From Candidatus Bathyarchaeota archaeon (GTDB lineage Archaea; Thermoproteota; Bathyarchaeia; 40CM-2-53-6), in contig CAWHWX010000019.1 in assembly GCA_963833125.1 (NCBI GenBank), positions 128,001 to 192,000 on the forward strand: 64,000 nt of DNA. The letters run 5' to 3'. The notes beneath the pieces were generated by a model that saw only the letters and a program-made list of their open reading frames with translations, was not told the DNA's origin and made no database searches. Positions 1 through 64,000 of this stretch are shown one piece after another. The first letter of the stretch is position 1. Every line of letters begins with the position of its first letter. The translations under genes and the position numbers were made by a program.

Positions 1-1303
1 AACATAAGGTCAAGTCGGTGAGAGCTGTTGGGACTAGCGCTCTAAGGGAAGCTAGGAACCGAGAGTACTGCATAGGGCAAATTTCCAAGGCCACGGAGAT
101 AATGGTAGACGTAATCAGCCCAGAAGAAGAAGCTCGCCTAGTCTACGTAGCTGTATCAAGAACTCTTAGGCTTGAAGGAAAAGTTGCGCTCCTCGTTGAT
201 GTTGGCGGCGGCAGCGTGGAGATTAGCCTCGCAACGGAACGTGAGATAATTGCCACTGAGAGCTTCGGAATCGGTACCGTAAGGCTGCTACAAATGCTCG
301 ACCATCGGAAAAGAGGAGACAGGGTTTTCCGGCAACTCGCCCGTGAATACATCAACGTTTCCGGAACCCGGCTTAGAAAGGAAATCGGTGAACACGCAAT
401 AGACCTCTGCATTGCGACGGGAGGCAATGTTGAATCACTCGGAGACTTCGAGTTCAATTGTGTGACGCCAACAATGACACGTCTATCTCACTGGATGAGC
501 TCGACTCTATTCTCAAACAACTCCAATCAAGGTCGTACGAAGAAAGGGTCAAAGATTTCGGGCTTCGACCGGACAGAGCTGACGTCATTATCCCCGCCAT
601 AATTGTGCTCCAAATTGTGGCGAAGGAGGCGAGGATTCAAGAAATCGAAATTCCTCGGGTTGGAGTCAGAGAAGGACTACTCATTGACATGGCACGGGGT
701 TTGGGCCGCGGTTCGGGTCCACCCGACCGAACTCAACTCATCACTTCAGCGAGGCTTCTGGGAAGAAAATATGATTATGAGGCCGAACACGCACAAACTG
801 TTGCAAGATTTGCAGTCGCTCTATTTGACGCGACCAAGAAACTCCACAAACTTGATACAACCGAACGAACTTTGCTTGAAGTGGCCGCACTCCTTCACGA
901 CATTGGATATTACATTGGGACATACAATCACCACAAGAACTCCTGGTATCTGATCAACGCGTCGCCCCTGATCGGCGTGGATGACTCCGATAAGAGCGTC
1001 ATTGCCCTTGTAACTCGTTACCACAGTCGTTCTTTCCCTAAGTCGAGTCACAAGGAGTTCATGGATATCTCGCCGAAACGACGGAGGACTGTGGTAAAAT
1101 TGGCCAGTATTCTTCGATTAGCTGAAGCGCTTGACCGCGAACACTCCGGGCGAGTTGAAAGCGTGAAAGTTACTGTGAGAAAGAAGAAGTTAATCTTGCT
1201 CCTTAAAGGCAAGGGTAACCTCTTACTTGAGAGGTGGGCGCTAAATTCCGGGTCGAGGTTGTTCGAGAAAACCTACAAGAAGAAGATAGTGATCGCGCCA
1301 TGA
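1..1303 (+). CDS. ppx: Exopolyphosphatase Ppx/GppA with C-terminal HD domain (5'-truncated by window; frameshift near 445-460)
   Basis: Motifs TSALREA, EEARL, DVGGGSVE, GGN, GLRPDRADVI, GVREG and ALLHDIG across ORFs 18..602 and 458..1303. Confidence 0.93.
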
Positions 1304-1965
1304 GTTCGTCAGAACAGAAGCCGCTACCCGGGAAGCTGATCGCCGTAGAAGGAATTGATGGTTCGGGAAAATCCACTCAAATCTATCTGCTCCGCAGATG
1401 GCTTGAGTTAGAACGGTACAAGGTAATTTTCACGGAATGGAATTCATCTTCTCTGGTGAAAAAGGCAACACGGAAGGGAAAAAAGAAACGCCTATTGACG
1501 CCAACGACATTTTCTCTGATCCATTGCACCGACTTCGCCGATAGATATGAGAGACAAATTCTTCCGTTACTGCGAGCCGGCTACCTAGTACTTGCCGACC
1601 GCTACGTATACACAGCTTTCGTTCGTGATATGGTTCGGGGATGCGACCCGGAATGGGTGAGGAATCTCTACAGTTTCGCACGACACCCAGACGTCACATT
1701 CTTCTTTGACGTCCCATTAGAGACGGCACTCTCACGGATTCTAGAAGGCCGTCCGGAGTTGAAGTATCATGAGGCCGGCATGGACCTCGATCTCTCCCCC
1801 GATCCCTATGAAAGCTTCCGAAGATTCCAAGGTATGCTGAACAACGAATACCACAACATCGCCCCCAAGTACAACTTCATAGTAATAGATGCAAGCCGCC
1901 CCCCCGACGACCAGCAACAATCAGTCCGATTTCGTCAACCAGCGAATAGATCTATCAAAACATAA
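1300..1965 (+). CDS. Thymidylate-kinase-like protein, domain/subunit 1 (candidate family-3 polyphosphate kinase)
   Basis: P-loop EGIDGSGKST, TEWNSS, TDFADR, LADRY; ATG overlaps the ppx stop; context is ppx/CHAD/SixA. Confidence 0.8.
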   Translation: MSSSEQKPLPGKLIAVEGIDGSGKSTQIYLLRRWLELERYKVIFTEWNSSSLVKKATRKGKKKRLLTPTTFSLIHCTDFADRYERQILPLLRAGYLVLADRYVYTAFVRDMVRGCDPEWVRNLYSFARHPDVTFFFDVPLETALSRILEGRPELKYHEAGMDLDLSPDPYESFRRFQGMLNNEYHNIAPKYNFIVIDASRPPDDQQQSVRFRQPANRSIKT

Positions 1966-2878
1966 GGCGAAGGGACCACTGCCGTTTCCACCTGGACTCC
2001 TCGCGGCTCGCTTCCCGGAGCAGAAATTTAAGAGTGCTCTGGGAGAGGCGCCACAAGGGAAACCGCTGCAAACCGTGGATCCCGCTAATGATGTGCTGAC
2101 ATTAGCGGATGCTGGAGACGTGACATTTCCGTTCCAGATTAATGGCTCTGAAAAGCATTTCTTTGGCAAAGGCCTTCCTAAGGTCAACCTCGCACAACTC
2201 AAGGGAAAACTGCTCGTCGTCGAAGGGTCAGATGGATCAGGAAGATCTACACAAATCGACCTATTGCACAAGCACCTAGAAGTCCTCGGCTATCCGACAA
2301 TAGACGTCGGTCTAAAACGGTCACGTCTGTATCCGGAATTGCAGGAAGCTCTTCTGGGGAATACGCTAAGCCCTGTCACAATGACCCTCTTTTACGCGAC
2401 CGACTTTGCAGATCAGCTCGAGAACAACATCCTTCCCGCCCTGAGGGCTGGTTTCGTAGTGCTTGCCGACCGTTACATCTACACGCTCATGGCCCGTGAA
2501 GTCGTCCGGGGGATGAGTAGGGAATGGGTGCAGAAAATGTACAGTATTGCCTTGGTTCCCGATGCCGTGTTCTACCTCGCTGTCAGCCCTCGCATTCTCG
2601 CAGAACGCAACCTCATGAAGAGCGGATTGCTCGACTTCTGGGAATCGGGAATGGACATTCGCCGTTCGGGGGACATGTACCAATGCTTCGTCGATTATCA
2701 ACGAAAAATGCGCGCAGAATTCCAACGCATGGCTTTGGATTACAAATTCGAAACCATTAACGGAAACAGATCCCCCCTTGCTATACATCGAGAATTGAGA
2801 TCCAAGGTCGAAAAAGTTCTATCGAGATTACCACCAATTGAGACTCATCACGATAAGGAGCCTGCACCCAGCAATTGA
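1889..2878 (+). CDS. Thymidylate-kinase-like protein, domain/subunit 2 with variant P-loop (probably continuous with domain 1 across a frameshift near 1930)
   Basis: EGSDGSGRST (K->R), TDFADQLE, LADRY; paralogous to the upstream ORF. Confidence 0.78.
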   Translation: MQAAPPTTSNNQSDFVNQRIDLSKHKAKGPLPFPPGLLAARFPEQKFKSALGEAPQGKPLQTVDPANDVLTLADAGDVTFPFQINGSEKHFFGKGLPKVNLAQLKGKLLVVEGSDGSGRSTQIDLLHKHLEVLGYPTIDVGLKRSRLYPELQEALLGNTLSPVTMTLFYATDFADQLENNILPALRAGFVVLADRYIYTLMAREVVRGMSREWVQKMYSIALVPDAVFYLAVSPRILAERNLMKSGLLDFWESGMDIRRSGDMYQCFVDYQRKMRAEFQRMALDYKFETINGNRSPLAIHRELRSKVEKVLSRLPPIETHHDKEPAPSN

Positions 2879-4568
2879 GAAAAAGAAAAAGTTCGGTAAG
2901 AAAGAAACAGGTCCCGCAAACGCGCAGAGCCCCGGCGCGGCGCAGATTGAGCCGTTCAAGAACAATATTGCAAGATAAACGGCTGGCGATAGGTAAATCG
3001 AGGAGAAAGCAAACCAAACCCGAACACGTTCCACAAAAGCCCTCCAAAAAACCAAAACCGAAACCAAACCAAGACCGAGACCAAAAACAACACAGAAACC
3101 GAAGCCGGCAGTGAAATCTGTAAGGTCTGTCGCTCTCAAGAAAGTCCCCAAACGTAGAGTAGCTGTGAAGGCGGCCCTTCGACGAACATCCGGCGGGAGG
3201 GACGTCCTGAATTTCATTATTCTAGCCCTAGACAAGCGATGGAACGATTACCTAACAAGTTTGAAGCGCTATCAGCAGCTAGCTTCGGTTAAGAATGTCC
3301 ACGATCTCCGCGTTAGCATTAGACGCCTCACTACAACCATAGATTTGATCGATAGATTCAATCCGGATAACGTAGTCCGGCAGGCTCACGTCAAACTCAA
3401 GGACCAACTCCAAGAGCTAAGTGTTCTTCGAGACGTTCACATCGAAATGGTAAGGATGCGAGGTTTTCTGAAAGAACTACCCGAGACGAAGGAGTTCTAC
3501 GACGAGCTACGTGACAAGGAAACCAAGTATCTAAAGTCCGCCAATAAGATCCCCTGGAAATCGGATAGAAGATTTATTGAAAACGCCGTCAACAGAGCTA
3601 GGATTAGGCTAAACGCCCGGCGCGCCACTACTACGTCAGAGAATTCTCGCAGAATAGTCGACGCCGCGTTAGACGTTTCTTTTGATAACTTGAGCAAGAA
3701 ACTTGAAGATGTTACGCCCGCGGATTATGCCTCGATTCATCGAGTGCGGCTTGCCTTCAAGCCGCTGCGGTATACAATTGAGATGCTGCAGCCAGTGGTG
3801 GGACTGGATAGTCGGCAGCTTAGAACCGCCACGCTTCTCGCACGACTAATGGGACAGATTCAGGATCTCGAGGTTCTCATGAAAGATCTAGTTGAGTTCA
3901 GATGGAAGAAAGGAAATGTACCTGGTGCGGTAGTAGAGATATGGTTGGACCTTGAACGACGGAAAATGGAAGCAACCCAACGCTTTCTTAGGTCTATTCC
4001 GAAATTCGGTAACATCTGGAAGCCAGTTATTCATGAACAAACAGGCGTAGCATCCTCAGCTTCCAAGACGTTATTCATTCTTCGGCACGGGATAGCTGTT
4101 ACTCGTGGCGATGCAGCTTACCCTTTAGATTCCGATCGACCTCTAACGATGAAAGGTGTGAAGAGGCTTCGTCGGATCGCCAAGGGCTTGCGTCACTTGA
4201 ATGTTCAGTTTGACTTGATCCTGACGAGTCCGTATAGGCGAGCTTTGGAGACAGCGTTCGTCGTTGGGCGCGAGTACGGGGTGGGACAGATAATTCAAAC
4301 TTCCCAGGCGCTTAGACCCGATGTACTTCCGGAGGAAGCCATCAGAGCCGTGCAAGAGAAGTACTCGCCATGCCGGCGCTTGCTCTTGGTGGGACACGAA
4401 CCTCAGTTGAGTGCGTTGATTTCCACCTTGACAACGGGAAGCGCAAGCGCGAGACCGGTGCTTAAGAAAGGAAGCGTTTGCAAGCTTCAAGTAGAAAAAT
4501 TACTAATGGGCAAGTGCGCAACACTGATCTGGCTGCTTACCCCAAGGCAACTGATCAACATCGCCTAA
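2875..4568 (+). CDS. CHAD domain + SixA-type phosphohistidine phosphatase fusion, with probable K/R/P-rich N-terminal extension (frameshift near 3045)
   Basis: CHAD motifs VHDLRVSIRR, LRDVH, IHRVRLAFKPLRY, MGQIQDL; SixA motifs LRHG, TSPYRRALET, VGHEP. Core ORF 3111..4568, basic ORF 2875..3114. Confidence 0.85.
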
Positions 4569-4674
4569 AATTCAACTCTCCCACAAATGAATGAGCGAAA
4601 CGTCTGTTGACTCACGGAGAACAAATTTTTAGTCTTCAGGCGCATTTTGTTACCGACGAGAGTTGGGGATCAAG

Positions 4675-5517
4675 TCAGATAGGTACTGTAGGTTTCAACC
4701 TCAAGCCGGTCCGAACTATTATGTTCAGCCCCAAGACTATCATCAGTAGTATGAAGGCTGCCCCCCAAGCGAAGGCGTGCGAGTTGGGATACGGGGAAGT
4801 TCCAAAGTCAAAAATAAGCACGGTCATGGTGGCTGTAGGATCGAAAACAGTGTTCATCATGAATTGGCCGCCGAGAGCCGTGAAGAGTAGGGGAGCGGTT
4901 TCCCCCACGGATCGAGCAACAGCCAGGCAATGCCCGTAATGATTCCGCTCTTAGCGGTCGACACAAGGATGTAGAGGAGAGTCTTTGACACTCCTCCGAG
5001 GGCCAAGCCACCTTCCCTGATATAAGAGGGCACAAGTCTCAGGGATTCGTGTGTCGATATCGCCACAATAGGCATCATCATGAAACTCAGCGCGATCCCG
5101 CCGGCGACGGCTGAAAATCTGTGTAAGGTGGCCACAACCAAAACATACACGACAATGCCCGTCACGATGGACGGAACCCCTGTGAGAACCTCCGCGATCA
5201 GTCTAACGTAGTTTGCGACTCTACCGGGGTATTCGGATAGATAAGCCCCCGGCTAAGAGTCCTATGGGTACACCGATTATGGACGCTATTCCGACCACCA
5301 CTAAGTTACCCTCTAACGCATTCAATATGCCTCCGCCGCTTCCGCCGATTGGAGGGGTGATGTGCGTGAAAAAGTCTGGATTCAGCACGCTATATCCTAG
5401 GGTGGCGGTTTCGTAGAGGATTGAAGCTAATGGGATTATGGGAATTAGGAAGGCAAGTGTGGCTGAAACCGTAAACAGTCTATTGCTGAACCGTCGTCCA
5501 CTCAGGGATCTAAACAT
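4675..5517 (-). CDS. pstA: Phosphate ABC transporter permease PstA (split by about 2 frameshifts)
   Basis: GGILNAL, LTGVPSIVTG, GETAPLLFT, AWGAAFIL in three fragments. Confidence 0.92.
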
Positions 5518-6483
5518 CCGTTGACCCCCGGGGATGGAAACTTAGTCTCGAAATTAGTACTCGACCTGCCAGGTTCATCAGAAAAGCGATCGCAAGAGAA
5601 TCAGACCGAGCTCGAATAGAGCGGCGAGGTAAATGTTGTTTCCTGCGACTTCTGTGAACTCATTAGCGATCACGCTTGGGATAGTTTCTGCAGGAAGGAA
5701 AAGTGAAGGGGTGATTCGTGCGACGTTCCCGATGACCATTATGACGGCCATGGTCTCTCCGATGGCCCTGCCCATCGCTAGAACGATGGCCGCGATTATG
5801 CCTGTGCTGGCATACGGAACGACTGCCATTCGGATTGTCTCTAACCGTGTTCCACCCAATGCGATGCAAGCCTCTCGCTGACTACGCGGGACCACCACAA
5901 CAACTTCCCGCATAACTGCGGACGCATACGGGGTGATCATGATCGCCAAAATGAGACCGGCGGTGAGCATTCCGAGTCCGTTTGTTTCACCCGCGAAGAT
6001 TGGAATGAATCCGAGTGAGCCTATAAGTCCGGGATCTATGTAATCTCTCATGAAGGGGACGAGAAAGAATAATCCCCAGAGTCCATAGACTACGCTAGGT
6101 ACGGCAGCAAGTAATTCAACTAGAAAGATCGAGGGCAGTCGCAATTTCCTAGGAGCCAACTCTGATTGAAATAGGGCAACACCCAAGCTTATTGGAACCG
6201 CAAATAATAGCGCAATTAACGTTGTCACTATGGATCCGTACATTGCGGGGAGTGCTCCCAAGATTGGAGGTCCACCGTTGGGCGGATTCGGAATCCATAG
6301 GGTACCTGTCAAAAAGCTGAGCCCTAGGGCTTGAATAGAGTCCAAGCTTCCAGTGTAAAGCGAATACACGGTAAGAGCCGCGATGATTGGAATCGCAACC
6401 GCTGCAATAATTAAGACGAAGTGCAAAAAATCATGGTGCCGTGTCCTTTGACGAACACGGTTTTTCTCGAGTTGCTTTTGCAT
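5510..6483 (-). CDS. pstC: Phosphate ABC transporter permease PstC (C-terminal frameshift)
   Basis: ELLAAVPSVVYGLWG, GRAIGETMAV. Confidence 0.95.
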
Positions 6484-6499
6484 TGTGCGCCGCTAGCTT

Positions 6500-7781
6500 C
6501 TATCCGGTCAGGAGGACTGTACCTTGGTAGTTGAGCGTCATCAGTAGTTGTTCGTCAGCTGCAACAACGTTTGCTGGGAGTGGTACGTAATCCAATGGCA
6601 TTGAATACTGCTGTCCATCATGGATTGCCCACCAAAGGAAGTGTACTAGGGCTTGTGCCTTAGCGAGAGTTGTGCTAGGGTTTGCAGACAAGTCTCTGTA
6701 GACGAGGATGTAGGTGTAGGTTGAGATCGGATAGGATTGTGCTCCGGCGGCTTCTACTAGGTGTATTCTAAGATCGTTAGGGTTAGGGGCCTTGCGTTCT
6801 GAGCGGCGTAAAGGATCGTTTGTAGAGTTGGTACGATGAAATTGCCTGCTGGGTTCTTGACCGCGCCTACCCCGAGGTTATTTTGGACTGCGTAGATAAG
6901 ATCAACATAGCCTAATGCTCCGTTGGTGTTCGCCACCGTACCTGCAACTCCGGAATTACCCTTTGAGCCAACGCCATAAGCCCCAAGCTTCGTGTCAACA
7001 GGCCAGGTCACCGAGGTACTGTATCCCACTTGTGCTGCCCAGTTTGGGACGGCAACTGACAAGAAGTTCGTGAAGGCATATGTCGTTCCGCTGCCGTCTG
7101 ATCTGTGTACGGCGGTGATGAAGCCGTTCGGTAAGGCGACACCAGGATTAAGCGCCACTAGAGCTGGATCATTCCATTTGACTATGTTTCCCATGTAGAT
7201 GTTAGCTATGACCTCTGGTGTGAAGTTCAGTGTGACATTATTGCTTACGCCCCATGCTTGCAAATTGTAAGTAATGGCCACCCCACCGAGTGTCTCAGGG
7301 AAAAGAGTGAGACCTGGCGGGCCGCCAACTGTTGGTTGTTTAGTGGAGCGTCGGAGGCACCAAAGTCGACTGTCTTTGCTGATATCTGTTGGATTCCGCC
7401 GCCGCTACCAATGGGATTGTAGCTTATGGTAACTGCAGGGTATAGCTGGTTGTAAGTGACCGTCCATTTCTGAAGTAATGGGGCGGGAAACGTGGCCCCC
7501 GCTCCAAGAAGCGAGACGGGCGTCGTTGGTTGGTATCCTGCTACAGAAGATGTTGCTGACACCATGGAGGTTTCGGTCATGGTCGCTGAAGTCATCACCG
7601 ATGACGCTGACGACATCATCGACGATTCAGAAGACATAACTGATGCTGTTGACATGCTTTGAGCTGTGCTACTGTTCATTGTCGTGAAGTAGTATCCTCC
7701 TGCAACTGCCGCCAATATGACGACAACAAGAGCAACTATTCCGACATTACGCTTGTTATTCTTGCTCGACATGCGAATCAT
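6500..7781 (-). CDS. pstS: Phosphate-binding protein PstS with N-terminal TM anchor and Ser/Thr/Met-rich linker (2 frameshifts)
   Basis: GAGATFP, GSGGGI, DFGASDAPL, HRSDGSGTT, YPISTYTY. Confidence 0.95.
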
Positions 7782-7826
7782 CGCGAGCGCACGTAGCCTC
7801 CCATTCTTATTTAGCCAAAACGCATT

Positions 7827-7854
7827 GTGAACATGCGTACATATGTGTGTTCAC
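7827..7854. promoter_or_regulatory. Imperfect palindrome in the divergent pstS/pstB intergenic region (candidate operator)
   Basis: GTGAACA-N14-TGTTCAC with partly symmetric spacer. Confidence 0.45.
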
Positions 7855-7929
7855 CATCATCTATATGATTCATATAACTCGCATTCAATTACTCAATGAT
7901 CACAGTAACCGAATGGTCGGTAGCGAAGC

Positions 7930-8758
7930 ATGACTTCAGAACTCTTAACGGAGTTGCGCAGTACTCCAGAAACCGACAAGAGAGCTCTAGATTTGTCCAC
8001 CCTAAAGGAAAAAATGCAGGTAACCAGCCTAAGCGCAGGATTCGGTCGAAAAAAAGTTTTGGATGACATATCAATCTCGTTTAAGGAAAATACCGTTACC
8101 GCTATAATCGGCCCTTCAGGATGCGGGAAGTCCACATTCATCCGTTGCCTCAACAGAATGCATGAGGTCAACCCAGATGCATGGACTACCGGTCACATAA
8201 TACTCGACGGCGAAGACATTCTTGCCCCCTCGATGGATCCTGTAGTCGTCCGTCGAAGGATAGGGATGGTATTCCAAAAACCGAACCCATTCCCGACAAT
8301 GTCAATTTACGATAACGTCGGCAGGCCTTCGGTTGAATGGCGTTCACGATCGCAAGGTTATCGCTGAAAAGGTTGAAGAGAATCTTAGGAAATCTTTCCT
8401 TTGGGACGAGATCGGCGACAGGATAAAGGAATCGGGGACCAGCATTTCAGGTGGACAACAACAGCGGTTGTGCATCGCACGCACCTTAGCCGTGGAACCT
8501 GAAGTAATTCTCATGGACGAGCCGTGCTCAGCACTCGATCCCATAGCAACCGCAAAGATCGAAGAACTCATAACCAAACTGAAGTCCACCTACACCGTAA
8601 TCGTCGTAACGCACAACATGCAACAGGCAGCTCGCATCTCCGACCTAACCGGATTCCTATACCTTGGCAGGCTCATCGAGTATGGGCCGACGACAGAAAT
8701 ATTCCAGAACCCACACAATGAGCTCACAGAGCGCTACATTAGCGGAAAATTCGGGTGA
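7930..8758 (+). CDS. pstB: Phosphate ABC transporter ATPase PstB (frameshift near 8320)
   Basis: [41 protein letters not shown]. Confidence 0.96.
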
Positions 8759-8764
8759 AGCTCG

Positions 8765-9391
8765 ATGCCGCGGCTCATGGACATGGGAGAAGAAAGGCTC
8801 TCCAGCGCAATCGTGGACATGTCAAACCTGGCCCAAGACTCAGTAGTGAAAGCCATCGAGGCCTATGAGAAAGGGCAGAAAGCAACTGACCTCGCGCGCA
8901 AGAGAGCAGCTCAACTAGCGCAGTTAAGCGCGGAGGTTGAGGAACTTGGCGTCGACCTCTTGGCACGTTATCAACCCGTAGCAACTGATCTACGTTTCAT
9001 CAAATCTTGTCTTGAAATTGCATATGGTTTTTCTCGATTCGGCAGATACGCCTTCGACATCGCACTGGTTTTAGAGACGTATGGCGACTTATCGCTTTGT
9101 GACAAATCGGTCGTTCACGAGTTAAGCGAGAAAGTTAACGGCATGATCGAAAGAAGCATCCAATCTTTCAAGACTCGCGACACGGAACTCGCTCGGTCAT
9201 TACGAAAGGACGACGATGAGGTTGACAAAGTGTACTACAAGTACACCGCCGCGATGGCCACCGATAAGTCCGTCACGGTTCGATGCGCCCTCGCATCTAC
9301 TTTGGTGTTAAGATATTTGGAAAGAATTGCTGATCATGCCTGTTACATCGGAGATTCCGTTGTCTACATTGTAACTGGATCGAAGGCCTGA
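8765..9391 (+). CDS. phoU: Phosphate uptake regulator PhoU
   Basis: QPVATDLR, DDEVD, YLERIADHA. Confidence 0.92.
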   Translation: MPRLMDMGEERLSSAIVDMSNLAQDSVVKAIEAYEKGQKATDLARKRAAQLAQLSAEVEELGVDLLARYQPVATDLRFIKSCLEIAYGFSRFGRYAFDIALVLETYGDLSLCDKSVVHELSEKVNGMIERSIQSFKTRDTELARSLRKDDDEVDKVYYKYTAAMATDKSVTVRCALASTLVLRYLERIADHACYIGDSVVYIVTGSKA

Positions 9392-9393
9392 CC

Positions 9394-10511
9394 ATGAAAG
9401 GGGATACGCAGAATCCGAAGAAGGAGACAGACGAAGAGCAATCTGCGCCTGAGGATCGGTATGTTCGCCGTGTACAGGTCACTGGCCCGGATCCTACATA
9501 GTATCGTTGCCTAAGCCTTGGGTTCAGGAGGCGGGCCTGAGAAAGGGAGGTAGAGTTGAATTTAGTAAGCAGGAAAATTGGGGACTCACTCTTACGCCGT
9601 TCGGGAGCACTAAGTACGATGACGAACGCACCCGATGTATCTTGTCACTTAATTCCAATATCGACCCCGATGCTTTAACCCGAATGATAATCTCGCTTTA
9701 TGTTGCTGGATATTCGACGATTGAGATCAGATCAAAGTCAGGAAATCTCTCTTCTAAGATTCGAGACACGATTCGTGATGTTGCGAGGGGTAAGCTTGTG
9801 GGCACGGAGTTGGTTACTGAATCTGCCCAGAGCGCAACCCTGCAGGTGCTCTTAAGCTACCCTCAATTGCTCGTACCGGACGCTCTGAGAAGAATGCTGT
9901 CAATTCTAAACGCAATGCAACAGGATTCCATGCAAGCCCTCTCCAGATTGGATAAAGATTTGGCAAATCAGGTTGTCAAGATTGACGATGAGATCGACAG
10001 GTTCAGCCTGTACGTGATTAGGCAACTAAAGTGGGCCGTAAAACACCCCACCCTACTTTCGAGAATCGGTTTAGCCTCGCCCGTGGAATGCCTTGGGTAT
10101 AGGATCATCAGCAAGAGCGTTGAGCGTTCTGCAGATCATGCTGCAAGGATCGGAGTGAACGTCCTTCTTCTGCAGCAGGCGCCTGGAGCATCCTTATTCA
10201 AGGACGCCAACGCGCTGAGCCAGCAATCGTCAAGAATGATGGAGACCTCGCTTCGAGCTTTGTTCGCCAGCGATTACAAACTTGCGGAGAGCGTGCTTTT
10301 TGAAGGTGCGAAGGTTACTGATCTCGAGTCGAGGCTAGTTGAGAGATTACTGAAGGAGAAGCTTCCAGCGGGCGACCTCTCCGCGATGCGCTTGATTTCA
10401 GAAAGCCTAAGACGAATCGGAGAATACGCAACCGACGTTGCGGAAGTCGTCCTCAATTCAACTATTCAAAAAATGTTGGACCAATCCGACGGTATCGAGG
10501 CCGAGCCATAG
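9394..10511 (+). CDS. Archaeal AbrB-PhoU family phosphate regulator (frameshift near 9490)
   Basis: RRVQVTG..SYIVSLPKPW (AbrB), YVAGY, DDEIDR, ERSADHA, RRIGEY. Confidence 0.88.
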
Positions 10512-10526
10512 AGTGCGCAGTTGGCG

Positions 10527-10715
10527 CTAATCGGAAACCGAGACGACGTGGATTCTAGGTCGAAAGACAGCCCTTGCGGTGATATTGACCGCATAGCCCC
10601 CATGCAGGCCACAAAACTCTTCGCAGGATTCGGCGACCTCAACATCCGTATACCCAAAGCCGCAAAGTTCACACACGTAGATCATTCCATATCTGCTCTG
10701 TCTTCGTTCAACCAA
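10527..10715 (-). CDS. Small zinc-finger protein
   Basis: YVCELCGFGY...AESCEEFC; upstream GGTGA Shine-Dalgarno. Confidence 0.7.
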   Translation of the reverse strand: MVERRQSRYGMIYVCELCGFGYTDVEVAESCEEFCGLHGGYAVNITARAVFRPRIHVVSVSD

Positions 10716-10732
10716 TATCTTTCACCAGGCTG

Positions 10733-10891
10733 TCATACCGCGGCTAGCGGGACGAGATCCTCCCTCATGTAGAATCCCTTGAAACCGCAATTGTCGCACT
10801 TCGCCCCTATGGGTGAATCGCCGTCGTCATAGTATAGGTTGAGGCTTAGGAGTCCACACTTCGGGCACTCGGAGCCGATCTCTTTCTCCAT
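10733..10891 (-). CDS. 52-aa zinc-ribbon protein (below the ORF-track length cutoff)
   Basis: Translated by hand: MEKEIGSECPKCGLLSLNLYYDDGDSPIGAKCDNCGFKGFYMREDLVPLAAV; CPxCG and CxxCG. Confidence 0.72.
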   Translation of the reverse strand: MEKEIGSECPKCGLLSLNLYYDDGDSPIGAKCDNCGFKGFYMREDLVPLAAV

Positions 10892-11250
10892 CGACCAACC
10901 ATCCGATTGTCGTTTACTGCTTACTCCGCGAACCAGGCGTCGCCCTCAGAAGGCGCAACTTCGGATTCGAGGTTCACATGTTTTTTCCTTGTCCGTGTCA
11001 TTTTTCGTCGCAATAAATTGGCCTTCTCAGGGATTTAGCAGGTTTTCTCGTAATTCATAGCAGTAACGTGATTTCCCATAATTCATGTCACCGAGGTGTG
11101 ATTCGGAGGAAAAGGGATTGGCTAACCAGCTGGAACGCCAAGAGATATTCGAATCAGGCGCTGGGTTTCCGGGGTCTCTTCAGATGGGGACTCCGGCAAG
11201 GTTTAATATCGTTCTGCCTGTTCGCTAATGTAAATTTCGGTGAGCGAGTC

Positions 11251-11751
11251 ATGTCTAAGGATTTTAGGCTTGTCCTACGTGTCGCAGGCGCAAACATAGA
11301 CGGCACCAAGAAGGTTGCCTACGGCATATCCCACATCAGGGGTGTGGGCCCAAGCTACGCCGCTGCCATAGTGAAGGCCACCGAAATCAAGCCTGAGCTT
11401 AGAATGGGCGACTTATCTGAAGCTGACGTGCAGAAGCTGGAAGACGCGATGCGTGACCCCGCAAAGTATGGCTTGCCCCCACGCCTTTTCAACCGCCGCA
11501 AAGGTCCTGATTCAGGTCGGGATATGCATTTGATAGGCGCCGACCTCACGCTAAGCACGAAGACTGACGTCGATTTCATGACCGATATTCGAAGTTGGAA
11601 AGGAGTCAGGCATTCTCTGGGCCTGAAAGTTCGAGGGCAACGGACGCGCACGACGGGCCGAAAAGGTAGAGCAGTTGGGGTTGCCAAGAAAGTTGTAATG
11701 GAAGCCGCTCGAGCTGCAGCTCTAGCCGGCGAGAAGGAAGAGAAGAAGTAG
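11251..11751 (+). CDS. rps13: 30S ribosomal protein uS13
   Basis: IRGVG, FNRRK, SWKGVRHSLGLKVRGQRTRTTGR; ATG at 11251 after GGTGA. Confidence 0.97.
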   Translation: MSKDFRLVLRVAGANIDGTKKVAYGISHIRGVGPSYAAAIVKATEIKPELRMGDLSEADVQKLEDAMRDPAKYGLPPRLFNRRKGPDSGRDMHLIGADLTLSTKTDVDFMTDIRSWKGVRHSLGLKVRGQRTRTTGRKGRAVGVAKKVVMEAARAAALAGEKEEKK

Positions 11752-11761
11752 GTGATGCGCT

Positions 11762-12313
11762 ACGGGCGATCCAAAGAGAACTAGAAAGAGCTACGAGACC
11801 CCCAGACATCCTTGGCGCAGAGACCAACTAGAAGTCGAACTTCATCTGATGAGCGACTTCGGGCTTCGCAACAAGAGGGAACTCTGGCGTTACAAGACAA
11901 TGCTCTCAGAGGTAAGAGGTATCGCGCGGTCGATGCTCGGTTCAACCGGAGAGCAACGTGCACGCCTGGACGAGGAATACCTCTCTAAACTGCGCAGGAT
12001 AGGCGTGCTATCTGAATCCGCTACAATCGACGATGTTCTCGACCTAGACATTAGAGACCTGCTCGAACGCCGATTACAAACTATGGTCTTCAGAAAGGGC
12101 CTGGCTAAAACGCTTTTTCAAGCGAGACAATTTGTTTCGCACGGACACATATCAGTCGCCGGTAATGTAATCTCCGTCCCAGGCTACATCGTTAAACGAG
12201 ACGAAGAAGGGAAACTCAAGTACTTCTCCCAAAGCCCGATATCAAAGGCAGATCACTCAACAAGGAAAGTTATCACGGCAACTGCAGCCGGCCAAGCCGT
12301 AGCTGAGTCCTAG
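11762..12313 (+). CDS. rps4: 30S ribosomal protein uS4 (first codon reads ACG)
   Basis: GDPKR..YETPRHPW, GLRNKRELW, LERRLQT, ARQFVSHGHI. Confidence 0.96.
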   Translation, partial: TGDPKRTRKSYETPRHPWRRDQLEVELHLMSDFGLRNKRELWRYKTMLSEVRGIARSMLGSTGEQRARLDEEYLSKLRRIGVLSESATIDDVLDLDIRDLLERRLQTMVFRKGLAKTLFQARQFVSHGHISVAGNVISVPGYIVKRDEEGKLKYFSQSPISKADHSTRKVITATAAGQAVAES

Positions 12314-12329
12314 TCACAAAACTCGTCTT

Positions 12330-12735
12330 CTAAAGAGAAGAAAGAAGACTAGTCGCCGCTACCGTTACGCCCACTGACAGTGCGATTAGCGGTAAGGAAT
12401 AGGGGCCCGTCCCAAGAATTATCGGAATAGGGCCTATCAGGATCACAGCACCCGCGCTGCTAGTGCCTAAATTCGTGATCGAACCCAAAGTAACTAGCAA
12501 CATCCCAACGAAGATGGCTGCGAAGGCTATGAGAAACAATATGCTTGCCAAAGAAAACTGAAATTGCTGCTGAGGGTAGCCTTCCCAGCCACGGGTCGGT
12601 AACAGCTCTACTGCTGCAGGCGTTACAAGTCCAGCTGGCCGAATCAAAGCAATCGCCACATGTTGGCTTACCACAATTTTGACAAACGTAAGTCGCCGGG
12701 ATTCTCCCACAAATTGCGCAAGGAGTAGGTGGCAT
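12330..12735 (-). CDS. Zn-finger + DUF131 (TIGR00304-like) membrane protein (frameshifted)
   Basis: CAIC/CQNC/CGDC/CNAC N-terminus, then TM-GAVILIGPIPIILG-TM. Confidence 0.65.
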
Positions 12736-12740
12736 GACGT

Positions 12741-13004
12741 TTACCTCCCGAACAGATATGGGAGAAACATGATGGCGAAAACGACCAGTATCAGCACGAT
12801 CGCTAGAATCATCAGTCCCTTCACCGAGTCCTTGTCCGTGCCGAATATTATTGGGATCGGGCCAATAAGTAGAACTCCGGCAGCTCGAGTCTTACCTGAG
12901 CTGCGAGTTGAGCGAAATGCAAGGAGAATCATTGCGGCGAAGGCCAGGACGAATCCGAAGATGATCAGTATGAATCCGACTTCTGTAACGGAGGGCGCGT
13001 CCAA
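12741..13004 (-). CDS. DUF131 / TIGR00304 family membrane protein
   Basis: GVLLIGPIPIIFGTD motif between TM helices. Confidence 0.85.
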   Translation of the reverse strand: MDAPSVTEVGFILIIFGFVLAFAAMILLAFRSTRSSGKTRAAGVLLIGPIPIIFGTDKDSVKGLMILAIVLILVVFAIMFLPYLFGR

Positions 13005-13097
13005 GAGGATTCACTTGCTCAAAGTAACTCGGGATGAGTCGTGAACTTTAACTCTTCCAGATTTTTTCTCCGTGAAACCTGTTGTGGGTCGTAATAG

Positions 13098-13244
13098 TTT
13101 ATAAGCACCAGAGCCTACCTCCAAAATCTCTTTACGTAGAAGTGAAATGTCGTGGACTTCGGACCCGAAAATCAGGATTCAGGCCGAATACTTGCCGTAA
13201 TCGGCCCACGAGAGTCGCTGTTGTTCCCGCGGGGTCCGTAGGTC
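13098..13244 (+). promoter_or_regulatory. TATA box and structured 5' leader of the rpoD operon
   Basis: TTTATAA at 13098; stem 13155-13166/13232-13244; inner hairpin GGCCGA/TCGGCC. Confidence 0.5.
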
Positions 13245-14072
13245 TTGGAAATTAAGATTCTTGAAGAGAAAGATAACTCGCTCCGGTTCCTATTGAAAGG
13301 AACCAGCCACGCCCACGCCAACGCCTTGCGGCGCGCAATGATGGCGGAGGTTCCGGCGATGGCAATCGAGGATGTGATCATAATCGAGAACACTTCAGTT
13401 CTATACGACGAGGTTATCGCGCACAGACTAGGGCTGATCCCCCTGAAGACGGATTTAGACACTTTTGTCCTTCCTGAAGAGTGCGACTGCAAGAGCGAAT
13501 TGGGTTGTAGCAAGTGCCGTGCATCCTTCACTCTTGAGGTTGAATGCATAGATGAGCCAGTGATGGTTTACTCGTCTGATTTGAAGGGCGACAGCGATGT
13601 TACCCCAGTAAGCGGTGGCATTCCCATCGTTAAACTTGGCCCATCGCAGAAGTTGAAACTTGAATTGTACGCAAAGCTTGGGCGAGGCTTGGAACATGCC
13701 AAGTGGCAGCCAACCACGGCTTGCGCTTACAAATACCTCCCAAAGGTAACCCTGAACCCCGACAACTTAGCCAACCCCGCAGAGGTAATTCGAATCTGTC
13801 CAACGAAGGTCTTCGTGAGCGATCCTGAGAGCAAGATTGCTGTACGGGATGAGCTTGCATGTACCCTTTGCATGGACTGTGTCGAGAAAGCAGTTCCAAT
13901 CGATTCCAAAAAATCGTTTCCGGTCAAGGTTGAAGAGGACGATACCGCTTTCGTATTCTACGTTGAATCAACTGGCGCTCTTCCACCCAAGAGGATTGTA
14001 AGCGAAGCCTCAAAGATTCTGGACAAGAAAGCAAGCAATCTGACTGACCTTGTAAAGAAAGGGCTTGAGTAA
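13245..14072 (+). CDS. rpoD: RNA polymerase subunit D (Rpo3) with Fe-S domain
   Basis: ANALRRAM, DEVIAHRLGLIPL, EHAKWQP, CTLCMDC. Confidence 0.97.
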   Translation: MEIKILEEKDNSLRFLLKGTSHAHANALRRAMMAEVPAMAIEDVIIIENTSVLYDEVIAHRLGLIPLKTDLDTFVLPEECDCKSELGCSKCRASFTLEVECIDEPVMVYSSDLKGDSDVTPVSGGIPIVKLGPSQKLKLELYAKLGRGLEHAKWQPTTACAYKYLPKVTLNPDNLANPAEVIRICPTKVFVSDPESKIAVRDELACTLCMDCVEKAVPIDSKKSFPVKVEEDDTAFVFYVESTGALPPKRIVSEASKILDKKASNLTDLVKKGLE

Positions 14073-14460
14073 AGGAGAACTAGCATTGCGTCGCGAAATC
14101 ACAAACCCCGAACTACTCGAAACAATTCGTTTTCTAAAAGTAAAGGCCCGGGAAAACAAGGCGAACATCTGGACCGTCGCGGCCGAAAATCTATCCAAGC
14201 CAAGAAGAGGCCGAGCAGAACTCGACTTGAATCATATCTCCCGCGTCTCAAAACCAGATTCGCTCCTTCTCGTGCCCGGTAAGGTACTGGCTTCAGGCCA
14301 CATCAAACATGCCGTCACGGTTGGCGCTTTCCAATTCACACCCGACGCTAAGTTGAAGATCGAACAGGCGGGCGGGAAGTGTGTCGGCATAAAGGACTTC
14401 GTTGGAAAGCATCCTAAAGGAGCGAACGTGCAACTTCTAGGTGATGGAAATAATGTCTGA
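14065..14460 (+). CDS. rpl18e: 50S ribosomal protein eL18
   Basis: TNPEL, VPGKVLASG, KIEQAGG. Confidence 0.95.
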   Translation: MSKGELALRREITNPELLETIRFLKVKARENKANIWTVAAENLSKPRRGRAELDLNHISRVSKPDSLLLVPGKVLASGHIKHAVTVGAFQFTPDAKLKIEQAGGKCVGIKDFVGKHPKGANVQLLGDGNNV

Positions 14461-14887
14461 TGAACCAATTCTCTTAGACGCTACAGATCAGGTCATGGGC
14501 CGATTGGCCAGTTATGCAGCGAAGAGTGCGCTGGGCGGAAACAGGATAGTAGTTCTAAACGCGGAGAAAGCAGTCATTTCGGGAAGGAAGAGCAACATTG
14601 TCGAAGAGGCTATGCGCCGTCTAAAGACTAGAACACTCGCCAACCAGACAACGGCACCAGTCCATCAACGCCGACCCGACTTATACTTCAGACGCGTTGT
14701 CCGTGGCATGTTACCTTGGAAAAAGGCGAAAGGCAAAGCTGCATTTCACCGGGTCTACGTTTTCATGGGCGTACCTGAAGAATATTCAAAGAAGAAAGCC
14801 GCGAAAGTCCCAGGGGCGAATGCTTCTAAACTCAGGACATCGTACATGACGCTCGAAGACTTAGCCAAAGAGATATGGAGGCCTTGA
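14453..14887 (+). CDS. rpl13: 50S ribosomal protein uL13
   Basis: GRLASYAAK, NAEKAVISG, RRVVRGMLP. Confidence 0.96.
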   Translation: MSDEPILLDATDQVMGRLASYAAKSALGGNRIVVLNAEKAVISGRKSNIVEEAMRRLKTRTLANQTTAPVHQRRPDLYFRRVVRGMLPWKKAKGKAAFHRVYVFMGVPEEYSKKKAAKVPGANASKLRTSYMTLEDLAKEIWRP

Positions 14888-15357
14888 AGCAGGTGAGCGA
14901 AACACTCGAAAAACTGGAGAAGCCGGAAAAGGCCCAGAAGACAGAGAAAGTCGAAAGAAGGCGGCTAATTCTTGTCACAGGAAAAAGAAAGACCGCGATC
15001 GCACGAGCGATAATCAAGAATGGCTCTGGCAATGTGTTCATCAACGGAATCCCACTAACAATGTTTACCCCAGAAATCGCCAGAATGAAGATTACCGAGG
15101 CGTTAGTTCTTTCAGGAGAACGGTCAAAAACCGTCGACATAAATGTCAAAGTCGCCGGAGGCGGGTTCATGGGGCAAGCTGAAGCGTCGCGCATGGCTGT
15201 TGCAAAGGGGTTGGTACAGTGGACGCGCAGTTCTGAGCTTAGAAAGTCGATGACAAATTACGACCGAACTATGCTCGCAGGGGACCCGCGAAGAAAGGAA
15301 CCCAAGAAATTCGGCGGACCCGGAGCAAGAAGACGCGAACAGAAATCATACAGGTAG
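14884..15357 (+). CDS. rps9: 30S ribosomal protein uS9
   Basis: GKRKTAIARA, GGGFMGQAEA, PKKFGGPGARRREQKSYR. Confidence 0.97.
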   Translation: MKQVSETLEKLEKPEKAQKTEKVERRRLILVTGKRKTAIARAIIKNGSGNVFINGIPLTMFTPEIARMKITEALVLSGERSKTVDINVKVAGGGFMGQAEASRMAVAKGLVQWTRSSELRKSMTNYDRTMLAGDPRRKEPKKFGGPGARRREQKSYR

Positions 15358-15363
15358 AATGAA

Positions 15364-15588
15364 ATGATAATCCCGGTCCGTTGCTTCACCTGTGGAAAAC
15401 TCGTCGCCGACCACTGGGAAGAGTTCGCGAGACGAGTTAAAGCGGGCGAGAGGCCGAAGAAGGTTCTAGATGACATGGGAATGACTCGTTACTGCTGCCG
15501 GCGCATGTTCATAACACAGGCAGACGTGATTGATGACTTGTTACGTTACACGCAGGTAACAGCGAAGCGACGGGCACAATTCGAATAG
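15364..15588 (+). CDS. rpoN: RNA polymerase subunit N (Rpo10)
   Basis: [19 protein letters not shown]. Confidence 0.98.
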
Positions 15589-15600
15589 GAATCGAGCACA

Positions 15601-16266
15601 ATGTCAGAAGTTGAAGAAAAAGAGGGGATGCCGAAATCAGAGGACCTACTGATCCCCTTAGAAGATCTTCTCGCGGCAGGCCTCCACATCGGAACAAGAA
15701 TCAAAACCGGTGACATGGAACCGTACATTTACCGAGTTAGACCCGACGGACTCTTCATACTAAATATTGGAAAGACGGATGAAAAGATACGTACTGCTTC
15801 CCGGTTCATAGCCAGGTTCGAAGCAGAACGAACCCTCATAATCTCGTCGAGGCTCTACGGGAAAACCCCCGTTGAGAAGTTCTGCGAGATCACGAGAACG
15901 GTTCCAGTGGTCGGCCGTTTCATGCCCGGCCTAATATCAAACCCACTTCAACCCAATCACGCAGACCCTCAGGTCATTATGGTAACCGATCCTAGAGCCG
16001 ACTGGCAATCAATCAAGGAATCGTCAACAGCGGGGGTCCCAGTTATCGCGCTCTGTGACACTGACAACGTCTTCAGTGGGGTCGACCTCGCCATACCAGT
16101 GAACAACAAAGGCCGCCGCGCATTAGCTATGCTGTACTGGCTATTGGCTAGACAAGTTCTGCGTGACAGAGGAGAACTACCAGCGGATGGAACCATAACT
16201 GCAACAGTGGACGACTTCGAAACAAAGCTGGCCGCTATCGCCCCTAGATCGGGCGGTGAGCTTTGA
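15601..16266 (+). CDS. rps2: 30S ribosomal protein uS2
   Basis: AGLHIGT, GRFMPG, IPVNNKGRRAL. Confidence 0.97.
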   Translation: MSEVEEKEGMPKSEDLLIPLEDLLAAGLHIGTRIKTGDMEPYIYRVRPDGLFILNIGKTDEKIRTASRFIARFEAERTLIISSRLYGKTPVEKFCEITRTVPVVGRFMPGLISNPLQPNHADPQVIMVTDPRADWQSIKESSTAGVPVIALCDTDNVFSGVDLAIPVNNKGRRALAMLYWLLARQVLRDRGELPADGTITATVDDFETKLAAIAPRSGGEL

Positions 16267-17114
16267 AAATTCGGAAACCATATGTCGCAAACGCATTCTA
16301 CGCCGGAACCAAAACTGCACTCACCAAACAGATAACCGACTGCTTCACCCACCCCTTTGGGCCGGGTCAGGTTCCGAAACCAAACCCGCAAGGCCAACGA
16401 AAGATCTTGGGGTTAGTCTGTCCACACGCGGGATACATGTACTCAGGGCCGGTGGCGGCGAATGGGTACGGTAAGCTCGCAACCGACGGACAACCAGACG
16501 TGGCCATTATTCTCGGGCCTAACCATACCGGACTGGGAAGCGGCCTCTCGATTCAGACCGAAGGAGCGTGGGAGACGCCCATCGGCATAACCCGAGTCAA
16601 TTCTGACCTAGCTAGGAAGATCCAAAAGTCAAGCAGTATAATCGACGTCGACGATACGGCACACGCTAGTGAACACTCCATAGAGGTTCAACTACCATTC
16701 CTCCAGTTCCTATTCAAAGACGCCATAGAATTCGTCCCCATATGCATGATGATGCAAGATCTAACAACGTCCATAGACGTTGCGAAAACCATCATTGAAA
16801 CCACGAAAGGTAAGAATGTTGCAATAATCGCATCGAGCGACTTTACCCACTATGAACCGCAGGCGGCCGCAAATAGGAAGGACAGGGAAGCGATCGACGC
16901 GATACTCAAACTCGATGATAAACAACTAAATGAGCTGGGAGGCAGCAACCGCGTGACAATGTGCGGGTACGGCCCAATAACCACCTTGATCGCCGCAGCG
17001 AAAATGCTCGGTGACGTGAAACCCGATTTGTTGGCGTACAAGACCAGCGGGGATATCACGGGAGATAAATCAGCGGTGGTCGGGTATTCGTCGTTGACTT
17101 TTACTCGTAACTAG
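16263..17114 (+). CDS. MEMO1 family protein (AmmeMemoRadiSam protein B)
   Basis: PHAGYMYSG, GPNHTG, EHSIEVQLPFLQ, SSDFTHY, MCGYGP. Confidence 0.95.
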   Translation: MKIRKPYVANAFYAGTKTALTKQITDCFTHPFGPGQVPKPNPQGQRKILGLVCPHAGYMYSGPVAANGYGKLATDGQPDVAIILGPNHTGLGSGLSIQTEGAWETPIGITRVNSDLARKIQKSSSIIDVDDTAHASEHSIEVQLPFLQFLFKDAIEFVPICMMMQDLTTSIDVAKTIIETTKGKNVAIIASSDFTHYEPQAAANRKDREAIDAILKLDDKQLNELGGSNRVTMCGYGPITTLIAAAKMLGDVKPDLLAYKTSGDITGDKSAVVGYSSLTFTRN

Positions 17115-17120
17115 TGACAC

Positions 17121-18110
17121 ATGGAGCCGTTTAATTTTTCTAGAAGACACGCGAAACTAGTGAAAGGCGAAACTTCTTTGGGCCAAGCTGCAGGGTTCGG
17201 TAAAGTAATTCTCTTCAACGAACACTTCGTCGTGTACGGAATTCCTGCAATCGCTTCAGCTATCGGGGCCAAGACAATTGCATCAGTCGAGCGAAGTGCC
17301 GGATCTGGGGTAGAACTCAAGGATGAACGCCCTGAGACTCCAGGATACAAGGCTGAGAAGCTAGAGCAGCAAAAGGAGTCTTTGGATATCATGCTCAAAT
17401 TCATGAAAATTGACACACAACATGACCACTACACGATCACCTTGGGCGGAGATTTGATCGCTGCCAGCGGTGTAGGAGCAAGCGCGGCTTCCTGCGCTGC
17501 AATCGCCCGCGCATACTCACAAGAACTCAACCTCAACTTTTCAGACGAGAGAGTAAATGAGGTGGCCTACGAGGGAGAAAAGGGATACCATGGAACGCCG
17601 TCAGGCATCGATAACACGGCGGCAACATACGGCGGCCTGATCTGGTACAGACGCGAGGGATCGGCGCAATTGATGGAACGTATGCGACTTCGTAAGCCCG
17701 TGGAGATAGTGATGGGAAATACGGGGAAAGTCGCAGACACCAAGATCGTAGTAGCGGGAGTCAAGGAACGAAAAGAAAAGGAACCTGAAAAGTACGGGCG
17801 CTTCTTTCAAGACGCGGATCAACTGGCTCGGAATGCGAGGAAGCAACTTGAAGATTTCAACCTCGAGAAAGTGGGCGCCTACATGAACGAAAACCACAAA
17901 CTGCTCCAGGAAATAGGCGTGTCCTCTCCAGAGCTGGATGCCCTAGTGAAACTGGCCCGCGACACGGGTGCTCTAGGAGCGAAACTTACGGGAGGGGGAA
18001 GGGGAGGCTACATGGTTGCACTTACCCCGGGGCGAGAACTTCAGGATCGGGTGGCGAACGAAATCGAACGGCATGGTTCCCAGACGCTTCGTACCATGAT
18101 CGGCATTTAG
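17121..18110 (+). CDS. mvk: Mevalonate kinase
   Basis: GKVILFNEHFVVYG, SGVGASAA, HGTPSGIDN, GAKLTGGGRGG. Confidence 0.93.
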   Translation: MEPFNFSRRHAKLVKGETSLGQAAGFGKVILFNEHFVVYGIPAIASAIGAKTIASVERSAGSGVELKDERPETPGYKAEKLEQQKESLDIMLKFMKIDTQHDHYTITLGGDLIAASGVGASAASCAAIARAYSQELNLNFSDERVNEVAYEGEKGYHGTPSGIDNTAATYGGLIWYRREGSAQLMERMRLRKPVEIVMGNTGKVADTKIVVAGVKERKEKEPEKYGRFFQDADQLARNARKQLEDFNLEKVGAYMNENHKLLQEIGVSSPELDALVKLARDTGALGAKLTGGGRGGYMVALTPGRELQDRVANEIERHGSQTLRTMIGI

Positions 18111-18133
18111 ACTATCGCCGATCAACATTTCTC

Positions 18134-19267
18134 TCATAACAGTTGCAACGGAAGGTGCCTCAGGACCAACTCGTATTCATTCGCCTTAGCAATAATCGCA
18201 TTGATACTGCCCTCATGGAATCTATCCCTGTCTATTATGAATGCCAGCCCATCCCAGCCACCTGCCCCTGGACATCGTCCAGCGACGATGCCATGAATTT
18301 TTTCTGCAAACTCTATCAGCTTCGTAAGAGGTTCAGGTTCTATTGGATCCAGGTCAGCATAGGATTTTGCGACCAGGCCTTGCAATCTTCTGTGGATTTC
18401 CCTTGCCGAGTGCGTGCAACGCCTCAAGCCATCGTTGTCGCCCTTAAGCACTCTGCCAATTGCATCCGTTTCACTCGAATTCTGCTTTTCCATGAGCTCA
18501 CGGTATTCGGATGGGTGTTGGCTCTTCCATTCACTCACTGTCCGTACATTACTGACCGTTGATGTTTTTCCGCCCTCGATATTGAAGAAGAGCAAGCCGT
18601 ACTTCGATGGCATTGAGACTAGTTGGGTCTGTAGATCTGGCCAGGGCTTTTCAATCGAAGACAGAATCTTCGATGTCGTTTCTGTTGCATTCTTGAAGTC
18701 TAGAGGTAGAATGATCGAGCTGGGATTGAATCGCTTGTATATTATGGTGTGGCCGGCTGCGCAAGTGGCAATGTCAAATCCAGACCCGATCTTGTTTGTG
18801 AAAGCAGCGCCACAGTACTGTGATAGTTTATGAATAATCTCACTATGTTCGGCGTTGTCCATGCAGTAGGCGTGAAAGAGAGATTTGACGACAGCAACAG
18901 TGGCGGCTGCGGAGCTTCCGAGCCCCGATTTATGTTCGATTCCAAAGATCGGACTGTTCGTAAGGGACACGGTATGACTCGTGGAATGCCCTTTTGATTT
19001 TAGGTATAATCTAGTTAAGAAAAACGTTGAGACGGCGATATTCTTTCGTATTAATTCGGGAGAATCGATCATTTGTTCGATGCCAAATTGTCTGGCGATC
19101 AGAGCATCCGAGTCGGCATCTTCGACTGTAGCAGTGACCCCGTTCCCCGTATGGTCAACGACAGCCAAAGAGAGTGAGATGTGTCCAAGTTCTAGGACAG
19201 AGTATCCTCCGAAGAAGAGGACCTTCCCAGGGACGTTCAGAGTCTTTTTCTTGAGCTGAGTAAGCAA
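18134..19267 (-). CDS. Phosphomevalonate kinase, ERG8-type GHMP kinase
   Basis: PGKVLFFGGYSVL, KSGLGSSAA, KIGSGFDIA, PGAGGWD match ERG8-type motifs. Confidence 0.85.
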   Translation of the reverse strand: MLTQLKKKTLNVPGKVLFFGGYSVLELGHISLSLAVVDHTGNGVTATVEDADSDALIARQFGIEQMIDSPELIRKNIAVSTFFLTRLYLKSKGHSTSHTVSLTNSPIFGIEHKSGLGSSAAATVAVVKSLFHAYCMDNAEHSEIIHKLSQYCGAAFTNKIGSGFDIATCAAGHTIIYKRFNPSSIILPLDFKNATETTSKILSSIEKPWPDLQTQLVSMPSKYGLLFFNIEGGKTSTVSNVRTVSEWKSQHPSEYRELMEKQNSSETDAIGRVLKGDNDGLRRCTHSAREIHRRLQGLVAKSYADLDPIEPEPLTKLIEFAEKIHGIVAGRCPGAGGWDGLAFIIDRDRFHEGSINAIIAKANEYELVLRHLPLQLL

Positions 19268-20305
19268 TTAGCGGTCAGCGTCCTTGGGTCCCCCGCCAAC
19301 TTCCGTCCTGTAGGTATTTTCCTTCCCGACGATCGCCTTCAAACGCTCCTCTACTTCTTCTGCGTTCTTCTTCAGCGCAAAAATGACCACGTTGGGACCG
19401 GCATCAAAAGTGTAGGCCCCATAAGCCAATGGTTGGATAGTGTTTATGATTTCGGTGCTCTTGTCGTTTAGGTAGATGATCGGGGGGTCAGTTCTCCAAC
19501 ACACTGCGTGAAAGTTGTTCGAGGCCTGCTTCGTCAATTTGAACATTTGAAGCCAATTCCTTTCTTTAACGGCGTTGAGTATCGCTGGGAGCAGAGTTTT
19601 TTCCTCGTAATCCACCCATTGCCAATAGTCGTATACACTTCGAACGCTTTCCTTCATGCCCGCCCGGCTTTTTGTTTTCTTCTCTTGTTCTGATTCCACT
19701 TTAGCGTAGATGATGGAGAGGTCGCTGAAGTATGCTGGTTCGTAAAGTGTTTCTGCGTATGAGAGGTCTGAGGCTTCAGCTTCAGAAGTAGCATTGTCAA
19801 ACCCTCGGTGCCAGATAACGAATCCGCCTCGTGAAGGGACGGAACGGGCTGCTGAGCCGGATCCTAATCTCGCTAGTACTGAGAGCTGCCTTTCATTCAA
19901 CTGGGGTAAGCGATCTAGCTTGCTCATCGCTTTTGCGAATGCGAGTGCTAACGCAGAGAATCCCGCTGCAGAGGAAGCAAACCCCGATGCCGTTGGAAAA
20001 TCATTTTGGGATGATATTTCGTACCGATAATCCTTGGTGAATTTGTAGGTTCGGGTAATCTTGTCAAAGAAGTCTTTAACGTAATCGAATTCGCTTTGTG
20101 TTTCCTTTATCTTCTTACCGTTCAGTTGAAATGCGATTTCTCCCTTACCGCTCTCAACCCTAAGGAGGGTCTTTGCGTGGAGCCCTTGGATTGTGAAAGA
20201 GACGGAACTCTTGGTTGGTATGAGCAAATGTTCGTATTTCGGATACTTGCCCCAATACTTCACGAGCGCAATGTTGGTTGGGCTCTCAACGCCAACTACT
20301 AGCAC
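19268..20305 (-). CDS. mvaD: Diphosphomevalonate decarboxylase family protein
   Basis: NIALVKYWGK, FPTASGFASSAAG, ARLGSGSAARS, SRAGM, YTFDAGPN. Confidence 0.88.
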   Translation of the reverse strand: MLVVGVESPTNIALVKYWGKYPKYEHLLIPTKSSVSFTIQGLHAKTLLRVESGKGEIAFQLNGKKIKETQSEFDYVKDFFDKITRTYKFTKDYRYEISSQNDFPTASGFASSAAGFSALALAFAKAMSKLDRLPQLNERQLSVLARLGSGSAARSVPSRGGFVIWHRGFDNATSEAEASDLSYAETLYEPAYFSDLSIIYAKVESEQEKKTKSRAGMKESVRSVYDYWQWVDYEEKTLLPAILNAVKERNWLQMFKLTKQASNNFHAVCWRTDPPIIYLNDKSTEIINTIQPLAYGAYTFDAGPNVVIFALKKNAEEVEERLKAIVGKENTYRTEVGGGPKDADR

Positions 20306-20413
20306 ATGGTTCGAGCGAACTAATCGCGTTATAAGAGTTACCCACTGTTAGGAATATTTTTCACCTGTAAATCCCAAGTTCTAAAGGTAAGTAGGTACTT
20401 CGGGTTCAGATGA

Positions 20414-21688
20414 TTGCCGATGGCCAAAAGTTCTGAACTTTCCGGATTCTATAAGCTCACCGTTGCTGACCGGGTAAAAGCGGTTAAGGATTTTGCTGGG
20501 CTCAATGATGAAGAAGCGGCTTTACTTCAGAAGCCAGGGGCGCTGGGATTTGATGTTGCCAATCGCATGGTTGAGAACGTCATCGGCGTAATGCCGGTCC
20601 CGATGGGCGTCGCAATGAATTTTCTCATCAATGGGAGAGAGGTTATTGTTCCTATGGCGATTGAAGAACCATCGGTAATCGCGGCTGCTAGTAATGCGGC
20701 TAAGATGACTCGGGCAAAAGGCGGTTTCCAAGCCACAACCACCGACCCTATCATGATTGGGCAAATTCAGGTCGTGGGAGTTCAGGACGCATACAGAGCA
20801 AGATTTGAAATTCTCGCACAAAAAACGGAGCTCTTGAAGCATGCTAACGCGCAGGACCCTGTCTTAGTCTCTCTGGGGGGCGGTGCTCGAGACTTAGAGG
20901 CTCGGATCATCGACACTTTTCAAGGAAAAATGATCATAGCTGAATTATTGGTCGACTGCCGCGATGCGATGGGAGCAAACGCTGTGAATACGATGACCGA
21001 AGCAATTGCTCCACTTATTGAGAAGATCTCAGGAGGACGGGTCTATCTGCGGATCATATCCAACTTAGCCGTGAAACGATTAGCCCGTGCCAAAGCAACT
21101 TTCCCGAAGGAAGCGCTTGGTGGAGAGGAAGTTGTAAACGGAATTGTGAACGCATACGCCTTTGCGTCAGCGGACCCTTACCGATGTGCAACGCACAACA
21201 AGGGTATCATGAATGGTGTGACTGCTGTCGTCCTTGCAACCGGCAATGATACCCGAGCCATCGAGGCCGGTGCGCACGCATACGCTGCTAGGTCAGGTCA
21301 CTACACATCTCTGACATCATGGGAGAAGGACGCTAATGGCGACCTAGTGGGGACTTTGGAGATGCCGATGGCTGTGGGAATAGTTGGCGGAGCAACTGCA
21401 TCGAATCCAATTGCGAAAATCGCTGTGAAGATTCTTGGGATAAAGACTGCCAGGGACTTGGCAGAAGTGATTGTTTCGGTTGGTCTGGCCCAAAATCTAG
21501 CCGCGCTGCGTGCTCTGGCGTCCGAGGGTATTCAACGTGGGCACATGGGCCTGCATGCGCGGAACGTAGCGATAAGTGTCGGCGCGACAGGAGATCTGAT
21601 CGATAAGATTTCAGCACGTATGGTGGCTGAAAGAAAAGTAAGGGTGGATCGTGCGAAGGAGTTGCTGGAGGAGTTTTCTAGGCGTTAG
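20414..21688 (+). CDS. mvaA: HMG-CoA reductase, class II
   Basis: ENVIG, EEPSVIAA, DAMGANAVN, THNKGIMNG, GIQRGHM. Confidence 0.95.
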   Translation: MPMAKSSELSGFYKLTVADRVKAVKDFAGLNDEEAALLQKPGALGFDVANRMVENVIGVMPVPMGVAMNFLINGREVIVPMAIEEPSVIAAASNAAKMTRAKGGFQATTTDPIMIGQIQVVGVQDAYRARFEILAQKTELLKHANAQDPVLVSLGGGARDLEARIIDTFQGKMIIAELLVDCRDAMGANAVNTMTEAIAPLIEKISGGRVYLRIISNLAVKRLARAKATFPKEALGGEEVVNGIVNAYAFASADPYRCATHNKGIMNGVTAVVLATGNDTRAIEAGAHAYAARSGHYTSLTSWEKDANGDLVGTLEMPMAVGIVGGATASNPIAKIAVKILGIKTARDLAEVIVSVGLAQNLAALRALASEGIQRGHMGLHARNVAISVGATGDLIDKISARMVAERKVRVDRAKELLEEFSRR

Positions 21689-22049
21689 GTGGTGATGGCG
21701 GAGTTTCAACTTCTACTAGCATTTCGATGCGGCGAATCTTCGGAATCGCATCCTTCTCCATCCACTCGGAGATGGTATCGTACATCTTTCTGTAGTACTT
21801 CTTGGTTGCGTGCTTTACTATTCCGAGGCGTTCCATTCGGCGAATATAGCGCCACTTCATGCTTCGAGAAATTTTGTCTCCCATTAAGCGGTCGATGTCG
21901 ACTTTCTTGAAGACCTTGGGTAGGTGGGCAAATGTTCCAACAATTTCTTTTGGAAAGGCGGTTAAGGATTCCTTCGAAAGTTTTCGTTTGCCGCGAGATT
22001 CAATCCCGCGCATCCTGGTGTCATTTGCTTTCAAAATATACCCTTCCAT
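21678..22049 (-). CDS. Hypothetical basic protein, possibly winged-helix
   Basis: 123-aa ATG ORF filling the gap; RRMERLGIV resembles a wHTH recognition helix/wing. Confidence 0.5.
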   Translation of the reverse strand: MEGYILKANDTRMRGIESRGKRKLSKESLTAFPKEIVGTFAHLPKVFKKVDIDRLMGDKISRSMKWRYIRRMERLGIVKHATKKYYRKMYDTISEWMEKDAIPKIRRIEMLVEVETPPSPPNA

Positions 22050-22121
22050 TCGCCCTTACGGTTTCGATCTCATAAAAGCCTTGTGAACCATGCTTTTCGG
22101 TGTCATTCAATGGCCGGTCCA

Positions 22122-22961
22122 TCACAAGGAGCCGAACACGAAGGCGAGTAGGCCGAACGTCATCCAGAGAAGTACGTACTTCTTGCTGCGCTTTGCATTC
22201 CGGGGGCTTGGATTACTCAAAATGGAGTACGCGGTCAATACAAAGCCAAAGTCGCATATTGCGACCAGTGGTATATAGAGGGAGGTAACCAAACCGAATA
22301 GTAACGGTAGCGAGCTTAGGGCAACGGCGGCTAGGAAGAGCGCGGCGCCATACTTCCCAGCGACCACATTCCCTTTTGTTACGGCGATAGATCTAACTCC
22401 TCGCGATTGATCGCCGGGAACATCAACGATGCCCTTCACAATTTCCCGCCCTACGCTTGAGAGGAAAGCCAGCAGAGCGAAAATGGTGAGTGACCAATTC
22501 AGACTAGCTACAGCAAATCCACCATAGAGGAACGGTATCGCTACGTTCGTGCTAACCAATATATTGCCGAGCAGACCCGTTTTCTTCAGCTTCGCATTGT
22601 AAGAAATCATAATCACCAGGCTAAGCAGCGCTATCACGAGAGTTGGAATCCCAGTGTTAGAGGCTGATAGAAGCCCAAGAGATGCTAAGATCGCAGCAAA
22701 GGAGAGCGCTTCTCTCGCACTAACCACGCCCGAAGGTAGAGGCCGCGTAGGCTCGTTGATCGAATCGATCTCACGGTCAAAATAATCATTTACTACCATT
22801 GAAGCGGCCAACAGAAAGAAACCTGCAGCGAAACCGTAAAGCAGAGCCCTGGCGGTAACCGTTGAAGAAGATATGATTTCACCCACGATGACTGCGAAGC
22901 CTATCATTACGCAATTAGGCAAGCGCATGATAGTTAGGAGTCCAACGATTTTCTGGACCAT
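22122..22961 (-). CDS. Digeranylgeranylglyceryl-phosphate synthase (UbiA family)
   Basis: MRLPNC, NDYFDREIDSINEPTRPLPSG, GREIVKGIVDVPGD. Confidence 0.9.
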   Translation of the reverse strand: MVQKIVGLLTIMRLPNCVMIGFAVIVGEIISSSTVTARALLYGFAAGFFLLAASMVVNDYFDREIDSINEPTRPLPSGVVSAREALSFAAILASLGLLSASNTGIPTLVIALLSLVIMISYNAKLKKTGLLGNILVSTNVAIPFLYGGFAVASLNWSLTIFALLAFLSSVGREIVKGIVDVPGDQSRGVRSIAVTKGNVVAGKYGAALFLAAVALSSLPLLFGLVTSLYIPLVAICDFGFVLTAYSILSNPSPRNAKRSKKYVLLWMTFGLLAFVFGSL

Positions 22962-23104
22962 GGAATAGTTAGAGTTGGACTGCAATTCTTTCGGGCCCAC
23001 TTGATGCGCGAACAACTCTTTAACCCACCATTTTAATAGTGTCACGCCCGTTTGAACAACAGTCAATCTCTCTCAACACTCCGAGATGGTGGGTGACTCA
23101 TCCC

Positions 23105-23854
23105 TTGTCCGAAATCAAAATCGGCCCCGTAGAAAATCATCTACTGACAGTGATTAAGGAAAGAGGAGTTGCTCACCTAACCCTCTTCGACCCAGAAAAA
23201 CTGACGCCGTTTGCCGCCAAGAAATTGGCGGCCGAGGTTAAGAAGGCTGGTACGGCTGCGGCCATGGTTGGAGGTTCCACGTCGACCTCAGTCTATGAGC
23301 TCGATGCAATTGTTAAAGCGATCAAGCCTTCCGGGCTCAAGGTGATCCTTTTTCCGAACGATGTTGCGGGGTTGAGCCGGGATGCCGATGCTGTCTTCTT
23401 CATGTCTCTGTTGAATTCGATAAATCCATACTACCTCTCGGGAGCCCAAGCGCTTGGAGCTCCACTAGTGAAGAAGTACCGTATCGAACCGATTCCGCTG
23501 GCGTACTTGATTATAGGAGAACACGCTGGCGCAGCAGGTTTTGTGGGCAACGCGAACCCCATCCCATACGACAAGCCCGAACTAGCAGCAATCTACGCCC
23601 TAGCCGCAGAATATCTCGGGATGAGATTCGTCTACCTTGAAGCCGGCTCAGGAGCGAAACATATAGTCTCTTCAGAAATGGTTTCGGCGGTGCGCAAGAC
23701 TTGCCGAATGCATATCATAGCGGGCGGCGGCATTAGATCCCCACCACAGGCCGTAAAACTTGTGAAGGCAGGCGTCGATCTAATCGTTACGGGTACAATT
23801 GCGGAAAAAGCATCTGTGAGGAAACTGCGCGAAATAATCCAAGCCATACAGTAA
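23105..23854 (+). CDS. Geranylgeranylglyceryl-phosphate synthase (PcrB family)
   Basis: HLTLFDPE, MVGGST, FMSLLNS, YLEAGSGA, GGGIRS. Confidence 0.94.
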   Translation: MSEIKIGPVENHLLTVIKERGVAHLTLFDPEKLTPFAAKKLAAEVKKAGTAAAMVGGSTSTSVYELDAIVKAIKPSGLKVILFPNDVAGLSRDADAVFFMSLLNSINPYYLSGAQALGAPLVKKYRIEPIPLAYLIIGEHAGAAGFVGNANPIPYDKPELAAIYALAAEYLGMRFVYLEAGSGAKHIVSSEMVSAVRKTCRMHIIAGGGIRSPPQAVKLVKAGVDLIVTGTIAEKASVRKLREIIQAIQ

Positions 23855-23857
23855 CAG

Positions 23858-25684
23858 TTGGCTAGCCGCTTGGCGCATTCGTTCTCGAGACGCATCACTG
23901 GTACCACGCCCTACTACAACATGATTAGGCGGATAGCATTTCCATCGACAAGGACGATCATTGTCAACTCGATTCTCTTCACAACATTCGGAATCGGATT
24001 GTCCTTCCTAATATCAGAAGGTACACCCGGATCCTTCCTGGTCGGCATGGTATGGGGAGTAGCCACCCTCGCCATTCCTGCTCTCGCGTCAGACATCGTT
24101 CTCTACTTCACGATAATGAAGAAGGACCCCCTCTTCTACTTGAGACGGTGTCTTGGTCTCTCACTGTTCACAACGATCACGATGGTTATTGTGTTTCTAC
24201 TCAGTGCAATCATCGCCGTCCTCGATCCAAGGTTCATCTTTCCTGACTTCGCTATCATAGTAGGATTATTTGCCGTTATTCCGCCGAGGGCTCTGGCGGT
24301 TTTTTCAATGTCGAGGACCAGCTTCGCAAGGAGATTGCTGTTCGCGCTCCTTGAACCATGCTTGATAGTGATAACTGTGGTACTTCTGTTCGGCCTTCCG
24401 GCGGGACGCATGTTTACGGGTCTGCTGCTCGCCTCAACTGTTGGTGTGGCGTTTGCTTTTGCGTTGATTTCCACGATTGAATCCAATGGCCGCAAAGCAA
24501 TAGGGTTCTCACCCATCCGAATGTTTCGTGCTTTCCTGACTGATTGGTTAGAAGGCCAGAATGATGAGCTCGAGTCATACCTCTACGAGTTAGGTGTGGA
24601 AACCGAGGTAGATACGGCCGCATTTGCGTTTCGCAAGAAAGGAAGTCAGAACATTAAGGGCATGATTCTAGTCTCCACCCTACATCCTGGTCCATTCCTA
24701 AACGTCGGTAGCAGCGTTTTCCCATATCTGTTCGAATCCGCTGTCCAGAGAACGTTCAATGCGGTGGCGTTGGTCCCTCACGGTGCATCCGGCCACGAAC
24801 TGAACCTAGTGTCCCAAGAGCAGAATGAAAGAATCCTCAACTGGGTGTTCACGAACCTCGAAAAGGCAGAATATTACGGAGGCGCCACTCCCGTTGAAAG
24901 AAGTGCCAACGAGATGGCCACTGCGACTTCGCAAATCTTCGACGGGTGCGCTCTAGTTACGATGACTACTTCGCCGCTGGACATGGAGGATATCCCGTCT
25001 GAATTAGGGAGAAACCTGTTTGGACTCACGCACGGCAAATTTCGGAGCTTAGCGTTAGTCGACGCTCACAATTGTCTCACTGGCCCCACAACCATGACTC
25101 CTCAGAAGGTAGGTGCGCTCCAGGAGGCAGCGTTGGCTGCGTTACAGATTTCCTCAGAGCAACAGTCAAAGAACTTCAAGGTTGGAGTTGCCCACAAGAC
25201 GCCGGAAGGATTTACGTTGAAGGATGGGTTCGGGCCGGGGGGAATCTCTGTAATTGCCCTCGAAGTCGAGGGCCAGCGGTTCGCATACATAACTATCGAT
25301 GGGAACAACATGATTAGTGGGCTGAGGGAAGAGATTCTCAAGAGTGTCAAAAGCATAGGCTTTGATGATGCAGAGGTCATGACAACCGACACACACATGG
25401 TCAATGGAATAGTATCCGCACGTCTAGGGTACCACCCCATAGGCGAAGTCGTTCCAAGAAGACCAATAGTCCAAGAAATCACAGCGGAATGCCGAGAGGC
25501 TCTGAGCAACTTAGAGGAGGGTGAGGTCGGTGTGATCTCCGGTCAGATCCCAGTTACAACGCTCGGCCAGAAATCACTAAGGCGCGTTATGGGCATGGTT
25601 TACAGAGTCTCGAAATTGACCGCCCTCACGCTTTTCCCAATGGTAGTAGTAATCACGGTCCTATCCCTACTCTTTCTGGTGTGA
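23858..25684 (+). CDS. DUF2070 family membrane protein
   Basis: N-terminal TMs; HPGPFLNVGSS, VPHG..GH, DAHN, IDGNN, TTDTH. Confidence 0.85.
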   Translation: MASRLAHSFSRRITGTTPYYNMIRRIAFPSTRTIIVNSILFTTFGIGLSFLISEGTPGSFLVGMVWGVATLAIPALASDIVLYFTIMKKDPLFYLRRCLGLSLFTTITMVIVFLLSAIIAVLDPRFIFPDFAIIVGLFAVIPPRALAVFSMSRTSFARRLLFALLEPCLIVITVVLLFGLPAGRMFTGLLLASTVGVAFAFALISTIESNGRKAIGFSPIRMFRAFLTDWLEGQNDELESYLYELGVETEVDTAAFAFRKKGSQNIKGMILVSTLHPGPFLNVGSSVFPYLFESAVQRTFNAVALVPHGASGHELNLVSQEQNERILNWVFTNLEKAEYYGGATPVERSANEMATATSQIFDGCALVTMTTSPLDMEDIPSELGRNLFGLTHGKFRSLALVDAHNCLTGPTTMTPQKVGALQEAALAALQISSEQQSKNFKVGVAHKTPEGFTLKDGFGPGGISVIALEVEGQRFAYITIDGNNMISGLREEILKSVKSIGFDDAEVMTTDTHMVNGIVSARLGYHPIGEVVPRRPIVQEITAECREALSNLEEGEVGVISGQIPVTTLGQKSLRRVMGMVYRVSKLTALTLFPMVVVITVLSLLFLV

Positions 25685-26759
25685 CAATGATCCCAAGCGT
25701 ACCTCGTGATTCACATTACATGCAGCTTCCACGGGAGGTTTTGATTGGCAACAACGTTGCGCCTTTGGTGGGCGAGACACTGATCAGACTCGGCTTTCAC
25801 GGCCCGACACTGATGGTTACTGGTGAGAAGGTAATCTCGATTGCAGGCGACACCGTCCTTGAATCACTGAAACTGCGTGGTTTCAAAACGGAAACGATGA
25901 CCGTAAAGAGTTCCACAACTGAGGAAGTGGGTAAGGTTGAGAACAAGATCCGTGAGATGAAACCCGACGTGGTCGTTGGTGTTGGCGGTGGTAAGGATAT
26001 CGACGTAGCCAAGCTGAGCAGCATGAGAGCGGGCACTCGATTCCTAAGTGTACCGACGGCCGCATCACATGATGGCATCGCCAGCCCGCTTGTTTCGATG
26101 AAGGGCATGGATCGCCCCTATTCCTACGTTGCTCATTCCCCAATCGCCATCGTCGCAGACACCGCCATAATCGCCAAGTCACCATACCGACTAATCGCAA
26201 GTGGCTGTGGGGACGTAGTTGCAAAGTATACGGCTGTGCGGGACTGGAAGTTGGCGCATCGAATAAAGAACGAATACTACGGAGACTACGCAGCCGAACT
26301 TGCTCTAATGAGTTCACGTGTTGTCATTAAGAACGCCAGTCCAGCATTCGGGCGATGTCCGATTCAGGAGTGAGGACCTTGGTGGAGGCGTTGATCAGTT
26401 GCGGAGTGGCGATGAGCATAGCAGGCACAAGCCGCCCTTGCAGCGGAGCGGAGCACCTCTTCAGCCACTCGCTTGCCATGATCGCCCCGAAACCAGCCTT
26501 GCATGGTGAACAGTGTGGCGTTGGCACGATCATGTGTGCATATTTGCATGGAGCGAATTGGCAGTTGATCAAGGACTTCCTTCACAAGATTGACGCTCCC
26601 ACAACGGCAAAGGAATTGCAGATTGAGTCAGAGTACATACTGAAAGCGCTAACCATGGCGCATAGTATACGGCCCGAACGTTACACAATTCTAGGAGAAA
26701 GTGGTTTAACTCAAGATGCGGCTCGTAAGGTTGCGACGATCACCGGCGTGATCGAATAG
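25681..26759 (+). CDS. egsA: sn-glycerol-1-phosphate dehydrogenase (frameshift near 26345)
   Basis: [40 protein letters not shown]. Confidence 0.95.
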
Positions 26760-26789
26760 GGCACAGAAATCCACCGAGAGCAAAGCCGA

Positions 26790-28527
26790 ATGTCCACCCT
26801 TGATATCGAGGAGAAAATCAGGAAAGCCGCGGTTCTAAACGCGATCAAACACAACGGAAACGCAGATCCCGGCGCTGTTCTAGGTAATCTTCTCGGGGAA
26901 AACAACGACCTAAAACCAAAAGCAAAAGAACTCATGACAGCGGTCCGTCGAGTCGTTCAAGAAGTTAACTCAACAAAGCTGGAGGAGCTGAACCGAGAAG
27001 CGTCCGAGAAATGGCCGGAGGAATTAGTGAAGGAGAAGCCGGAAGAGGAGAGAAAGCTCCCTCCGCTGCCAAATGCTGATAAATATTCAAGAATTGTGAC
27101 TCGTGTAGCTCCTAATCCCGACTTTGTACTTCATATTGGTAATGCGCAGGCTGCGATCCTCAGCCACGATTATGCTAGAATGTACAACGGTAAGTTCATT
27201 GTTAGATTCGAAGACACCGATCCCCGCCTTAAGAAAGCTCAGCTACGATACTACGACATTATTCGAGAGGACCTGAAATGGTTAAGCTGTGATTGGGATG
27301 AGGAATACATCCAGAGTGATCGTATTCTAAACTACTACGAAGTCGGGCAAGCTCTTCTTTCGAAGGACGCAGCCTACGTGTGCGAATGCCAACCTGAACG
27401 ATGGCGCGAACTTGTCAACACCAGAGCAGCATGCCCACACAGGGATCTAGGTGTCGGGAACCAAATCGAAAGATGGGAGAAGATGCTGAATGGAGGCTAC
27501 GGTGAAGGACAAGCCGTCTACAGAGTGAAAACGGATCTGAATGATCCGAATCCCGCCGTTCGGGACTGGCCCGGATTCCGAATTGTTGACACGATCAAGA
27601 ACCCTCACCCACGTGTAGGTTCGAAGTTTAGAGTCTGGCCGCTGTATAACATGGCGTCCGGGGTTGACGACCACGAGCTTGGAATAACCCACGTGATTAG
27701 GGGAAAGGAGCATTTGACCAACATGGCTCGCCAACTGTTCATGTATCGGCACCTGGGTTGGACTTACCCAACCGCTGTTCATTTCGGCAGGTTGAAGGTC
27801 GAAGGAATGAACCTGAGCAAATCGAAGATGATGAGAGCTCTTGACGAGGGAGAATACGACGGAGTTGACGATCCAAGGCTCGGGACACTGGCAGCACTTC
27901 GAAGGCGGGGATACCGCGCCGAGACGATTAGGCAGCTAATTTGGGATGTAGGACCGAAACCTGTAGATGTAACGATCAGCTGGGATAACATCAACGCCAT
28001 CAACCGCAAACTCATCGATCCAACCTCACACCGATACTACTTCGTCCCAGACCCAATTACAACGATCGTGAGTGGTGTAGAAGAGAGCAAGGAAGTACAC
28101 GCCCCCCTCCATCCACAATATCCAGAGATGGGCACTAGGACTCTGAAAGTACACGCCCACAATGGCATCGTTAAGCTACTCCTGGCAGGGACCGACAGGG
28201 CGCTTTTAGTCTCTGGCAAAATGGTAAGGTTGATGGGGCTCTTCAGGATGCGACCAGATGGCTTCTCGCATGGCGAACTGAAGGGAGTATACTTGGGCGA
28301 TTCGGCAGGGAAAGCTGAGGATGTCCCGATCCTGCAATGGGTGCCGAGCGAAGAAATCGTCCCTGTAACCGTGGTGATGCCAGACGCTACCAATTGTAAG
28401 GGGTTTCGCTGAGAAAGGATTAGTTGCAGAACCTGTTGGATCCGTGATTCAGTTTGTTAGGTTCGGGTTTGGAAGAGTCGACCAAGTTACGGAAAATGGG
28501 TTAACAGTGTATTTCGCACACCAATGA
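26790..28527 (+). CDS. gltX: Glutamate--tRNA ligase (frameshift near 28400)
   Basis: RVAPNP..LHIG, RFEDTDP, LSKS; C-terminal QFVRFGFGRVD in the next frame. Confidence 0.96.
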
Positions 28528-28551
28528 TCGAATGTGCCATAGGGGAATAGA

Positions 28552-28797
28552 ATGTCAAACGCTCCAAACGCGATTGAGAATGAAGAGTTGTGGAAGGCCC
28601 TTGTTGACACGGCACATGCCCTTCTGATGTACAAGAGCCATAAGCGGTATGTTCAGGAGGTAATGCTCAAGGAGAACCCTGACATCTCTCCAGACGAACT
28701 AGCCGTACGACTCAACATACCGAAAGGAGAATCCCTCGTCCTTCTCGCTGAAACTGCGCGGAGAGACGGAGAAATCGAAGGGCGCTGGAGAAGGTAG
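28552..28797 (+). CDS. Hypothetical small protein, possible HTH
   Basis: ATG ORF; ENPDISPDELAVRLNIPKGESLVLL is helix-turn-helix-like. Confidence 0.6.
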   Translation: MSNAPNAIENEELWKALVDTAHALLMYKSHKRYVQEVMLKENPDISPDELAVRLNIPKGESLVLLAETARRDGEIEGRWRR

Positions 28798-29228
28798 AAG
28801 GCAAGAGTGATGATCGAAGCCTACTTGACTTCACGAGGTAGGGTTTCGAAAGATGATTAGGCCGTCGGGTGTCCATTGACTCAGCTGGGTATTCGTCCAT
28901 TTATGTAAACTCGATATTGGAATAAGTCGATTATCGACCATTCTTCTTTTCGATGTATGTCGATTTTTGAGTTGACCTTTATATGTGTCTGGGTGTACTA
29001 CACGAATTCTGTGGTACATTACTGTGCTATCCATGGGACTCTCGAATATCGGCAAATACCTCCCTCTGGGGATCGCCGTGTTTTACGTCATTGCAGGCGA
29101 TTACACGTCATTCTTCCGGTACCTTCAGGTCATCCTGTAACTTAGGGAAGTCGAACCAGTCCTAACTCAATGAAACTGGCCTCTTCAAGGCTTGCAAGAG
29201 GGTCTTCGGTATAGAACCTAAATTTGCA

Positions 29229-29263
29229 GGGTGTAATCACCCAATCATTGGGTGTATTCACCC
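29229..29263. repeat. 35-bp palindrome made of two 14-bp palindromic units 21 bp apart
   Basis: GGGTGTAATCACCC-AATCATT-GGGTGTATTCACCC. Confidence 0.7.
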
Positions 29264-29311
29264 ACTTTCAGAACCTTAGCCGCCTAACGAAAGAATGCAT
29301 TACCCGAGCTA

Positions 29312-29436
29312 GGGTGGATCCACCCCTCAAGGGGTGGCGCCAAACGGTGCCAAACGAAGACAACCACCGCCCCACTCTACGCCCCAATCCCCCATACGAA
29401 GCGGTTTGCAGCAACAACCGACAAGTTGACGTTACC
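29312..29436. mobile_element. Partial copy of a MITE-like element (right end only)
   Basis: About 90% identical by manual alignment to 46458..46583; ends AAGTTGACGTTACC. Confidence 0.75.
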
Positions 29437-29507
29437 TCTTGTTGGCGCCTTGCTCGATGTTATATCTACTGCACTCTAAGGCTCAATTACTTGGGGGTGA
29501 GTTGGAA

Positions 29508-29739
29508 ATGGAAGTTGAAAGTTCGAAAGATGCCTGGTTGGGTGTGGGCTCTAGCCATTGTAGTAGGGTTAGTGACTCTTGTTGCGGGATTTCTCGTTTT
29601 GGTGTACCCTGCACTAGGGCTTCTTGTTGTCGTGTACATTCTAGCCTTTGCTCTGATACTCCTCGGTATAGAGAGGCTTGGAATGGGAATTACGGGACAC
29701 GCCTACGTCGCTAAGAAACCAGAGCCAGCAAAAACCTGA
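29508..29739 (+). CDS. Small 2-TM protein, DUF308/HdeD-like
   Basis: GGTGAG Shine-Dalgarno; PGWVWALAIVVG..LVYPALG..LLGIERL; probable N-terminal frameshift. Confidence 0.6.
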
Positions 29740-29984
29740 TCCACTTAACGGGAGTCAAGAGCACTTGCGCTCCCTCGCTCCTCATTTTCTTTTAAGGTCT
29801 CAACTAAACGCATTGGATGATGAAGTAGAGCGATTCCGTATTGAAACTGCTTTGCCTGTCGGGGCGCATATTCCACTGAGTAGAAATTAGGCATAATTAC
29901 TCTTTACGACTTGCTCTCCAAGCCACGTTAAATACCCTAACGGCACACAGCAGGTTCCCAGAGGATAAATGGAGGTGTTTGAGA

Positions 29985-30065
29985 TTGGCGCCGAAACGCA
30001 AAGTTAGGATGAAATTAGGTACTGAACACGACAAAAACATAAAACAAGAGGAACAAGTAGCTTAA
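29985..30065 (+). CDS. Putative 26-aa microprotein MAPKRKVRMKLGTEHDKNIKQEEQVA
   Basis: TTAAATA upstream, GGAGGTG Shine-Dalgarno at 29971, TTG start, downstream hairpin and T-tract. Confidence 0.45.
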   Translation: MAPKRKVRMKLGTEHDKNIKQEEQVA

Positions 30066-30069
30066 CCCT

Positions 30070-30112
30070 ATCACGGGCGGCTAAGTGTTTCCGCCCTGAT
30101 TTTCTTTATTCC
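30070..30112 (+). terminator. Hairpin + T-rich terminator
   Basis: GGGCGG..CCGCCC followed by TTTTCTTTATT. Confidence 0.6.
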
Positions 30113-30206
30113 TTGCCTTTGGTTTTTCCTGGGTGTCATCTGAGAGTGAGGCTCACGAAGTCAACTATTGGCCACGATCCAAGGCGTGCTCTGAATTGAA
30201 GATCAG

Positions 30207-30440
30207 CTAAGGAGTGCTCCGTTTAGTTGGTTCAATTCCCCATCGTATCTTATTCCAAATTCGTTCATGCACGAAGTACGCAACCGTCGTGTACAGATTG
30301 CTAATTACCATAAACCCCAGTGCGACATCGACTTGTCGTGTGAGGATGTAAATTACGGAGAAGTCTAGTACGATAATCACGGCTCTGTAGGTGAGAGCCT
30401 TAACTACAGACCGCTTGGTTGTTCTGCCGAGGTCCATCAT
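30207..30440 (-). CDS. DUF2061 family membrane protein
   Basis: RSVVKALTYR...YFVHERIWNKIRWG. Confidence 0.85.
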   Translation of the reverse strand: MMDLGRTTKRSVVKALTYRAVIIVLDFSVIYILTRQVDVALGFMVISNLYTTVAYFVHERIWNKIRWGIEPTKRSTP

Positions 30441-30714
30441 TCCTTACCAGTGAAGACGTTCTGCAGCCGCGCATTTTGAATTATCGTTGGCAGCAACAAT
30501 AAGGAATCCCCGCCAATACGTGAATACCATTGCGTGTTACTCGCAATCCGCACCTTAATCGCGTACGGGCTAGCTGGAAGAAAAACACGAAACTGAACCG
30601 TGTCATGTTGGGGACTTGTATCAGTCCAAATCAATTCCGCAGAAGGTAACAGAACCCGTCAGTAAGCCTGGATATGAGTAACAGGCTTGGGGTCATCGTC
30701 GTAGCAGAAAAATT

Positions 30715-30897
30715 CTAAGCTGCTCTATTATGCTTCTTGTAGTTGACTGATTTCTTAACTTGATCGCCTATGTTCTTGCTTTGTTTAGTGAGCATCTTAC
30801 GATTCTTAGGGCTTGAAGCCCAAAGACTTACAATTGCTCCAACAGTTGCTGCAACAAGAGCGATGGCGACTCCTTTAGATTTTCCGTTCATTCTCAT
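30715..30897 (-). CDS. YtxH-like small membrane-anchored protein
   Basis: AGGAGGG Shine-Dalgarno; hydrophobic VAATVGAIVSL followed by PKNRKML and an amphipathic tail. Confidence 0.5.
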   Translation of the reverse strand: MRMNGKSKGVAIALVAATVGAIVSLWASSPKNRKMLTKQSKNIGDQVKKSVNYKKHNRAA

Positions 30898-31059
30898 TTC
30901 CCTCCTACCAAACAATCTACACCAACACACTTAAGGTGCTAAGTCGGAAATCGACCAACGCCATTTGCCGAGTTTCTAGTAAAAGACCTGAACCCGACTT
31001 TTGCGCGCGGACTGAGGCTGAGGTCTATTGCGAGAAGAAACAACTTGCTTTAGCTGCAT

Positions 31060-31368
31060 GAGCGTAACATTCGATTTGGTGGAGAGATTCACAACAATAA
31101 GATGGAACGGATGAACGGAGAAATCCGTGACCGAGAAAAGGTGGTTAGAGGGCTAAAGCGTGAAGATAGTCCACTGATTGAGGGAATGAGAATCTACCAT
31201 AACTACGTTCGGCCACACATGGGCTTAGACGGAAAAACCCCTATCAACTTAGCAGGGATTCAAGTCGAGGGTAACGATAAGTGGTTGACTCTGATTCAGA
31301 ACGCAAAGCAAGAGCAAGACCTCTGCGAAGGTTTAAACCTGTACGTGCCGCTCACTGTTAGGGTTTAA
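31060..31368 (+). mobile_element. Remnant of a DDE transposase/integrase (IS6-like C-terminus)
   Basis: NNKMERMNGEIRDREKVVRG...YHNYVRPHMGLDGKTP; N-terminal part absent. Confidence 0.82.
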
Positions 31369-31502
31369 TTGGGTTGTCGAAGCGAGCCGCGTTAATAGAA
31401 AGAAAAAAAAGAAAAAAAAAGACCGTTAGCGAAACGGACCGCAAAGTACATTAATTCTTACGGCTTGGACGGGTTGGGGTGTAGCTGCTGCGTCGAAGCG
31501 GA

Positions 31503-32153
31503 GTGTGTTTACTCAGTCTAACTCTACTCTTACTGTTCGGGTCGTTTGCAGTGGTCCAAACTGTAAACGCGTCCGGGACACTTGACCAACAGCAAACAAA
31601 CGAATCTGTGGAAATCAATGTATTACACGGCGGCCTATCTTTAGCGCAGACATTCACCGCTGGGTTAACTGGCACGTTGACGGAAGTTGACCTTGCCATC
31701 TCTTGTTTCAACGTCTCTGACTGTCCAACTTCGAGTTTGACGGTTCAAATATTCTCAGGTACACCTCCCGGAACTGGACCATTGGGTTCACAGACTATAA
31801 GCGGTTCAACAATACCTCTTGTTAATAGTCCTCCATTTACCGTCATCACCTTCAGCATCCCTATTGTGGCTGGAAACATCTACTCAATTATCCTTACATC
31901 GAGCCCCAGTGGGAATACTGCGTTTCAAGTGTGGGGTAGCAAATCAAACCCCTATGCTGCTGGAGATTCATACCATAACAACGGCGGAGGTTGGGCTCTC
32001 GACGGGGGCGCAGACTGGGCATTCGAGACTTTCGTAACAACTACCTCGCCACCAATACCTGAATACCCGTTAGGATTGCCGATACTCGCAATTCTCACCA
32101 TAATCGCATACGGGATAATCAAGCGCAAAATAAGGCCAAATCAGAACGCTTAG
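31503..32153 (+). CDS. Secreted/surface protein with PEF-CTERM-like sorting signal
   Basis: Signal peptide; S/T/G-rich beta domain; C-terminal PIPEYP-TM-KRK. Confidence 0.75.
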   Translation: MCLLSLTLLLLFGSFAVVQTVNASGTLDQQQTNESVEINVLHGGLSLAQTFTAGLTGTLTEVDLAISCFNVSDCPTSSLTVQIFSGTPPGTGPLGSQTISGSTIPLVNSPPFTVITFSIPIVAGNIYSIILTSSPSGNTAFQVWGSKSNPYAAGDSYHNNGGGWALDGGADWAFETFVTTTSPPIPEYPLGLPILAILTIIAYGIIKRKIRPNQNA

Positions 32154-32269
32154 ACCGTTATCCGACGAAAGTTAACAGCCTATTTTACCCGACAATAAGT
32201 TACCAGAACCCGCGCCCGAAATTTTTATATAGGATTTTTTACCTGCAGTAACAAAAGTGATGATTTCAC

Positions 32270-33931
32270 ATGTCTAACCAACAGTCGATACCAATCGTAA
32301 TTCTGAAGGAAGGAACTCAACGCTCTACCGGCAAGGACGCACAACGAAATAACATTCTCGCAGCGAAAGTAGTTGCCGAGACCGTTAAGACTACTCTCGG
32401 CCCGCGGGGTATGGACAAGATGCTCGTCAGTGGGATAGGCGATGTCGTGATTACGAACGACGGCGCCACGATCATGAAGGAACTAGACATCCAACACCCA
32501 GCAGCCAAGATGCTCGTCGAAGTCGCCAAGACACAAGACAACGAAGTAGGCGACGGAACCACTACAGCCGTAATCCTAACCGGCGAATTATTAGACAAGG
32601 CGGAGCAACTTCTAGACAAAGACGTTCACCCAACCGTAATAGTTGAAGGCTATAGAAAGGCGGCCGATAAGGCTCGGGAGATTCTGGACAGCCTGAGCGA
32701 AAAAATAGACCCCAACGACGCCGAAACACTCGGCAAGATAGCTATGACCGCCATGAGCACGAAAGGCGTCACAGGCGCAAAGGATCACCTAGCCAAGATT
32801 GCGGTGGACGCAGCACTCCTCGTTAAAGAGACAAGGGACGGCAAGACAAAGGTTGACGTAGACCTCGTTAAGGTGCTTAAGAAACACGGTAAGAGCCTTG
32901 AGGAAACAGAACTCGTCCGAGGCATAGTGGTCGACAAGGAAATCGCCCACCCGCAAATGCCCAAACGCATCGACAACGCCAAGATTGCCCTGCTCAACGC
33001 TAAACTCGAAATAGAGAAGACTGAGTTCGATGCGAAAATCAACATCAACAGCCCAGACCAAATGAAAATGTTCCTCGACGAAGAGGAAAAAATGCTCAAA
33101 GAGATGGTTGATGACGTTGTTAAGAGCGGATGCAACTTCCTCTTCTGCGAAAAATCAATCGACGACATAGCCCTACACTTCCTATCCAAGAAAGGCATCT
33201 CCGTAGTCAAGAACATGAGCAGCGGCGATATGGAGAAACTCGCCAAAGCCACCGGAGCTAAGATAATGGCCAGCGTCAAAGACCTAAACGCAGCCTCTCT
33301 CGGGGAAGCAAAAGTTATCGAAGAAACGAAGATCGGCGACGATAAACTAACCTACGTTCGTGACGCCAAAAACCCGATGGCTGTAACTGTCGTGATACGA
33401 GGCGGAACAGAACACGTGGTAGACGAGGCAGACAGATCACTACACGACGCACTATGTGTTGTCCGTGATGCCATCGAGGACGGCAAAATGGTTGCAGGCG
33501 GCGGTGCACCTGAAGCGGAAACCGCGAAGCAACTCAGAGAATACGCCGTCAAGGTAGGCGGGCGTGAGCAGTTGGCCATCGAGGCCTTCGCCGACGCCAT
33601 GGAGGCTATTCCACTCGCACTCGCGGAAAATGCGGGCCTAGACCCAATCGACATCATGGTCGAACTTCGCGCCAAGCATGAGGACCCGGCAAACCGATGG
33701 TTCGGAGTAAACGTGTTTTCAGGAAAGGTCAGGGACATGCGAACCATAAACGTCCTAGAACCGCTGCGAGTAAAGCTACAGGTCGTAAAGTCGGCCACCG
33801 AGGCTGCATCAATGATCCTCCGAATTGACGACGTGGTAGCCTCCAAGGGAGGCAAAGGCGGACCACCCGGCGGAATGCCCCCAGGTGGACCAGGCGGTAT
33901 GGGCGGAATGCCCGGCGGAGAAGACTACTAG
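32270..33931 (+). CDS. ths: Thermosome (group II chaperonin) subunit
   Basis: [27 protein letters not shown] tail; TTTATATA promoter upstream. Confidence 0.98.
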
Positions 33932-33941
33932 AATACCCGAC

Positions 33942-33995
33942 GTCTGTCACGCTGACAGACACCCTACTTTTTCTTTTTTCACTCTCTTTTCTTTC
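33942..33995 (+). terminator. Hairpin + pyrimidine tract terminator
   Basis: GTCTGTCA-cgc-TGACAGAC then T-rich tract. Confidence 0.65.
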
Positions 33996-34040
33996 ATCCT
34001 AATGTAGTTCCCTCCCTATCACATCCATAGGGAGTTCTTC

Positions 34041-35153
34041 TTGTCCACGCCCGTTCAGCCAGTTGTGCTCGTTGCGTCCTCAGAGTTCATCTTGAAGAGC
34101 TCACCAGTCAGGCGAACATTGGAGCAACGCTTAATCGACGACTTGAAATTCGCGCTGACACGTGCATGTTTCGATGGTTTCAGGATCGAGAAAGAAGCTG
34201 CGAGATTAGTCGTACTTGGTGCACGAGGACCGGGGGATCCCGCGATTCCGTGCAGTAATGTATTTGGGGTCGCGTATGCGGCTCCTGCACAATTGTTAGT
34301 CAAGGCGTCCCTAACGGACGTTACCGGAACCATCGTAACCTTAGCTGAGCAACGTCTACAAAATGGGCAATCGTTCGCAGTTCGTGCGCATCGCTCAACC
34401 GACGGGAGTATTTCACGACGTGATGTTGAGGTAAAAGGTGGGGCGGCTGTTTTGCAGTTAATGAAACAGCGGGGCATTGCTGTGGATCTAGATGATCCTG
34501 ATCTAACGTTTTATGTGGATTTGGTCGGGGAAGACGCCTACGTCTATTGCGAAAGGCTCCAAGGACCCGGAGGGCTGCCACTATCCTCTCAATGGAAAAT
34601 GCTCGCAACCCTCGATTCGGGTCCATTCTCGATTCTAGCCGCTTACGCGATGATGCGTCGAGGATGCGTAGTGGAGTTGTTCATCCCAACCTCAGGAATA
34701 ATAGGAGAGCTAGCGATCAGGACACAGCTAGGTCTAGCACGAAGGCTGGATAGGCTTGTAACCAGACCAAATCACAAGGCGTTCACCCTCGAAATCGACC
34801 CGTTACTTGAGAAGAGCTCTAATGATCTTCACTCCAGATCGGATGGGTGGAAGCAGTTGGTTAGGTCGCTGGCGGCCAGATTTGCAAAGGAAAAAAGGTT
34901 CAAGGCGCTGGTGCTCGGAGACGTATCAGGAAATCTACAAGAGTCAACCGCAACAAAAGTTGAACTACCCGTCTTCTACCCGTTGTTAGGGCTAGAAGGG
35001 GAAGACCTTGCTGAGTTGTCTAGCTTAGCCGGGGTAGGTAACGATGAGTTGATGGCCAATGAAGAATTGGCGTACAGTCTGTCTTCGGTCCAAGGCAGAG
35101 ATATTGGGTTCACTACCGAGTTCGGGCATTTGGTGCATGAAGTGAAGTTCTAG
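34041..35153 (+). CDS. THUMP-domain ThiI-like protein with degenerate PP-loop
   Basis: EFILKSSPVRR, FAVRAHR, VDLDDPD, GPGGLP, AYAMMRRGC; SGGxDS replaced by DSGPFS. Confidence 0.75.
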   Translation: MSTPVQPVVLVASSEFILKSSPVRRTLEQRLIDDLKFALTRACFDGFRIEKEAARLVVLGARGPGDPAIPCSNVFGVAYAAPAQLLVKASLTDVTGTIVTLAEQRLQNGQSFAVRAHRSTDGSISRRDVEVKGGAAVLQLMKQRGIAVDLDDPDLTFYVDLVGEDAYVYCERLQGPGGLPLSSQWKMLATLDSGPFSILAAYAMMRRGCVVELFIPTSGIIGELAIRTQLGLARRLDRLVTRPNHKAFTLEIDPLLEKSSNDLHSRSDGWKQLVRSLAARFAKEKRFKALVLGDVSGNLQESTATKVELPVFYPLLGLEGEDLAELSSLAGVGNDELMANEELAYSLSSVQGRDIGFTTEFGHLVHEVKF

Positions 35154-36361
35154 GCTCGGCTACCTAGCTTTGCTATTACGTCGCAGGCCGTGGAGATCGC
35201 ATGCATGGATGCGGCTCTTTGGCTGATTCCTTGAGCGTTTTTCCGATACTCATCAGAGTGCAAGATCTTTTCGATGCTTAATTCCAAGGTTTCTCCGTTC
35301 AGTGCGTTTTGGTCGATTGTCCTAGCTACGTGAAGCTGGACGGAGCGGCTGGCGTTGCCGATTTGCTCCGTGTGGTCTGGGATGGGTATGAGGACCATGG
35401 GTTTTCCGGAGAGGAGACACTTCATGATAGTTCCGTGACCGGCTCTACTGACCACGATATCGCTTGCTCTGATGAAATCGTCTTGGTTCTCTAACCAATC
35501 GAAAACCTTCACTCCTCCCTCCCTGTAACCTTTCTTGGAGCCGTTTGGGTCTCCACGGGAGAGCACTACTTGGAATCCGCGGGGCAACTGCTCGAACGAT
35601 TCCAAGAGCTTACGCGCCAATACCTCACGCTCTATTCTTGGTCCACTTACAGCTCCGTATATTACCGGCCGACTGCGATCGAATCCCAACTCGTGTCTAG
35701 TCCGGGCCTCCCCAGCTTCTGAGTTGTCGGCTTCCTCAATAGTCGGTCCAATCAATTTCACTTTCTCGTTGTACCGATTGGGGATCGCAAGGTTTCCGAG
35801 TGAGATTGTGTACGGCGCGGGCAGGTCTGGAATCAATATAACTTGGCTGGTCCCCCAAACCAGTTGAATCGCGGTGCGAATGAAAACCCAACCAATATTG
35901 GCGATGAAGAAGAATAATCTGTCATGCAGGCTTAGCTTTCGGCCCGTCGGGCGTCTCATTATTTCCACTCGAAATTGGTTGAGGATTAACACAACTGGTA
36001 TCCTCAGCAGCCGTGCCGCAACGAGGGATGAGGCTCGTGAATCAGAAACCACCACGTCCGGCCTGAACCGCTTCAGAAACTGAATTTCCCGCGTCACTTG
36101 CCGAAGAAATCTTCTGATGCCTAAAGAGAAACCTGCGGTTGCTGCGGTCATCTTGAAATCTATTGCTCCATCGGCTGTAACCCTGAAGTTCAAGGGAACC
36201 GCCTCGAACGTGGGCAGTTTGTTCCGTTTAGCGTATTCCAGGCCATCAAGGTATGTAGAGAAAACAGTCGGAATCCCGCGTTTGTTGAGTTCTTCAGCAA
36301 TAGGCTGTAAACGCGTTATATGGCCTAGGCCGATTCCGCATGGAGCCATGTATACGCGCAT
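35150..36361 (-). CDS. GT28/MurG-like glycosyltransferase
   Basis: GIGLGHITR, PDVVVSD, SRAGHGT, PIPDHTEQ. Confidence 0.85.
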   Translation of the reverse strand: MRVYMAPCGIGLGHITRLQPIAEELNKRGIPTVFSTYLDGLEYAKRNKLPTFEAVPLNFRVTADGAIDFKMTAATAGFSLGIRRFLRQVTREIQFLKRFRPDVVVSDSRASSLVAARLLRIPVVLILNQFRVEIMRRPTGRKLSLHDRLFFFIANIGWVFIRTAIQLVWGTSQVILIPDLPAPYTISLGNLAIPNRYNEKVKLIGPTIEEADNSEAGEARTRHELGFDRSRPVIYGAVSGPRIEREVLARKLLESFEQLPRGFQVVLSRGDPNGSKKGYREGGVKVFDWLENQDDFIRASDIVVSRAGHGTIMKCLLSGKPMVLIPIPDHTEQIGNASRSVQLHVARTIDQNALNGETLELSIEKILHSDEYRKNAQGISQRAASMHAISTACDVIAKLGSRA

Positions 36362-36363
36362 TC

Positions 36364-37017
36364 TCAGCCTTCACCAGTCGACTTTCTCCTGACCTTGCCG
36401 GCAGGTTCGAGTTCTTCGAAGATCTCTCCTTCGAATATTTTCACTTCAACTCCTTCAAGGAGCCATGAGTCTGGTGGGAGGCCCGCTTTCAGGCAACAGT
36501 TCATTAGAAACTCGGAAGCATCCCAATTCCACTCTGTCGCGACTTGGGGCAGAAGTAGGCCTGAGTTTTCCCGGTCTTCAACTATTAGTCCATGCCGTCC
36601 AACCTCAATCAGGTTGGGCAGTGTTTTCCGGTCGGGTGTTTTCAACACCTGGGGTTGCGTGAGGGCAGTTACTTCGATCGTAATCGAAGTCTCGAATTCC
36701 CCAAGTGAGACAGCGGGGAACCGTGGATCTTCTGTGGCGGCATATATCGCCGCCCTGATAGTGGAGTCAATGAGCGGATTCTCAGCGTAAGGGAAGCCGA
36801 TGCAACCGCGTAACTCATGAACGGGTTTGATCTTATTCAGAGTAACAAAAACGCCCGATTTCCTTCGTAACTTTTCTGAGGTTTCAATCGGTGATTTGGT
36901 GATTTGGTTCGATTCTAAGTATTTTGTGATTGCAGATCGCGCTGTTCTGACGAGGAGTGTGCCCTCTTCAAGAGTTAGTTTGTTTTGCGCCAGTTGAGGA
37001 GTTTGCTTTGGAGTCAA
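36364..37017 (-). CDS. AMMECR1 family protein (TIGR00296)
   Basis: GVFVTL, LRGCIG, DPRF, GLLLPQV, CLKAG. Confidence 0.95.
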   Translation of the reverse strand: MTPKQTPQLAQNKLTLEEGTLLVRTARSAITKYLESNQITKSPIETSEKLRRKSGVFVTLNKIKPVHELRGCIGFPYAENPLIDSTIRAAIYAATEDPRFPAVSLGEFETSITIEVTALTQPQVLKTPDRKTLPNLIEVGRHGLIVEDRENSGLLLPQVATEWNWDASEFLMNCCLKAGLPPDSWLLEGVEVKIFEGEIFEELEPAGKVRRKSTGEG

Positions 37018-37486
37018 GGATTTCCCTCGCCGTCTCGAGCGTTTGCTCGATCTTCATCCAGTGGCTTCCTTGCCAGTAGATTTTGGCGCACTTTGGGTTC
37101 GTGCAGACCCAAAAAGTCGAGTATACTTTAAAAGTTGCTGGGGGCACCGCGCCTTCCACTTCAGCTTTCGGCGTTTCCTTGATCGGTGAGCCGCATGTTG
37201 GACACCTGGAATCCTTAGGGTTGATTTTGAGCGTGAGGTTGTAGCGTTTTGCGAGGTTCGCCAGTCTTTCCGGTTCAGTGCGGCCTTGAATGAGGAATGA
37301 TTCAACGCCGCGAATGGATGCAGTGCGGTAGAGTTCTTCGTCAGAGGTCAACAAGGTGAGGGAATCTCGCTGCGCTGCGGCGAGAAGCTCGTTATCGGAG
37401 CAATCGTTTTCGTACAGGGTTTCGTACCCGAGCATGCGAAGCCATCTTGAAAGTTTGCCTAGCATCCCATCTAGCAGGAACTTCAA
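36968..37486 (-). CDS. Mut7-C RNase domain protein
   Basis: FLLDGMLGKLSRWLRMLG, RCPTCG, KIYWQGSH. Confidence 0.93.
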   Translation of the reverse strand: MKFLLDGMLGKLSRWLRMLGYETLYENDCSDNELLAAAQRDSLTLLTSDEELYRTASIRGVESFLIQGRTEPERLANLAKRYNLTLKINPKDSRCPTCGSPIKETPKAEVEGAVPPATFKVYSTFWVCTNPKCAKIYWQGSHWMKIEQTLETAREILDSKANSSTGAKQTNS

Positions 37487-37577
37487 GCAGGTTCACATTT
37501 GGTTAGTCGCCCTTCGGCGAGCCTACAATTTTCCCTCTTCGTTACCACTGCCGCATTTACGCTCGTGTGGGCCTGGA

Positions 37578-38165
37578 TTAGTCTTCGTCGTCTTCTGCGG
37601 GTCCTTCAAGTTCTGCCGCGCAGTCGTCGCAGAGGAACTGGCCATCTTGCGATTTCATTTCTTCGGCCCATGAACCGCATTTGTCGCAGTATCCGCTCAG
37701 GGTCGTGGCTTCTTTTGTTTTTTGGACTGGTGAGATCTGCGATTTTTCTGCCATAACATCGATAAGCGCAGGGGTGATATCGACAATATCGTTGCTGGTT
37801 ATGATGCCTTTTGCCTTTCCGCCTTGAAGGACAATCAATCTCCTGATCTTCAGTTGTCGCATCTTTGTTGCAGCGTCCGTTACGTTCGCTGCGGCGTCAA
37901 TGGTCGATGGTGGTTTGGTCATAGTTTTTCCAGCCGTAACCTTACTTGGAAGTAAGTCAAGCGCAGCTACTCTTCTAACGACATCGCGCTCTGTCATCAG
38001 TCCCAGCGGCTTGCCGGACTTGTCGACCACGACAACGCAACCTATCGCATGTTTCTTCATTAGTTTGGTTGCTGCAAGTACAGTATCCGTCTCGTTCATG
38101 GTTATGACTGGGCTTGACATGACATCCTCGACTTTCACATCTGGGGGATTGGCGGTTGTTGTCAA
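37578..38165 (-). CDS. CBS-pair protein with C-terminal zinc ribbon
   Basis: VMSSPVIT, GLMTERDV, GIITSND; CDKCG..CDDC. Confidence 0.9.
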   Translation of the reverse strand: MTTTANPPDVKVEDVMSSPVITMNETDTVLAATKLMKKHAIGCVVVVDKSGKPLGLMTERDVVRRVAALDLLPSKVTAGKTMTKPPSTIDAAANVTDAATKMRQLKIRRLIVLQGGKAKGIITSNDIVDITPALIDVMAEKSQISPVQKTKEATTLSGYCDKCGSWAEEMKSQDGQFLCDDCAAELEGPAEDDED

Positions 38166-38260
38166 TGAGGGTCACAATTGGAATCTTTTTCGGGGCCTTA
38201 AGGGCTTTGCTGGGGCATCTGGGAGCGACAGGCAAGTATTATCTAGAGAACGCGTGCTAG

Positions 38261-38641
38261 GTGGCCGTAAATGTCAGGTTGGGTTGGAACGGGAGAGAGT
38301 TGACTACACCTACACCGGCTACTACTACTCAAGTTCAACCAAAGCCTTTCCTCAAGCCGTCCTCGGTCGTCTATTGGCTTCGGTTCGTCCTAGCGATCCT
38401 TGCAGGCCTATCCAACCAATTACTCCACATCAATTATGCCAGTTTCGGTGATGCTTCCACCTACGTCGGCATCGGTCTCGGCGTAGCATTCTACTTGCTC
38501 TCAGTTCTAATCGTGCGGCATGTGCTTCATTATGGCGTAGCTGAGCTCAGGGGCAAGAATCGCGACATAACATTAGGCGGAGGCACTTTCATCTTCATCT
38601 GGATCATGGTGACCGTGCTCTTCTACACGATCAGTGTCTAG
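38261..38641 (+). CDS. 3-TM membrane protein, EMC6-like (tentative)
   Basis: YWLR..AILAG, FYLLS, GGTFIFIWIM..LFYT pattern. Confidence 0.5.
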   Translation: MAVNVRLGWNGRELTTPTPATTTQVQPKPFLKPSSVVYWLRFVLAILAGLSNQLLHINYASFGDASTYVGIGLGVAFYLLSVLIVRHVLHYGVAELRGKNRDITLGGGTFIFIWIMVTVLFYTISV

Positions 38642-38647
38642 AGAAAA

Positions 38648-39088
38648 TCAATCTGATTTCTTTGGGGTGGCCGGCTCTACGGCAGGTCCGGCGTGTTCCA
38701 GTTTTCTGAGATAACTTTCCAGTGCTTGGAAGTATCCACGGTCAAAGTCGCCGTGTAGCGCATTCTTTGTCTGTTGGCTGAATTCCCTGCGAAGGTTCTT
38801 GAGGTTCTTGGGTGTCTTCTCGATCTTCGAAAGGTAAAGGTACCTGTCTTCGTTAGATTTGGCGGTTAGGAGCAGTCCTTCGAGCGCCTTGAGATAACCT
38901 TTCGCGGATTCGGTGGAAGGAAGGGTTGCTCGTACAGTATCCAGTTCTTTCTCTGCGTCAGCGATTCTTCTCTCGATCAGTGCCTGGAAGAGTCTATCCG
39001 TGTTGAAGGTCGGGGTAGGTTCTGGTTTGGGTGTGGGTTTCTCAGCGTCTGCGTTTGACTTCGTCTTCTTCGGAGATATCTTTGACAC
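38648..39088 (-). CDS. Hypothetical helical protein downstream of radA
   Basis: GAGGAAGG Shine-Dalgarno, GTG start; repeated GYLKALE/GYFQALE. Confidence 0.65.
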   Translation of the reverse strand: MSKISPKKTKSNADAEKPTPKPEPTPTFNTDRLFQALIERRIADAEKELDTVRATLPSTESAKGYLKALEGLLLTAKSNEDRYLYLSKIEKTPKNLKNLRREFSQQTKNALHGDFDRGYFQALESYLRKLEHAGPAVEPATPKKSD

Positions 39089-40177
39089 CTTCCTCAGTTA
39101 TCTTGAATATGCGTTCCCCTTCGGGTAGGTACGGGCTGGAAATGAGCCTACATATCCTAACTGGGCCACTTGCTGTGCGCCTCAAGAACATCCTAGTATG
39201 GCTCGTGTGGGATACTATATGTCCTCCGACCGGCTCGACCACCATAGCGAAGAACGCGTCAGGTTTAGACATAACCTGATTCGTAACCACAGCACACGCA
39301 TTGAACGCCCGAGAAAGTCTAACCAAACGGTGCAAGTGGCTGTTAAGTTTCTGCTGCCGTTCAGCGAGCATCTCTCGGCCTAGGTACTCGCTTCGGAAAT
39401 GTGCGGTCAGCGAATCCACTATGATCAGCTTCACATTGTTTTCCTGTATGACCTGGTCTGCCTTCTCAAGGAGAAGGATTTGATGGTCAGAATTGAAGGC
39501 TTCACTGAATAGATGATTTTCTTCGCGGTTTCGGTGGGGTCGAGTCCAAGTGTTTTGGCCATGCGGACTATCCATTCGGGACGGAATGTGTTTTCTGTAT
39601 CAATGTAAAGAGCGGAGCCATTGAGGCCGCCTTTTTCTTCAGGTAATTGGACGTTTACTGCGAGTTGATGGCAGAGTATACTTTTGCCCACTCCGTACTC
39701 GCCATAGAATTCTGTTATTGTTTGAGTTTCTAATCCTCCGCCCAGAAGTTCATCGAGTTGCCTACTGATCGTTGTGAGGCGTCGTACGTTCTGTCTCATT
39801 TTGATTAGTTCGTCGGCTCTAATGAAGCTGAGCGCAAGGCTATCCCTGGCCTCTGAGACTACTTTAGCCGCCTGTTTTTCGCCGACCCCCGCTATAGTCA
39901 ATTCCTTAATCGTGGCTGTGGCAAGTGATTCGACGGTGTGAAAACCCATCTCTCTAAGTTTCTCAGCAGTCGCGGGCCCAACGCCCGGTATGTCTTCTAT
40001 GAACTCAAACTTTTTCTGCGGTTTCTCAACAGCCGCCGTCTCAACCTTTTCTTCCTCTACGGGTTCCTCTCGTTTTTCCTCGGGAATTTCCTCCCGGGTC
40101 TCCTTCTCCGCCTTCTCCTTAGTCTCCTTTCCCTTAGCTTTCTCTTTCAAGACTTGGGTCGTTGACAACACTAACAC
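39042..40177 (-). CDS. radA: DNA repair and recombination protein RadA (frameshift near 39505)
   Basis: [49 protein letters not shown]. Confidence 0.97.
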
Positions 40178-40300
40178 CCTGCTTATTTCAAGATTGGCTA
40201 GATTTCTTAGTGGCGTTGCTTGATATAACGGAGAGAGGAGGATGAAAGTACCGTCGGAACCCTTGAAACAATCTTATAGAAACCTTGGGAAAGTCTGTCA

Positions 40301-41068
40301 ATGGCACTGATAGTGAAGAATAGCCCACCCCTTTCTGAAGCAGCTGAAATCCTCGAGAAAGCGTTCCGGGCAAGAAATCTCGTCATTATCATTGGTAATT
40401 GTAGGGTTGACTATGAGGGTCGGGCGTCATCAACCTTGGAATGGGGAGAGAGAATTGCTATGATCAAAGAAGATGGATCTGTGTTGGTACATCGACCGAC
40501 CGGATACGAACCTGTAAATTGGCAACCCCCAAAATGCATGGTAAGCTTGAGGGTCGATGACAATACATTAGTGGTTAACGCGTCCCGGCCCCAACCTAAA
40601 GAGACCGTTTCCATCGGATTCAAAGAAATCATGTTAGTCGCTACCGGGAAGCTTGCGGATTCAGGTGAATTCGCACTCCACGTTACTGAGGAACAAATGA
40701 AACAGGCTATCCTTACCGCTCCTGACCTTGTGGAAGAGGGATTGAAGCCTCTTCAGCAGGAGAAGAGCCTAGGCGAAGCCGGGTTTACTGATATCTTTGC
40801 CGAGGACAAGCAGGGTAACCTTGTCGTTATAGAGATAAAGAGACTGGCAGCATCGAAGGACGCGGTGATGCAGCTTCAAAGATACCTCGACACGTTGAGA
40901 AAGAGAATCAACAGGCAAATTAGAGGCATAGTGGTTGCACCGGAGCTTCGAAAAAACGCACAACCTCCATTGAACACTCTGAAATTGGAGTTTATCCGAC
41001 TAGCACCGGAAAAATGTTTTACAGTGTTGAAGAGTCGAAAGGATGCAAAACTAAGCCAATTTCTATGA
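40301..41068 (+). CDS. nucS: Endonuclease NucS/EndoMS
   Basis: YEGRA, KEDGSVLVH, PVNWQP, IEIKR, QLQRY. Confidence 0.95.
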   Translation: MALIVKNSPPLSEAAEILEKAFRARNLVIIIGNCRVDYEGRASSTLEWGERIAMIKEDGSVLVHRPTGYEPVNWQPPKCMVSLRVDDNTLVVNASRPQPKETVSIGFKEIMLVATGKLADSGEFALHVTEEQMKQAILTAPDLVEEGLKPLQQEKSLGEAGFTDIFAEDKQGNLVVIEIKRLAASKDAVMQLQRYLDTLRKRINRQIRGIVVAPELRKNAQPPLNTLKLEFIRLAPEKCFTVLKSRKDAKLSQFL

Positions 41069-41164
41069 TAACTCTCCGGAACGGAGGTTCGACTCTTATC
41101 GACTACAGGGAGCAAGCTTATTTAGCGTAAGATCGTGATTCGCCGGAAGAATCAGTGGAACGCT

Positions 41165-41410
41165 TTGGAACCTTCAAGAAAACCTCTCAACTTGCTCGTG
41201 AAGAAACTCAACGGCGACGTCAACATCCGGCTGAAGAACGATGTCGAATACCGCGGCAAGATGATCGATGCAGATAGCCACATGAACATCATACTCGAAG
41301 GAGCCACCGAATACCGCGGCAATACCCCCACGGCAAACTACGGAAACGTAATACTGAGAGGAAGTAACATACTATACATCTGTGTCGACGCTACCAAACA
41401 ACCCACCTAA
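41165..41410 (+). CDS. Sm-like (LSm) protein
   Basis: LKNDVEYRG, DSHMNIIL, ILRGSNI. Confidence 0.93.
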   Translation: MEPSRKPLNLLVKKLNGDVNIRLKNDVEYRGKMIDADSHMNIILEGATEYRGNTPTANYGNVILRGSNILYICVDATKQPT

Positions 41411-41472
41411 GCGTATCCCGGACCGAGCCACTCACTGTCCGTGTCTTGGGCTCGCAGTTGGCGTGATGTCAG

Positions 41473-43073
41473 ATGTGTGCGCAACTAAATTCGCCACTTC
41501 ATGACTCCCTGCTAACTGAACTCGCCTCCAAGATAACGGAACATGACATTATCGATCCGGACAGTTTGAACAGGGCAAAGCTAGACTTTCTGTCGGGAGC
41601 ATCATCTGGGTTGGATGCCAAGGAATTCAGACATTATCAGCGCCCTCTCTCCTGACGTTCGGCAGAAGTTTTCGGAGCGTCTTCGGTTGAAAAAAGTCCG
41701 AAGCGTTTCAGGAGTGAACGTGATTGGCGTAATGAGTTCTCCCCGCGCTTGTCCTCATGGGCGGTGCGTGTTTTGCCCAATGGAGAAAGGCTTCCCTATG
41801 AGCTACACTTCCGGTGAACCGGCTGCGATGCGTGGCTTGCAATCGGATTACGATCCGTTCGTCCAAATAACAGGCCGTGTCGAGCAACTGAAGGCAATTG
41901 GGCATGAGCCCTCTAAAGTAGAACTCGTTATTCAAGGTGGAACCTTCCTAGCCTCACCATACGACTATCAGGAAGAATTCGTGAAACGTTGCCTCGACGC
42001 CCTAAACGGTGTCAACTCCCCAACCCTCAATGACGCTAAGCTTCTGGCTGAAACTAGTGAAATCAGAAATGTTGGTCTGACCATTGAAACGAAACCAGAC
42101 TGGTGCAAGCAACCCCACGTCGACCAAATGCTACGATTCGGTTGTACTCGCGTAGAAATCGGCGTGCAAATAATCGATGACACCGTCTACACGCTCACGA
42201 ACCGAGGTCACACTGTTCAAGATGTTGTGGAAGCGTTTCAAATAGCAAGAGATGCGGGGTTCAAAATCGTTGCACACATGATGCCTGGATTGCCCGGATC
42301 TGATTTCCAGAAAGATCTCGCATCGTTCAAGCTGCTCTTGTCAGACCCGCGCTTTCGCCCCGACATGATGAAGATTTACCCATGCCTCGTAATGGAAGGT
42401 ACTGAACTGTACGATTGGTGGAAAAAGGGCGAGTACCAGGCGTTTGATACGGAACAAGCGGTTGAGCTGATAGCTCAAGTGAAGGAATTCGTGCCATCAT
42501 GGGTACGGATTATGCGTGTTCATCGGGAGTTCCCAGTACAACTGATTCAAGCTGGAGTAAAAAGCGGCAACTTGCGGGAACTTGCCCTCGCTCGTCTTCG
42601 TGAGAGGGGCAAGAGATGCAGATGTATAAGATGCCGAGAGATCGGACATAGAACATTGAAAGATGGAGTTCTCGTTGAACCAGACCGGGTTGAAATGATA
42701 ACCACGGAATATCATGCGTCGGACGGACAAGAGTTCTTCATTTCGATGGAGAATTCGGACGCCGATGTTCTCGTTGGATATGTCCGACTCAGGATTCCAT
42801 CACAATATGCTTCTAGGCAGGAAGTTGACCTGTTCAACAGCCTTAGTACGGGAGCTTCACGTCTTTGGCACGGAAGTTCCTGTGGGACAACGGCGTTCTG
42901 GTGCTTGGCAGCACGCTGGCTTTGGGCGAAAGCTGATGGCAGAGGCTGAGAGAAAGGCGAGCGAGGCTGGTACGAAAAGGGTTCTTGTTTTGAGTGCTCT
43001 CGGAACCAAGCAGTACTATGAACGGTTGGGATACTCACATGTCGGCCCGTACATGGGTAAAAAGATTAACTGA
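41473..43073 (+). CDS. elp3: Elp3 tRNA acetyltransferase, radical SAM + KAT (2 frameshifts)
   Basis: CPHGRCVFC, SYTSGEP, ETKPD, HMMPGLP, CRCIRCRE, WQHAGFG. Confidence 0.95.
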
Positions 43074-43139
43074 TTTCCGGACGTAGCTAATGTCTTAAGG
43101 TGCACAGGTTTTCTTTCTCCAGACGAACTGGGGAGAACA

Positions 43140-44495
43140 TTGCCGCAAGAAGAATTGAATGGCTACATCGGGTTAGCGAATGAATTACTCTCGAAGGCGG
43201 GAGTCCAGATTGGCGACCGAATACAATTGGAACTCAAACGTCCAGGAGGGCAGGAGACGGTTGAGGGTCTGCTTATGCCACGCTACCGCACTGAATCCGA
43301 GGAAAACTACCTTGTTGTTAAACTCAAGACCGGTTATAACGTGGGAGTTAGGATCGATTCATCAACGAAAATCTCTATCCTCGGTAAGGGGCAGCAGCCA
43401 CAGTTTACGCGCCCGCCTCCACCCTCTCAAAAGCCTGGTCTTCCTAAGGTTTCGATCGTGAGCACTGGCGGCACAATTGCAAGCAAGGTTGATTATCGGA
43501 CTGGAGCAGTGAAACCTGCGCTCGATAGCGAGGATCTCTACAGCGTCGTTCCGGAGTTAGCGGACCTGGCCGAAATCGAAGCAAACATTCTCTTCTCCGT
43601 TTTCAGCGAAAACATAGGTCCGCCACAATGGCCGAAGATAGCAGAGTTCGTTGCAGATCAGGCCCGAAAGGGCGCAGACGGAGTTGTAATCGCGCATGGA
43701 ACGGATACGCTTGGATATACCGCTGCGGCCCTCAGCTTCGCGCTACCCGACCTGCCCATCCCTGTCGTATTGGTTGGCTCGCAACGCTCGTCGGATCGCC
43801 CTAGTTCAGATGCCGCTTCCAATCTAGTCGCCGCAACCGCGGTGGCGGGACAAGCGCCATTCGCCGAGGTCGTGGTTGCAATGCATGATTGGATATCGGA
43901 TGAGAAGGTTGCCGTGCATAGAGGAACAACAGTTAGGAAGTGCCACACGAGTCGACGGGATGCCTTCAGAAGTGTAAACCAAAAGCCAATCGCACATTAT
44001 GACCTCATTCACCGTACCCTCAATCTCGACGCCACACAATATAGAGAGAGGCGTAAGAGCACGTCTCTAACGGTCAAATCACAATTCGACCCTAACGTTG
44101 CACTCATCAAGTTCCATCCCGGAATTTCCGTTGGAATTATCGATTGGGCAACGGCAACCGGGTTCAAAGGCATCGTATTGGAAGGAACCGGATTGGGTCA
44201 CGTAGGCGATGCGTTGTTCTCGTCGCTGGAACGAGCGGTGAATGACGGAGTTGTCGTTGGTATGTGTTCGCAGTGCATCTGGGGCCGTGTTCATATGAAT
44301 GTCTACTCAACCGGAAGGGACCTGTTGAGAATCGGAGTTCTTCCGTTAGGGGACATGCTGTCGGAAACGGCCTTGGTAAAGATGATGTGGGCCTTCGGCC
44401 AAGAAAAGAACCCTGAGAACGTTAAGAAAATCATGACGACAAACATAGCAAACGAACTCTCGGAGAGACGCGAGTTAGAGGCACAGATAGAATGA
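43140..44495 (+). CDS. gatD: Glu-tRNA(Gln) amidotransferase subunit D
   Basis: KLKTGYNVG, STGGTIAS, HGTDT, QRSSDRPSSD. Confidence 0.97.
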   Translation: MPQEELNGYIGLANELLSKAGVQIGDRIQLELKRPGGQETVEGLLMPRYRTESEENYLVVKLKTGYNVGVRIDSSTKISILGKGQQPQFTRPPPPSQKPGLPKVSIVSTGGTIASKVDYRTGAVKPALDSEDLYSVVPELADLAEIEANILFSVFSENIGPPQWPKIAEFVADQARKGADGVVIAHGTDTLGYTAAALSFALPDLPIPVVLVGSQRSSDRPSSDAASNLVAATAVAGQAPFAEVVVAMHDWISDEKVAVHRGTTVRKCHTSRRDAFRSVNQKPIAHYDLIHRTLNLDATQYRERRKSTSLTVKSQFDPNVALIKFHPGISVGIIDWATATGFKGIVLEGTGLGHVGDALFSSLERAVNDGVVVGMCSQCIWGRVHMNVYSTGRDLLRIGVLPLGDMLSETALVKMMWAFGQEKNPENVKKIMTTNIANELSERRELEAQIE

Positions 44496-46396
44496 GCAAC
44501 ACGGAAACCCGAGCACGCAAAGGTCAAGGTAGGTTTAGAGATTCACCGTCAACTTGACACGGATCATAAGCTCTTCTGCGGTTGCCCCACCGAATTCGCG
44601 GAATCGGAACCAGAAACGAAGTTCCTGAGAAGACTCAGGCCAACTCAAAGTGAACTCGGACAAATTGACCAAGCCGCGATGTTCGAGTTCCATCGCGGTA
44701 GAAGCATTCTCTACGAATCTGATCACCAAACCTCATGCCTCGTAGAAATGGACGAAGAACCCCCGGCGAAACTAAACCGCGAAGCCGTCGAGATCTGCGT
44801 AACCGCGGCGTTGCTGATGGGCGCGAAACCGGTGGACGAGATTCATGTAATGCGTAAGGTGGTCATAGACGGGTCAAACACGACCGGTTTTCAACGAACT
44901 GCAGTAATCGCATTGAATGGAGCATTGGAAGTTGACGGTAAGAAGATTCCGATTACTCAGATCTCACTGGAAGAGGATGCGGCGCGAAAGGCTTCGCAGT
45001 CCCAGACTGCAGCCGGTTATCTCATAGACCGGCTCGGGGTCCCGCTCATCGAAGTTACCACCGGCCCTGTGCTGGAATCGCCAGGAGAGGTTGAGAAGGT
45101 CGCTTACGCGATTGGTACTATTCTGAGAGCGACTCGCAAGGTGAAGAGAGGGCTTGGGAAGCATCAGGCAAGACCTCAATGTCTCCATTCCGGAAGGAGC
45201 TCTCATCGAAATCAAAGGAGTTCAGGAACTGGAGGTTCTGGGCAAAGCAGTCGAACTTGAGGTGAACCGCCAGCAAACATTACTCACCATCCGCAAGGAA
45301 CTATCCTCTAGAAACCTGAAACCAAACCAGATAGAGAAAAAGTACGTCAACTTCTCAGAACTCTTCTCGAAATCAGAGGCTCGGGTCATCAAAGCAGCAA
45401 TGGCCAAGGGTGGAGTAGTCTTGGCTGTAAAACTGTCCAAGTTCAAAGGCCTCCTAGGCAGAGAGCTCGCCCCAGGTTTACGTTTGGGTGCGGAACTTTC
45501 CAACCGCGCATCATTCTGGGCGGGGGTAGGAGGAATATTTCACTCAGACGAGTTACCTGCCTACGGAATATCTGAGGCCCAGGTTACTGCAATTAGGAAT
45601 CAGCTTGGTCTTGCAGAGGAAGACGCGTTTGTCCTAGTCGCTGACGACAATGTCAAGGCAAAGAGATGCGCTGGATGCAGTTGTTGACCGAGCGAACGAA
45701 GCGTTGGAAGGTGTTCCGGAAGAGACCCGTACGGCTATGCCTGACGGGACCACTCGTTACATGCGTCCACGGCCAGGCGCAGCTCGTATGTATCCAGAAA
45801 CTGATGTTCCAGAGACACCCATCCCGGAAGAATACATAGCCACGCTCAGGGTGAAACTACCAGAGACATCCGATAGAATCACGAGGCGATTGATGGATCA
45901 ATTCTCACTTAACCAAAAATTAGCAAAGCAACTGGTGGATTCTGATTATCTAAGCCTATTCGAACTGGTCGTCACAAAAGGGACGGTTCAACCCACATTT
46001 GCTGCAACATTTCTAACGGAAACGAGTAAGAGCCTTGAACGGGAGGGCGTCCCAGTACGCACTGTTCCAGACTCCAAAATAGAGGCTATGTTCCAGCTCC
46101 TGGTCAAAGGTGCGTTTTCGAAAGAAGCTATGTCTGATTTGTTAAAGTGGCAGGCTTCAAATCCAAGGGCGGATCCTTCGGAAGGGGTAAAGCATCTTGG
46201 ATTACAGATGTTGTCGCAGACGGAATTGGAGCAAGTTGTTGAACGTCACATCGAGAAGAACAAGAAACTAATCGAGACAAAGGGTCAGGGTGCTTTTGCG
46301 TCGATCATGGGATCCATCATGTCCGAAGTACGAGGGCGAACTGACCCTAAGCTTGTAACTGAGACCCTCAAGAAGAGGCTGGCGAGTGCAGCCTGA
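44492..46396 (+). CDS. gatE: Glu-tRNA(Gln) amidotransferase subunit E (about 3 frameshifts)
   Basis: GLEIHRQL, DGSNTTGFQRT, IRQDLNVSI, RPRPGAARMYPETD. Confidence 0.96.
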
Positions 46397-46397
46397 G

Positions 46398-46583
46398 GGT
46401 AACGTCAAGTTAACGGTTGTTAAGAGATTCTTCTTGTTTTCTGTTCGGAATAAGGGGGGGTGGATCCACCCCTCGAGGGGTGGTGCCAAACGGTGCCAAA
46501 CGAACGTAACCATCGCCCCATTTTACGCCCCGATCCCTCCATACGAAGCAGTTTGCAGCAGCAACCAACAAGTTGACGTTACC
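46398..46583. mobile_element. MITE-like element (186 bp) with terminal inverted repeats
   Basis: Left GGTAACGTCAAGTT, right AAGTTGACGTTACC (13/14 complementary); flanks AGCCTGAG / CGCCTAAG (6/8); second partial copy at 29312. Confidence 0.8.
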
Positions 46584-46763
46584 CGCCTAAGATTTGGGTG
46601 TGAAGCCACCACAACGGCACCTTTTTCCGGGAAAGCGGCACCGCCATCAACAAACATGCGAGCATAGGATGGTGGCAATGGCTGGGCGGACGTCATCCAG
46701 CTGAATGGCCGATTCCAGCTGGCACTCGCTGGTTCTCAGCGGGGTTGCTGTTTGGGTGGATCT

Positions 46764-47708
46764 TTATTCGAGGAATTGAACGTCGTCTACCAGGCCGTCG
46801 CTGTTTACATCTAAGCCCGTAACGACTCGGGCGATAGTTTTCCGGTTTTCCGTGTTGCCTTTTGCGATTTCGTCAGTGTACTTGATGAACGCGAGAACAG
46901 CAGCCCTTGTGCCAAGGTAGCTGTTCCCCGCTATCACGAACATTTTTGAGTCTTGGTTGTTGGGGTTGCTGATCAATTGCACTGCCCCCTCTTCTTCGCC
47001 AGAATAGCTTCGGCCCGAGAGACGAGAGATCATCATATTGTGGCCGGTTAATTCGTATGTTATGGAGAGATATTCGTTCGCGGTCATTGTAACAGTGTTT
47101 ACCCTAGGCCCTCCAACAACGATGAGGTTCCGTGCTGATTCCTGTTGGGACAATTCAGTGTCCAAACGTACAACGCTTTCTCGAGTGACGGGGAGGAGCG
47201 ATCCTATGAATAATGCTAGGTCTGTGGCTCTGTCGCCGCAGCGGGCTCGGCTGCTGAAGATGCCATGTGCATCGGGGCTTCCCAGGACAATGTGTCCGTT
47301 GAAGTGGCCTTGCGAAATGAATGGGTCCAGCATTTTCGAGGCGGGTTCCGAGAGAGTTTCCTCGACGAGATCCCGCGAGGCTGTGCTCGATGATCCTCGT
47401 CGGGGTATGATGGCTACCGCTTTCTCCTCTGCTCGATAATACTTGGCCGTCGCACCCCTCTTCTTCTCCGTTCTCTCTAACGCCACTAAACCCGCTCTGT
47501 CGAGTTCTCTCAAATGATAACAGATCACCTGCTCGCTAGTGTGGAAAGTGTCAGCTAGGTCTTTCGCGCATTTCTCGCCATTGGACAACTCGCTCAAGAT
47601 TTTCCATCGGGTTGGCTGCAGAAGCAGTTGAGCAACTTTCGGGTCAGAGATGATTCGGGTGGGGAGGAGTCGGTTGACGCGTCTCTCCTTTAGCAATAGG
47701 TATGACAT
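46764..47708 (-). CDS. ArsR-family HTH protein fused to an S-layer-C-terminal-like domain
   Basis: TRWKIL..DLA..YHLRELDRAGLV; GSPDAHG; NLIVVGGPRVN. Confidence 0.75.
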   Translation of the reverse strand: MSYLLLKERRVNRLLPTRIISDPKVAQLLLQPTRWKILSELSNGEKCAKDLADTFHTSEQVICYHLRELDRAGLVALERTEKKRGATAKYYRAEEKAVAIIPRRGSSSTASRDLVEETLSEPASKMLDPFISQGHFNGHIVLGSPDAHGIFSSRARCGDRATDLALFIGSLLPVTRESVVRLDTELSQQESARNLIVVGGPRVNTVTMTANEYLSITYELTGHNMMISRLSGRSYSGEEEGAVQLISNPNNQDSKMFVIAGNSYLGTRAAVLAFIKYTDEIAKGNTENRKTIARVVTGLDVNSDGLVDDVQFLE

Positions 47709-47896
47709 GGCATGTTGGCCTCGGAAGGTGCATTAATAAAGTGAAGATTTGACTATTAAACACGTTTTTGATTAATCTGCGCGCATCCTCAACCCGTACC
47801 ACCTGGAAGAGCCCTGATTCATCAACACTAAACCTAAGGAAACCTTATGACAACTGCCCTGCAACCTCGGCGAACTCTATCAGGAAACTGGAACTC

Positions 47897-49719
47897 ATGT
47901 GTGGAATATCCGGTGTCGTACAAAAGTCCGGCGACGTCGGTCCGATCCTTTACGAATCGTTGAAACGACTAGAATACCGGGGTTATGACTCGGTTGGCGT
48001 TGCAGCGATTATCACCGGAAAGATTGTCGTAAAGAAAGACAAGGGTAAGATCGACGAGGTCGAAAAAGAGCTACGAATCAGCGATTTGGGCGGGATAGTT
48101 GGGATTGGCCATACTAGATGGGCGACTCACGGGGCACCATCCCAGGAGAATGCGCACCCGCATACAGACTGCTCGGGCACGGTTGCAGTCGTTCATAATG
48201 GCATAATTGAGAATTTCTTGGACTTAAGACAGAAGTTGGAGGCTTCTGGGCACAAGTTCAAGTCAAGAACCGACACTGAAATAGTCGCACACCTCGTAGA
48301 AGAGAACCTCAAGTCAGGGGTAGGGTTTGTTGAAGCAGTTCGGCTTGCTGCGAAGAGGCTCACCGGTGCATACGCCCTCGCTCTCATATGCAGTGAGGAA
48401 CCCGACAAGATCGTGTGCGTGAGGCGGGAGAGCCCGCTCGTGATTGGCACGGGTGATAACGCAAACTACCTAGCCTCCGACATTCCCGCTTTCCTTTCAC
48501 GAACGAATCGGGCAATTCTTCTTGAAGATGATGAGATGGCGGTTCTCACGGCTAACAGTGTCAGCTTGCTAAAGGTCGAGAGTGGAGAGAAAGTCTCCAG
48601 GCAGCCCTTCGTGGTGGACTGGAGCGTTGAGACGGCTATTAAGACCGGTTTTCCTCACTTTATGTTGAAGGAGATTTACGAACAACCGCACACCGTCCGT
48701 AATGCTCTGCGAACTCATCCGATCTATCTCGATCTAATGGCCTCTGCTATCAACCGGGCGAAGCGAGTATTCTTGCTTGCATGTGGAACCTCATACCACG
48801 CATGCCTGGCTGCCAGCTACGTGTTCGCGAACCTCGCCAAGGTTCAAGTCACACCCGTTGTTGCCTCAGAATTCATAGATGGTTATGGGGTGCTAATCGA
48901 TCAGGATACCGTGGTCTTGACTGTAAGCCAATCAGGCGAAACTGCGGACACACTCACGGCGGTTCGAGGGGCAAAGGATCGTGGTGCCACAATACTTGGC
49001 GTAAGCAACGTGATGGGATCAACCTTGACTAGGCTGTCGGACGTTTATATCGGCCAAAACTCCGGTCCAGAAATGGGCGTGGCCGCTACGAAGACCTTCA
49101 CTGCCCAGTTTGCCGTCCTCATCAAGATCGCGGTGGCCCTCGCGCAGAAACGTAAAACCTTGAGCCAGAATGAATTGCAGATGCTCGAACGCGGCTTCCA
49201 CCAACTACCCGAATGGCTCTCAAAAAGCTTATCGAGCCAAAAGGAGCAGGTAAGACGGATTGTTGAAAAATACTCCGACAGAATTAGTTTTTGTTTTCTC
49301 GGCAGGGGGATCAGTGTCGCCACAGCGCTTGAAGGACGGCTGAAGCTTCTTGAACTTTCATACCTACCCGCGATTGCATATCCAGCGGGTGAGTCGAAAC
49401 ACGGGTTCATCTCGGTAGTTGAGGAAGGCTATCCGGTAATTTTCATTGCACCCATGGACGAAGCGTACTCTAAGATTATTGGGAATGTTATGGAAATGAA
49501 GGCACGGGGTGCGCAGGTAGTCAGCATAGTTGAAGAAGAGGATAAACAAATCGCAGGCTTATCGGATGAAACGATAACGACGCCTACTGGGATCCCTTCG
49601 CCACTCACGCCGATAGTCTTCATTCTTCCACTCCAACTTTTCCGTATTACATGTCGGTGAGAAAAGGATACAACCCCGACTTTCCACGAAACCTGGCGAA
49701 ATCAGTAACCGTACACTAG
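47897..49719 (+). CDS. glmS: Glutamine--fructose-6-phosphate transaminase (C-terminal frameshift)
   Basis: MCGI, LEYRGYDS, GHTRWATHG, SQSGET, PRNLAKSVTV. Confidence 0.97.
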
Positions 49720-49819
49720 CAAACAAGTAACAAAGAGAGGTCTGGTTCGACGAACGGCGTACTAAGCGGAAGACATGATGAACCGACTACTCGCTCTTTT
49801 TCCAAAGCCCTAGAGCTCA

Positions 49820-50149
49820 TTGATCAGTTTCGTAATTCAACGAAGTCCCAATCTGATCCAAGTCGGGATTTGCTTCTTTGGAAATGCGCAGGCTGAGGTT
49901 GAGTATTTGGCGTTTAGGATAGCGATCATTAACGACTTGAGTGATTATGATCCCCAAAGTAAGCCCGCAGAGACGCTTTCTCCTGATCATGTGCGTGACC
50001 TTATCGCCAAAGCCCAGGCAACATTGGATTCGGATCCACGTGTGGCTTACAAAAACGTCCGCGAAGCCGTCGATGTCCTGAGAAGGATGTCTAGACCGGG
50101 CGGGAGGAGCGTGAAGACCCGCCACGATTCATCACCAAAGAATGGGTAG
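49820..50149 (+). CDS. Hypothetical protein (N-terminus uncertain, likely frameshifted)
   Basis: Helical C-terminal half AQAEVEYLAF...; fills the gap co-directionally. Confidence 0.4.
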   Translation: MISFVIQRSPNLIQVGICFFGNAQAEVEYLAFRIAIINDLSDYDPQSKPAETLSPDHVRDLIAKAQATLDSDPRVAYKNVREAVDVLRRMSRPGGRSVKTRHDSSPKNG

Positions 50150-50191
50150 AAACGCTTTTCTTGGTAGATTCTTAGGCCTCACCGAAGACGG

Positions 50192-50881
50192 TTGAAGAAC
50201 AATCCCCAAAGGTTCACAGTCACTCTCGCCGGCGCAGCCGTATTCTCCGCACTTGCGGCGTTGTTGACTCTCTCCAGGGCTGCAATTCCATTCCCACTAG
50301 TCCCGTACCTCCAGATAGATTTCGCAGAACTTCCGATTTACATTGCATTTTTCCTGTTCGGGCCCGTGGCAGCCATCATAACGGAATTAGTACATTGGCT
50401 ATTTCTCAACATAACCGGCTCTGATGCGCCTTTAGGGCCAGCAATAAAATTGATTGCAGTCTTATCGACTCTCGGCGGGTTTTGGGCAGGGAGCGCTATC
50501 TACTCTCGTCTCGTGAGGGAACGGGGGCGGCCTGCCGTCTCACTCTCACTCATGTTTGGCGGGGGGATGCTTCTTCGTGTTGTGGCGATGACTATTGTGA
50601 ACTACATAGTCCTCGTGTACGTCGGGCCAGTCATTTTCGGACTCAACTACATGGCATTCGCTAGGATTACCCTCGTCCAAACGACCGGGTGGCAATTCAA
50701 CGGCGACGCTATCCTACTTTTCTGGGTGCTCGTTTTCACCGCTTTGTACAACGTGATAAACCTCCTAGCGGCCGCGATTCCCGCGGGACTAGTTGTCTCG
50801 CCTTTAACGAACTCATTCCGGCACATAACTTCGATTGACACTTGGCTCATGAGGAATGTAAAAGCTAAACCTTCCAGCTAA
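50192..50881 (+). CDS. ECF transporter S-component
   Basis: PFPLVPYLQIDFAELP..FFLFGP; about 6 TMs. Confidence 0.85.
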   Translation: MKNNPQRFTVTLAGAAVFSALAALLTLSRAAIPFPLVPYLQIDFAELPIYIAFFLFGPVAAIITELVHWLFLNITGSDAPLGPAIKLIAVLSTLGGFWAGSAIYSRLVRERGRPAVSLSLMFGGGMLLRVVAMTIVNYIVLVYVGPVIFGLNYMAFARITLVQTTGWQFNGDAILLFWVLVFTALYNVINLLAAAIPAGLVVSPLTNSFRHITSIDTWLMRNVKAKPSS

Positions 50882-52189
50882 CTTGCCCAAACCTCGGAGC
50901 GGTATATCGTCGCGTCGCGGGCTTCGCCTACCGATATTATTTTCACTGGCGATTTCGTGATCTCTTCAATTTTCTTGACGTAGTCTCGCGCCTGCGAGGG
51001 CAAGGAATCGTAGCCTTTCTTTGCTATAGCAGCCCACTCAGAATCAGATAGGTCCGGCCATCCTTTCATCTCCTCGTAGACAGGTTTGCAGTTCGAATAC
51101 TCACGCAGGCTTGCCGGTTGATCTCGCACGATTCTTCCTTCCATCTTGTATTCTACACATATCTTGACGGGGTCGAATCCGCCGAGAGTATCCATCTTCG
51201 TGAGAGCTATCGCAGTGAGACCGTTTACTCTTGCAGCTAGTCTTAGCGCCACTGCGTCGATCCATCCACACCTTCGTCTACGTCCCGTTACCGTTCCGAA
51301 TTCCTTTCCTTTCTCTTGAAGTTTCGACCCTAAATCGTCAGTCAGCTCAGTTGGCACTGGTCCCGCTCCGACGCACGAAGTATATGCCTTGACTACTCCT
51401 AACGTATCGTTGATCTTAGTCGGTCCGATTCCTGCTCCCGTACAGACGCCTCCGGCCACCGTGTTTGACGATGTTCCAAACGGATACACTCCATGGTCAA
51501 TATCCAGTAAGAGCCCTTGGGCACCTTCGAAGAGAATCCGTTTACCTTCGTCCAAGGCGTCGTTCAAAAGGACCGAAGTGTCAGTAATGTATTGTCGGAG
51601 ATCACTGACCAAATCTTACACAACCTTCGAACAGTTCCCTTTCATTGATTTGGGCGTCTGACTCGTAGACTGATTTTAGCGTTCTTTGCTTGAGGATAGT
51701 GTTTTGAGAGATTTTCTGTTTCAGGAGTTCTGGATCTAGCAGATCGGCCGTCCTGATCCCGTACCTCGCCACCTTGTCAGTATACGTGGGGCCGATCCCG
51801 CGTAAGGTTGTTCCCGACCGAAGGGCACCTTTGAACTTCTCTTCAGCCGCATCCAACATTTGATGGTAACTAAGAGTAATGTGCGCTCGGTCGCTTAGGG
51901 CCAGGTCAGGCTTGTAACCCTTAGCCGTTAGATCCGAGATCTCCTTTAGCAACACGGACGGATCCACGACCACCCCGTTGGCAATCACCAACTTCTTGCG
52001 ATGTAACACGCCTGAGGGCAGAAGCCTTAGTTTGTAAATTTCCCCGCCAACATTGATGGTGTGGCCTGCGTTGCTACCGCCCTGGTAGCGGGCTACGTAA
52101 TCTGCTTGGGAAGAGAGATAGTCTACGATCTTCCCTTTACCTTCATCTCCCCATTGGCAGCCGACTACGATTAGGCTAGGCAATTCCAA
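50878..52189 (-). CDS. purA: Adenylosuccinate synthetase (frameshift near 51610)
   Basis: QWGDEGKGK, GGSNAGHT, EGAQG, GTVTGRRRRCGW. Confidence 0.97.
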
Positions 52190-52639
52190 TGCTCCTAGGA
52201 AAGCGAAAAGAGGTCCCTGTGAATTCGTTTAGGTCGGACGCAACCAAGAAGATCGGAGTTTGCGGTGCGCCCACTCAGTTTCCCCATCAATGCCGTCGAA
52301 AACTGAATTTAAACTTTAGCAGCGAAACAAATGTTTGGGAACAAAGGACGACGGCCGCATCGAATATTGCGACGGGCGATGAAAAAAGAATCAGTCTGCC
52401 CGTCGAAAGCGTCATCGTGCCGGCTGAATGGCACTCCGTACTTAAAGGATTCATCATCCAAGTCTTTGAGGTTAACGAGGCTACCGATAATGCTTTCGGG
52501 CCAAAAACCTGCGATGCGCATCGCTCTTCCAGAAATTCGTTGGCCTTTCGGGAGAGTATCCCGAGCTTGGTCTGCGAGTAGGTGCATGTGTGATGTCCCC
52601 AACAATCCGTCAAACCTTACTTGAGCGGAGTGGGTGGCT

Positions 52640-52918
52640 TCACTTCAGTTCCTGCAGCCTGTCTTCCTCAATTTTGCGCAGGATCGCCAAACCCAGGGGG
52701 GTTAATGAGATAGCTTTACGATCTTCTATCTCTCTGACTTCGATGAACCCTTGTGCTTGTAGCAGTTGGACCGTTGAGGGTATGTTCTCAGAGGGTTCGA
52801 TGGTCAATTCAGCTCTCAGCTGATCCTCGTATACCGCATTCGCACCGATGCCCTTGAGTTTCCATATGGTTTGAAGTGTTGTCTCCTGGAGTTCTGAGAG
52901 GCCGTTGTCTTGGGGCAT
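52640..52918 (-). CDS. Small winged-helix protein
   Basis: LQAQGFIEV...ISLTPLG wing motif. Confidence 0.65.
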   Translation of the reverse strand: MPQDNGLSELQETTLQTIWKLKGIGANAVYEDQLRAELTIEPSENIPSTVQLLQAQGFIEVREIEDRKAISLTPLGLAILRKIEEDRLQELK

Positions 52919-53031
52919 GGTTTTCATCGATTTCTATCGGAGATATATCCATCTTCGATATGAAACTTCGGTGTGTGGAAAACGGAACATTAATATACCG
53001 TCCGCCGTGCCATAACATCGTTGAACTTTAC

Positions 53032-53709
53032 ATGGCAGTAGACGAAGCCAACGCTTTCATGGAAGTACTGTCCAAGAGCCCCCAATTCAAGGTACTCACA
53101 ATACTTTCTCAACGCCCGCAAGAGGACCTTACGAAGACAGAGATCGCTCAAAAGGCTGGTATTGGTCGCACAACCCTATACAGGGTGTGGGACGATCTTG
53201 AGAGAATGAAAGCAATATCCCCTTCACGACACGTGGGCGCCGTTACTCTTTATCGGATGAACTCGCAAAGCCCAGTAGTGCAATCGTTCCTCAACATCAC
53301 TAGAAGCCTTACTACTGTAACCGACGCAGTGGCTCGAATTGAGCAACTCCGCAAACTTCAGGATTCTGCCAAGAGTGAATTCGGGGACGCGATACCCGCT
53401 GGTCCCAGCGTCTTAGTAAAACTTCTTCGTGCAAACGCGATTTCACCGGAAACCGGTAAGCCGAAATCAGATCTGCACCTTTCCTCATCTGAGGGTGAGG
53501 GCCTCAAGGGCCTCATGAGTGCGGGTTTAATTTTCGACAAGGCTGGAAGTTACTATCTTACTCAACTTGGAAACCAAACGGCTCAGGGAGCGGCGAAGAT
53601 TTGGTCTTCTGAAAGTTCACAGTCAGTCGACCAAGCCATATCAACTGCACGTGTCGCATTGAACCTGATCAACCAAGAGATCAGGAAGCTCAAGAGTCAA
53701 GCAAAATAA
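53032..53709 (+). CDS. Transcriptional regulator with two winged-helix domains
   Basis: LTKTEIAQKAGIGRTTLYR; LMSAGLI...YYLTQLG. Confidence 0.75.
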   Translation: MAVDEANAFMEVLSKSPQFKVLTILSQRPQEDLTKTEIAQKAGIGRTTLYRVWDDLERMKAISPSRHVGAVTLYRMNSQSPVVQSFLNITRSLTTVTDAVARIEQLRKLQDSAKSEFGDAIPAGPSVLVKLLRANAISPETGKPKSDLHLSSSEGEGLKGLMSAGLIFDKAGSYYLTQLGNQTAQGAAKIWSSESSQSVDQAISTARVALNLINQEIRKLKSQAK

Positions 53710-53787
53710 CCTAACCTAATTTCTTGCCGATCATCTCCGATCTCGTATCGGAGAAACTTTAAGTTGTGCGCTCACTTCGAGTGAGTT

Positions 53788-55443
53788 ATGCCGATAGATA
53801 CGAGGTATTTGTTCATCACCGGCGGTGTAATGTCCGGTATAGGTAAGGGAATTACCACCGCATCAATCGCAAAGATTCTTCAAACTCGGGGCTTCAAAAT
53901 CTCAGCGATGAAAATAGACCCCTACCTCAACGTTGACGCAGGAACAATGAACCCGGTCGCCCACGGTGAAGTGTTCGTTACTGATGACGGTGGGGAGATT
54001 GATATGGACCTTGGAACCTACGAACGATTCTTGGACATTAATCTCTCCCGAAGTCACAATACGACAACTGGTCAAATCTACACTTCCGTCATCAACAAAG
54101 AACGGCGTGGTGACTTTCTCGGTCAATGTGTACAAATAATTCCGCACATCACCGATGAAATCAAATCCGTCGTGAGGGGCATCGCAGCAAAAACCCAACC
54201 TGACGTGCTTCTCGTAGAAATAGGTGGGACAGTTGGCGACATTGAGAGCCTTCCTTACCTTGAGGCTGCTCGTGAACTAAAGCTTGAGGAAGGTCAAAGG
54301 AATGTCTTGTTTGTTCATGTCACTTTAGTCCCGGCGTTAGATGTGGTTGGTGAACAGAAAACGAAACCGACTCAGCACAGTGTTCAGGAGCTGCGAAGGA
54401 TCGGTATCCAACCTGACCTAATCGTCGCGAGAACTAATGGACCACTAATGACGGGACCTCGCAAGAAGATAGCTTTGTTCTGTAACGTCGAGGAGCGTGG
54501 TGTATTTTCTTCAGCCGACCTGCCCACAATTTACCAGGGGCCGGTCGAACTTGATTCGCAGGGAATGGGAAATTTCCTGATCGAACGATTTTCTTTGGAT
54601 AAGCATGAGGTTGACTGGGGTCCATGGAATAGGGTAGTGGCTTCGATAGCCAATCCGCACGAGGTTGTTCGAATTGCGCTCTGCGGCAAATACGCTGAAC
54701 TTGCTGACTCCTACGTTAGCGTTAACGAGGCATTGAAGCATGCGGGTGGAGCGTGCGACGCACGAGTTGAGATAGACTGGATTGAGACAGAGGTCTTCGA
54801 GAATGAACCATCTAACTGTTCTATTTTGTCCCGTTTCGATGGAATTCTTGTCCCGGGAGGGTTCGGTTCGAGGGGTACAGAAGGGAAGATCGCTGCGTTG
54901 GCCTATGCGTGCGAGAAGAATATTCCTACTCTCGGAATATGTTTCGGATTCCAGATGGCTGTTCTTGAATTCTGTCGCCACTTAGGGATGAAGAATGCAA
55001 ACAGCACCGAAATAGACCCCAAGACTCCCTATCCTGCAATTGATCTGATGCCCGAGCAAATTGGTGTCGAAACGAAGGGTGCGACGATGAGGCTTGGTGC
55101 CCACGAAATACGCGTCATGCCCAACACCCTAGCCAGCTATCTATACGGGAGAGAGATAATTTCTGAACGCCATAGACACAGGTACGAAGTGAACCCAGAA
55201 TACATATCCAAAATCGAGAAAGCCGGAGGTGTCTTTTCAGCCCGAAGCATGGACGGGAGAAGAATGGAAATTTTCGAGTTGCCGGACAAATACTTCTACA
55301 TGGGTACGCAGTTCCATGCGGAATTCAAATCAAGACCAGTCAGGCCGTCGCCACCTTACTATGGGTTGATCAAAGCATCGCTTGACAAGAAACTCGGAAA
55401 ATCGGCGCCAGAATTGACACCCCTTATTCGAGAGACTGCATAG
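53788..55443 (+). CDS. pyrG: CTP synthase
   Basis: GGVMSGIGKG, KIDPYLN, KTKPTQ, GICFG, ERHRHRYE, QFHAE. Confidence 0.98.
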   Translation: MPIDTRYLFITGGVMSGIGKGITTASIAKILQTRGFKISAMKIDPYLNVDAGTMNPVAHGEVFVTDDGGEIDMDLGTYERFLDINLSRSHNTTTGQIYTSVINKERRGDFLGQCVQIIPHITDEIKSVVRGIAAKTQPDVLLVEIGGTVGDIESLPYLEAARELKLEEGQRNVLFVHVTLVPALDVVGEQKTKPTQHSVQELRRIGIQPDLIVARTNGPLMTGPRKKIALFCNVEERGVFSSADLPTIYQGPVELDSQGMGNFLIERFSLDKHEVDWGPWNRVVASIANPHEVVRIALCGKYAELADSYVSVNEALKHAGGACDARVEIDWIETEVFENEPSNCSILSRFDGILVPGGFGSRGTEGKIAALAYACEKNIPTLGICFGFQMAVLEFCRHLGMKNANSTEIDPKTPYPAIDLMPEQIGVETKGATMRLGAHEIRVMPNTLASYLYGREIISERHRHRYEVNPEYISKIEKAGGVFSARSMDGRRMEIFELPDKYFYMGTQFHAEFKSRPVRPSPPYYGLIKASLDKKLGKSAPELTPLIRETA

Positions 55444-55464
55444 TCGAAATACCGAAAACGTAGT

Positions 55465-56316
55465 TCAACCCTTATCCAGAAACCCAAAAGCGACTACAGC
55501 TTTCGGATCGCCTATCCTTGAGAGCCTCCGGTAGCACAGCATATGCCCTTTCTCAATCGTTCGAAAATGGTGCTTCGATAACATGGTCAAGATTCTGCGA
55601 TTCCTTAACGGGCAGGTGATCTCAACGGGCCTGCTTTCCATCTTGTCTAGACCGAGACGAAGCATCGATTCCAGCTCTGCTCGGCCGAGACCGAATGATA
55701 TCCATGGTCCGAGTTCGTACATATCGGCGTACTTCTTGGCGAATAAGTAGGACCGTTTTGACCTAGTTGCGCAGCCGAGATACCATGCAGACCCTGAATC
55801 TAGCATATCGACGAAGAGTCGTGTCCTATCGGCTCCAAAAGCCTTCTTATCCATCGCCAGCAAGGCACTTACAGGCATTTTTCCGTGTTCGCTCGACTTA
55901 GGTACACTCCTTGGTGTGGGTCGTCCTTCTCGTCGAAACCTCGCGAATCGCGGCCCAACGACAAATCCGAGCTTACGGTAGAAGTCGATGGTTTCATCGA
56001 AAGAATACAGGACTACGCGGGCGACTCGTTCTTTCTCTAGGTAGCCTATTGCATGTTTGACGAGAGCCTGGCCGATGTGTTTTCCTCTCCATGATTTATC
56101 GACAACGACGTTGCCGATCCACGCGATTTGCTTTCCGTAGCTTGCAGTCGTTGCAAGGCCGACCCTTCGCGCGTTTTCCATCGCGATGAAACTGCCTCGC
56201 GGATTGAGGCGTAAAATCCTCTCGAAATCCCGGGCCGGAATCCCCCACTCTTCTTGATCCGCGAGCCGCACCGCGAAGCTGATGTCGTCACGGCGCATCT
56301 TTCTGATTCGTAGCAA
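55465..56316 (-). CDS. GNAT family acetyltransferase (two-domain)
   Basis: VVVDKSWRGKHIG, FYRKLGF, DKKAFGADR. Confidence 0.88.
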   Translation of the reverse strand: MLRIRKMRRDDISFAVRLADQEEWGIPARDFERILRLNPRGSFIAMENARRVGLATTASYGKQIAWIGNVVVDKSWRGKHIGQALVKHAIGYLEKERVARVVLYSFDETIDFYRKLGFVVGPRFARFRREGRPTPRSVPKSSEHGKMPVSALLAMDKKAFGADRTRLFVDMLDSGSAWYLGCATRSKRSYLFAKKYADMYELGPWISFGLGRAELESMLRLGLDKMESRPVEITCPLRNRRILTMLSKHHFRTIEKGHMLCYRRLSRIGDPKAVVAFGFLDKG

Positions 56317-56340
56317 TGCGGGAGCAGCTTCAAGGTTAGG

Positions 56341-57645
56341 TTAAGGGTATATGCGATTGATTAGGCGTGGGAATGCTATCGCGTCACGGATGTGTTCAAG
56401 GCCGCAGACCCATGCTACGGTTCTCTCGACTCCCATTCCAAACCCTGCATGTGGAACCGTCCCATAACGGCGGAGCTCCGTGTACCACTTGTAATCGTCG
56501 GGTTTCAATTCCTCCTCCTTTATCCTAGCGAGGAGTTGTTCGAGGACGTGAATGCGTTGCCCGCCTCCAGTAATCTCACCGTACCCTTCTGGGGCTAGTA
56601 GGTCTACTGAGAGGGTGACCTTCGGGTTTTGCGGGTCAGGCATATGGTAGAATGCTTTAATTTCCTTCGGAAAGCGGCTGACAAAAAACGGCAACTCAAA
56701 GCCTTGGGTGAGAACTTTCTCTTCCTCGTAGCCGAGGTCCTTTCCCCACTTGAACGTGGGCATCGATTCTCGGATCTTCTCTACTGCTTGGTCGTATGTG
56801 ATTCTTGGGAAGGGCGGTTGAACTTTCACGAGTTTGCTTGCGTCGCGGCCAAGTAACTTCAATTCCTCCGGCATCTTCTGCGCGATCTGCTGGCACATGT
56901 GGGTAACCAGCTCCTCCTCGAGTTGCATTAACCCATCAAGGTCCAGCCAAGGCGCTTCAACTTCAAGGTGCCAGTACTCCGTAAGGTGTCTCCTCGTACG
57001 GGACTTTTCGGCTCTGAACGACGGTGCTACAGTGAAAATCTTGCCGACGCTTGCAATCATCGCTTCTGCGTAGAGCTGCCAGCTTTGGGAGAGGTACGCT
57101 TTCTGTTTGAAGTACTTGACTGGGAAGAGGGTCGAGCCTCCCTCCACCGCCGCGTTTACGAGTATCGGGACTTGAACCTCAAGGTAACCGTGATCCATTA
57201 ACCACCTCCGTGCTTCCTCTATCAAACGGCTTCTCAATCGGATGGTAGCTTGCATTTTCTCGTTACGAATCCACAAGTGTCGGTAATCCAGCAGAAAATC
57301 TGGCCCGTGGTACTTCCTTGCAATAGGGTATCCATCCTGCGCAGGGAAAAGTACACTTACTTTCTCTCCTCGAATTTCGTATCCTCGTGGGGCCCGGGGG
57401 TCCTTCTTCACTTCACCTGAAACTTCGATGGTGCTCTCTATTGGAGTCGTGCTGAGTTTGTCGAAGGTCTCCGGATCAATCTTGTCTTTTTTCAGTGTAC
57501 ATTGGATGACGCCTGAGCCGTCGCGTAGTTGTAGGAAGAGTATTCCTCCGCTGCTGCGTATGTGGTGCAGCCATCCTCTCAGCGCAACACGGGTTCCATC
57601 GAACCTACCGTCCAATATTTCTGCTATAGTTTGAACAGTATCCAT
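56341..57645 (-). CDS. asnS: Asparagine--tRNA ligase
   Basis: FLLDYRHLWIR, YLSQSWQLY, FRAEKSRTRRHLTE, EITGGGQR, PHAGFGMGVER. Confidence 0.9.
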   Translation of the reverse strand: MDTVQTIAEILDGRFDGTRVALRGWLHHIRSSGGILFLQLRDGSGVIQCTLKKDKIDPETFDKLSTTPIESTIEVSGEVKKDPRAPRGYEIRGEKVSVLFPAQDGYPIARKYHGPDFLLDYRHLWIRNEKMQATIRLRSRLIEEARRWLMDHGYLEVQVPILVNAAVEGGSTLFPVKYFKQKAYLSQSWQLYAEAMIASVGKIFTVAPSFRAEKSRTRRHLTEYWHLEVEAPWLDLDGLMQLEEELVTHMCQQIAQKMPEELKLLGRDASKLVKVQPPFPRITYDQAVEKIRESMPTFKWGKDLGYEEEKVLTQGFELPFFVSRFPKEIKAFYHMPDPQNPKVTLSVDLLAPEGYGEITGGGQRIHVLEQLLARIKEEELKPDDYKWYTELRRYGTVPHAGFGMGVERTVAWVCGLEHIRDAIAFPRLINRIYP

Positions 57646-57822
57646 CAACAATGAACCTCGGAAAATATTTGGTGCCTGAAATGTGCGAGTCGTCGGTTAA
57701 ACCGGTTCGGTTCGGGGGTTAAAACAGTCACTCATGGGTCGGGCACCTTGAGGGGAGCAACAGCGAATCCGTATTTAAGGTAACTTCAGGAAATCGACAA
57801 CCGAGGAAGCAGCAGACATTGT

Positions 57823-58178
57823 CTACTTGATTCCGATGCCGAATGCTGCGCTCACGCCCTTCAAAACGAATGCAACTCCGATAGCTACAATCAGTATGTT
57901 CATGACGGTGTTGAGAATCATTAGGGTGGATGGGCTCAACACACGGGCCAACTTGTTACTTGACCTCAGAATGAGCCAAGCCAAAAGAACATTAACAACA
58001 ATTGCCGCGATAGTCGTCAATACGCCGCAATTACAATGGCTCGATTCGCAATCATATTCTTCTGACGCCCAGTTGCATTCGCCGTAAGCCCCTGAAAGAA
58101 CGGAATCACACCAATCGGATTAAGAACTACGAAGAGGGTGAGAATGTCTGAGCCCATGTATTCCAGAAACATGTTCAT
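57823..58178 (-). pseudogene. MarC family protein with internal deletion
   Basis: N-terminus LFVVLNPIGVIPFF and C-terminus MNILIVAIGVAFVLKG are joined out of frame; central part missing. Confidence 0.7.
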
Positions 58179-58258
58179 AGTTCCATCATCTCTGATGCTC
58201 GATCACACTTCAGCCTTTATGTAAATGATGAGTTTGTCTATTCAGAGGGATCTAAGCC

Positions 58259-60121
58259 ATGTCCTCGATAATGAGCATGAACGTCAAGAGACTGGGACAG
58301 ATTCTGAAGGAAGGTGCCGAAGGTCAGGTTGGTGAAAGCGGATTGCGCCTCGAAGGCGCAAGCCGCACGTATTGGCCTCTGGTTAGTAAGTTGCTAATTT
58401 CAGACTTCAGGTATGACCGATCATATGTAACGGCCCAAGACATGTTCAAGAAACCCTCGGCAAGGTTTGCGGCAATAGATGGGTCGATGGACCAGGATCT
58501 ACTCGGTGGGCTCGCAGTGTTCTGGGCGGGGGCATATGCCGCAACGGGATCAATCACCTACATGAAGAACGAACGCCCTGCTGTAACTTACGATACCCAT
58601 TTTATTGAGAAAGGGCATGGCCTTGCGAGCTGTATCCCAATCTACGTTGATTCGATTCCAGAAGTCGAACCCCAAAGCACCTTCAACGCATCTGAGAATC
58701 AGGCGATCTCAGGTCCTCTAACTGATCAATCTACGGTAGACAACTCAACCATAGCCAATTGGATTATGCTGTTCTCGGAGCTTTACTTGGCGTATACTAT
58801 TGCAAAAACCAAAGAGTTCCAAATTATCCTGCTTGACCGCTCACTCTCTGGCACTCAGTCCAGCCTACTACATGACACCTCCAAGAGAGCCCTCTGGAAA
58901 CGTGAATGCGCTACCCTACGAATTACCAGCGACGGCCTGAGGCTTGATGAGCAAGACCTAGCATTCAGCAGATACCGCACCCGAGACAGCGGAGGTTTGC
59001 TTCCGCCACGAGGCGACTACCTCCGTCACTCGGCCATGTTTCTAATGGAACAACTCCAAACGGATCTCACCGTAGACGAAGTTGCCACCCGATTGAACAT
59101 TAAGTCCGACCCTCTGAGAGTCGAAAAATTGGACAGGTACTTAACGAGAGCTGCTAAAGAGGGCAAGTATTTTCTCAAATCCAATGGCAAGTTTTCCTTG
59201 ATGCCTAACTTATTGACGGCGTGGGATCGAACTCAGAAAATGGTCGAGTACGTTGGTCAACGCTTTTTCGCGAGCAACCTTGGGAACCCGCTTCAGATTA
59301 CAGACGGTGGAGAATCAAGATGGTTAACCACCCTTGACCTGGCTTTCCTCTGTTTGTTTACGTTGAACATGCTTGTTGAGACTTGCCGACTCAACAAAGT
59401 TCTGCTCATCGGAATCACTAAGGACACAACTGCAAGGGATATGATTACGCATCTCATTCCGTTATGTGTCGAACGTCACATTTGGGCTGGGAATTCGGAG
59501 CACGTGGCGACCACGGATCGCATGTTATTGCAAGCTTTGAGCATGTTCCATCATGACCAAGTCCAAGTTCCTTGGGCCACCATTGAGTATGACACATCAT
59601 TTCAGACAATTGTTGGACGATTCAACGATGTGAAAGGAGACGTTTCGGGCGCCGTAAAGAATCGGATAATCCAAGAACAGCTCTTCGTCAAATCATATAT
59701 TCAATTGGATAAGGCTAAGTCTGATGATCAGTTCAGAAGCAATGTATTGTTCATTGATCGGCTATACCTACCGTCAGAGAACGCGCCAACTCTCATGCTC
59801 AAACATGAGTATGGGGGAGCCGTTGAAGAGGTAAAACCGGTTCTATGGCAAGGAGCGAGCTCCAAGAATCCAATTCAAGAGCTGATGATGGTTACGCTGA
59901 AAGCTATGACTCATGACAGTATTCCAGAAATATTCGGCCACAATGAGCCCCTTTACATCGCAGATAAGATAGCTAAGGCCCAGCGAACTAACGCGTCTCA
60001 AATGATTAGGGGAATGGGACATTGGCTCATCTCGCACCCAAAACTGAGAAAATACTCATTCTACATGAACACCTTCCGGTCACGAAGGAGCGAAATAGAA
60101 AATGCTAGAACCCGAACTTAA
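58259..60121 (+). CDS. Large NurA-family nuclease
   Basis: AAIDGS, LLDRSL, IGITKD, GHNEPLYIADK; overlaps the herA-like gene. Confidence 0.8.
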   Translation: MSSIMSMNVKRLGQILKEGAEGQVGESGLRLEGASRTYWPLVSKLLISDFRYDRSYVTAQDMFKKPSARFAAIDGSMDQDLLGGLAVFWAGAYAATGSITYMKNERPAVTYDTHFIEKGHGLASCIPIYVDSIPEVEPQSTFNASENQAISGPLTDQSTVDNSTIANWIMLFSELYLAYTIAKTKEFQIILLDRSLSGTQSSLLHDTSKRALWKRECATLRITSDGLRLDEQDLAFSRYRTRDSGGLLPPRGDYLRHSAMFLMEQLQTDLTVDEVATRLNIKSDPLRVEKLDRYLTRAAKEGKYFLKSNGKFSLMPNLLTAWDRTQKMVEYVGQRFFASNLGNPLQITDGGESRWLTTLDLAFLCLFTLNMLVETCRLNKVLLIGITKDTTARDMITHLIPLCVERHIWAGNSEHVATTDRMLLQALSMFHHDQVQVPWATIEYDTSFQTIVGRFNDVKGDVSGAVKNRIIQEQLFVKSYIQLDKAKSDDQFRSNVLFIDRLYLPSENAPTLMLKHEYGGAVEEVKPVLWQGASSKNPIQELMMVTLKAMTHDSIPEIFGHNEPLYIADKIAKAQRTNASQMIRGMGHWLISHPKLRKYSFYMNTFRSRRSEIENARTRT

Positions 60122-61973
60122 CCGACAATTCACCGACTTCGACGGCCGATTCGAAGGAAGACTTGCTGCCGTCTACGCCATAAGACGAACAGATGTCTCA
60201 GCTGAGACCACTGGTTTTTCTGCCAAATATGAATGCCGCGTTAAAGCCCAATACCAAAAAGACCTCATGGGCATGCTCGAAGAGGGAATGCTGCTCGCAG
60301 TACGTAACTTCAAAGCCAAGAAATACGACGGGAAGAGATTTACCCTTTTTGAGGTCTCGCGGATTGGACCAGAACATTTCGGACTGCGAGGCCTCTCAGA
60401 CCAAAACTACTATCCATACCAGTTCGAAATAATTGAACAAAGCGTTGCAGATTGGGACACAGACGATAAAGCAACGATGATAATACAACTCAGCGCAATA
60501 CCCCTCAACTACGACTTGATTCTAGACGGGTCGGAGCAACGGTATGTCAAAGGATTCACCTACCCTGTAGTAGGCGAACGCGCATTCATCCTAAACAAGG
60601 GCACAATCCATCGGATGTACAACCGAAAACTCCTGGATGAGCTTGGACTCGTGTGGAATGAAAAGATCGCCACCACCTCTGATGCTAGAAAAGACCCACG
60701 CGTGGGCACGATCAAGATGTTCCAAGAGGAAGATGGTGCAGTTCCGATCTACGTTAGTTTCGAGCGACTCGTACGCTACCACTTCGGAGTATTCTCCTTC
60801 ACCGGCGGCGGGAAGAGCAACCTACTTTCCAATATCCTTCGAAGAATAATCTACCATTCTAAAACGAAGACCGTGATCTTCGACATTTCGATGGAGTATC
60901 CATTCCTTCTACAAGACGTATTTGTGGATAAGACAATCAATAGCAAGATAATCACCGAGATGCCGGTCGAAGACGCAGACCACCTCCGGAAAGTCATAGT
61001 AACCCCCAGGGACTTCGAAAAATATGACCTAACCCCGAACCTAGAGAATATCTTCTCTCAAGGAAAATTGGGCCATTATGCAGAGGCAGGAAGACCCCCA
61101 CCGACATTCGAGAACATTCTAGAACAAATTAGGCTCCTGGAGAAAGGGGAGGGCGACAAACAAGTAAACCTGGATGCTATCCATGAAATCGAAGAAAAAG
61201 TACTTGAGTGGTTAAGGGATAACCGGGCAGATCGGTTTGGTATTGTAACCCCGGAATTTCTCGACTACTTACAGTCGGTTGCTACAACCGCGGTTGAGAA
61301 ATTCAAGGTTTGGAAGAGCGGGTCACTCGCTGCTTGGGCTGGTACAAGGTCTGAACTCAAGTCATCGCTCAGTCGAGCAGCAAAGACCATCGATAAAAAT
61401 GCCTACACCACCGAAAAACTATTGGGCCTTTTGGACGGCGATACGAGGCTCCTGTGTCTATCCGTTGCGGAGCCAAGTATTATCAAGAAACTTGCTATAG
61501 ATCTAACATCCGAGATGCTCAGACGGAGGAAACGGGAATTTCAAGTTGAACCCCAAATCCTGTTCGTCTTCGACGAAGCCCAAGAATTCATTCCCGCCTA
61601 TGACAAAGCCAGAGGAATAGATCTTACCTGCACTTATCGCATCGAAACTCTGCTCCGGCAGGGAAGGAAGTATGGGCTTGGCGGTTGCGTCGCGACGCAG
61701 AGAATCGCTTACCTCAACACAAACGCTTTGCAACAACTACATACCTACTTTGTCGGCCCATTACCTCGGCCATACGATCGTAGTCTCGTGAGCAGCACGT
61801 TCACGATCGATCAGGGAATTCTTGAAAAAACTCTTGAATTCGCTCCAGGCCAATGGCTACTCTCTAGCTACATTGCGACAGGGATGGAAAACGTTCCCAT
61901 ATTCATAACAGCAGACAACTCCGAAAAGGAACTGCAAAAGGTTATCGCGGAACCGAAACCAAAAGCAACCTAA
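60102..61973 (+). CDS. HerA/FtsK-family ATPase
   Basis: N-terminal barrel; HFGVFSFTGGGKSN, FVFDEAQEF, RQGRKYG, ATQR. Confidence 0.88.
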   Translation: MLEPELNRQFTDFDGRFEGRLAAVYAIRRTDVSAETTGFSAKYECRVKAQYQKDLMGMLEEGMLLAVRNFKAKKYDGKRFTLFEVSRIGPEHFGLRGLSDQNYYPYQFEIIEQSVADWDTDDKATMIIQLSAIPLNYDLILDGSEQRYVKGFTYPVVGERAFILNKGTIHRMYNRKLLDELGLVWNEKIATTSDARKDPRVGTIKMFQEEDGAVPIYVSFERLVRYHFGVFSFTGGGKSNLLSNILRRIIYHSKTKTVIFDISMEYPFLLQDVFVDKTINSKIITEMPVEDADHLRKVIVTPRDFEKYDLTPNLENIFSQGKLGHYAEAGRPPPTFENILEQIRLLEKGEGDKQVNLDAIHEIEEKVLEWLRDNRADRFGIVTPEFLDYLQSVATTAVEKFKVWKSGSLAAWAGTRSELKSSLSRAAKTIDKNAYTTEKLLGLLDGDTRLLCLSVAEPSIIKKLAIDLTSEMLRRRKREFQVEPQILFVFDEAQEFIPAYDKARGIDLTCTYRIETLLRQGRKYGLGGCVATQRIAYLNTNALQQLHTYFVGPLPRPYDRSLVSSTFTIDQGILEKTLEFAPGQWLLSSYIATGMENVPIFITADNSEKELQKVIAEPKPKAT

Positions 61974-62059
61974 CTCCCGCGCTTGCCTTCTTTCCTAAGA
62001 TTCGCCCATCAATTAACTATTTAATGCCGTCAAGCTCTGCCCATACACCGTGAAGCTCG

Positions 62060-62644
62060 TTGGCCCCGCCAGACCCTCAACTGACAAAGAAATTGGCTGA
62101 GATGAAGACATTCCTAGAGCGTCGCCTAAAGCAGCAGGAAGAGGAAGCAAACTACCTGCGATCTTTCTTGGAAGTTGTCGACACGCTTCTCGCGGAGAGA
62201 AGCTTCCGACCTGTCGACATCGGAGTTGCAACCAGCGCGCCCCCAACTAAGCCTCCAACGATGCCTCAAGCATCTGAGAAGACTCCATCTGACAATGTGC
62301 CAATCATGACCACCGACGGCGTCCGGATCGCCTCAATGACCATCGAAGCAAATGATCTTCGCGTTGTACCCGAACCCGGCATCAACTTGGACTCCAATTC
62401 CCCACCTCTACGTTCGTTTCTCATGGCAAAAGTCTTAGAACCCATGCAGGGCAAAGACAAAGAAGCCGCGACGGCAGGATCCCTACAACCCGAAAACATG
62501 CTTACCTACGATGTTGAGCAGGAGGAGGGGCACCTCAAGTCCATTCACGTGCAGAACTATGGAGACGACCGCAGGCTGCTCGAGTTGAAGAATGCAATAA
62601 GGTGGACGTTCCGGAGAATGTATGAGAAAACTGGACCGAAATGA
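62060..62644 (+). CDS. Hypothetical protein (N-terminal coiled coil, Pro-rich linker)
   Basis: 194-aa ORF with protein-like composition; ends IRWTFRRMYEK. Confidence 0.7.
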   Translation: MAPPDPQLTKKLAEMKTFLERRLKQQEEEANYLRSFLEVVDTLLAERSFRPVDIGVATSAPPTKPPTMPQASEKTPSDNVPIMTTDGVRIASMTIEANDLRVVPEPGINLDSNSPPLRSFLMAKVLEPMQGKDKEAATAGSLQPENMLTYDVEQEEGHLKSIHVQNYGDDRRLLELKNAIRWTFRRMYEKTGPK

Positions 62645-62654
62645 ATTCGCTAAC

Positions 62655-64000
62655 CTAGCTGCTATCTTTGCTCCTTGCAGTCAGAACGCTTAACGCTTCA
62701 GACGAAGTCTTCTCAACTCGCTTCTGCAATTCGTTAAGGAGATGTTCCGTTCTTTTACGATAATCCGTATCCTTAACTCCGGTCAGATTGATTGCGACGT
62801 TGGCGGTCGCGCCCTGGAATCCCGCCCGGGCTAGAAAGACGGCGGTTCGTATGTCTGAGAGCGCATTGAGATTTGCGTATTCAGCGAGGTTCCTGGCCGC
62901 GTCCAGAGTACGTGCAGCCAAGTCCGTAGTTTCAAGTGGCACTTGGGCGGCGTCCTTGAGTCGCATTTGTATCTCCGCAGATCTGGCCTGTTTGTCCGAA
63001 TCAGTTTCTTTCGGCAAACGATACGCCTTCATTACAGTAGCGAAGCTCTGCGCGTCCCGGTCTACTAGCGTGAGCGATTGAACTCGGAGTTTTTCGCTCT
63101 CTTCAAGAATTCCCTTAACTGCCGGCCAGTGTTTTTCGTATTCAGTTTTCTTCAGGGTGAGTCGGGAAACCATACTTACGAGGCTTGCCGACAAGGCAAC
63201 AGCGTAGGCCGATGCGCTTCCACCTCCTGGAACCGGTTTCTCGGAGGCAAGTTCAGAAGTGAAAGCCGCCAAGTTCATTGACACAAGTCGGTTGGATTCC
63301 GATTCCGAGAGCTTGCGTTCTAGGATTTGGTCCTTCTTGAAACTCTGAAGACGGAGATAAAACTGAGCGCTGTCAATCAAGGCTTCTGTGGGAACTAGGC
63401 CGACGATTTCGCTCTCGATAACCTGGACGCCTTGTTCCTCAGCGAGGGTTCGGATGAGCTCAAATGCTTTGAAGAGTTGGCTAGCCTTGTAATCCACCAT
63501 ATTCATTGAGACTTGGACGATGCCGCGGTCTTTCAGCTCGAACCCCAGAGCCTTTACGGCAGAAAGTCCACCGTCCTTTCCCCTGACCTGTCTGGCGATT
63601 TTCTTGGCCACGTCTAGGTTGGCAGTTCCCAGGTTCACGTTGTAAGCTATGAGTATCGGCCTAGCGCCTATCGCGGTAGCTCCGGCAGTTGGATGAATCG
63701 CGTTAGGCCCGAAGTCCGGCGTCTTATCGGGGTTTTTGCCTATTTCCTCGCGTAATCCCTCGAATTCACCCTTTCTAACGTCGGCGAGATTCCTCCTCTC
63801 GGGTCTCGTTGCCGCCTCCTCGTACAGATAGACTGGGACTTTGAATCTAGCAGCAAATTCCTTCGCAAAATCCTTCGCTAACTGGACGCATTCGTCCATT
63901 GTAACATCAGATATTGGAATGAACGGGATGACATCGACCGCTCCCATCCGAGGATGTTCGCCGTGGTGTTTGTTCAGGTCGATGAGCTCGATGGCTTTTG
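62655..64000 (-). CDS. ftcD: Glutamate formimidoyltransferase-cyclodeaminase fusion (5'-truncated by window)
   Basis: HPRMGAVDVIPF, HPTAGA, LIAYNVNL, QVSMN, PVPGGGSASA. Confidence 0.93.
   Translation of the reverse strand, partial: KAIELIDLNKHHGEHPRMGAVDVIPFIPISDVTMDECVQLAKDFAKEFAARFKVPVYLYEEAATRPERRNLADVRKGEFEGLREEIGKNPDKTPDFGPNAIHPTAGATAIGARPILIAYNVNLGTANLDVAKKIARQVRGKDGGLSAVKALGFELKDRGIVQVSMNMVDYKASQLFKAFELIRTLAEEQGVQVIESEIVGLVPTEALIDSAQFYLRLQSFKKDQILERKLSESESNRLVSMNLAAFTSELASEKPVPGGGSASAYAVALSASLVSMVSRLTLKKTEYEKHWPAVKGILEESEKLRVQSLTLVDRDAQSFATVMKAYRLPKETDSDKQARSAEIQMRLKDAAQVPLETTDLAARTLDAARNLAEYANLNALSDIRTAVFLARAGFQGATANVAINLTGVKDTDYRKRTEHLLNELQKRVEKTSSEALSVLTARSKDSS

Follow-up and report, generated by a model that had tools for sequence, protein, structure and literature searches.

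Classical mevalonate genes in archaea

Among the archaea, the classical mevalonate pathway has been biochemically characterised in the Sulfolobales (Nishimura et al. 2013, cited in PMC6107057), and a route composed of MVK, PMVK and DPMD has been reported from the genomes of some Micrarchaeota (Hoshino & Gaucher 2018, PMC6107057). Contigs of Asgard archaea (Hodarchaeales) carry PMK and DMD alongside AMPD and AcnX (PMC11052028). The first-pass annotation had taken the PMK and DMD route to be characterised in archaea mainly from the Sulfolobales, a statement that needs widening, with some DPANN and Asgard genomes already reported to encode it (PMC6107057, PMC11052028). The presence of PMD in Bathyarchaeia has likewise been reported (PMC11052028). 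The window analysed here, a stretch of 64,000 nucleotides, derives from a Bathyarchaeia metagenome-assembled genome (G000; 87.8% complete, 7% contamination). This genome probably uses the classical route by means of a DPANN-type kinase-decarboxylase pair (the cassette), which lies in the position of a native phosphomevalonate decarboxylase (PMD), the adjoining block of archaeal-type genes having since been lost.

The Micrarchaeota route employs the same gene pair, from the same clade, and the named proteins closest to both G000 genes come from Micrarchaeota, Anstonellales and Parvarchaeota (34-48% identity). It differs in that the G000 pair is found in the Bathyarchaeia rps2-MEMO1-mvk...HMGR lipid locus, where it is accompanied by a native MVK and the native route is displaced. 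The Sulfolobales share the same three-step logic, belong to the same phylum as G000 and provide the DMD structures 5gmd and 4z7c; the G000 decarboxylase aligns with 5gmd over its full length (151.6 bits) and shares its Tyr/Lys/Ser/Ser/Ser set. The kinases of family f53, taken as Sulfolobales from genome features, make up a long-branched clade of their own, which lies apart from the DPANN-type clade of G000.

Architecture of the mvk-HMGR locus

The conserved rps2-MEMO1-mvk run opens with rps2 (archaeal/eukaryal uS2; 15601..16266, plus strand; TIGR01012 251.7 bits, cut-off 211.5), the products of which in the congeners are 90-98% identical in amino acids to that of G000. It continues with a MEMO1 family gene (16263..17114, plus strand; PF01875 262.5 bits; NF001987 295.7 bits, cut-off 295) and the native mevalonate kinase gene mvk (17121..18110, plus strand; 329 aa; TIGR00549 236.2, cut-off 163.05), which anchors the slot on the left and shows 84-90% amino acid identity to its counterparts in G015, G019 and the sister genome G016. 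The mvk stop (TAG, 18108-18110) converges on the stop of the kinase gene (TGA, 18136-18134) across a 23-bp spacer (18111..18133), which forms the left boundary of the exchanged segment. The acquired GHMP phosphomevalonate-kinase-like gene (18134..19267, minus strand; 377 aa) is assigned to a DPANN-type PMK clade on the basis of sub-cut-off PMK models, fold and tree. Upstream of it, and abutting it, is the acquired diphosphomevalonate decarboxylase gene (19268..20305, minus strand; 345 aa; TIGR01240 194, cut-off 171.35), the minus-strand stop of which (TAA, 19270-19268) is followed directly by the TTG of the kinase at 19267. A divergent intergenic region (20306..20413), in which junction comparison identifies a single hybrid copy of an approximately 80-nt repeat, leads to the right anchor of the slot, a class II (NAD-type) HMG-CoA reductase (HMGR) gene (20414..21688, plus strand; 424 aa; TIGR00532 488.3, cut-off 259.95), the true start of which may be the ATG at 20421. 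Against the class I model TIGR00533 it scores 57.3 bits (cut-off 441.8), consistent with the class II assignment. Its amino acid identity is 80-96% in most congeners compared, and 68-78%, in pieces, in G006. The layout read at first pass could thus be confirmed: the ORFs place a PMK-like and decarboxylase pair on the minus strand, with a 0-bp gap, between mvk and a class II HMGR; rps2 and MEMO1 precede mvk; and neither ipk nor idi was found between mvk and HMGR in G000.

Identity of the acquired kinase and decarboxylase

In the classical route the phosphomevalonate kinase of fungi, plants, bacteria and Sulfolobales is of the GHMP type. The three best models for the kinase of G000 are all PMKs, and all score below their cut-offs (TIGR01219, 110.9/376.95 bits, made up of two stretches; Arch_PMK, 85.4/500; Gram-positive PMK, 77.8/165.7), while the MVK model gives 35.7 bits. 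Because every PMK score is below cut-off, the earlier description 'ERG8-type' holds as a statement of best family match, not as curated membership; the candidate ERG8 equivalog was rejected, and the kinase is best described, by its sequence, as a putative ERG8-like GHMP PMK relative. The top three folds for its AF2 model (pLDDT 95.3) are the PMKs 3k17, 3gon and 1k47 (TM 0.71-0.85), followed by MVKs (TM 0.58-0.79), and 3gon holds bound phosphomevalonate. These best structural matches, S. pneumoniae PMK (3gon, 1k47) and Listeria innocua Lin0012 (3k17), are just 16-22% identical to the kinase in sequence, and a PDB sequence search returned 3k17 as the single match (55 bits). In the tree the kinase falls inside a PMK clade split from the MVKs at 100/100, and across the kinase clade the GHMP P-loop motif GLGSSAA shows little or no variation.

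The decarboxylase has 6n10, 6xr5 and 5gmd as its best PDB matches. Specificity residues were compared with those tabulated by Dellas et al. 2013 (PMC3857490, Table 4), by which phosphomevalonate decarboxylases (MPDs) carry Leu/Met/Tyr at position 21, Arg at 27 and Thr or a polar residue at 192. All six of the diagnostic positions are MDD-like in G000, as are the equivalents of Arg144 and Asp283, and the decarboxylases of G000, G016 and the DPANN homologs share the KYWGK, GSGSAxRS, KSRxGM and FDAGPN motifs and the MDD set Tyr/Lys/Ser/Ser/Ser, plus Arg and Asp. The native decarboxylases of the congeners display KYHGL, Arg at the position-27 equivalent, GAGSASRS and Thr, giving the MPD set Tyr/Leu/Arg/Ala/Ser/Thr, and the acquired and native types are just 24-28% identical. 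The residues of the acquired enzyme predict specificity for the 5-diphosphate. Identification as a phosphomevalonate decarboxylase (MvaD) was rejected on the score against the PMD model (NF040704, 81.7 bits, cut-off 475) and the residues Lys, Leu and Ser, and a Thermoplasma-type route (M3K, M3P5K and bisphosphomevalonate decarboxylase) on the model scores (NF040848, 27.7/440; NF040847, 24/560) and the retained catalytic Asp.

The native mevalonate kinase would make mevalonate 5-phosphate, which the acquired GHMP kinase would phosphorylate to the 5-diphosphate and the acquired decarboxylase would turn into IPP; an IDI1-like Nudix protein encoded elsewhere in the genome would isomerise the IPP, and the neighbouring lipid genes would consume the isoprenoid product. 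It is very unlikely that the pair instead serves a non-classical route, with the decarboxylase acting on mevalonate 5-phosphate and the GHMP kinase replacing IPK on isopentenyl phosphate. Such a route would suit a kinase below every PMK cut-off in a genome missing IPK, and some decarboxylases are reported to use both substrates (PMC11052028). However, all the residues by which genuine MDDs contact the diphosphate are present in the decarboxylase, which shows zero MPD substitutions, the best folds of the kinase are PMKs, including one with phosphomevalonate bound, and the pair co-occurs widely on DPANN contigs.

Mevalonate pathway gene content of G000 and its relatives

Within the G000 genome no IPK was found (best IPK-model score 37.9 bits, cut-off 120), and all six AA_kinase matches are aspartate kinases (one split in two frames), LysZ/ArgB, carbamate kinase or UMP kinase. 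The same genome gave zero matches to UbiD (AMPD) and encodes no IDI2 (best 49 bits, cut-off 281.3), no native PMD and no PMDh-type AcnX. Its sole AcnX (397 bits) belongs to a paralog group of 384-415 bits, which the congeners possess besides a 445-531-bit copy adjoining UbiD. An archaeal-type route (AcnX, UbiD and IPK) was rejected for this 88% complete genome given the absence of UbiD and IPK and the low-scoring paralog as the only AcnX. The G016 genome (96% complete, 3 contigs) likewise encodes no IPK, AcnX, UbiD, native PMD or IDI2, and the genome search for ipk and PMDh/AMPD returned none of these in either genome. Below-cut-off candidates in G000 are the IDI1-like Nudix isomerase (70.4 bits, cut-off 105.8) and an HMGS (277 bits, cut-off 353.35).

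Among the congeners, IPK scores above cut-off in 20/22 (G009 has two fragments and G016 none), and UbiD is found in 14/15, as well as in three of four further ones. The mvk-HMGR slot of G015, G019, G018 and G011 contains a native MDD-like gene with the MPD signature together with AcnX and UbiD, with UbiX added in G019 and IPK in G015 and G019. The native slot gene has the exact Chloroflexi-type MPD residues, and its co-occurrence with IPK parallels the haloarchaeal/Chloroflexi PMD and IPK route (PMC3857490); by contrast, G000 has lost both native PMD and IPK, and its decarboxylase carries the MDD set. The in-situ replacement of the native route proposed at first pass stands, since the congeners hold the archaeal-type genes in the slot and one contig (L054) holds both sets. 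It is amended in one respect: the native slot also held the MPD-signature decarboxylase, and it is the position of this gene that the cassette occupies. A small group of closely related Bathyarchaeia has exchanged part or all of its native route for a borrowed two-gene module.

Slot states, junctions and the order of events

Three states of the slot could be distinguished among near relatives: native (A), cassette with archaeal block (B) and cassette only (C). State C comprises G000, G016 and the metagenome contig L053, in which the 4.6-kb archaeal block is gone; gene order is collinear with G000 over 14 kb in both G016 (82.3% nucleotide identity) and L053 (84.8%). State B comprises L054, with PMDh, AMPD, UbiX and IPK beside the cassette, and the near-identical L055, which has at least the PMDh genes and in which the archaeal block is further broken up. 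The extra 4.6-kb IPK-UbiX-UbiD-AcnX block of L054 sits at a point equivalent to about 20370-20386 of the window. An approximately 80-nt direct repeat flanks the block in state B, and the L054 copy beside the decarboxylase (7841-7919) resembles the HMGR upstream region plus some 10-16 nt of the HMGR 5' end. The repeat was not found in the state-A loci L044 and L045. At the left junction, contigs from runs X1 and X4 follow the G000 sequence as far as 18110 and depart from it beyond that point, the two sharing the same loose letters. G019 and L053 become homologous again some 7 nt beyond the end of mvk; at the right, an X4 contig matching the HMGR side diverges upstream of 20371. A 5,920-nt contig from X1 spans kinase, decarboxylase and HMGR.

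These junctions also bear on an assembly or binning artefact, in which a DPANN fragment was mis-joined into a Bathyarchaeia contig. The contamination of G000 and its several frameshifted genes would allow for this, but the same junctions recur in G016 (535-kb contig), L053 (53-kb contig) and the X1 contig, independent assemblies that refute a chimeric join, and with uniform composition and genes that co-diverge with their flanks the probability of an artefact is negligible.

A DPANN-type archaeon would have donated the two genes together to the ancestor (or the ancestral population) of one shallow clade within a single Bathyarchaeia genus, where they would have taken the place of the native phosphomevalonate decarboxylase gene between mvk and HMGR. 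The 4.6-kb block would then have been lost (B to C), most likely via recombination between the flanking direct repeats. The archaeal block is 89-91% identical between L054 and G019 and the flanks 85-86%, with a similar offset between L054 and G015; this is about the difference expected for co-divergence, which makes it probable that the block was present in the common ancestor. G019, a state-A genome with 97.1% nucleotide identity to L053 in the left flank, nests within the cassette-bearing clade, and a single gain passed on vertically therefore cannot account for everything. Support for the order in which the three sub-lineages branch is just 56-66%.

The same cassette with the same function may have arrived in the opposite order, although this is rather unlikely. 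The pair would have replaced the PMD-through-IPK block in one step (A to C), taking over the IPK/HMGR divergent promoter; L054 and L055 would be later recombinants of a C-type cassette and promoter with an A-type chromosome, and the state A of G019 a retained or re-imported native allele. The decayed HMGR start in the L054 repeat beside the decarboxylase is expected if that promoter once abutted HMGR, and both the nesting of G019 among state-C genomes and the lack of the repeat from L044 and L045 agree with this order. However, deletion between direct repeats that bracket the lost block exactly needs just one, simpler step, the L054/G019 block divergence points to an ancestor with the block, and its further break-up in L055 fits ongoing loss. 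A tentative broader view, possible but still doubtful, treats the lower mevalonate route as an exchangeable 'pathway allele', with the three slot contents swapped by homologous recombination in the conserved mvk and HMGR flanks among near-conspecific genomes of a Bathyarchaeia species complex. Ecology would sort the alleles; in soil, peat or sediment, for instance, an oxygen-sensitive Fe-S dehydratase and a prenyl-FMN decarboxylase may be costly to keep. The classical pair would derive from a DPANN archaeon living with the hosts.

State B resembles the Asgard contigs of PMC11052028, where classical and archaeal-type genes likewise lie together on one contig. The Bathyarchaeia coexistence differs in being a stage in a series with flanks 82-97% identical, reflecting a shallow acquisition and not a candidate ancestral state. 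The turnover of the four mevalonate routes is mostly debated on the basis of deep trees with poor resolution, and this locus gives a close-range view: genomes 3-18% apart in flanking DNA display native, dual-route and classical-only stages. With defined breakpoints and a repeat that explains the loss, replacement becomes testable, and the question is raised of what favours dropping PMDh, AMPD and IPK.

Distribution, origin and selection

The kinase profile matches 2/401 genomes sampled from the class (131 genera), and the pair is present in one of the 22 congeners. In a 401-genome draw from the phylum, matches besides G000 came from all fifteen genomes of family f53 (103-142 bits, versus 499 for G000) and two f58 genomes. 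Both trees place G000 in a fully supported clade, the named members of which are mostly Micrarchaeota, Anstonellales, Parvarchaeota, Marsarchaeota and Bilamarchaeum. Homologues of the kinase and decarboxylase form at least 25 match pairs on equal-sized contigs, and the decarboxylase-then-kinase order is kept on the low-GC contigs L056, L057 and L058 (GC 0.31-0.37). The closest matches to the L056 MVK are Aenigmarchaeota-named proteins (up to 71% identity), and the immediate sister sequences of the cassette show 64-77% identity. The deeper named branches and L056 suggest a DPANN donor.

The dN/dS values of the kinase (0.11-0.14) and decarboxylase (0.06-0.10) resemble those of native neighbours such as mvk (0.07-0.11), and the dS of the cassette matches the flanks. 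These ratios indicate purifying selection on both genes and, by implication, retained function. GC and GC3 of the two genes (0.48 and 0.52-0.54) are indistinguishable from those of their neighbours, as would be expected had the ancestor of Bathyarchaeia, or that of the genus, possessed the pair and its descendants lost it nearly everywhere else. Such ancestry is highly improbable given the rarity of the pair in class and genus, its nesting in a clade of DPANN-named sequences and the non-orthologous decarboxylase that relatives hold at the same position.

Two expectations of the first-pass annotation, an acquired pair and a host outside the Sulfolobales, agree with the nested trees, the 2/401 count and the NCBI label of a congener S2 protein ('Candidatus Bathyarchaeia archaeon'). 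Its further suggestion, that the replacement throws light on how the eukaryotic pathway arose, finds no support, because the acquisition is shallow, horizontal, confined to one clade and nested in a DPANN-type clade. Bathyarchaeia join the archaea carrying the classical route, and since this route travels between archaeal phyla as a two-gene unit, its presence in a lineage, including Asgard, is weak evidence of origin. The cassette shows the ease of transfer of the route between archaea, not its birthplace.

Ether-lipid genes beyond HMGR

The proposed tie to ether-lipid synthesis is upheld by the genes directly beyond HMGR. These include a UbiA-family prenyltransferase resembling DGGGP synthase (22122..23066, minus strand; PF01040 145.3 bits; NF009523 261.7, just below the cut-off of 269), a GGGP synthase (23039..23854, plus strand; TIGR01769 248.4, cut-off 161.55) and a G1P-dehydrogenase-like gene (Fe-ADH_2; 25681..26759, plus strand; PF13685 118.2 bits on the first part). 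Between the latter two, synteny is kept for a DUF2070 membrane protein (23858..25684, plus strand; PF09843 389.4 bits). The G1PDH-like gene is split into two frames in the G000 assembly (25681-26373 and 26355-26759), its frame being open for 357-450 codons in five relatives versus 282 in G000. Adjoining HMGR is an ORF of 123 aa (21678..22049, minus strand) without a match in Pfam or NCBIfam, which is conserved across the genus at 81-91% amino acid identity. In the Atlas, the clusters nearest to this ORF consist of Bathyarchaeota hypotheticals, and one faint lead, at 0.90, is MarR-like.

Organisation of the locus

The mvk, kinase, decarboxylase and HMG-CoA reductase (HMGR) genes lie where the first-pass annotation had placed them. 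The mvk gene (17121-18110, + strand; TIGR00549, 236.2 bits against a cut-off of 163.05) and the class II HMGR gene (20414-21688, + strand; TIGR00532, 488.3 bits against 259.95) enclose a GHMP kinase gene (18134-19267, - strand) and a diphosphomevalonate decarboxylase (DMD) gene (19268-20305, - strand). The decarboxylase scores 194 bits against TIGR01240 (cut-off 171.35) and 81.7 bits against the phosphomevalonate decarboxylase model (cut-off 475), and is well under the cut-offs of the mevalonate 3-kinase and bisphosphomevalonate decarboxylase models. The best matches of the kinase are three PMK models (110.9, 85.4 and 77.8 bits, all well under cut-off), with the MVK model at 35.7 bits. The TTG start of the kinase gene abuts the decarboxylase stop codon, and mvk and the kinase gene are convergent, with a 23-bp spacer between them. 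A sigma-70 promoter and terminator scan of the region gave signals no higher than shuffle expectation, the sigma-70 model not being applicable to archaeal promoters.

Located 5' of mvk are rpoD, L18e, L13, S9, rps2 and MEMO1, while beyond HMGR are a 123-aa ORF, a DGGGP-synthase-like UbiA protein, GGGP synthase, DUF2070 and a G1P-dehydrogenase-like gene. No family could be assigned to the 123-aa ORF (21678-22049, - strand), which runs into the 3' end of HMGR and shows 81-91 % identity genus-wide. The Atlas clusters closest to it consist of Bathyarchaeota hypotheticals, with a faint lead (0.90) towards MarR/winged-helix proteins, and the ORF may encode a regulator acting on the lipid locus. The G1P-dehydrogenase-like gene (25681-26759) occupies two frames in the window and is open over 357-450 codons in five relatives. 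Genes for an aspartate kinase, a histidinol dehydrogenase and a DUF4147/MOFRL protein are also split in the window's own genome, G000 (L007, contig C36; L019:11325-12648 and 2674-4024). Since the frame is open in relatives and other genes are likewise split, assembly indel errors are suggested rather than pseudogenes.

Predicted substrate specificity and fold

Six positions separate diphosphate- from monophosphate-specific decarboxylases in Table 4 of Dellas et al. (PMC3857490). In the decarboxylases of G000, its sister genome G016 and the homologs of these, five of the positions are Tyr, Lys, Ser, Ser and Ser, the variable sixth (27) is Leu, and the catalytic site has its Arg and Asp. In the native decarboxylases of the congeners the residues are Tyr, Leu, Arg, Ala, Ser and Thr, identical to the Chloroflexi-type MPD set of the same table (PMC3857490), and the Asp is kept. 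Among solved structures, the best matches of the G000 decarboxylase are DMDs, namely Arabidopsis MVD1 (6n10, 159 bits), 6xr5 (153 bits) and the Sulfolobus enzyme (5gmd, 152 bits). Chains 6n0x and 6n0z, from entries titled DMD and which we take to be the Anaerolinea monophosphate enzyme, score 120-125 bits. An AlphaFold model of the kinase, built from a 59-sequence alignment (mean pLDDT 95.3), returned the PMKs 3k17, 3gon and 1k47 as its top three Foldseek matches (TM 0.71-0.85), followed by mevalonate kinases (TM 0.58-0.79). The PMK clade is split from the MVKs with 100/100 support in a maximum-likelihood tree.

Slot content among the congeners

The locus is framed by the conserved order rpoD...rps2-MEMO1-slot-HMGR-orf123-DGGGPS-GGGPS-DUF2070-G1PDH, where the slot is the variable stretch between MEMO1 and HMGR. 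The kinase is found in one of the 22 other species of the genus, G016 (79 % identity). Isopentenyl phosphate kinase (IPK) is above cut-off in 20/22 congeners, with two fragments in G009 and none in G016. Every congener has a decarboxylase-family match (interrupted or incomplete in G003 and G017), with 24-28 % identity to the G000 protein where compared; G018, G021 and G013 have two copies each.

The slot of G019 comprises mvk, the native decarboxylase, the small and large AcnX (PMDh) subunits, UbiD (AMPD), UbiX and IPK, followed by HMGR. That of G015 includes the native decarboxylase, large AcnX, UbiD and IPK, interspersed with additional small ORFs; neither UbiX nor small AcnX was detected in this slot. 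Those of G018 and G011 contain the native decarboxylase, mvk, UbiD and both AcnX subunits, with an IDI2-like gene also in G011. In these four congeners a single cluster encodes two parallel routes leading from mevalonate 5-phosphate to isopentenyl phosphate, one through the MPD-signature decarboxylase and one through AcnX and UbiD. The slot mvk of G006 (L046:5728-6717) and G014 (L048, ~18774-19685) shares 34-35 % identity with that of G000, as against 66-90 % for the flanking genes, which points to exchange of mvk itself in part of the genus.

The G000 assembly (3.07 Mb, 39 contigs) is 87.8 % complete with 7 % contamination. The best score in a model search of G000 for IPK was 37.9 bits (cut-off 120), and its six AA_kinase-fold matches are all explained by other enzymes, namely aspartate kinases, one of them split, together with a LysZ/ArgB-type kinase, a carbamate kinase and a UMP kinase. 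A profile search of the genome gave zero UbiD matches, and no type 2 IDI above 49 bits was found in it. That these absences are assembly gaps is unlikely, because no IPK, AcnX or UbiD was found in the sister G016 either (96 % complete, three contigs). A single large and small AcnX pair is encoded in G000 (C18:19881-21530; L019:7882-9531). Its score of 397 bits falls in the lower-scoring group (384-415 bits), which in several congeners accompanies a second copy (445-531 bits) adjoining UbiD. The reading of this pair as a relic PMDh was rejected on its score group and its absence from G016.

Three slot states and a direct repeat

Three states of the slot could be distinguished, comprising native content (state A), the acquired pair together with the archaeal block (state B) and the acquired pair alone (state C, as in G000). 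L053, a metagenome contig of a close relative, is arranged as G000. A second metagenome relative, L054, encodes in order HMGR, IPK, UbiX, UbiD, large AcnX, small AcnX, the acquired decarboxylase, the kinase and mvk, and has an additional 4.6 kb relative to the window at ~20370-20386. Its archaeal block shares 89-91 % identity with that of G019, and its acquired pair stands where G019 has the native decarboxylase. This arrangement, with the congener slots, supports the earlier proposal that an acquired classical pair replaced the archaeal route in situ. The further proposal of a bearing on the origin of the eukaryotic pathway is not supported; the value of the locus is that the stages before, halfway through and after a replacement are still visible.

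A direct repeat of ~80 nt (L054 3187-3266 and 7841-7919) lies on both sides of the 4.6-kb block, and one hybrid copy is present in G000, G016 and L053, so that deletion between the repeats would be the simplest way to derive state C from state B. The repeat was looked for in G019 and G015 and not found. Independent deletions could not be counted from the junction sequences, which are too diverged. Recent transfer of the L054 archaeal block from a G019-like genome was considered, as the block is 89-91 % identical and the flanks 85-86 %, and was dropped as unproven, the same offset occurring between L054 and G015. From its position 6183 on, L055 shares 95.6 % identity with L054, and it is rearranged just upstream of large AcnX; L055:1-6217 encodes CDC48 and a NUDIX gene, along with small ORFs, instead of UbiD, UbiX, IPK and HMGR, with the breakpoint at the AcnX start.

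In flank trees G000, G016, L053, L054 and L055 form a clade with 100 % support, including the pairs G016/L053 and L054/L055, and the three groupings are identical in the cassette tree. G019, once added, is sister to L053 though in state A, with 97.1 % identity across five or six flank genes and 95.8 % over 5.9 kb. By coordinates, the G019 slot contig abuts its flank contig inside mvk, and its mvk and HMGR ends best match L053 (91.9 and 93.5 %). Among the sequencing runs, whose shares are all at most 0.15, X1 (a 5.9-kb contig, ~94 % identical), X2 (four contigs at least 99 % alike), which may be the sample of origin, and scattered X4 contigs were usable. Contigs of X1 and X4 follow the window as far as 18110 and diverge beyond, and one X4 contig diverges upstream of 20371. 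On these sequence comparisons, slot content differs among very close relatives, and its history must therefore have involved repeated deletion, reversion or exchange by recombination.

Distribution and origin of the pair

The kinase-clade profile matches two of 401 genomes of the class (131 genera), those of G000 and G016. In a phylum draw (401 genomes, 162 genera) G000 scored 499 bits, all 15/15 genomes of family f53, which look like Sulfolobales, scored 103-142 bits, and two f58 genomes also matched at ~60 bits. The f53 kinases form a separate long-branched clade, and the G000 kinase lies deep within a DPANN-type clade (nested supports 100/100, 100/98 and 100/100). The decarboxylase tree has the same shape, with a tip group of seven falling within a clade of 27, itself part of a clade of 89 in which most named members belong to Micrarchaeota, Anstonellales, Parvarchaeota, Marsarchaeota and Bilamarchaeum. 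Between the Bathyarchaeia group and its immediate sisters, identity is 64-77 %.

Kinase and decarboxylase matches occur on equal-sized contigs in at least 25 pairs, and the order of the two genes is the same on the low-GC contigs L056, L057 and L058. On L058 the pair is in an unrelated archaeal context, and the L056 MVK is closest to Aenigmarchaeota-named proteins (at most 71 % identity). The sole match in a single-sequence kinase search of GTDB contigs was a 27 %-identical Bacillota MAG. Excerpts of the literature place MVK/PMVK/DPMD in a few Micrarchaeota (PMC6107057), and PMK and DMD in Sulfolobales and some DPANN and Asgard, with PMD in Bathyarchaeia (PMC11052028). The latter was the only paper found on Bathyarchaeia and both enzymes together, and it may hold a low-frequency Bathyarchaeia PMK/DMD entry.

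Against G016, L053 and L054, dN/dS is 0.11-0.14 for the kinase, 0.06-0.10 for the decarboxylase, 0.07-0.11 for mvk and 0.08-0.12 for MEMO1. The cassette dS (0.67-1.19) is the same as that of the flanks, and GC and GC3 are unremarkable. These values argue for a pair that is functional, ameliorated and older than the splits within its clade. The RNA library X5 yielded a single 222-nt contig (20060-20281, four differences), insufficient to establish transcription.

Other genes of the pathway and of contig C18

Candidates below cut-off in G000 include an IDI1-like Nudix protein (C5:72220-72696, L020; 70.4 bits, cut-off 105.8) and an HMGS-like protein (277 bits, cut-off 353.35). The latter (L052:1486-3066, C34), at 526 aa, extends ~180 aa beyond the 345-position archaeal model and may be a fusion. 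IDI2 is found in 11/22 congeners, and the IDI1-like Nudix protein (49-76 bits, cut-off 105.8) in G000 and 11 congeners. The two are nearly complementary within the genus, with both in G011 only and neither in G003, a pattern that would fit a second enzyme replacement in the mevalonate pathway, older than the first. The AcnX pair on contig C18 adjoins an amino-acid permease, and its NCBIfam matches are far under cut-off (cis-3-hydroxy-L-proline dehydratase, 210.7/700, for the large subunit; DUF126, 99.5/163, for the small). Two enolase genes lie in tandem on the same contig (L019:13-2587 and 5654-7601), which also encodes a DpnI-like restriction enzyme adjoining an N6/N4 DNA methylase.
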